From assembly GCF_000015025.1 (NCBI RefSeq), contig NC_008578.1:2100001-2132000 (forward strand): a stretch of 32,000 bases of DNA, in the 5' to 3' direction. Positions 1 to 32,000 of this stretch are shown piece after piece; within the stretch, counting starts at the first letter, position 1, and each line of letters opens with the position of its first letter. The position numbers were made by a program, and so were the translations under genes. The stretch is from Acidothermus cellulolyticus 11B (GTDB lineage Bacteria; Actinomycetota; Actinomycetes; Acidothermales; Acidothermaceae). Below the pieces are notes generated by a model that saw nothing but the letters and a program-made list of their open reading frames with translations, was not told where the DNA came from and did no database searches.

Positions 1-25
1 GCGGCTCCGGCGTCGCGACGGGGCG

Positions 26-892
26 GTGATCACTGTGCCGAGGACGCTGGTGCTGGCAACCCGCCGGGTGCCGGCGAGCATGCGCGACATCCTTGCGCTC
101 GAGGAACTCAGCGGTCGGACCTGGCCGGCCCGCCACGAGACCTGGCTCGGCCGCTGGTGGTTGCGGGCAGCCGGCGGTTTCAGCGCACGGGCGGACGCGT
201 CGCGCCTGCTCGGCGACCCGGACCGGCCGGTGGCGGAAGCGTTCGACGCCGTACGGGCCTGGTACCGGGATCACGGAGTGGAGCCGCAACTGCGGCTCGT
301 GGCGGGGAGCCGGTTCGAGGCGGCTGCGGCCGCTGCGGGTTTTCGGCCGGCGACGACGATCCTCGTCCTCGCCGCGCCGATCGCGAGGGTCCGGAGCCGG
401 ATCGCGGAACGTTCCGCCCGCTTCGGCGGCTGGGCGGAGCCGGACGCGGGCGGGCGCGTCGGCGTGGTTCGCACAGCCGTCGTGCGGCTCGAGTCTCGAC
501 CGTGGCCCGGCTGGCTCGCGATGTTCAGGGGCGGCACGGCGTCGCATGCTGCTGACCTGCTCGCCACCCCTCGTCAGGTGGTATTCGCCGCGGTCGAGCA
601 CGCCGGCGACGTGCTGGCGATTGGACGCGGCGCACGGGACGAGGACTGGGTGGAGCTCAGTGCCGTTGAGGTTCGGCCCACCGCTCGACGTCAAGGTCTC
701 GCACACCGGATCATCGATGCGATCCTCGGATGGGCCGGCGGTCTCGGCGCATTGCGGGTCTTTCTCGAAGTTGCCGAAGCCAACGGCCCGGCCCGCTCGC
801 TGTACGCCCAACTCGGGTTCACCGAACATCACCGGTACCGGTGGTGGAGACCGGCCGAGGGCGCGGACCAGCCGAAGATCGACGCCGGGTGA
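26..892 (+). CDS. GNAT-family N-acetyltransferase
   Basis: 288-aa ORF with high GC3. The C-terminal half shows a GNAT acetyl-CoA-binding pattern (VEVRPTARRQGLAHRIIDAILGWA ... ARSLYAQLGFTEHHRY). The GTG start at 26 is unverified. Confidence 0.65.
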   Translation: MITVPRTLVLATRRVPASMRDILALEELSGRTWPARHETWLGRWWLRAAGGFSARADASRLLGDPDRPVAEAFDAVRAWYRDHGVEPQLRLVAGSRFEAAAAAAGFRPATTILVLAAPIARVRSRIAERSARFGGWAEPDAGGRVGVVRTAVVRLESRPWPGWLAMFRGGTASHAADLLATPRQVVFAAVEHAGDVLAIGRGARDEDWVELSAVEVRPTARRQGLAHRIIDAILGWAGGLGALRVFLEVAEANGPARSLYAQLGFTEHHRYRWWRPAEGADQPKIDAG

Positions 893-972
893 GCCCCCGA
901 CCGCCCGGCGGGAAGCCGAGGCCGCCGGCGACGGGAGATCGAACAGCCGAGATACCGCTGCGGCCGAGCGCC

Positions 973-978
973 TAGGAT
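973..978 (+). promoter_or_regulatory. -10-like hexamer TAGGAT, 6 nt upstream of the ispH GTG (candidate leaderless promoter)
   Basis: TAGGAT fits the actinobacterial TANNNT -10 consensus. The G of GTG at 985 is the 7th nt after the hexamer, which is the expected +1 position. No clear -35 element. Confidence 0.4.
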
Positions 979-984
979 GGGGGC

Positions 985-2007
985 GTGACCGAAGCTCCCC
1001 CGCTGCCCAAGCGCCGTGTCCTGCTCGCCCAGCCCCGCGGCTACTGCGCGGGTGTCGAGCGGGCGGTGGACACCGTGGAGAAGGCCCTCGAGTTGTACGG
1101 CCCGCCGGTGTACGTGCGCAAGCAGATCGTGCACAACAAGCACGTGGTCGCCGAGCTGGAAGCAAAGGGTGCGATTTTCGTTGAGGAAGCGGACGAAGTG
1201 CCCGAGGGGTCCATCGTCGTCCTCTCCGCGCACGGCGTAGCGCCCAGCGTGTACGAGCAGGCACGGCAGCGCCGGCTCAAGACGATCGATGCGACCTGCC
1301 CGCTCGTCACCAAGGTGCACCAGGAGGCGCGCCGCTTTGCCGAGCAGGGGTTGGAAATTCTGCTGATCGGGCACGCCAATCACGAGGAAGTCGTTGGGAC
1401 GACGGGCGAGGCGCCGTCGAGCATCACCCTCGTCGACGGTCCGGAGGAAGCCGAGCACGTCCAGGTGAAGGATCCGTCCCGAGTCGCCTGGTTGTCTCAA
1501 ACGACACTCTCGGTGGACGAAACTCTCCAGACGGTTGAGGTGCTGCGCCGGCGCTTTCCGCAACTCATCGACCCGCCAAGCGATGACATCTGCTACGCCA
1601 CGCAGAACCGACAGGCCGCGGTGAAGCGAATCGCGGCAATCGCGGATCTCGTCATCGTCGTGGGGTCGCGGAATTCGTCGAATTCCGCGCGCTTGGTCGA
1701 AGTGGCTCTGGACAGTGGGGCAAAAGCCAGTTACCTCGTCGACGACGCCAGTGAGATTGACGAACGCTGGCTGGACGGCGTCTGGACCGTCGGCGTCACG
1801 AGCGGGGCGTCGGTACCCGAATCACTCGTGACCGGCGTTCTGGCGTGGCTTGCCGAGCGAGGCTTCGACACCGTGGAAGAAATTGACGCCGAGCGGGAAA
1901 CGTTGGTCTTCGCTCTGCCGCCTGAGCTGCGCCGCGAATTGAAGGCACGCGGCGAGCCGCTCACCCGGAGTGCAACCGCCGGCGACCGGATGAACGCTGA
2001 CCGCTAA
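985..2007 (+). CDS. ispH: 4-hydroxy-3-methylbut-2-enyl diphosphate reductase (MEP pathway)
   Basis: 340 aa. The N-terminus [45 protein letters not shown] and the later [10 protein letters not shown] and ICYATQNRQ motifs are the three conserved Cys regions of IspH/LytB. Confidence 0.95.
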
Positions 2008-2173
2008 GTAATTACGCGGCGATCCCGGCGTCCGCAGGCAACCCGGAGGCTTGTGTGACCCCGGTGTATCCGGGCGACCCCGGGCCCGCTAACAACCCCG
2101 AGGCCGGCGCGATCCCGGCGCCCGCCCGATACGGGCGTCGGCACGCTTCCGGCCCGCTTCAGGCCCCGGGGCC

Positions 2174-2707
2174 CTATCGTCTGGACCGTCGTGACCGACC
2201 CGCGCGGCGCCACACCGCGACGACGCCTGCTGCTGCGGTGCCCGCCCAGATCGCGGGTGCGCCTGTGACAAACGCGTCTGCCAGATACACGACCTCGCGG
2301 CTGGCAAGGCCGCCGGCGAATCGGCCGGCATCGATGAAACTGATCAAGAGCAGCGCGACGCAGTAGACGATCGGCGGAGCAATCACGGTGGTGGCGAGAT
2401 CGCGACGTCGGACCAGCGCTGCGCAGACCGCTGCGACAACGGTGAAGACGAGCCCGAAGAGACCGGTACGGTGCCCGGCGAGACCGATTCCGACCAGGCC
2501 GGCAAGCACCGTTGCGCCGGTGAGAAGCAGCACGGCACCCCGACCAGTGAGCCGGCCCCGGACCGGATGCGCCCGATACTCGTGCACCCGGGCAGCAGCC
2601 GTCGCGGCAGGCACCCTCCCGCCGGAGCCGCGATCGACGTCCGCGAATGCCTGCGCCGACCGGCCGTCCGGTCGCGGTTGCTGCGCGGCGTACCAGCTCT
2701 GCCCCAC
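2174..2707 (-). CDS. polytopic membrane protein of unknown function (resembles actinobacterial DUF6542-type proteins)
   Basis: 177-aa ORF with a GTG start. It has a basic/disordered N-terminus, 3-4 hydrophobic helices (AVLLLTGATVLAGLVGIGLAG, LFGLVFTVVAAVCAALV, IAPPIVYCVALLLISFI, GAPAIWAGTAAAGVVAVW) and an Arg-rich tail. The family assignment is from memory only. Confidence 0.55.
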   Translation of the reverse strand: MGQSWYAAQQPRPDGRSAQAFADVDRGSGGRVPAATAAARVHEYRAHPVRGRLTGRGAVLLLTGATVLAGLVGIGLAGHRTGLFGLVFTVVAAVCAALVRRRDLATTVIAPPIVYCVALLLISFIDAGRFAGGLASREVVYLADAFVTGAPAIWAGTAAAGVVAVWRRAGRSRRSRR

Positions 2708-2807
2708 ACCGCGATGCTACGGGTGAACTCGTGCGCCGGCGACGCCGCGACACCGAGGGTCGGCACCCGAGCGCGGGGACGCAGCGCGTCCCGCTCGGTG
2801 AGCCGGG

Positions 2808-4124
2808 CTAACCGGTGTCGCGCTCCGGCAGCGAGACGAGCGTCTCGTCAGCCGATGCGACGAGTTCGGCGGCTTGAACCCGTCGAGGCGTCACCTCGAC
2901 CTGGCGCGGCGACTCCAGGTCGTCAGCGGTCACCTTCAGATCAGCGAGGCGCCGGGCCGTCACGAGAACCCGGCTCTCCAGGGACGCCACGGCATCGTTG
3001 TAACTGCGGACCGCCGAGCCGAGCCGTTCGCCCAGCTTGTTTACGTGGCCGCCCAGCGTCGCGAGGCGCGAGTAAAGGCTGCGGGCCAGGTCGAGCACCT
3101 GCTGGGCATTGGCCGCTAACGCCTCCTGCCGCCACGTGTACGCCACGGTACGCAGCATGAGCACGAGAGTGGTCGGCGTTGCGACGATGACATTGCGCTC
3201 CATCGCGTATTGCAGCAGATCCGGATCGGTCTCCAGTGCGGCTGACAAAAAAGCCTCAGCGGGAACGAACAGCACGACGAATTCTGGCGTATTCGGGACG
3301 GCGGCCCAATACGCCTTTGAGGCCAGATGGTCGATGTGCTGCCGCAGATGCCGCGCGTGCCGGCGAACGTGTTCATCACGCGTCGCAGGGTCCGATGCAG
3401 CCATTGCGTCGAGGAAGCCGACAAGCGGCACCTTGGCATCGACGACGACGTGCTTGCCGCCCGGCAGCCGGACAATCATGTCCGGCCGAAGCCGGGCGTC
3501 CTCGGCGTCCGTGGTCGCCTGTTCGACGAAGTCGCAGTGCTCGAGCATGCCGGCGAACTCGACCACCCGCCGCAGCTGGTACTCACCCCATGCGCCCCGG
3601 GCTTGCGGCGCGCGCAATGCCTGGACCAGTTGCTGGGTCTCCAGCCGCAGCTGCTCGGAGGTCTTTCCCATCGACTCGACCTGCTGCCGTAACGCGCCGT
3701 ACGCGTCGGCCCGCTCCTTCTCGACCTGCTCAATCTGCTGCTCGACCTTCGCGAGCGACTCACGCAGTGGGGCGAGCAGAGCCTCGATCGCCTGCTGACG
3801 CTTCGCGAGGTCGCCCTCGGCGGCAGTGGTGATCTGCTTCAACGTCTCCGTGGCCAGGTCGACGAATGCCCGGCTGTTGCGGTGCAGCGCCTCAGAGGAG
3901 AGGGCAGCGAACATCTCCCGTAGTTGCTCCTGGGTGAGTCTCGCGGACTCAATCTGCTGCGCCGCAGCCCGCCGCTCCGCCTCGACCTGGCGTTCGGCCG
4001 CCGCGCGTGTTGCGTCGAGTTCCGCGGTGGCAGCGGCAAGACGGGCCCCGATCCGAGCATGGGCGATCAAATATCCCAGCAGGACGCCGACAAGGAGCCC
4101 AATGAGGAGTGTTGCGAGGACCAT
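2808..4124 (-). CDS. rmuC: DNA recombination protein RmuC
   Basis: N-terminal TM helix (MVLATLLIGLLVGVLLGYLIA), a long coiled coil, and an RmuC nuclease-like core (QARGAWGEYQLRRVVEFAGMLEHCDFVEQ ... RPDMIVRLPGGKHVVVDAKVPL). The track ORF runs to 4325 and overlaps the ychF start. ATG at 4124 sits directly before the TM helix. An in-frame TTG at 4154 with GGAG 7 nt upstream is an alternative start. Confidence 0.85.
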   Translation of the reverse strand: MVLATLLIGLLVGVLLGYLIAHARIGARLAAATAELDATRAAAERQVEAERRAAAQQIESARLTQEQLREMFAALSSEALHRNSRAFVDLATETLKQITTAAEGDLAKRQQAIEALLAPLRESLAKVEQQIEQVEKERADAYGALRQQVESMGKTSEQLRLETQQLVQALRAPQARGAWGEYQLRRVVEFAGMLEHCDFVEQATTDAEDARLRPDMIVRLPGGKHVVVDAKVPLVGFLDAMAASDPATRDEHVRRHARHLRQHIDHLASKAYWAAVPNTPEFVVLFVPAEAFLSAALETDPDLLQYAMERNVIVATPTTLVLMLRTVAYTWRQEALAANAQQVLDLARSLYSRLATLGGHVNKLGERLGSAVRSYNDAVASLESRVLVTARRLADLKVTADDLESPRQVEVTPRRVQAAELVASADETLVSLPERDTG

Positions 4125-4316
4125 GACGGGTATGGTGGCAGACCCGACCGACAAAACAGCGCTCCGCGCCGAAGCAAGGCGGTCTGCTCTCGACTGGCAG
4201 CCGCGACGAACCACACGCTGAGCCGGCGGGTGCCCGGGGCCGGCTGGGGCCCGCCTGCCGCTCTCCGCGGGCGGCGCGAACGCACACGCTGTGCCGCCGG
4301 GTGCGTCCGCGACCGT

Positions 4317-4322
4317 TAGGCT
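4317..4322 (+). promoter_or_regulatory. -10-like hexamer TAGGCT, 8 nt upstream of the ychF GTG
   Basis: TANNNT match. The spacing is slightly long for a strictly leaderless start and no SD is visible. Confidence 0.25.
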
Positions 4323-4330
4323 CACCTGTT

Positions 4331-5422
4331 GTGGCTCTGTCGATCGGAATTGTCGGTCTGCCGAACGTCGGGAAATCGACCCTGTTCAACGCGCTGACGA
4401 AGAACGACGTCCTGGCGGCGAACTACCCGTTCGCGACGATCGATCCAAACGTCGGCGTGGTCGGCGTCCCCGATCCTCGGCTCGACGTCCTCGCTCGAAT
4501 GTTCGGTTCCGCGCGGATCGTCCCGGCAACGGTGACGTTCGTCGACATCGCGGGTCTGGTGCGCGGGGCATCGCAAGGGCAAGGACTCGGCAACAAGTTT
4601 CTCGCCCACATCCGGGAAACCGACGCGATTTGCCAAGTCGTCCGGGTCTTCACCGATTCCGATGTCGCGCACGTCGCGGGCCGTGTCGACCCCGCCGACG
4701 ACATTGAGGTCGTCAACACCGAGCTGGTGCTCGCCGACCTGCAGACCCTGGAGAAAGTTTTGCCCCGCCTGGAGAAAGAGGTGCGACTGGGCGGCACGGG
4801 ACCCGCGGCGAAAGCGCGGGCAGAGGCCCTGGACGCGGCCCGGGCGGCGTACGAGGTCCTGAATTCCGGCAAGACGGTCTTCTCCGCGGGGATTGACACG
4901 ACCGCGCTGCGCGACGTGCACCTGTTGACCGCAAAACCGTTTCTGTACGTTTTCAACGTCGACGAAACCGAAATCACCAACGACCGCCTGAAAGCACGGT
5001 TACAGGAATTGGTCGCCCCCGCGCCCGCAATTTTTCTCGATGCGAAATTGGAAGCCGAACTTGCCGATCTCAGCGAAGAAGACGCCCGCGAACTGCTCGC
5101 GTCGATCGGCCAGCGGGAATCCGGCTTGGCCATCCTTGCGCGGACCGGTTTCGACGTCCTCGGCTTGCAGACCTTCTTGACCGCAGGGCCAAAGGAAACC
5201 CGGGCATGGACGATCCGCAAGGGGGCGACCGCCCCCGAAGCCGCGGGAGTCATCCACTCGGATTTTCAGCGCGGCTTCATCAAGGCGGAGGTGGTCAGTT
5301 ACGACGACCTGGTCGCCGCCGGTTCACTCGCGCAGGCACGGGCGCAAGGAAAGGTGCGGATCGAGGGCCGGGATTACGTCATGCAGGACGGCGACGTCGT
5401 CGAATTTCGATTCAACGTGTGA
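4331..5422 (+). CDS. ychF: redox-regulated ATPase YchF (Obg-family GTPase)
   Basis: VALSIGIVGLPNVGKSTLFNALT (P-loop at the extreme N-terminus, as in YchF), then NYPFATIDPNVG and a C-terminal TGS-like RAWTIRKGATAPEAAGVIHSDFQRGFIKAEV. The in-frame GTG at 4331 gives the canonical N-terminus. The track start at 4301 adds 10 non-conserved residues. Confidence 0.95.
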   Translation: MALSIGIVGLPNVGKSTLFNALTKNDVLAANYPFATIDPNVGVVGVPDPRLDVLARMFGSARIVPATVTFVDIAGLVRGASQGQGLGNKFLAHIRETDAICQVVRVFTDSDVAHVAGRVDPADDIEVVNTELVLADLQTLEKVLPRLEKEVRLGGTGPAAKARAEALDAARAAYEVLNSGKTVFSAGIDTTALRDVHLLTAKPFLYVFNVDETEITNDRLKARLQELVAPAPAIFLDAKLEAELADLSEEDARELLASIGQRESGLAILARTGFDVLGLQTFLTAGPKETRAWTIRKGATAPEAAGVIHSDFQRGFIKAEVVSYDDLVAAGSLAQARAQGKVRIEGRDYVMQDGDVVEFRFNV

Positions 5423-5557
5423 CACCGCGATGATGCGCCGCCCGCCGCACGCCGTCACCGCCCGCCGTATCGCCGCAGTCGTGACGCCCCGGCAGAAGCC
5501 GTCGACTGACGCACGTAGGCTCCTGCGCCGGCCCTGCCGCACCCTGGGACCGGATCG

Positions 5558-5857
5558 CTATCGCGCACCCATTGCCTGAACGAGGTCATTGATTCGCCGG
5601 GCCAGGTTGAGGTCCAGCTCGGTGACGCCTCCCTTGGAGTGTGTCGCACAGGTAAAGGTGATGGAGGTCCAGCGGATGTCAATGTCGGGATGATGGTCGA
5701 GGGACTCCGCGACCTCCGCAACCGCATCCACCAGGCGAATTCCGGCGGGAAAGCTCTCCGCCTTGACGGTGCGGCTGATTGCCTTCCCGTTACCATGCCA
5801 CCCCTCGAGTCCGGCGAGGGCCTCGGCCACTTGCGCATCGCTGAGAAGTTCTGCCAT
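5558..5857 (-). CDS. 4a-hydroxytetrahydrobiopterin (pterin-4-alpha-carbinolamine) dehydratase
   Basis: 99 aa. Has the family motif DHHPDIDIRWTSITFTCATHSKGGVTELD and the typical N-terminal LSDAQV...L..L.GW. Confidence 0.85.
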   Translation of the reverse strand: MAELLSDAQVAEALAGLEGWHGNGKAISRTVKAESFPAGIRLVDAVAEVAESLDHHPDIDIRWTSITFTCATHSKGGVTELDLNLARRINDLVQAMGAR

Positions 5858-5874
5858 ACCTTCACCGTGACCTC

Positions 5875-5989
5875 CGCCGCGCGCCGCGTCAACTCCGATG
5901 CGTGGCTGGCCGCGTGCGGCGGCGCGTCACGTCCGACGCTCGCCGCGCGCCGCGTCAACTCCGATGCGTGGCCGGGCGCGTGCGGTGGC
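5875..5989. repeat. tandem direct repeat, two 49-nt copies (5875-5923 and 5941-5989), 66-nt period
   Basis: The first 31 nt are identical (cgccgcgcgccgcgtcaactccgatgcgtgg). There are 3 mismatches in the remaining 18 nt. Lies in the divergent spacer between the dehydratase gene and the NUDIX gene. Confidence 0.9.
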
Positions 5990-6026
5990 ACCCGCGCTCG
6001 CAACGACAGCTGGGAGACTGCAGAGC

Positions 6027-6425
6027 GTGACCAGCATCATCGTCGGTGCCGCCATCATCCAGGAAGGCCGGCTCCTCGCGGCGTGCCGTGCCGATCCGCC
6101 GGAACTCGCCGGGTGGTGGGAGCTGCCCGGCGGCAAGGTCGAGGACGGCGAGGAGGAGGCTGACGCGATCCGCCGCGAGTGCCGCGAAGAACTCGACGTT
6201 GACGTCGCGCCGTTGCACCGGCTCGGTGAATGGCCCATCGACGCCGACCGGCGGCTGCGGGTCTGGACGGCCCGGTTACGTGACGGAGCTCCGCGGGCGG
6301 TAACGCATCGGGAGGTGCGATGGCTTGCCGCCGAGGAGCTGTACAGCGTTGCCTGGCTGCCGGCTGACCTGCCGGTCATCGGCGTACTCGACGCTCAGCT
6401 GCGCAACGGCCGGCGCGGACCTTAG
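6027..6425 (+). CDS. NUDIX hydrolase, MutT-like (8-oxo-dGTP diphosphatase family)
   Basis: Nudix box GGKVEDGEEEADAIRRECREELDV preceded by IIVGAAIIQEGRLLA. GTG at 6027 has GGGAGA 9 nt upstream. In-frame ATGs at 5898 and 5964 lie inside the tandem repeat and lack an SD. Confidence 0.8.
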   Translation: MTSIIVGAAIIQEGRLLAACRADPPELAGWWELPGGKVEDGEEEADAIRRECREELDVDVAPLHRLGEWPIDADRRLRVWTARLRDGAPRAVTHREVRWLAAEELYSVAWLPADLPVIGVLDAQLRNGRRGP

Positions 6426-7204
6426 CCTGCGTCGCGGGCAGCGGGACGCCGCGGTTGCTCCGGGCTGCGGACCTTCCGGAACAACCGGGTCACCGGGTCG
6501 TAATGGGTGTCGACGACCCGCTCCTTCATCGGAATGATCGCATTATCGGTGATTTTGATGCCCTCGGGACAGACTTCCGTGCAGCATTTCGTGATGTTGC
6601 AGAAGCCGATCCCGTGCTCCTCCCGCAACTGCTGCTTGCGGTCGAGGGTGTCCAGCGGGTGCATGTCCAACTCCGCATACCGGATGAAAAACCGCGGCCC
6701 GGCAAAGCGCGGCTTGTTCTCCTCGTGGTCGCGGATAACATGGCAGACGTCCTGGCAGAGGAAGCATTCGATGCACTTGCGGAATTCCTGCGACCGCTCG
6801 ACGTCCACCTGCTGCATGCGGTACTCACCCGGCGCGAGATCAGCCGGCGGCGTGAACGGCGGAACGCTCTTCGCTTTCTCGTAATTGAACGACACGTCGG
6901 TGACGAGGTCCCGGATCACCGGGAAGGTGCGCATCGGCGTCACCGTGATGGTCTCCTGCGGATCGAAGAGCGAGAGGCGGGTCATGCACATCAGGCGCGG
7001 CTTGCCGTTGATCTCCGCACTGCACGACCCGCACTTCCCGGCCTTGCAATTCCACCGCACCGCAAGGTCGCCTGCCTGCGTCGCCTGCAGCCGGTGGATG
7101 GCGTCGAGCACGACTTCGCCCTCTTCGACCGGGACGGTGAAGTCAACGAGCCTTCCGCCGTTCTCATCCCCTCGCCACACCCGAAGCTTGAGGTCGTAGC
7201 CCAT
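6422..7204 (-). CDS. sdhB: succinate dehydrogenase/fumarate reductase iron-sulfur subunit
   Basis: 260 aa. 2Fe-2S region WNCKAGKCGSCSAEINGKPRLMC plus two ferredoxin-type Cys clusters (CIECFLCQDVC and CNITKCCTEVCP). The start overlaps the sdhA stop (TGATG). Confidence 0.9.
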   Translation of the reverse strand: MGYDLKLRVWRGDENGGRLVDFTVPVEEGEVVLDAIHRLQATQAGDLAVRWNCKAGKCGSCSAEINGKPRLMCMTRLSLFDPQETITVTPMRTFPVIRDLVTDVSFNYEKAKSVPPFTPPADLAPGEYRMQQVDVERSQEFRKCIECFLCQDVCHVIRDHEENKPRFAGPRFFIRYAELDMHPLDTLDRKQQLREEHGIGFCNITKCCTEVCPEGIKITDNAIIPMKERVVDTHYDPVTRLFRKVRSPEQPRRPAARDAG

Positions 7205-9000
7205 CAGTGGTTCTCCTCGAAGAGTTTCTTCAGCTCATCCGGCATTTCCGGCAGCGGCTGCTGATACACCTCGACGTGGTCGCCCGCCCATCGGCAGCAG
7301 ACGTTCCGCTTCCCCCACTCCGGGTCGCTGGCCGGATAATCGTCCCTCGTGTGACCGCCGCGGCTCTCCTTGCGTTCCAGAGCCGCACGCGCGATCGATT
7401 CCGAGACCATCAGCATGTTCCGCAAATCCAGCGCGAGATGCCATCCGGGGTTGTACTGCCGATTCCCCTCGACAGACACCCGGGCGAGCCGCTCCCGGTA
7501 TTCCGCAATCTTCTCCAGGGCCTGCTTCATCTCATCGGCGACCCGGATGATGCCGACCAAGCTGTGCATCGTTTCCTGCAGCTCCCGCTGCAAGGTGTAG
7601 GGATTCTCGCCCCCGTCGCGCATGAACGGCGCCAGCGCCTCCTGCTCAGCGTCCCGGATATCCGCCTCATCGATCCGCGGGCGGCTCGCTTGACCGCGGG
7701 CGTACTCGGCGGCGTACTCGCCGGCCCGTTTGCCGAAGACCAGGAGGTCAGAGAGCGAGTTGCCGCCGAGGCGGTTCGCGCCGTGCATTCCGCCCGCCAC
7801 CTCGCCGGCTGCGAACAGCCCCGGCACTTTCGACATCGCCGAATCGGCATCGACCTCGACGCCGCCCATGACGTAATGGCAGGTCGGTGCGATCTCCATC
7901 GGTTCCTTCGTGATGTCGACGTCGGCAAGTTCCTTGAATTGGTGGTACATCGACGGCAGCCGCTTCTTGATGAATTCCGGGCTGCGCCGGGAGGCGATGT
8001 CCAGATACACGCCGCCGTGCGGTGACCCTCGTCCTGCCTTCACCTCCGCATTGATGGCCCGGGCCACCTCGTCCCGAGGCAGCAGTTCCGGCGGGCGGCG
8101 GTTGTTGATGTGATCGTCGTACCACCGATCCGCCTCTTCCTCGGTGTCCGCCGTCTCGGCCTTGAAATAGTCGGAGATGTAATCAAACATGAAGCGGCGG
8201 CCGGCCGCGTTGCGGAGCACGCCCCCGTCGCCGCGCACGCTCTCCGTCACGAGAATTCCACGCACCGACGGCGGCCAGAGCATTCCGGTCGGATGAAATT
8301 GCACGAATTCCATGTTGATGAGCGGAGCGCCGGCTGCCATCGCCATCGCGTGACCGTCGCCGGTGTACTCCCACGAATTCGACGTGACCTTGAACGACTT
8401 GCCGATGCCGCCGGTGGCGAGGACCACGGCGGGCGCCTCGAAGACGATGAATCGGCCGGATTCGCGCCAATACCCGAACGCGCCGGCGATGCGGTCGCCG
8501 TCCAGCAACAGCCGCGTGATCGTGCACTCCATGAAGACGTCGATGCCGAGCGCAACCACCCGCTGCTGAAGGGTGCGGATCATCTCCAGCCCGGTGCGGT
8601 CGCCGACGTGCGCCAACCGCGCGTACCGGTGGCCGCCGAAATCCCGCTGGGAAATCTTGCCGTCCGGTGTCCGGTCGAAGAGCGCGCCCCAGCTCTCCAG
8701 TTCCCAGACGCGCTCCGGGGCCTCCTGCGCGTGCAGTTGGGCCATCCGCCAGTTGTTGAGCATCTTGCCGCCGCGCATGGTGTCGCGGAAATGCACCTGC
8801 CAGTTGTCTTCCGGCCACACGTTGCCCATCGCGGCGGCAATACCGCCCTCGGCCATCACGGTGTGCGCCTTGCCGAGGAGCGACTTGCAGACCACCGCCG
8901 TCCGCGCACCTTTGTCGTGCGCGCCGATCGCGGCACGCAGCCCCGCTCCCCCGGCGCCGACGATGACCACGTCGTACTGATGCCGCTCGATCTCCGTCAT
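7204..9000 (-). CDS. sdhA: succinate dehydrogenase/fumarate reductase flavoprotein subunit
   Basis: 598 aa. FAD-binding N-terminus YDVVIVGAGGAGLRAA, the covalent-FAD His region AHTVMAEGGI, the active-site HPTG and RLGGNSL motifs. GGTGAGG lies upstream of the ATG. Confidence 0.95.
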   Translation of the reverse strand: MTEIERHQYDVVIVGAGGAGLRAAIGAHDKGARTAVVCKSLLGKAHTVMAEGGIAAAMGNVWPEDNWQVHFRDTMRGGKMLNNWRMAQLHAQEAPERVWELESWGALFDRTPDGKISQRDFGGHRYARLAHVGDRTGLEMIRTLQQRVVALGIDVFMECTITRLLLDGDRIAGAFGYWRESGRFIVFEAPAVVLATGGIGKSFKVTSNSWEYTGDGHAMAMAAGAPLINMEFVQFHPTGMLWPPSVRGILVTESVRGDGGVLRNAAGRRFMFDYISDYFKAETADTEEEADRWYDDHINNRRPPELLPRDEVARAINAEVKAGRGSPHGGVYLDIASRRSPEFIKKRLPSMYHQFKELADVDITKEPMEIAPTCHYVMGGVEVDADSAMSKVPGLFAAGEVAGGMHGANRLGGNSLSDLLVFGKRAGEYAAEYARGQASRPRIDEADIRDAEQEALAPFMRDGGENPYTLQRELQETMHSLVGIIRVADEMKQALEKIAEYRERLARVSVEGNRQYNPGWHLALDLRNMLMVSESIARAALERKESRGGHTRDDYPASDPEWGKRNVCCRWAGDHVEVYQQPLPEMPDELKKLFEENH

Positions 9001-9067
9001 CGCCTCACCCGCTTGCCGTCCTTGCGTCGAATTCCCATATCGTGGTCGCTACCGGTGCTCCGCCGGC

Positions 9068-9895
9068 TCAGAAGAACCGGACATCGGTGATCCATCCGGC
9101 GGCCACCAGCCGCACATACAGGTCCGCGAGGGCGACCCACACCAACGACACCCACGCAATCTGCCCGTGATACCGATTCATCCGCGAGACCAGGGTCCAG
9201 AACCGGTACCGCAGGGGATGCTTGGAGAAATGATTGAGCCGCCCGCCGACGATGTTGCGGCACGAATGACACGACAGGGTGTAGCCCCAGAGGAGAAGCG
9301 CGTTCAGCACCAGAACGAGCGTCCCCAACCCTGCGTGTCCCCACCGTCCCGAGTGGTCGCGGAAAGCAATCACGGCGTCATAGCTCAAAATGATGTTCAA
9401 GAGAAAGCCCAGGTAGAAGAAGTAGCGGTGCACGTTCTGCAGAATGAGGGGGAAACGCGTCTCGCCGGTGTACCGGGCGTGCGGTTCCGCCACCGCGCAT
9501 GCCGGCGGTGCGAGCCAGAACGCGCGGTAATACGCCTTCCGGTAGTAGTAACACGTCAGCCGAAAACCCAACGGCACGATGAGAATAATGACTGCCGGCG
9601 AAATGATCCACCACGAGCCGAAAATGCCCACGTGCGGTGCGCCCGCCGACCCGGGGACCATCCCGCAGCGGGTGGCGATGCACGGTGAATAGAACGGCGA
9701 GAGATACGGTTCCCAGAAATAATCCCGGTCGACGAACGCCGCCCACGTCGAATAAATGATGAAGCTCATCAGGACGCCGAAGGTGAACGCCGGCTGGGCC
9801 CACCAACGATCCGTCCGCAGCGTTGCAACCCCGATGGCCGCCCGCCGGCCGGTCCGAGCCGGTGCCGGCGCCGGTACGCGACTCTCCACCGTCAC
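9068..9895 (-). CDS. membrane anchor (cytochrome b-like) subunit of Sdh1-type succinate dehydrogenase
   Basis: Polytopic protein with 5 or more hydrophobic helices, directly upstream of sdhA-sdhB on the same strand. This matches the three-gene Sdh1 layout known from mycobacteria. The track start is TTG at 9922. GTG at 9895 is preceded by AGGAGGAAG with a 9-nt spacer, so I prefer it. Confidence 0.7.
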   Translation of the reverse strand: MTVESRVPAPAPARTGRRAAIGVATLRTDRWWAQPAFTFGVLMSFIIYSTWAAFVDRDYFWEPYLSPFYSPCIATRCGMVPGSAGAPHVGIFGSWWIISPAVIILIVPLGFRLTCYYYRKAYYRAFWLAPPACAVAEPHARYTGETRFPLILQNVHRYFFYLGFLLNIILSYDAVIAFRDHSGRWGHAGLGTLVLVLNALLLWGYTLSCHSCRNIVGGRLNHFSKHPLRYRFWTLVSRMNRYHGQIAWVSLVWVALADLYVRLVAAGWITDVRFF

Positions 9896-10195
9896 GGCGT
9901 CCCGCTTCCTCCTGTCCGACAAGCCCGCACGCGGTCACGCGCCCGGCCGACGACGCGCGTGGCCGGCGACCACAACTTACGCCTTGCACCGGCGCCCCTC
10001 CTAGTCAAGGGCGGTGTGTGATCTGTCACCTGGCGCTACGATCGGTCACGCGGCCGCCGGCCGCAGCATGAGCCGGACAGAGCACCAGGCTGCCGACGCC
10101 GATAGCAGGTGGGCTCCGCACGGCGGCGTCCGTCGATAGCGGGGTCAACAATCGGCAGCGGAGCCAGGCGAAGATGCCGCATCGGCGACGGAGCC

Positions 10196-10516
10196 ATGAG
10201 CGGATGGAGCCGAGGAATGAGGCGAGGACAATCCCGACCGCGTGACCGGCGCGGAAAGGTCCGCGCCGCTCTTCGTCTCGGCAGTGCGGCGCTGCTCATT
10301 GCCGCCGTAGTCCGAGAACTTCGGCGTCCCAAGGCCGAACGCCGGTGGGTAGGGCAGCTTGGACCGATTCCCTACGACCTCCGAACTCCCACGCCGCAGC
10401 GGCTGTTGCGCAGCGTCTGGTCACCGGAGGACCCCCGCATTCTCGTCCCCCGGGCCTTCGGCGTCGGCTGGTCGATCAATTTCGCCGCCCTCCGCCGCCG
10501 CGCGGCCCGACACTAG
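10196..10516 (+). CDS. small conserved-hypothetical membrane protein
   Basis: The ATG at 10196 has GACGGAG upstream. One TM helix (ALRLGSAALLIAAVV), a C-terminal VPRAFGVGWSINFAAL motif, and a stem-loop immediately after the stop. GC3 is lower than in neighbouring genes. Confidence 0.4.
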   Translation: MSGWSRGMRRGQSRPRDRRGKVRAALRLGSAALLIAAVVRELRRPKAERRWVGQLGPIPYDLRTPTPQRLLRSVWSPEDPRILVPRAFGVGWSINFAALRRRAARH

Positions 10517-10536
10517 GCGGTTCGACCCGGAACCGC
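10517..10536 (+). terminator. perfect 7-bp stem-loop directly after the stop of the 10196 gene
   Basis: GCGGTTC-gacccg-GAACCGC, followed by tctgcttcaatcc, which is only moderately T-rich. Confidence 0.4.
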
Positions 10537-10557
10537 TCTGCTTCAATCCACCCGGCG

Positions 10558-10563
10558 TACGCT
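10558..10563 (+). promoter_or_regulatory. -10-like hexamer TACGCT, 7 nt upstream of the mshB ATG (candidate leaderless promoter)
   Basis: TANNNT match. No SD lies between it and the ATG at 10571. Confidence 0.35.
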
Positions 10564-10570
10564 GCCAGCC

Positions 10571-11449
10571 ATGGTCCGCTCACTGCTGCTCGTGCACGCC
10601 CACCCGGACGACGAATCCATCAGCACCGGAGCGACGATGGCGTACTACGCGGCGCAGGGCGTCCGTGTCACGCTCGTCACCTGCACCCTCGGCGAGGAAG
10701 GTGAGATTCTCGTCCCCGACCTGCGGTTGCTCGCGGCCGACGAAGCGGACCAGCTCGGCGGTTACCGGATCAGCGAGCTGGCCGCCGCGTGCGCAGCCCT
10801 GGGCGTCACCGATCACCGGTTCCTCGGCGGTGCGGGCCGTTACCGCGACTCCGGCATGATGGGCACCCCCGCCAACAACCACCCGCGCGCTTTCTGGCAA
10901 GCCGATCTCGATACCGCTGCGGCGTACCTCGTCGACATCATCCGTGACGTCCGGCCGCAGGTGGTCATCACGTACGACGAGAACGGCGGTTACGGCCACC
11001 CGGATCACATTCAGGCGCACCGGGTCACCGTCCGCGCCGTCGACCAGACCCGGGACATTGTCACGAAACTGTACGCCGCGGCCGTCCCGCGATCCGCATT
11101 TGCCGAGGGAATTCAAGCGCTGCGGGCGGCCGGCGACACCACGTCGTTCGCCGGCGTGGAGGACGTCGACAACGTGCCGTTCGTCCGGCCCGATGAGGTC
11201 ATCACGACAGCGATCGACGCCCGCGCCTTTCTCGACCGGAAAATCGCGGCGCTGCGCGCGCATGCCACTCAAATCGCCGTAGATGGGCCATTCTTTGCGT
11301 TGTCCAACAATATCGGCCAACGGGCATTCGGTGTCGAGTACTACATCCTGCTGCGGGGAACGGCATATCCGGCGGGTGATGGGCGGGAAAACGACCTTTT
11401 CGCCGGGGTGGACGTCGTCCAAGCGGGTGATGTCGGCGCCGCCACGTAG
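10571..11449 (+). CDS. mshB: N-acetyl-1-D-myo-inosityl-2-amino-2-deoxy-alpha-D-glucopyranoside deacetylase (mycothiol biosynthesis)
   Basis: [58 protein letters not shown] closely parallels M. tuberculosis MshB ([42 protein letters not shown]), quoted from memory. Confidence 0.9.
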
Positions 11450-11539
11450 CCAGCCGAGCCCTGCCGGGGGAGACTGGAGATAACCGAGGAATTCTCGGCA
11501 CTCCGCCACCTCGGCTTGAGCCGCTGAAAGGGTGAAGGC

Positions 11540-13615
11540 ATGGCCGATCAGCTCGCCGAGATCGCGTCCGGTTCCGTCCTTGATGCGCACCGGGCGGATG
11601 TCGGGCGGCAACGAGAGCGGGCGCGGCGGACCAGATTGCGCCGGTTAGCCGGCATTCTGGCCGTGCCTGCGGCGTACCTGTGGTATCGGCTACTGACCGG
11701 CCGGCCGCTGAACGTCTTCGAAATGCCCCATGTTCCGTGGCTCTTGGTGCTGTACCTGGCCGTGCCGATTCTGTTCATCTTCGGCATGGTCGGCGTGTAC
11801 TGGGGTTACGGACGCTCACCGCACCAGATCATCCGTCCCGAACAGATCGACGTCCGGCTCGACGACGTCGTCGGTATCGACGTCATCAAGGCCGAGGTCG
11901 TCCGGTCCGTCAACCTCTTCCTTGCCCACCGCACCTTCTCCCGCGACATGGGGGGGCGGCCGCGCCGGGGAATTCTTTTTGAAGGACCGCCGGGTACTGG
12001 AAAGACCTACCTGGCCAAAGCAATCGCCAAAGAGGCGAACGTACCGTTCCTCTTCGCAACAGCGACCTCCTTCCAGTCCGGATTGCAAGGGGCGACCCAG
12101 CGGAAGGTCCGTGCATTCTTCCGGGCGCTTCGTGCCACCGCGCGCAAGGAAGGCGGCGCCATCGGGTTCATCGACGAATTCGACGCCCTCGGCGGAGCCC
12201 GCCACGCGGTCAGCGCTTTCGCGCCGGCGGACCTGCTGGCACCGCGCATGCAGTGCGGCGCGCTCTCCGGTCTGCCGGATTTCGGCCCCCCGCAGATGCG
12301 CACTCCGGCGGTGCGCACTCCGACGGTCGCCAGCCCATTCTTCGGCGGCAACGATCTGGGCATGGCTGTTCAGGAGCTGCTCGTCCAGCTCCAATCGTTC
12401 GATCAGCCGCCGGCGGCGCAGCGCGTGCTGGGAGCGGTCATCGACACCGTCAACCTCTTCCTGCCCGCCCGCCGGCACATCCGCAAACCGCCGATCCCGC
12501 CGGCCAACATTCTTCTCATCGCATCAACGAACCGAGCCGACGCGCTCGATCCCGCTCTGCTGCGACCAGGTCGCTTTGACCAGCGCCTCACCTTCGACCG
12601 CCCGGACAAGAATGCGCGGCGCGCGCTCATCACGTACTTCCTCAGCAAGAAGGCGCACGCGGCTGAGCTGGACGATCCGGAGCGCATCGACGCCCTCGCC
12701 GCGGTCACGCAGGGATACAGCCCGGCCATGCTGGAAGGCCTGCTGGACAACGCACTGGTGAACGCGCTGCAATCCGGCCGCCGGGCGATGACGTGGCAGG
12801 ACGTCGAACACGCCCGCCTGGACACCGAGGTCGGTTTCGGTCAACCCGTCGGGTATACCGAGCACGAAAAGATGCTCATTGCCACCCACGAGGCGGGCCA
12901 TGCCGTCGTCGCCTGGCTTGTTGCACCGCAGCGGCGGCTGGAGATTCTGACAATTGTCAAAAGACGGAACGCGCTCGGCCTGCTTGCGCACGGCGACCGC
13001 GAGGAGGTCTACACCCGATCGCGGGCCGAAATGCTCGCCCTCATCCGCATCGCGCTCGCCGGTCAAGCGGCGGAAGAAGTGTTCTTCGGTGACGTCAGCA
13101 CCGGCCCGGGCGGCGACCTCCTGTATGCGACAAACGTCGCCGCGCACATGGTCGGCGCATGCGGCATGACGGATTCATTGATTTCGTACGCCGCGGTGCA
13201 GAACAATTCCTGGTCCGACACGAACATCGTCGGGCGAGTGCTCGCCGACCGCCACGGCCGGGAGAAAGTCGACGAATTGCTCGCCCAGCAGAAATTGCTC
13301 GCGACCGCACTCATCGAGGGAAACCGCCACTTGGTCGAGGCGCTCCGCGATGCACTCGTGCAGCGCCACGAGCTCATCGGCCACGAAATCACCGACATCC
13401 TCGAAGCTGCCGCTGCTGCCGGCGGAGTGCTGCGACCCGACGCACCGGCGTTCTCTGACGACGCGGCCCGCGAGGCCGATACCTCCCGCGAGGCCGACGC
13501 GGCCGGCGCCGACGACGCGGCCGGAGCCGACGACACGGCCGACGAGATCGTCATTGACCTTACCGACCGCACCGTTCACCGTCGGTCCACGCGGCGCGAG
13601 GAGACTCGACCCTGA
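11540..13615 (+). CDS. atypical FtsH-like membrane AAA+ ATPase / M41 zinc metalloprotease paralogue
   Basis: 691 aa. Two TM helices separated by only about 12 residues. Walker A GPPGTGKTYLAKAIA, Walker B GFIDEFDALG, SRH ASTNRADALDPALLRPGRFDQRL, zinc site HEAGHAVV, and a downstream GGDLLYATNVAAHMV. AAGGGTGAAGG lies upstream of the ATG. Confidence 0.85.
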   Translation: MADQLAEIASGSVLDAHRADVGRQRERARRTRLRRLAGILAVPAAYLWYRLLTGRPLNVFEMPHVPWLLVLYLAVPILFIFGMVGVYWGYGRSPHQIIRPEQIDVRLDDVVGIDVIKAEVVRSVNLFLAHRTFSRDMGGRPRRGILFEGPPGTGKTYLAKAIAKEANVPFLFATATSFQSGLQGATQRKVRAFFRALRATARKEGGAIGFIDEFDALGGARHAVSAFAPADLLAPRMQCGALSGLPDFGPPQMRTPAVRTPTVASPFFGGNDLGMAVQELLVQLQSFDQPPAAQRVLGAVIDTVNLFLPARRHIRKPPIPPANILLIASTNRADALDPALLRPGRFDQRLTFDRPDKNARRALITYFLSKKAHAAELDDPERIDALAAVTQGYSPAMLEGLLDNALVNALQSGRRAMTWQDVEHARLDTEVGFGQPVGYTEHEKMLIATHEAGHAVVAWLVAPQRRLEILTIVKRRNALGLLAHGDREEVYTRSRAEMLALIRIALAGQAAEEVFFGDVSTGPGGDLLYATNVAAHMVGACGMTDSLISYAAVQNNSWSDTNIVGRVLADRHGREKVDELLAQQKLLATALIEGNRHLVEALRDALVQRHELIGHEITDILEAAAAAGGVLRPDAPAFSDDAAREADTSREADAAGADDAAGADDTADEIVIDLTDRTVHRRSTRREETRP

Positions 13616-13637
13616 CGTCGGCCGCCGGAGGGGCAAC

Positions 13638-13643
13638 TAGGCT
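13638..13643 (+). promoter_or_regulatory. -10-like hexamer TAGGCT, 7 nt upstream of the GTG at 13651 (candidate leaderless promoter)
   Basis: TANNNT match with no SD before the GTG. Confidence 0.4.
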
Positions 13644-13650
13644 GCACCCC

Positions 13651-14178
13651 GTGCCTCCATCCGCTCCTCAGCCGGACCGACGCTGGACATGGCTGACCGC
13701 CGGGATCGGCGTCCTGCTTGGTCTCGTCACCGGGCTGCTGACCGCCGTCCAAGCAACCCGGGTTGTCGACGGCGTCCCGGTCGGAGCACTCGCCGCCTTC
13801 GGCGCCAATTTCGGCGGCGGAGTCCTGATCGGTTGGGGACTGCGGGCACGGGAAGCGGCGGCGCTCCCGGCCTTCGGGTGGCTCCTTGCCGTTTTCCTGC
13901 TCATCGCGCTGCCGCGCCCAGGCGGAGACGTCCTCCTTCCCGGTTCCGGCGCCCCCGTCGTCGCCTTCCTTCTCGGCGGAATCGCCGGTTCGCCTGCCTC
14001 GATCTTCGTGGCGGCGGCCCTGCTCCGCCGGCAGGCCAAGGCAGCGAACTCCGGCTCCCGGTCGCAGCTCCCGAGCGCCGCACCCACCGCCAGCCGCCCG
14101 GACGACATCGACCGTCCGGGCGCCGCCGCGCGGGACACCACCGACGGCGCTTCACCGAACAGCCGTACCAGCCGATGA
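13651..14178 (+). CDS. polytopic membrane protein, unknown function
   Basis: 175 aa with very high GC3. Four hydrophobic helices (WLTAGIGVLLGLVTGLLTAV, ALAAFGANFGGGVLIGWGL, LPAFGWLLAVFLLIAL, VVAFLLGGIAGSPASIFVAAALL) and a disordered tail. May correspond to the small membrane protein (DUF6113-type) that often follows mshB in actinobacteria. That link is from memory and unverified. Confidence 0.55.
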   Translation: MPPSAPQPDRRWTWLTAGIGVLLGLVTGLLTAVQATRVVDGVPVGALAAFGANFGGGVLIGWGLRAREAAALPAFGWLLAVFLLIALPRPGGDVLLPGSGAPVVAFLLGGIAGSPASIFVAAALLRRQAKAANSGSRSQLPSAAPTASRPDDIDRPGAAARDTTDGASPNSRTSR

Positions 14179-14185
14179 GGAGGCC

Positions 14186-14743
14186 GTGCGCGATTCCGAA
14201 ACGACCACGGGGACGGCGGCGACGGAGGCACGGCGTGCGGCAGGACCAGCGGCGGCTGACGGCGGAACAGGTGGGGGACCGCGCCTCGCGGACGTCGAGG
14301 AGGCCGGCTACGTGCTCGCCCGGCTCGGCGGCGGCCGGTATGCCATCGAGATGTCGGCCGTAGCGGAAGTCGGCCGCGTTCCATGGATCACCCGGGTTCC
14401 CGGCACGCCGGTCTGGCTCGCCGGGGTGGCGAACTGGCGGGGCCGCATCCTCGCCGTCGTCGATCTGCGTCCGCTGCTCGGCACGGAGATGCCGCCGGTC
14501 GGGTCCCTCGGGCGGTTGGTCGTCATCACGGACGGCACCGTGACGGCCGGCCTGCTCACCGAGGGCGTGCATGGCGTCATCCACTGTCCTGCCGATCAAC
14601 TTGATCCACCGCCCCGCACCGTCGACCCGGACGTCGCGGCTCTGCTCCTCGGTCAGTTCACGCCGGACCACGGACCCGTCGCGGTCATAAACCCGGCTGC
14701 ACTCCTGGGGCTGCGCCGGAAATTGCCGAACGTCCGGACGTGA
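14186..14743 (+). CDS. cheW: CheW-like coupling protein
   Basis: CheW domain YVLARLGGGRYAIEMSAVAEVGRVPWITRVPGTPVWLAGVANWRGRILAVVDLRPLLG. The in-frame GTG at 14186 is preceded by GAGGAGG (14177-14183). The track ORF from 13886 overlaps the preceding gene. Confidence 0.8.
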   Translation: MRDSETTTGTAATEARRAAGPAAADGGTGGGPRLADVEEAGYVLARLGGGRYAIEMSAVAEVGRVPWITRVPGTPVWLAGVANWRGRILAVVDLRPLLGTEMPPVGSLGRLVVITDGTVTAGLLTEGVHGVIHCPADQLDPPPRTVDPDVAALLLGQFTPDHGPVAVINPAALLGLRRKLPNVRT

Positions 14744-14779
14744 CCTCATGCCGGCACCACGCTTCAGAAAGGGCGATCG

Positions 14780-14845
14780 CCTCCCGATGCGTTGACCAGG
14801 TATCCCAACGGGAGCCTCCCGACGGGTTGACCAGGTATCCCAACG
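14780..14845. repeat. tandem direct repeat, two 31-nt copies (14780-14810 and 14815-14845), 29/31 identical
   Basis: cctcccgaTgCgttgaccaggtatcccaacg versus cctcccgaCgGgttgaccaggtatcccaacg, separated by ggag. Lies in the cheW-mcp spacer. Confidence 0.9.
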
Positions 14846-14870
14846 CGCGCCGGACAGCTGAGGAGGGCCG

Positions 14871-16538
14871 GTGGACGTCGTCAAGCGGCTGCAACAGGTA
14901 TCAGCAATCTGCACGGGATTAATGCTCGCGCTGGGAATCGCCGGCGTCCTCGCCGTGGGGTCGCACCCCACTCCCGGCGTCGATATCCGGCCCGCTGTCG
15001 TTGCCGGCTGGCTCGGCGTCGCCGTCCTCGGTGCGACTCTCGTCACCGTCGCCTGCCTGGCACGCGTGGATCATCCAGCCCTTGGGCCGACGGGTGCGGT
15101 AGCCGATCTCGGCCGGCTCGTCTACCTCGCCGGTATCACCGGCGCGCTGGTCGCGGCGGCCGGGTTCGCAACCCCGCTGTGGATTCTCTACATCCCGGTT
15201 CTGCTCACCACGGCGGTCAGCGACGCGCCGTGGAAGTCATTCGGCTACGCCTTTCTCGCCGCCGTGCTGGCGCTCACGGCAACGGCCGCAACCCACCATC
15301 TCGACCGCAGCACCGCACTGACCACCCTCCTGGCGATTCCGGCGATTCCGGCGGTCGTCTGGTTCGCCAGCACGCTCGCGCACTCCGTCACCAACCTCCG
15401 GCAGCGGCTGGACGAGGAGCGCCGGCGCATGCACGACGAACTCGAACGAACCCGAGCGGAACTCCTCGACGAAGCCCGCGCCGAGCGGGAGAACCTGCAA
15501 GACGAAATCCGGCGGGAACGCGCCGAATTGAAGGCGAAGGTCGAACGGCTCTCCGAAGCCTTGGCCGCAGCCGCCCGCGGTGACCTCTCTGCGTACCAGC
15601 AGATTGACCTCGGTCCGCCGACCGGCGAGGACGACGAAGCGCTCGCGGTGCTCCAGGCGGCGTTCGCCAATACCCTGGGCAGCCTCCGACACCTCGTGGA
15701 ACAAATCCGGGCCAGCGGCGAGAGCATCTCCGCGGCCGCGGGACAACTGCTGGCGACCGCCGAGGAGCACGCGGCGTCCGCGACGCAACAGTCCTCAGCG
15801 GTGGCTGAGACGACCAGCACCATCGAGGAACTCGCCGCCACCGCAGCGCAGATCGCCGAGACCGCCGAAGCGGTCGCCCGGTACGCCGCCGAGACCCTGC
15901 GGTACGCCGAGGAGGGCCGGGAGGCCGTGGCGGCCTCCGTCGCGGCGATGGACACCATCGCCAACCGGGTCGACTCCATCGCGAGCCGGGCCTTGTCTCT
16001 CGGCGAGAAATCCCAGGAGATCGGGCGGATTCTCGAGGTCATCGACGACTTGGCCGATCAGACCAACCTCCTCGCCCTCAACGCCGCGATTGAGGCCGCC
16101 CGTGCGGGGGAGCACGGTCGCGGTTTCGCGGTCGTCGCCTCCGAAGTGCGCAAGCTCGCGGAGCGTTCCCAGGAATCCGCGGCAAAAATCCAAGGCATCG
16201 TGAGCGAAATTCAAGCCGAGACGAACGCCACCATTCTCGCCACCGAAGAAGGGGCGAAGGAGGTGCATGCCGGAACGGAATTGGCGCGCGGCGTCGTCGA
16301 GGCCCTCGAACGCATCTCCGGCATGGTGGACGAAACAACCACAGCGGCAAAGGAAATCTCCATCGCCACCCAGCAGCAACGGTCGGCCTCCGACCAGGTG
16401 GTGACAGCGATGATGCAGGTCTCGGACGTCTCGCGTCAGTACGTCGTCGGATCGAAGCAGGCGGCTGCGTCCGCGGCTCAGCTGAACGTGCTCGCGGCCG
16501 AATTGCGGGCGTCGATCGCGCAATTCCGCATTTCCTGA
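14871..16538 (+). CDS. methyl-accepting chemotaxis protein with a six-TM membrane-embedded N-terminal module
   Basis: Signalling hairpin tip [50 protein letters not shown]-like segment RGDLS...[18 protein letters not shown]. Six hydrophobic segments in aa 11-170. AGGAGG lies 4 nt upstream of the GTG. Confidence 0.9.
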
Positions 16539-16545
16539 GGCGCCG

Positions 16546-19065
16546 ATGGGCGGTTGGGCGGAAGACCCGGAACTGCTCGCCACGTTCCGTGCCGAGGTGG
16601 AGGAAAGGCTCGCCTCGCTGTCCGCTGGCCTGCTGCGGCTGGAGACTGGAGCCGCCTCCCGGCAGGTCCTCTCCGCGCTGTTCCGTGACGCCCACACGGT
16701 CAAAGGCTCCGCTCGGATGATGGGCCTGACCGCCGTCCTGGAGACCGCGCACGCCGCCGAAGACCTCCTCGCGGCACTCCGCGACGGCCGGTTCCCGGTG
16801 CGACGCGATCTGGTTGACCTGTTGTTGGCGACGGTCGATGGCATCAGCCGATCCCTGCCGGGCGACCCGGCTCCGGTCGGTGAGGAGCATCTGCGGGCGC
16901 TCATTGCCGCGCTGCGGTCGGCGCTGGACGGGGAAGAACCGGTGACCGTCCCGCGGCTCCCGGAACCGACCGTCACGGTCCAGAGTGGCCCCCAGCCTCT
17001 CGCCGTACCACCGCCGCCGGCGCGGCCCGGCACCACGCCCTCGGCTACCGAGACCCCGGCGCCGGCCGCGCAAGCCGCCGCCCCGCCGTTCGCGGTCCCT
17101 CCGCCCCCGGACGGGCAAGCCGCCGGCCCACCCCTCGCGGTCCCTCCGCCGCCCGCTGGGCCAACCGGATCACCGGCAGGATCCACGGCACGACCACCTC
17201 GGCCAGCGGGATCCGCCCCTCCTCCGGCGGGATCCGCCCCGGTCGGGAGGCCCTCCACCCCGACGGCCACGCTCTCCACGCCGGCAGCCGCCGCCTCCAC
17301 GCTGTTGGAGTCGATCACCCCGCCTGCCGCCGTCCAGATCGGCGGCCCGACAGAGCCGGAACGCGGCTTCGACGCCATCCGAGTCGCCTCCCGCCGGGTC
17401 TACGACCTGCTCGACGTCGTCGGCGAAGCCGAGCTCGACGCCCGACGGGTGGAGCGCAACGCCATAGAGCTCGAAACACTCCTCACCGAGCAGCAACGAT
17501 GGCTCCGGGCGGTCCGCGCCGCCGCGACCCAACCATCCGAGGACCTGGAGCTGGCCCTCCATCGCCTTGTCGCGACAAGCGATCAGCTGGTCGCCTCCGG
17601 GCACCAACTGCGCGAGCGGGTCGAGGACGCGCGAAGCCGCCTCGCCCAGGTGCGAGACGGCGCGATGGGCTTGGCGATGGTCCCGGTCCGGCGCGTACTC
17701 TCCGGGTTTCCCCGACTGGTCCGGGACGTCGCCAGCGCCGGCGGCAAGGACGTCGGACTCCGGCTGGTCGGGGAGGATGTCGAGCTTGACAAGAAGGTGC
17801 TGGACGCCATCGCCGACGCACTCCGCCACTTGGTAACCAACGCGGTCGACCACGGATGCGAGACCCCGGCCGAGCGGGTTGCCGCGGGAAAGCCTCCCCG
17901 GGCAACCGTCACCGTGGAGGCACGGTCAGCCGGCGGGACCGTCGTCCTGGAGGTGGCCGACGACGGCCGGGGCATCGACGAAAGCGCAGTCCGCCGCCAG
18001 GCGATCGAACGCGGGCTCCTCCCGCCGGATAGCACCGTGTCCGGCCCGGCGCTTCTGCAGGTGCTCTTCGCACCGGCGTTCTCCACCGCCCCGACCGTGA
18101 CGGTGACGTCGGGGCGTGGCGTGGGCTTGGACGTCGTCCGGACGGTCGTCGACGAACTCGGCGGCACGATCGACATCTACACCGAACCGGGCCGCGGCAC
18201 CCGCTTCGTCCTCACCTTGCCGATCACACTCGGCGTCCTGCGCTGCCTGATCGCCCGGGTGGGAGCCGAACGGTACGCCGTCCCGGTGCCGAACGTCATT
18301 GAATCGATCAGCCTGCGCGACGTGCCGGTGGACAACCTCGCCGGGGCGCCGGTCGTCGTCCGTCACGGCACCTCCGTGCCGCTGCTCGACCTCGGCGCGG
18401 CGCTGGGCGTGGAGGGTGTCCGGGATCCCCGCGCTGCCCTTGTCGTGCGCCAAGGCGGCGGCGATCTCGTCGCGTGGTCGGTCGACCGGTTGGAGGGCGA
18501 GCTCGAGCTCGTCGTCAAGGACCTCGGATCGTTCATCGGGCGGTTGCCGCTCGTCACCGGGGCGACGATCGACGGCGATGGCACCGTGGTGTGCCTCCTC
18601 GATCTACGGGAGATGTCCGCCCGGACCGGGGCGGCCAGCACCGCGCAACCAGCGACGGCGCCGCCCGAGCTGGAGACGCCCCGACCGCTGGGACGCCGGC
18701 CGCGAATCCTCGTTGTCGAGGATTCCGTCGGAGTCCGGGAGCTGGAGCGGGTGATCCTGGAGGGTGCCGGTTATGAAGTCACCACCGCGGTCGACGGGCT
18801 CGACGGGTTGGCCCGCCTGCGCACCGAACTGCCCGACCTCGTGCTGGCCGATGTCGAGATGCCGGGGATGGACGGATTCACCCTTACCCGAACCATCCGC
18901 CGGACCCGAGGCTGGGAACACCTCCCGGTAGTGATCATGACGTCGCGAGGGGACGACGGCGACCGGCGAGCCGGCATGGAAGCCGGGGCGAACGCGTACC
19001 TGCTCAAGAGCGAATTCGATCAAGCGCAGCTGGTCGAGACGGTCGGCCGGCTCCTCGGGCGGTGA
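16546..19065 (+). CDS. cheA: CheA-type histidine kinase fused to a C-terminal receiver domain (CheA::REC hybrid)
   Basis: Hpt His box FRDAHTVKGSARMMG. P3-like IRVASRRVYDLLDVVGE. N box HLVTNAVDHG, G1 DDGRGID, F box FAPAFST, G2 SGRGVGLDVV. P5 CheW-like region LIARVGAERYAVPVPNVIES. Receiver ILVVEDS...DLVLADVEMPGMDG...VIMTS...AYLLKS. Confidence 0.9.
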   Translation: MGGWAEDPELLATFRAEVEERLASLSAGLLRLETGAASRQVLSALFRDAHTVKGSARMMGLTAVLETAHAAEDLLAALRDGRFPVRRDLVDLLLATVDGISRSLPGDPAPVGEEHLRALIAALRSALDGEEPVTVPRLPEPTVTVQSGPQPLAVPPPPARPGTTPSATETPAPAAQAAAPPFAVPPPPDGQAAGPPLAVPPPPAGPTGSPAGSTARPPRPAGSAPPPAGSAPVGRPSTPTATLSTPAAAASTLLESITPPAAVQIGGPTEPERGFDAIRVASRRVYDLLDVVGEAELDARRVERNAIELETLLTEQQRWLRAVRAAATQPSEDLELALHRLVATSDQLVASGHQLRERVEDARSRLAQVRDGAMGLAMVPVRRVLSGFPRLVRDVASAGGKDVGLRLVGEDVELDKKVLDAIADALRHLVTNAVDHGCETPAERVAAGKPPRATVTVEARSAGGTVVLEVADDGRGIDESAVRRQAIERGLLPPDSTVSGPALLQVLFAPAFSTAPTVTVTSGRGVGLDVVRTVVDELGGTIDIYTEPGRGTRFVLTLPITLGVLRCLIARVGAERYAVPVPNVIESISLRDVPVDNLAGAPVVVRHGTSVPLLDLGAALGVEGVRDPRAALVVRQGGGDLVAWSVDRLEGELELVVKDLGSFIGRLPLVTGATIDGDGTVVCLLDLREMSARTGAASTAQPATAPPELETPRPLGRRPRILVVEDSVGVRELERVILEGAGYEVTTAVDGLDGLARLRTELPDLVLADVEMPGMDGFTLTRTIRRTRGWEHLPVVIMTSRGDDGDRRAGMEAGANAYLLKSEFDQAQLVETVGRLLGR
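16990..17244 (+). repeat. in-gene Pro-rich tandem-repeat linker of CheA
   Basis: P(L/F)AVPPPP occurs three times (30- and 15-codon spacing) and PAGSAP(P/V) twice (21-nt period, gcgggatccgcccc repeated). Lies where a P2 domain would normally sit. Confidence 0.8.
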
Positions 19066-19176
19066 CAGAACACCCCGCACGGTGGCCGGCTCCTCGGGCG
19101 ATAGCAGCCCGCCGTGGCCGGCAACCGTCCACCCGGCCGGTCACAAACCGCCGTGGGCGGTGACAGACCGCCGCAC
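19045..19176. repeat. degenerate triple direct repeat seeded by the last 21 nt of cheA, including its stop codon
   Basis: ggccggctcctcgggcg occurs at 19045 and again at 19084, a 39-nt in-frame offset. A third ggccggc head is at 19116. The tail gggcggtgacaga..ccgcac occurs at 19057-19080 and 19155-19176. Confidence 0.85.
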
Positions 19177-19313
19177 AGCGCGCTCCGTCTTTCGGCCGGG
19201 CAAACCCGGCGAATGGAGTACGGTTCGGCGTCTCAGCAGCCGATGAAGTCGATGAGTCCCTCGGTCGAAACTCCGAGCAGACCTTTCGACTGATCTTCCC
19301 GGAGGGAGATTCG

Positions 19314-20276
19314 ATGCCGACCGTCGTCATCGCCGATGACAGTCCCACCCTGCGGCGGATCGTCACCAGCGTGCTGACCAAGGAAGGGTACGAGGTGATC
19401 ACCGCAGAGGACGGCGTCGAAGCGGTCCAGGCAGTCTTCCGGTCGCGGCCGGACGCGGTCATCCTCGACGTGCAGATGCCGCGCGTCTCCGGCTACGTCG
19501 CCGCCCGGCTGCTCAAGGACGACTGGCAGACGGCGGATATTCCGATCATCCTCCTGACGTCGCTGGACGCCGCAAGCGACCGGTACTGGGGCACGCAAGC
19601 CGGCGCCGATCGGTACCTCACGAAGGACTTCGAGGCTCCCGAACTGGTAGCCGCCGTCTCCGAAGCGATCGCCCAGGCCGAACGGGCCCGCGGGGGGCGT
19701 CCGGCGTTACGGCCGGATCCCGTGGAGCTGGAACCGGATGATGTCTTCAGCCGGGTCTGCGACCTGCTCGATCGCAAACTCTTCGAGACGTCCGTCGCCG
19801 CCGAGGTGACGTCGATCGCCTCCAGTGCACACGGATTCGAAGAGACGGTGGCCGGAGTCCTGGCCATCTTGCAACGATTCGTCGACAACGAACTGGCCGC
19901 CGTCCTCCTCGCCGAGGAACGGACGGCGTATGTCGCAGTGGCCCGGGAGGCGTCAGAGGCCCACTACGCGGACTTCGTCACGGCAGCAGTCGATGCGCTC
20001 AACGCGGCCGCCGGTACGTCGCTCACCCCGGCCGAGGTCAATGTGCGGGTCGCGGATCCCAATCACCTTCTCGGCGCGGACGACGAGGGTCGGATGGCGA
20101 CGTTTCTGTCGATGCCGTTGCGGGGTCACGGCGGACGGGTCATTGGGGTGCTCGCGCTGTCCAGCGCGGCGAAGAATGCCTTCTCCGAGACCGCGCTCGC
20201 GACACTCAAGCTGGTCGAGGATCCCGCAGCCATCGTCATCGACAACGCCCGGCTCGCTGGGACGCCGGTCGGCTGA
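19314..20276 (+). CDS. response regulator: receiver domain fused to a GAF-like domain, no recognisable effector domain
   Basis: Receiver VVIADDS...[13 protein letters not shown]...IILLTS...RYLTKDF. The C-terminal ~190 aa end in [41 protein letters not shown], which is typical of GAF C-termini. GGAGGGA lies 5 nt upstream of the ATG. Confidence 0.8.
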
Positions 20277-20377
20277 GCCGAAAAGCGCATCGGCTGAGCC
20301 GAGACGCCGACTCGCTGGGACGCCGGTCGGCAATGCCCGGCCCGGACGCCAGCCGGCAATGCCCGGCCCGGACGCCA
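20253..20377. repeat. nested direct repeats starting inside the 3' end of the response-regulator gene
   Basis: ctcgctgggacgccggtcggc at 20253-20273 and 20311-20331. cggctgagccga at 20270 and 20291. Identical 24-mers cggcaatgcccggcccggacgcca at 20328-20351 and 20354-20377. Confidence 0.9.
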
Positions 20378-20461
20378 TCCGGCAGGGCCCGCCCGGCCCG
20401 GCCCGGACCTTCGTCTTCCAGCTCGCTCGACCGTCGCGCGGCGGATGAATCCGCTCCGGCC

Positions 20462-20467
20462 TACCCT
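20462..20467 (+). promoter_or_regulatory. -10-like hexamer TACCCT, 6 nt upstream of the xseA GTG (candidate leaderless promoter)
   Basis: TANNNT match. The G of GTG at 20474 is the 7th nt after the hexamer. Confidence 0.4.
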
Positions 20468-20473
20468 CAGAGC

Positions 20474-21724
20474 GTGGCACTTACCTCCTCGGCCGAATCC
20501 CCGGTACCGGTACGGGAAGTCGCGCGGCAGATCGGACTCTGGGTCGGCCGGCTCGGTCGCATCTGGGTCGACGGGCAGCTCACGCAAATAAAAATCCGCC
20601 CAGGCACGAACACCGTTTTCTTCAACCTGCGGGATCCCTCGGCCAACGTCACCCTGCTCGCCACCTGCCCGCGTCAGGTCTTCGAGTGCATCGAGCCGAA
20701 ACCCACGGAAGGTCTGCGGGTGGCGGTCTTGGGCAAGCCGGAATTCTACGTGCCGCGCGGCAGTTTGCAGCTCGTCGTCCACGACATCCGGCCGATCGGC
20801 ATTGGCGATTTACTGGCCCGCCTGGAACGCCTGAAGAAAATCCTTGCCGCTGAAGGGCTGTTCGCCCCCGAACGGAAGCGCCCGCTCCCCTTTCTGCCGC
20901 GCGTTGTCGGGCTGATTTGCGGCCGCGGTTCGGCGGCGGAACGGGACGTCGTCGAGAACGCGCGCCGGCGCTGGCCCGCCGTCCGTTTCGACATCGCGGC
21001 GGTGGCGGTGCAAGGTCCGTACGCGGTACCGGAGATCGTCGCCGCCCTCCGCCGGCTCGACGACGACCCCGTGGTCGACGTCATCGTCATTGCCCGCGGA
21101 GGCGGCAGCGTCGAAGACCTCCTGCCTTTCTCCGACGAGACCCTGCTGCGCGCGGTCGCCGCCTGCCGCACGCCGGTGGTGAGCGCAATTGGTCACGAGA
21201 CCGACACACCGCTCCTCGACTTCGTCGCCGATGTCGCCGCCTCCACGCCCACGGACGCCGCCCGCCGGATCGTGCCGGACGTGGCGGAGCAGTACGCCCA
21301 GCTCGCGCAGCTCGGCGATCGACTCCGGAACGCACTGCGACATCGGATCGACCGGGAGCAACAGGTCCTCGACACGTTGCGCTCCCGGCCGGTCCTGGCA
21401 CACCCCGTCCAAGACATCAACCGGCGTGGCGAGGAGATTCTGCGGCTGGTGCGCGCCGGGCGGACCGCGCTGGACACGGCGATCCGGGCGGCGGACGCCG
21501 ACGCCCGCCACCTCGTCGCTCGTCTGCGGGCGCTCGCCCCGGCGGCAACCCTCGAACGCGGGTATGCCATCGTCCTCGACCCCGCCGGCCGGGTCATCCG
21601 TGGAGCCGATGAGGTCCAGACCGGAGACGAGCTCGTCGTCCGGCTCGGCCGCGGCCGGTTGCGGGTCACCGTCACGGATGTGGCACCAGCCGAGACGGAC
21701 CACCCACTAGGCTCGCTCGCGTGA
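20474..21724 (+). CDS. xseA: exodeoxyribonuclease VII large subunit
   Basis: The N-terminal OB-fold region [31 protein letters not shown] and the catalytic region [48 protein letters not shown] are typical XseA. The track start at 20333 lies inside the intergenic repeats. Confidence 0.9.
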
Positions 21725-22011
21725 CCGAGCCGCCGCTCCCCCACGAATCAGCCGATGACGGCCGGGCTCGCCTCTCGTACGAGGACGCCCGCGATGAGCT
21801 CATCCAGATCGTGCAGCGGTTGGAGCTGGGCGGCCTACCGTTGGAGGAAGCGCTGCGGCTCTGGGAGCGCGGCGAAGAACTGGCCCGCGTCTGCCAGGCG
21901 TGGCTGGACGGGGCCCGCGCCCGGCTCGAGGCGTACCGTGCACCGGAGCAGAGCGCGGCGAACGACGTCTCCGCACCAGGATCCGCCGAGGAGCACGACC
22001 ATGGCCGATAA
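21721..22011 (+). CDS. xseB: exodeoxyribonuclease VII small subunit
   Basis: [52 protein letters not shown]. The GTG overlaps the xseA stop (GTGA). Confidence 0.85.
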
Positions 22012-23050
22012 CGACGTCGAACGACAGCCGGAGGCGCCCGATCGCAACTTGGCGCTCGAACTGGTCCGCGTGACCGAAGCGGCGGCGATGGCCGCTGGGC
22101 GATGGGTCGGCCGGGGTGACAAGGACGCCGCCGACCACGCGGCGGTGGAGGCAATGCGCCGGCTCATCGGCACGGTGTCGATGCGCGGGGTCGTCGTCAT
22201 CGGTGAAGGGGAGAAAGACCACGCGCCGATGCTGTACAACGGCGAGCACGTCGGCGACGGCACCGGTCCGGAATGCGACGTCGCGGTCGACCCGATTGAC
22301 GGCACCCGGCTCACCGCGATGGGAATGAACAACGCCATTTCGGTCCTCGCGGTCGCGGACCGGCATTCGATGTACGACCCGTCCGCCGTCTTTTACATGC
22401 AGAAACTCGTCACCGGCGCGGTGGCGGCTCCGTACGTCGACATCAACGCGCCGGTCTCAGCCAACATCCGGGCCGTGGCGGCCGCGAAGGGCTGCGCAAA
22501 CCAGGACGTGACCGTCGTCGTTCTCGACCGGCCACGGCATGCCGATCTCGTGCGGGAAATTCGGGAGACCGGCGCGCGCATCAAATTCATCATGGACGGC
22601 GATGTGGCCGGCGCGATCATGGCGGCGCGCGAGGACACCGGCGTTGACCTGCTTCTGGGCATCGGCGGAACACCAGAGGGCATCATCGCCGCCTGCGCCG
22701 TGAAATGCCTCGGCGGTGTCATTCAAGGGAAATTGTGGCCGCGTGACGAAGAGGAGCGGCGCAAAGCGTTGGACGCCGGACACGACCTTGACCGGGTCTT
22801 GACCAATGATGACCTGGTCCGGTCCGACAATGTCTTCTTCTGCGCCACCGGGATCACGGACGGCGAGTTGCTCCGCGGAGTCCGGTATCGCGGTGGCGGG
22901 GCGCAGACCAGCTCGCTCGTCATGCGGTCAAAGAGCGGGACGATCCGGATGATCCACAGCGAGCATCGGTTGTCCAAGCTGCGGTCGTACGCGATCGTCG
23001 ACTATGACCAGCGGCCGGTGGCCTCCAGCGATCGAATTCAACTTCGCTGA
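22001..23050 (+). CDS. glpX: class II fructose-1,6-bisphosphatase
   Basis: [38 protein letters not shown]...[14 protein letters not shown]...VAVDPIDGT is the GlpX signature. The ATG at 22001 is in frame within the longer track ORF and overlaps the xseB end by 11 nt. Confidence 0.9.
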
Positions 23051-23206
23051 CCGCCCGACACCTACCGACGTCGCTCTCCCACTCCGATCGCCGGCGTCCC
23101 GGGTCGGCCTCCGGGCGTTGAATCGTCCGCCGCGCCGATGCGCGGCAGAGCAACCGGTCCGCGGAGCGACTAGGGTGGAGCGAACCCGACCGAAGGGAGA
23201 CGAGCG

Positions 23207-23497
23207 ATGCTCACGCTGACCGACAATGCCGCCGCCGTAGTCCGCACCCTGACCCAGCAAATAGCTGGTGAGACGGGAGGACTGCGCTTCAGCCGACAAC
23301 CAGGCATGGACGAGACCCTGACCATCCGGGCAGCCGCCGCTCCCGAGCCGGGTGACCAGGTGGTCGAGCAGGACGGCGCCCGTGTCTTCCTCACCGAAGA
23401 GGCCGCCGCGGCGCTGGACGACCAGATTCTTGACGCCGTCGTAGACGCAGGCGGCTCCGTGCACTTCAGCGTCGCGCCTCAACAGCCCTCCGCCTGA
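23207..23497 (+). CDS. HesB/IscA-fold protein lacking all cysteine ligands
   Basis: 96 aa. Has the HesB-like pattern LTLTDNAAAVVRTL...GGLRFS...DQVVEQDGARVFLTEEAAAALDDQILD but contains no Cys at all. GAAGGGAGA lies upstream of the ATG. Confidence 0.6.
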   Translation: MLTLTDNAAAVVRTLTQQIAGETGGLRFSRQPGMDETLTIRAAAAPEPGDQVVEQDGARVFLTEEAAAALDDQILDAVVDAGGSVHFSVAPQQPSA

Positions 23498-23510
23498 CCG
23501 AAGACTCCCA

Positions 23511-23538
23511 GGGGCGGCTAACCACCCGCCCTGCTTTT
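23511..23538 (+). terminator. intrinsic-terminator-like hairpin after the HesB-like gene
   Basis: The stem pairs gGGGCGG (23511-23517) with CCGCCCt (23526-23532): 6 G-C pairs plus one G-U. The loop is 8 nt, followed by GCTTTTGG. Confidence 0.45.
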
Positions 23539-23586
23539 GGTGTGGCCGCCTGACGGCCGGCAGGTCGCACCCGGGTGCCGTCTCTT

Positions 23587-23801
23587 CGGACTGACGGGCC
23601 CGGTTCTGCCTGCCGGATCGCCGTCCGGTCCCGCCTCCCGGACTGACGGGCCCGGTTCCCCTGCCGGACCACGAATCCGGCGCGCCGTCGCGTCATTGTG
23701 CCCAGCACCGCTGCTGCGCCAAGCGCCCCGACGCCGCCGCTGCGCCACCTGCTCAGCGCCCCGCCGCGCCGTCGCGTCAAGCGCCCCGACGCCGCCGCTG
23801 C
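23587..23801. repeat. cluster of imperfect direct repeats in the 430-bp spacer upstream of fumC
   Basis: cggactgacgggcccggttc at 23587 and 23639. cgcgccgtcgcgtca at 23681 and 23765. caagcgccccgacgccgccgctgc at 23720 and 23778. Confidence 0.85.
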
Positions 23802-23899
23802 ACAGCGACGGACTGCTTCCTCCCTGTTCACCGTGATGTGCCGGCAATCGCCGGAACCGGCGGGATGAACCGTCGGCGTCCTCGCACACAGCCGCTGTC

Positions 23900-23905
23900 T
23901 AGGCT
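23900..23905 (+). promoter_or_regulatory. -10-like hexamer TAGGCT upstream of the fumC leader/uORF
   Basis: TANNNT match 8 nt upstream of the ATG at 23914. Confidence 0.35.
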
Positions 23906-23913
23906 GAAGTCGC

Positions 23914-23943
23914 ATGTTCGTCGATGAATGGGAGGGCCGATGA
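23914..23943 (+). CDS. candidate 9-codon upstream ORF (MFVDEWEGR), stop overlapping a fumC ATG as ATGA
   Basis: atg ttc gtc gat gaa tgg gag ggc cga tga. The TGA at 23941-23943 overlaps the ATG at 23940-23942. Purely positional evidence. Confidence 0.25.
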
Positions 23944-25358
23944 CCGCCGGTGCGTTGGGTGACGCTTTTCGTGTCGAGCACGATTCGATGGGTGAGGTCC
24001 GCGTTCCGGCCCATGCCAAGTGGCGCGCACAAACACAACGCGCGGTCGAGAATTTCCCGATTTCCGGAATGCGGATCGACCGTGAGCTGATTGCCGCTCT
24101 CGCGGCCATCAAAGGCGCAGCCGCACGCGTCAACGCCGAACTCGGCGTCATCGACCCCGATGTGGCGAGCGCGATTGCGGAGGCGGCCGAGGAAGTGCGC
24201 CACGGTCAGTGGGACGACCATTTCCCCGTCGACGTCTTTCAAACCGGCTCCGGTACGTCAAGCAACATGAATGCCAATGAAGTCATCGCGACTCTGGCCG
24301 CGGAACGGCTTGGTCGCCCGATTCATCCCAACGACCACGTGAACGCCTCGCAGTCATCGAACGACACCTTTCCATCGGCCATTCACATCGCGGCGTGCCG
24401 GGCCGTCACCGGCACCCTCCTTCCCGCGTTGGAGCATCTCGCCGCCGCACTCGAACGCAAAGCAACGGAGTTCGCCGACGTCGTGAAGGCCGGACGCACC
24501 CACCTGATGGACGCCACACCGGTCACGCTCGGACAGGAATTCAGCGGATATTCGGCCGCCGTCCGTTACGGGATGGAACGGCTGCGGAGCGTGCTGCCGC
24601 GACTTGGCGAGCTGCCGCTCGGCGGTACGGCGGTGGGAACGGGAATCAATACTCCTCCCGGATTCGCCGCACGGGTCATCGAACGGCTCGCGTCCCAGCT
24701 CCAGTTGCCGCTCACCGAAGCACGCAATCATTTTGAAGCCCAGGGCGCCCGCGATGCGCTGGTGGAAACGAGCGGCATGCTGCGGGTTGTCGCGGTCAGC
24801 CTGTACAAAATCGCCAATGACTTACGGCTGATGGCCTCCGGTCCGCGCACCGGACTCGCCGAGATCCACCTGCCGGACCTGCAGCCAGGTTCATCCATCA
24901 TGCCCGGGAAGGTGAATCCCGTCATCCCGGAAGCGGTCTGCCAGGTCGCGGCTCAAGTCATCGGCAACGACGCGACGGTGGCGTTCGGCGGCGCCGCTGG
25001 CACCCTGGAACTGAACGTGATGCTTCCGGTTATTGCCCGCAATCTGCTGGAATCGATCCGGCTGCTCTCCAACGTCGCTCGTCTCTTTGCGGATCGGTGC
25101 GTCGCTGGTATCACCGCGGACGTCGAACGCTGCCGCCGATACGCCGAATCGTCGCCTGCCATCGTTACCCCGCTGAATCGGTACATCGGATACGAGGCGG
25201 CGGCGAAGGTGGCGAAATATGCGCTGGAGCACGACACGACGATCCGGCAGGCGGTCATTGACTGCGGATTCGTTGCCAACGGGCAGATCAGTGAAGCCCA
25301 GTTGGACCGGGTGTTGGACGTTCTCGCCATGACCGGCCGCCCGGTGACGGCGGATTGA
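23928..25358 (+). CDS. fumC: class II fumarate hydratase
   Basis: [34 protein letters not shown] plus the [15 protein letters not shown] signature. The start is either ATG 23928 or ATG 23940. The latter gives an N-terminus similar in length to mycobacterial Fum and has GGGAGGG just upstream. Confidence 0.95.
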
Positions 25359-25392
25359 GCGGCGCCCGCCCGCCGACGCCCGCCACCGCACG

Positions 25393-25983
25393 CTAGTACG
25401 AACCGGCCCGCAGCCAGTACCGCCAGGCGGTGCAGGGCTCACCGTAGCGGCTCGCAATATAGTCCAGTCCCCAGGTGATCTGAGTGACCGGATCGGTACG
25501 CCAGTCCGGTCCGGCGCTTGCCATTTTCTCGGCGGGAAGCGCCTGCGGAATGCCGTACGCGCCGGACGCCGGATTCGTCGCGGTCGTCTCATAATTGCTT
25601 TCCCGACGCCACAGCTCATCCAGGCATGTCCATTCCCAGCCGGTCCAACCGCGCTGCGCAGCCAGGTACTGCGCAATATCCCGCGGATTTTCCGGTAAAA
25701 CCGCTGGACTCGCCGTGGCGGAGGGCGATGCGGGACGGGTCTCGGAACGGCTTGGCGGCTGGAGGACACTCCGTGCCACGAAAGGCGTCGAGGTTCCAAT
25801 GAACGGCGTCGGTTGAGGAGCGACCGTCGTTCCGGTGGTGGTCGCCGCCTGGGATGCTCCGGCCGAGGCAACGGTGCCCGCACTGGCCGGAATCTTCACG
25901 GCCGCGGCCAGCACGGCAAGCGACGCCATCGTTCCCGCGAAGCCGCAGACGGCCGCGGGTGGCCGCGTGGAAATTCGAAACAT
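25393..25983 (-). CDS. secreted lytic-transglycosylase-like cell-wall protein
   Basis: Signal-peptide-like N-terminus (MFRISTRPPAAVCGFAGTMASLAVLAAAVKIPASA), a Thr/Pro/Ala linker, and a C-terminal domain WEWTCLDELWRRESNYETTATNPASGAYGIPQALPAEKMASAGPDWRTDPVTQITWGLDYIASRYGEPCTAW, as found in actinobacterial transglycosylase-like proteins. GGGAAGGG lies 9 nt upstream of the ATG. Confidence 0.75.
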   Translation of the reverse strand: MFRISTRPPAAVCGFAGTMASLAVLAAAVKIPASAGTVASAGASQAATTTGTTVAPQPTPFIGTSTPFVARSVLQPPSRSETRPASPSATASPAVLPENPRDIAQYLAAQRGWTGWEWTCLDELWRRESNYETTATNPASGAYGIPQALPAEKMASAGPDWRTDPVTQITWGLDYIASRYGEPCTAWRYWLRAGSY

Positions 25984-26142
25984 GCGGTCATACCCTTCCC
26001 GTCAGCGGAACATCGTGTTCCTTGACGCGTACGAGGCTTCTCGACGCACGCAAGCGAATGCGCCCAAATAGCGCACGCATGTTTTTCCCCGTCGCCTGGT
26101 GGTTTACACCGGCTTTTTTCACCATGCCGTAAAACTCACCAA

Positions 26143-26178
26143 GGAACAAACGACAACGACGTGAGAGATCTCACATCG
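26143..26178 (-). terminator. stem-loop plus U-rich tail on the minus strand, ~200 nt downstream of the prenyltransferase gene
   Basis: The minus-strand RNA cgaugugag-aucu-cucacgucg forms 9 bp including one G-U, followed by uugucguuuguucc. It could terminate uppS or act as an attenuator in the leader of the transglycosylase gene. Confidence 0.35.
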
Positions 26179-26380
26179 GATGGAAACTTTGTGACAGTTG
26201 TGACAGGAGCTTCAATTGTGCATCGCCTGCCTGCAGAGCGTATCGGCGGCGTTACCGTGCGTCGGTTGGAGCGATTCCGGCGATACCGGGCGCCCGCCCG
26301 TGCGGCGTCTTTTGACTCAGTCGTGGTCTGTGGCCACTATCCGACCCGCCGGTGCAGCGGAGCGTTGGCGGCCCGCCCGG

Positions 26381-27223
26381 TTATGCACCAAAACGGCGCT
26401 CACGTTGCGCGTAGGCACGAACCGCGCGCAGAAAATCGACCCGCCGAAAATCCGGCCAGAGCGCCTCACAGAAGAACAACTCAGAATGTGCGCTCTGCCA
26501 CAGGAGAAAACCAGAGAGCCGCTGCTCTCCCGATGTGCGGATGACCAAGTCGGGATCCGGTTGTCCCTTGGTGTAGAGGTGTCGCGCAATGTGTTCGACG
26601 TCCAACACGTTCGCCAAATCCTCAATGCTGGTACCGCGAATCGCATGCTCGTGCAAGAGCGCCCGCACCGCATCCGCAATTTCCCGGCGTCCGCCGTAGC
26701 CGACCGCCACGTTCACCAGCAGACCATCGACGTCCTGCGTGGCGTGCTCCGCCTCCTTGAGGGTGCGTGCGGTCTGGTCGGGCAGCAGATCGAGAGCGCC
26801 TACCGGGTGGAGTCGCCATCGGCGCGACGCGGCCAACTCGGCAACCGTCTCCTCGATGATGCGGAGCAACGGCACCAACTCGTCGGCCGGACGAGCAAGA
26901 TTGTCCGTTGACAGCAGCCAGAGCGTGACCACCTCGATGCGAAGGTCGGCGCACCAGCCGAGGAATTCCTCAATCTTTTCGGCACCGCGACGATGGCCGC
27001 CGGACGCGCCGAGACCCATCGCACGACCCCACCGGCGGTTGCCGTCGAGGATGACGCCGACGTGTCGCGGAATCCGGTCCGGTGGCAGCGTCGCGGCGAG
27101 GCGCCGCTCGTAGAGCCCGTAGAGCAGCCGCCTGAGTCCCACGTTGCCGACCTCCAATTCCCTTGGCAGGCTACCGCCGGAGAGTGAGAGCACGCGCGGG
27201 CAGCGCCTCTCCATGCCCATCAC
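26381..27223 (-). CDS. uppS: isoprenyl transferase (cis-prenyl diphosphate synthase, UppS family)
   Basis: PRHVGVILDGNRRWGRAMGL...DLVIRTSGEQRLSGFLLWQSAHSELFFCEALWPDF...RERRFG is the UppS signature. Start options are GTG 27223, ATG 27220 and ATG 27214. Chain-length specificity cannot be called from the sequence. Confidence 0.9.
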   Translation of the reverse strand: MMGMERRCPRVLSLSGGSLPRELEVGNVGLRRLLYGLYERRLAATLPPDRIPRHVGVILDGNRRWGRAMGLGASGGHRRGAEKIEEFLGWCADLRIEVVTLWLLSTDNLARPADELVPLLRIIEETVAELAASRRWRLHPVGALDLLPDQTARTLKEAEHATQDVDGLLVNVAVGYGGRREIADAVRALLHEHAIRGTSIEDLANVLDVEHIARHLYTKGQPDPDLVIRTSGEQRLSGFLLWQSAHSELFFCEALWPDFRRVDFLRAVRAYAQRERRFGA

Positions 27224-27447
27224 GCCTACCTGGCGACAGGCGGACGCTCACGTGGGGCACCTCCCCGGATGACGTCCCGGCGACCGGATGTCCAACCCCG
27301 CGGCCCGCCAGGGCGCGACACGTCGCGTGCGACCCGGCTGGCTGCGACAGGTAGGATGCGACCCCGCGCGCAACACACCGGCGATTACGCCATCAGCGAA
27401 AATCGCGCGCGGACGGCGCCCGGAAGACACCGGGGGACACGTGATCC

Positions 27448-29601
27448 TCACGAACAGATTGGACCCAGCCAACGCAGGACGAGAACAGCGACGTCGTCGG
27501 CTCGTTCCGGGCCCAGCAACGCGCTGATCACGTGATCAGCGATCGCACTCGCCGGCTCGGTCCAATGCTCGGTGACCACCACGGCGAGGCGGGCCATGCC
27601 GTCGTCAATGTCGCGATGCCGGTCCTCGACGAGGCCGTCGGTGTAGAAGACAGCAACCGCGCCTGGGCTGAGGGTGCCCTGCCAGAGCGACGCTCCGCCG
27701 CCTGGGGCGCCAAAGGGCGTACTCGGCTCGATCGGAACGAACCATGGCCGACCGTCCTCGACGATGAGCGGCGGCGGATGGCCCGCCGAGGCAACCCGCA
27801 ACAATCCGCTCCATGGGCGTAGTCGGGCAAAAACCGCGCTCGCCATCCGCGCCAGACCCAGCTGATCCCAATGGGCGTGCAGCCGGGCGACGAGCTCGTC
27901 CGGCCCACGCGTCTCGGCGCGGATGGCCCGGCATGCCGCACGCAATTGGGCCATCATCGCCGCGGCCTGCATGTCGTGCCCGGCCACGTCGCCGACCATG
28001 ATGGCGACCTCGCCGTCCGGCATGGTGGTGACATCCCAGAAATCGCCACCGACTTCGGCGTCACGGGTGCCGGGCTGGAAACAGACCGCATAATCAACAC
28101 CCGGGAAAACCGGAAGATCGCTCGGGAGCAGGCTCGCCTGCAGGTTGTGGGAGAGACGGCGCTCGGCGTCATAGCGGCGCTCCTTGGCCACGACGAGCGC
28201 CGCCCGTCGAGCCAATTCTTCGGCCAGCTTCACGTCCTCGTCGGTGAAACGCCGGTGCGAATTGGTGCTCACCAGCGTGATGCTCCCGAGCACCTGACCG
28301 TCCGCAATCATGGGCACCGTGATAAAGCTGGTGTATCCCAACGCACGGACCAATTGGTAGTGCTCCTCATTGCGTGTCGTCGCCCGCAGGAAGTCGTCGC
28401 TCATCTCCGCGGCCCAGCGAGACACGCCGTCACGCAGCACCTGGGCGGCCGGATTGTCGCCGTCCAGCCGCGGCGGGAAACGCCGTCGCAGGTCATCCAC
28501 CAGGGGCTGGGCGGTAGGGTCCGCGTGGACCGCCGCGACCCGCTCGATGCGCCGGCCGTCATCCACCAGGACGTCGACGATGCAGATGTCACCGAGGGCC
28601 GGCACGGCGGCCGCGGCCAGCGCGTGCAGCGACTCGGAGAATCCGCTGACGCGCGCCAAGACTGTCGACGCGTCGAGCAAGAACTGCTGAGCACGCTGTA
28701 CGGCGGCAAGCTCGCGGAGCAACCGGTCGCGGTGTGCCTCGGCCGCGCGTCGTTCGGTCGCATCGTGCACGTACCAGACCCGCCCGAGGAGCGTCCCACT
28801 CTCGTCGGTGATGGGCGCCCCGTACGTTTCGACAATCCGCCCATCGGCAAGGGTGAGTTCCAGGCTCTGCGCTTCGGTCGGATTGCGGCGTGCGTACTCA
28901 AAAGCGTCCAGCAGACGCTGTGGTTCACGGAGTAACGAGCCGTACCTCTGCAGCAGCTCGACGACGTCGCCGCCGACAGGAATCGCCTCGCTTGGCAGCC
29001 GGCACATCTCAGTGAATCGCCGATTCACCGCCAGGATCGTGAGATCCGGCGACCACGCGATAACGCCATCCGGCGCGGCCTCGACGACGGCCTGCAAATA
29101 GCGTGAGAGCAGCGCCGCACGCTCGAGCCGAATCCGCTCGGTGACTTCGCGCAGGACGCCGACCACCGAAAAGCCCTCCGGAGTCGGCTTCCCGGCCCGG
29201 CCGAATCGGATTTCAACCGGAATTTCCACACCGTCCCGGCGTCTGGCTGCCACGTCGACCGCCTGGCCCGCCGGCAGCCGGCCTTCGCCGGTTCGGACGT
29301 AACGCTCGAATCCCGCGCAGTGCGCGCGCTGATATCGCTGCGGAACGAAGTCAAGAAGGGGAGCGCCGCTCAGGCTTCCCGGTTCCGCACCGAGGAGTTT
29401 CTCAGCCGCCGAATTCGCCAGCACAATCCGACCGTCGGGAGCGACGACGAGAACAGCATCCACCAGAGAGTCGATGACCAGGTGGGCGTCAACGTCTTCC
29501 GGGGACGCCGGCCGGGCGGCCGTCGTAGCCTCGTCGCCCACTGTGTCGTCATGCGACGATTCCTGGCCGCCTTTATCCGGCGGAGAGTCCGGGTCCGTCA
29601 C
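27448..29601 (-). CDS. PAS-PAS-GAF-PP2C (SpoIIE-type) serine/threonine phosphatase
   Basis: Two PAS-like modules (IDSLVDAVLVVAPDGRIVLANSAAEKLL and VVEAAPDGVIAWSPDLTILAVNRRFTEM). A GAF-like block (GDICIVDVL...GSITLVS). PP2C motifs GGDFWDV, VGDVAGHDMQAAAMMAQLR and FYTDGLVE. The track ORF to 29970 overlaps the upstream gene. GTG at 29601 has GAGG 6 nt upstream. TTG at 29613 and GTG at 29619 are alternative starts. Confidence 0.85.
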   Translation of the reverse strand: MTDPDSPPDKGGQESSHDDTVGDEATTAARPASPEDVDAHLVIDSLVDAVLVVAPDGRIVLANSAAEKLLGAEPGSLSGAPLLDFVPQRYQRAHCAGFERYVRTGEGRLPAGQAVDVAARRRDGVEIPVEIRFGRAGKPTPEGFSVVGVLREVTERIRLERAALLSRYLQAVVEAAPDGVIAWSPDLTILAVNRRFTEMCRLPSEAIPVGGDVVELLQRYGSLLREPQRLLDAFEYARRNPTEAQSLELTLADGRIVETYGAPITDESGTLLGRVWYVHDATERRAAEAHRDRLLRELAAVQRAQQFLLDASTVLARVSGFSESLHALAAAAVPALGDICIVDVLVDDGRRIERVAAVHADPTAQPLVDDLRRRFPPRLDGDNPAAQVLRDGVSRWAAEMSDDFLRATTRNEEHYQLVRALGYTSFITVPMIADGQVLGSITLVSTNSHRRFTDEDVKLAEELARRAALVVAKERRYDAERRLSHNLQASLLPSDLPVFPGVDYAVCFQPGTRDAEVGGDFWDVTTMPDGEVAIMVGDVAGHDMQAAAMMAQLRAACRAIRAETRGPDELVARLHAHWDQLGLARMASAVFARLRPWSGLLRVASAGHPPPLIVEDGRPWFVPIEPSTPFGAPGGGASLWQGTLSPGAVAVFYTDGLVEDRHRDIDDGMARLAVVVTEHWTEPASAIADHVISALLGPERADDVAVLVLRWLGPICS

Positions 29602-29631
29602 ACTGCACCTCAATGTCACCTCTTCGAGAGA

Positions 29632-29661
29632 ACCGTATATCTGCGAAGCATGCCCGGCCAA
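29632..29661 (-). promoter_or_regulatory. sigma-70-type promoter candidate for the PP2C gene (-35 TTGGCC, 18-nt spacer, -10 TACGGT)
   Basis: The minus strand reads TTGGCC gggcatgcttcgcagata TACGGT, about 25-30 nt upstream of the proposed start. Confidence 0.35.
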
Positions 29662-29726
29662 CCTACCGACCAGGTGGAATCCGCTCGCGTCCCGCAAGGG
29701 TCCGCAACATGATCCGCGCGTCGCTG

Positions 29727-31703
29727 CTAACTCTCTAGCAGAGCGCGCAACTCCGCCTCGCTGGCAACGGGCCGTTGACACTCGAAATTGCGACACACGT
29801 AGGCAAGGGACTGTCCCGGCGGGGCGGTGCGCCCTTCGAGGAGCGGCGCCCACGGCGGTCCGTCGGCGGCCCGGGCCGCACGCACCGCACCCGGCCGATC
29901 GACAAGCCACGCCGTCCGCCACAAGGAACCATCCCCGACAACGGCAATCTCCGCCGGCCCGTCCAGCCACGCCGCGATCGTCGCCAGTCCATAACCGACG
30001 GCATGAGGGTACCGGCGGGCGAGCCGGACCGTGGGCCGAAGCGCGCCGGGAACAGCGTCCCGATGCCGCTGGGACCCGGTGAGCGCCGCGTAGGTGAGGA
30101 GCGCATGTGCGGCGGCGGAATTCCCACTCGGTGTGGCGTCATCGGTGAACGTGCGAGGCCGGCGGACCAGCCGCTCGGCGTCGTCCGCTGTGTCGTAAAA
30201 GCCGCCGTCCTCAGCTCGGAAGTGGGTGAGTATCGCCTCCAGCAAGGCGCCGGCGAGCTCGAGATAGCGAGCCTCACTGCGGATTTGCGCCAGCGTCAGC
30301 AGTCCCTGGGCAACATTCGCGTAGTCGTCCAAGGCTCCGTCCACCGGATTTCGTTCGCCGTCTCGGGACGAGCGGCACAACCGTCCGTCGCGCAGGTGGA
30401 CGTCAATGAGGTACTCCGCACTGCGCACCGCTGCATCCACAAGGGCATCGCGATCCAGGAGAAATCCCGCCTCGGCGAGGCTTGCCACCGCCAGCCCGTT
30501 CCACGACGCGATGATTTTGTCGTCCCGCGCCGGTTGGGCGCGACGGGACCGGACGGCGAGAAGGCGCTGCCGGATGCGCCGCCAGCGCTCGAGATCCGGC
30601 GCATCGACGGCCAGTTGCAGCACCGACCGCCCATCCTCGGTATTGCCGTGCTCGGTCACCCCGAACAACTCCGCGGCATAGGCCGCGTCGTCGCTCCCTA
30701 ACGCATCGCGCAGCTCGGCGAGCGTCCAGACATACGTCCCGCCTTCGACCCCGCCGGCGTCCGCGTCGAGAGCAGCGGCGAACCCGCCGGCCGGCGTGCA
30801 CAGGTCGCGCAGCAGGAATTCCGCCACTTCCTCGACGATGCGCCGGGCGAGCTGATGCTGGGTGCGCCGCCACCAATGCAGGTACACGCCGAGAAGCTGG
30901 GCATTGTCATACAGCATTTTCTCGAAATGCGGCACCGTCCACGCGGCGTCGACGCTGTACCGATGAAATCCGCCGGCCAGCTGGTCGTATATTCCGCCGC
31001 GGGCCATGTGTTCACACGTGACGGCGACCATCTCCATCGCGCCGAGCGAGCCATAGCGAAGAAGAAACTCAAGGGTGGTCGCGGACGGGAACTTAGGTGC
31101 ACTGCCGAAACCCCCATGCACCGGATCGTACTGACGCCGTAGTTCACCGACCGCCGCGTCAAGGAGATCCGCATCTATCGCGCCCAGGTCGTCGGTGAGC
31201 CGACTCCCTTGTTGCAGAACCGCCACGACCCGGCGCGCCGCCGCAACGAGATCCGCAGATCTGCTCTGCCACGCCGTCCAGACCGCCTCGAGCACCTGCC
31301 GAAAAGCAGGCATTCCGGCGCGGGGTTCCTTGGGAAAATACGTTCCCGTGAAAAATGGTTCACCGTCCGGCGTCAAGAAGCACGTCAGCGGCCACCCGCC
31401 GCGGCCGGTCATCGCTTGGGTCGCTTCCATGTAGACCGCGTCGATATCGGGACGTTCCTCACGGTCCACTTTGACGCAGACAAAATGCTCGTTCATGAAT
31501 GCCGCGGTTGCGGGATCCTCGAACGACTCATGGGCCATCACGTGGCACCAATGGCATGAGCTGTACCCGATCGACAGCAGAATCGGTACGTTGCGCCGCC
31601 GCGCCTCGGCGAAAGCCTCCTCGCACCACGGCCACCACTCGACCGGATTGTCCTTATGCTGCAGCAGGTATGGCGACGTCGCCGTCGCCAGCCGGTTCGC
31701 CAT
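29727..31703 (-). CDS. thioredoxin-domain protein of the DUF255/YyaL family (thioredoxin fold plus six-hairpin glycosidase-like domain)
   Basis: [83 protein letters not shown] is the family's hallmark N-terminus. AAGGAG lies 8 nt upstream of the ATG. Confidence 0.9.
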
Positions 31704-31748
31704 CAGCCGCGGCTCCTTGCTGGTCTCACGACGGGATCCGTTGTCCCG

Positions 31749-32000
31749 TCAGAACGTGTCTGTTCCGCGCGGCAGTGCACCCTCGTGTTCGAGCAGCCAC
31801 CGTTTGCGGTCAACCCCGGCGGCATAACCGGCGAGCGATCCGTCGGCCCCGATCACGCGGTGACACGGCACGAAGACCGCAAGACGATTCCGCCCGACGG
31901 CTGCGGCGACGGCGCGCGCCTTGCCGCCGTGACCGACCTTCTCCGCCAGGTCCCGATAACTCCACGTGGCCCCGTAAGGAATGCCGAGCAGCTCCCGCCA
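31749..32000 (-). CDS. ogt: methylated-DNA-protein-cysteine methyltransferase, C-terminal 83 codons (5' end outside the window)
   Basis: My own minus-strand translation is WRELLGIPYGATWSYRDLAEKVGHGGKARAVAAAVGRNRLAVFVPCHRVIGADGSLAGYAAGVDRKRWLLEHEG...*. It contains the PCHRV active site. The stop is at 31749-31751, 45 nt upstream of the next gene. Absent from the ORF track. Confidence 0.85.
   Translation of the reverse strand, partial: WRELLGIPYGATWSYRDLAEKVGHGGKARAVAAAVGRNRLAVFVPCHRVIGADGSLAGYAAGVDRKRWLLEHEGALPRGTDTF

Follow-up and report, generated by a model that had tools for sequence, protein, structure and literature searches.

The chemosensory gene cluster of Acidothermus cellulolyticus 11B is probably the core of an ACF-class pathway whose adaptation genes are split from the cluster, with a receiver–GAF protein (REC::GAF) as the output and adaptation acting in trans. 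The system was already catalogued as ACF (non-motility), with its function not described. What remains new is modest: a conserved synteny block, and the pair formed by the hybrid kinase CheA::REC and REC::GAF.

The window, which is the whole 32,000-nt stretch of DNA analysed, contained five co-directional genes encoding a DUF6113-like membrane protein, the coupling protein CheW, a chemoreceptor (MCP), CheA::REC, and REC::GAF, separated by gaps of 7, 127, 7, and 248 nt. These genes, the tandem repeats in their spacers, and the upstream neighbour were as follows.

11540..13615, + strand: FtsH-like AAA+/M41 membrane protease paralogue (Pfam Peptidase_M41 1.5e-29, AAA 2.9e-25)
13651..14178, + strand: four-helix membrane protein Acel_1870, 175 aa (exact match to WP_011720705.1)
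14186..14743, + strand: CheW coupling protein (Pfam CheW 4.6e-27)
14779..14848, no strand: tandem 35-nt duplication in the cheW–mcp spacer (repeat search, 89% identity)
14871..16538, + strand: 40-heptad chemoreceptor MCP (MCPsignal 5.7e-46; exact match to WP_011720707.1)
16546..19065, + strand: hybrid kinase CheA::REC (exact match to WP_011720708.1; Pfam Hpt 3.2e-16, HATPase_c 7e-23, CheW 1e-18, Response_reg 2.3e-25)
19045..19177, no strand: 39-nt tandem duplication across the cheA stop codon, with a third partial copy (repeat search)
19314..20276, + strand: response regulator REC::GAF, WP_011720709.1 (Response_reg 8.6e-26, GAF_2 3.6e-11)

The five genes, their order, and the four gaps reported by the first-pass annotation were reproduced from the sequence. 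Its start for the membrane protein gene, 13638, was out of frame and lay 13 nt upstream of 13651, the start that gives an exact match to Acel_1870. Its domain calls for CheW, the MCP, CheA::REC, and REC::GAF were borne out by the Pfam profile search, in which CheW, MCPsignal, Hpt, HATPase_c, Response_reg, and GAF_2 were all matched. The MCP gave no Pfam match to HAMP. The flanking genes (PIG-L/mshB-like, xseA, xseB, glpX, and fumC) also agreed with its description, as did the lack of an integrase, transposase, or tRNA boundary: the tRNA search found no tRNA gene in the window, and no integrase or transposase was present among its annotated ORFs. The CheW corresponded to WP_011720706.1 by its position between the exact-match proteins WP_011720705.1 and WP_011720707.1. 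One gene caller placed the CheW start at 14312, which gives a protein of 143 aa and widens the first gap from 7 to 133 nt.

The MCP was composed of membrane helices, a charged coiled coil, a HAMP-like segment, and a signalling domain. The N-terminus contained about six membrane helices (segments within residues 8–171), and an extracytoplasmic ligand-binding domain was absent. Despite the missing Pfam match for HAMP, the alignment of the protein with E. coli Tar covered the HAMP region of Tar. When compared with Tar, a 36-heptad (36H) receptor, the alignment showed exactly two symmetric 14-residue insertions (residues 365–378 and 445–458), which turn a 36H into a 40H receptor and by which the MCP is assigned to the 40H class. 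A PilS-like six-TM domain in the receptor was rejected as evidence and is at most a lead; two to three of 51 orthologues gave sub-threshold matches (22.6 bits, cutoff 27), and the window protein gave no match.

A strict methylation consensus of 10 residues started at residue 315, at the site equivalent to Tar Q309. The identical consensus was found in 42 of 50 aligned MCP sequences, a conservation that is not independent evidence of methylation because the whole signalling domain is so conserved. The Glu-Glu pair at the Q309 equivalent and the flanking small residues were kept in nearly all MCP orthologues. The strict consensus was present at one site in the MCP versus four in Tar.

The CheA::REC was composed of a P1/Hpt domain (His50), a 162-aa Pro/Ala-rich linker, the P3-P4-P5 domains, and a C-terminal receiver (Asp769), and it lacked P2. 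A single Hpt and a single CheW domain were detected by Pfam. His50 and Asp769 were invariant in 57 of 57 CheA orthologues, and 56 of the 57 also had E725/D726 in the receiver. Its conserved Thr and Lys were identified as well, by eye only. With these residues, the CheA receiver is predicted to be phosphorylatable.

The CheA belongs to the ACF class according to Table S3 of PMC10746217, in which it is entered as the exact-match protein WP_011720708.1. The ACF core set of receptor, CheW, CheA, and receiver output was detected by Pfam, and the cognate 40H receptor agreed with Table S4 of PMC10746217, which gives one 40H receptor for strain 11B. The cluster had no flagellar or type IV pilus association: FlhB, MotB, and CheZ were absent from the window and from ~1 Mb of related loci, and no flagellar or pilus Pfam family was found in the gene tables of the window, its flanks, and the related loci. 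CheR and CheB, as an ACF feature, were missing from the cluster. The F5 class has a CheA with an extra CheW domain, the gene order AW...BR, and 38H receptors (PMC10746217), whereas the CheA studied here had one CheW domain and a receiver, the order was W-M-A, and the receptor was 40H. The F5 CheA of strain 11B is a separate protein, WP_011720628.1 (PMC10746217 Table S3). The marks of the Tfp class (Pil-Chp/Tax), namely pilus linkage, PilG/PatA-type regulators, and a multi-Hpt ChpA-type kinase, were not found, the CheA having its single Hpt.

The module resembled ACF systems (Wuichet-Zhulin classification) such as Pseudomonas Wsp in its hybrid CheA::REC, its single dedicated 40H receptor, its CheW, its non-CheY output, and its lack of a flagellar or pilus link. 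The nearest CheA::REC relatives outside Actinomycetota were found in 18 Wsp-like clusters (L066–L083), which had the Wsp-like order with CheB after CheA. CheR was encoded upstream of CheA in 12 of these 18 loci and CheB just downstream in 14, and a CheR-TPR fusion was found in L081, the sole distant locus tested with Pfam. However, the Wsp output is a REC-GGDEF protein (WspR), whereas the terminal regulator of the Acidothermus module carried only a GAF domain after its receiver. In addition, the Acidothermus cluster differed from Wsp in having its cheR and cheB at a second locus, only one CheW, the order W-M-A-RR, and a receptor input of six membrane helices instead of a periplasmic domain.

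The M. xanthus Che3 and Dif and the cyanobacterial Tax/Pix pathways have non-flagellar outputs, and some of their clusters lack one or both adaptation enzymes. In the Tax pathway, the kinase PixL is a CheA::REC hybrid that acts with dedicated response regulators. The outputs of these pathways are the NtrC-type CrdA, the CheY-like DifD, and PatA/CheY-type regulators acting on pili; to our knowledge, a REC::GAF output has not been reported for any of them, and none of them is actinobacterial. The blanket premise that cheR and cheB invariably stay within ACF- and Tfp-type clusters was too strong; neither gene is known from the Dif cluster of M. xanthus or the Tax clusters of cyanobacteria.

In the window, tblastn with E. 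coli CheR, CheB, CheZ, FlhB, and MotB as queries gave no match, and the Pfam-labelled gene tables contained no che-adaptation, flagellar, or pilus gene for 10 kb past each window end. Among ~65 related actinomycete loci, tblastn with the E. coli queries found no CheR or CheB within ~10 kb of the module. The method was sensitive enough, because it detected CheR in 12 loci and CheB in 16 when applied to the 18 distant loci L066–L083 as a positive control. The local absence of cheR, cheB, flagellar, and pilus genes described by the first-pass annotation was therefore confirmed in the window and 10 kb on either side, and the gene tables and tblastn searches of the window and related loci agreed with its view that the module has no local motility linkage. 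Its reading of an ACF-type module with a CheA::REC hybrid and a GAF-only, non-CheY regulator also held, whereas its conclusion that the pathway lacks adaptation enzymes did not. In Table S3 of PMC10746217, a 2023 mBio survey, the CheA WP_011720708.1 and the CheW WP_011720706.1 are placed in one ACF system, and the same row lists the CheB WP_011719060.1, the CheR WP_011719061.1, and a second CheW, WP_011719062.1, from another locus. These table assignments were backed by the authors' MiST check (PMC10746217). The annotation had itself named the assignment of such enzymes to the system of this CheA as grounds for giving up its claim, and the published table makes that assignment. On the basis of this table, the methylation enzymes are not missing but are encoded elsewhere in the genome. 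Strain 11B also carries flagellar genes and an F5 system that includes a separate CheB and CheR (PMC10746217).

The methylation consensus of the MCP was further evidence against an adaptation-free pathway, as was the gene arrangement in two Acidimicrobiia relatives with the same CheA::REC/REC::GAF pair (L090 and L093), in which cheR overlapped the 3' end of the REC::GAF gene. The clusters of these two relatives contained cheR and no cheB. When the CheR of L090 was used as a protein query, the matches were Acidimicrobiia and WspC-like CheRs, with no Acidothermus or Frankiales CheR among them. Before a pathway is called adaptation-free because cheR and cheB are locally absent, the whole genome should be checked.

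The block composed of mshB, the FtsH-like gene, the DUF6113 gene, cheW, mcp (1–5 copies), cheA::REC, and the REC::GAF gene was kept in the ~65 related loci, which came from ~60 species-representative genomes, the rest being metagenome contigs. The functional set of receptor, CheW, CheA, and receiver-containing output was likewise kept in ~65 loci. The module lies in a core-genome context and is inherited vertically at a fixed site after mshB in actinomycetes of the Frankiales/Acidothermus/Sporichthyaceae/Nanopelagicales type. A mobile-island origin was rejected because the window had no tRNA gene and no composition break, and because the position after mshB was fixed in ~60 genomes. The Rfam search of the window returned zero matches, and the promoter and terminator scans were at chance level.

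In all 64 loci compared, the REC::GAF gene adjoined cheA::REC; the spacer had a median length of 16 nt, and the two genes overlapped in 12 loci. The pair was also present in Acidimicrobiia in a different genomic context, and it was kept down to 33–37% GAF identity in one Acidimicrobiia locus and two related metagenome contigs. The 248-nt spacer in Acidothermus was unusually long, and much of it was made up by the 39-nt duplication and its partial third copy; the spacer and its repeats make the assumed co-transcription of cheA and the REC::GAF gene uncertain in this organism. In the cheW–mcp spacer, each 35-nt copy included GTTGACCAGGTATCCCAACG, and the duplication may be a promoter or operator or a mere junction duplication.

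The FtsH-like protein contained Walker A, SRH, and HEAGH motifs, as read from its sequence. Of the 34 related loci with enough flank, 32 had its gene directly 5' of the module; the gene was missing at L014 and L086. It was a conserved yet facultative upstream neighbour, and it may be a member of the system. The membrane protein Acel_1870 had four hydrophobic segments and gave no direct Pfam match, even at E<=10. However, an orthologue profile built without the window sequence matched it at E 1.5e-24, and 17 of 23 aligned family members matched PF19608 (DUF6113), by which Acel_1870 is probably a divergent DUF6113 member. The DUF6113 gene was absent at L021, L032, L039, and L041, where the FtsH-like gene abutted cheW. 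Because its likely family is DUF6113 and it is missing from some related loci, the protein is probably not module-specific.

In the receiver of REC::GAF, residues D8, D9, D52, T82, and K104 were invariant in 59 homologues. The acidic pocket, Asp52, Thr, and Lys make this receiver a predicted phosphorylatable one. The AlphaFold2 model (pLDDT 82.7) was composed of a REC domain (residues 1–126), a helix (residues 141–171), and a GAF domain (residues 175–300). No GGDEF and no enzymatic or DNA-binding domain was detected by the Pfam scan. The only full-length PDB structural analogues of the model found by Foldseek were 6oaq, 6oap, and 6ob8, the REC-GAF modules of a dual-sensor histidine kinase, which share the order of receiver, helical connector, and GAF. 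These analogues suggest that the REC and GAF domains may communicate via the shared helix. However, in the histidine kinase the GAF domain binds a bilin and the REC-GAF module drives the fused kinase, whereas the REC::GAF protein stops after its GAF domain. The identity was ~18–20% with an rmsd above 11 Å; therefore, only domain order and folds are common to both proteins.

No diagnostic ligand motif was found in the GAF domain of REC::GAF, and Foldseek with the model gave no ligand-informative GAF match. The PDB sequence search was dominated by receiver-domain matches. When the GAF domain alone was compared with 1.8 billion representatives, it returned only more REC::GAF proteins, followed by giant multi-GAF proteins. 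Many homologues are named 'PilH' or 'CheY-like' by JGI pipelines, which are automatic labels. No functional study came up in literature searches covering the locus tags and accessions, REC-GAF outputs, and ACF systems of Frankia-like actinomycetes. REC::GAF appeared to be the conserved output and endpoint of the pathway because its homologues, nearly all ~320 aa in length, shared 73–89% identity in many uncultured actinomycetes from soil and fresh water, and because its pairing with CheA::REC extended as far as Acidimicrobiia. It could instead act as a phosphate sink.

In the proposed mechanism, the 40H receptor with its ~6-helix membrane-embedded input would sense a membrane-associated or intramembrane cue and, via CheW, would control autophosphorylation of CheA::REC at His50. 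The phosphoryl group would pass to Asp52 of REC::GAF, the putatively co-transcribed output, and also to Asp769 of the CheA receiver, which may serve as a sink or modulator. Phosphorylation would act through the long helix between the two domains and alter how the GAF domain dimerizes or binds a partner. The output would therefore consist of binding to another protein or to a small ligand and would involve neither catalysis nor DNA binding. The distant ACF-class CheB and CheR, with the second CheW, would provide adaptation in trans by modifying the conserved receptor Glu/Gln pairs.

Three other explanations were weighed against this mechanism. The pathway could be minimal and adaptation-free, with the distant CheB and CheR serving other receptors and the fused receiver of CheA possibly providing the sole feedback. 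The empty ~10-kb neighbourhoods in the ~65 loci and past the window ends, the one strict methylation site versus four in Tar, and the cheR without cheB in L090 and L093 are consistent with such a pathway. It is nevertheless unlikely: the second CheB/CheR/CheW set of the genome, beyond F5, shares the ACF class with this CheA (PMC10746217), cheR is translationally coupled to the REC::GAF gene in distant relatives of the subfamily, and the Glu-Glu pair with its small flanking residues is nearly universal in the orthologues. An accessory input to flagellar or type IV pilus motility, in which REC::GAF would work like CheY or PilH or would be a phosphate sink for the F5 pathway, is less probable still. 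The pathway has been classed as ACF rather than as F or Tfp (PMC10746217), the receptor is 40H versus 38H in F5, the single CheW domain of CheA and the gene order are unlike F5, and no flagellar or pilus gene was found in any gene table or in ~1 Mb of flanks. These points outweigh the flagellar genes and F5 che system of the strain, which speak for a motility role; the JGI names and the PilS-like matches in two or three receptor orthologues point the same way, but the former are automatic and the latter fall below the Pfam threshold.

The genes could also be adjacent through ancestry alone; one or both of REC::GAF and the membrane protein would then be unrelated to the Che proteins, and REC::GAF would serve another histidine kinase. 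In mycobacteria, which are not known to have che genes, a small membrane protein also follows mshB. This arrangement, the long spacer before the REC::GAF gene in Acidothermus, and the loss of the DUF6113 and FtsH-like genes at some loci fit such an origin, which is plausible for the DUF6113 membrane protein. For REC::GAF, the invariable adjacency to cheA::REC with overlapping genes, and the retention of the pair in the other genomic context of Acidimicrobiia, argue against it, and taken as a whole this explanation is improbable.

The ACF-class pathway with adaptation in trans may be extended to a particular output, although this extension is doubtful. CheA::REC and REC::GAF would then define a distinct, widespread actinobacterial ACF subfamily (Actinomycetes and Acidimicrobiia) with an output that is neither enzymatic nor transcriptional. 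In this subfamily, phosphorylated REC::GAF would serve a membrane machine as its adaptor or would regulate it allosterically, the likeliest candidate being the co-conserved FtsH-like protease with the DUF6113 membrane protein. A functional analogy may be drawn with RssB-type adaptors, which combine a receiver with a non-catalytic domain; here too, phosphorylation could steer delivery to, or activity of, an AAA+ protease. However, the non-catalytic domain of RssB is PP2C-like and its protease partner is ClpXP, whereas the Acidothermus module has an FtsH-like neighbour that is absent at some loci. If the adaptor function were true, a six-helix intramembrane receptor would be tied to regulated proteolysis of envelope proteins, and chemosensory pathways would gain a new output class.

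ACF pathways are common, and few have a known output; the known ones are c-di-GMP synthesis, transcription factors, and kinases. Once found, the partner or ligand of REC::GAF would extend the range of known chemosensory outputs by one type. Furthermore, it would give a first function to the signalling system of a poorly studied, environmentally abundant group of actinobacteria.

The first-pass annotation described five co-directional genes for a chemosensory module, and these were reproduced at the same place with gaps of 7, 127, 7, and 248 nt. The start given there, 13638, lay 13 nt too far upstream and in another frame; it was replaced by 13651. The genes were as follows.

13651–14178, + strand: membrane protein, 175 aa, four hydrophobic segments; exact match to Acel_1870/WP_011720705.1
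14186–14743, + strand: CheW; Pfam CheW; start at 14312 preferred by one gene caller
14871–16538, + strand: MCP; Pfam MCPsignal; exact match to WP_011720707.1
16546–19065, + strand: CheA::REC; Pfam Hpt, HATPase_c, CheW, and Response_reg; exact match to WP_011720708.1
19314–20276, + strand: REC::GAF protein; Pfam Response_reg with GAF_2, GAF, and GAF_3; exact match to WP_011720709.1

Four products (the membrane protein, MCP, CheA, and REC::GAF) were thus identical to A. cellulolyticus 11B proteins. The earlier domain calls agreed with Pfam, all well above threshold, and the named CheA, CheW, and MCP equivalogs of NCBIfam matched sub-threshold only.

The local absence of cheR, cheB, flagellar, and pilus genes held. 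E. coli CheR, CheB, CheZ, FlhB, and MotB gave no tblastn match in the window, and the gene tables 10 kb beyond either end contained no che, flagellar, or pilus families. The proposal of a pathway without adaptation enzymes was contradicted, in the way that the annotation itself had named as refuting, by the published inventory of strain 11B, which lists two chemosensory systems, F5 and ACF (PMC10746217, mBio 2023, Table S3). The F5 system has CheA WP_011720628.1 and its own CheW, CheB, CheR, and CheX, whereas the ACF system includes CheA WP_011720708.1 and CheW WP_011720706.1 of the window together with CheB WP_011719060.1, CheR WP_011719061.1, and a second CheW, WP_011719062.1 (same table). 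Because the latter three accessions are consecutive and lie ~1,645 numbers from those of the window, the published table indicates that they sit at a separate cheB-cheR-cheW locus. Flagellar genes of the organism were noted in PMC4255298, and the set of 11B is given in the supplement of PMC10746217.

When genomes were scanned at one per species, ~60 from actinomycetes carried a CheA 50–71% identical to that of the window. The carriers were labelled Frankiales, Frankiaceae, Sporichthyaceae, “Mycobacteriales” (in the GTDB sense), and Nanopelagicales, with Longivirga aurantiaca as a cultured member. The genes kept a fixed order: mshB, FtsH-like, the gene for the small membrane protein, cheW, between one and five mcp copies, cheA::REC, and REC::GAF. 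None of the related actinomycete loci had cheR or cheB within ~10 kb of the module by tblastn, so the split arrangement appears to be a trait of the clade. The FtsH-like gene was upstream in 32 of the 34 loci with enough upstream sequence, being absent from loci L014 and L086, and the membrane protein gene was missing where the FtsH-like gene abutted cheW; neither is therefore obligatory. PF19608 (DUF6113) was matched by 17 of 23 membrane protein orthologues, whose profile matched the window protein with an E-value of 1.5e-24, which makes it, by profile comparison, a probable divergent DUF6113 member. In the FtsH paralogue of the window (11540–13615, + strand), the Walker A, SRH, and HEAGH motifs were intact, ~70 residues were inserted after Walker B, and GLQG replaced the usual MFVG pore loop.

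The next CheA::REC relatives, at 31–39% identity, were found in Verrucomicrobiota, Myxococcota, Acidobacteriota, and other phyla. By tblastn, CheR was upstream of CheA in 12 of 18 out-of-clade loci, and CheB was just downstream in 14, with CheB elsewhere in two more. One such locus, L081, had the order CheW, CheR-TPR, MCP(CHASE3), CheA::REC, CheB, and multi-receiver kinases, a layout like Wsp-type ACF; according to PMC3447774, fusion of CheR to TPR is typical in clusters of the ACF class. Three distant REC::GAF proteins were placed on contigs. That of L089 was in the same context as in the actinomycete loci, and on L091 cheA::REC overlapped the REC::GAF gene. On L090 (Acidimicrobiia bacterium, L090:1–5779), mcp, cheW, cheA::REC, REC::GAF, and cheR formed a tight cluster. 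L093, likewise of Acidimicrobiia type and located by way of a CheR sharing 51% identity with the L090 protein, held a complete mcp, cheW, cheA::REC, REC::GAF, and cheR-TPR set (906–7599). In both clusters cheR overlapped the REC::GAF gene, and neither contained cheB. Since the pairing is kept on distant contigs, cheA::REC and REC::GAF are an old conserved unit, physically coupled to CheR in one branch.

The REC::GAF protein was more conserved than the kinase, with 73–89% identity and nearly all homologues at ~320 aa. Residues D8, D9, D52, T82, and K104 were invariant, leaving the acceptor pocket intact. The AlphaFold2 model (mean pLDDT 82.7) consisted of a receiver (residues 1–126), a flexible linker, a long helix (residues 141–171), and a GAF fold (residues 175–300). 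Full-length PDB analogues were limited to 6oaq, 6oap, and 6ob8, which are REC-GAF modules from a dual-sensor histidine kinase; the remaining top-ranked matches were mostly receiver domains. When the GAF part alone was searched against 1.8 billion representative proteins, REC::GAF proteins of 314–334 aa were found down to 33% identity, followed by giant multi-GAF proteins.

The window MCP was aligned to E. coli Tar, the 36H reference receptor, through 50 MCP sequences from related loci. Its signalling hairpin differed from that of Tar by exactly two symmetric 14-residue insertions (residues 365–378 and 445–458), which give 40 heptads (36 + 4) and assign the receptor, as judged from the alignment, to the 40H class. 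The receptors listed for strain 11B are four of class 38H and one of class 40H, and the other species listed there with an ACF system likewise have one 40H receptor each (PMC10746217 Table S4). The strict methylation consensus matched once, from residue 315, compared with four matches in Tar, and its Glu-Glu pair aligned to Tar Q309; relaxed matches started at residues 295 and 499. The motif at residues 316–325 read identically in 42 of the 50 aligned sequences, which is consistent with receptor methylation but is no proof of it, because the entire signalling domain is highly conserved. The input part comprised ~six membrane helices (residues 8–171) without an extracytoplasmic domain. After it came a coiled coil rich in Glu and Arg and a segment aligning to the Tar HAMP; Pfam HAMP matched only 3 of 51 family members. 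Sub-threshold Pfam matches to 6TM_PilS, a PilS-like transmembrane domain, were seen in two or three orthologues (L056:7675–8214; L044:8378–8917), with none to this domain in the window protein (input part at 14871–15400), and the PilS likeness is a lead only.

The signalling parts of CheA were intact, including His50 in the HxxKG motif, the N, G1, and G2 boxes, the P5 domain, and Asp769. No P2 domain was found; the P1–P3 linker (residues 119–280, window 16900–17385) had 162 residues, 70% of them Pro/Ala/Gly/Thr/Ser, against an orthologue median of 47. The cheA to REC::GAF spacer of 248 nt was an outlier: across 64 loci the median was 16 nt, and in 12 of them the two genes overlapped. Much of the 248 nt consisted of local tandem duplications after the cheA stop. 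Short tandem duplications (21–39 nt; 14779–14848, 17197–17238, 19045–19177, and 20249–20369) occurred within the CheA linker and at nearly all junctions between genes of the cluster. The cheW–mcp spacer contained a 35-nt pair holding GTTGACCAGGTATCCCAACG twice, which could be a regulatory site.

The core-type flanks described earlier were confirmed: a GNAT gene, ispH, rmuC, ychF, a NUDIX gene, sdhBA, PIG-L/mshB-like, and FtsH-like genes on one side, and xseA, xseB, glpX, fumC, uppS, and a PAS-GAF-PP2C gene on the other. No tRNA gene, Rfam match, or compositional break was found across the window. Downstream neighbours in related loci varied (flavin reductase, YCII, cysS, and VanW, then fdxC, aminotransferase, and dapD), and xseA followed the module only in Acidothermus among the compared loci. 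There, fdxC-like and aminotransferase genes were inverted (L094:7297–8729, ~1.3–2.7 kb left of the first base of the window), left of ispH and beside the Rv0428c-like GNAT gene (window 26–892). As these genes follow the module elsewhere, their position points to a local rearrangement that put xseA beside the REC::GAF gene. The longest glpX ORF (431 aa, from 21755) overlapped xseB (21721–22011) within 21721–23050 and is probably over-extended, since gene callers chose a later start giving 349 aa. The PAS-PAS-GAF-PP2C (SpoIIE-type) phosphatase gene (27448–29970, − strand), ~7 kb downstream of the module, encodes an unrelated signalling protein.

The module fits the ACF class, in which it is already catalogued. 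It is not Wsp, which has a GGDEF domain that the module lacks; it differs from F5 by one CheW domain in CheA, a 40H receptor, and another gene order, and from Tfp by a single Hpt in CheA and no pilus linkage. A literature search found no paper on the arrangement, its accessions, or a REC::GAF chemosensory output.

In the proposed mechanism, the membrane-embedded 40H receptor would control CheA through CheW and would be adapted by the distant ACF-class CheB and CheR. CheA would phosphorylate REC::GAF as the output and also its own receiver, which may act as a sink or modulator. Phosphorylation may change how the GAF domain dimerises or binds partners or ligands. As the sole recurrent neighbours of the module, the FtsH-like protease and the DUF6113 membrane protein are speculatively the first target candidates. 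Both the conserved REC::GAF protein, as the putative output, and the division of the genes between two loci are real features that are unstudied.
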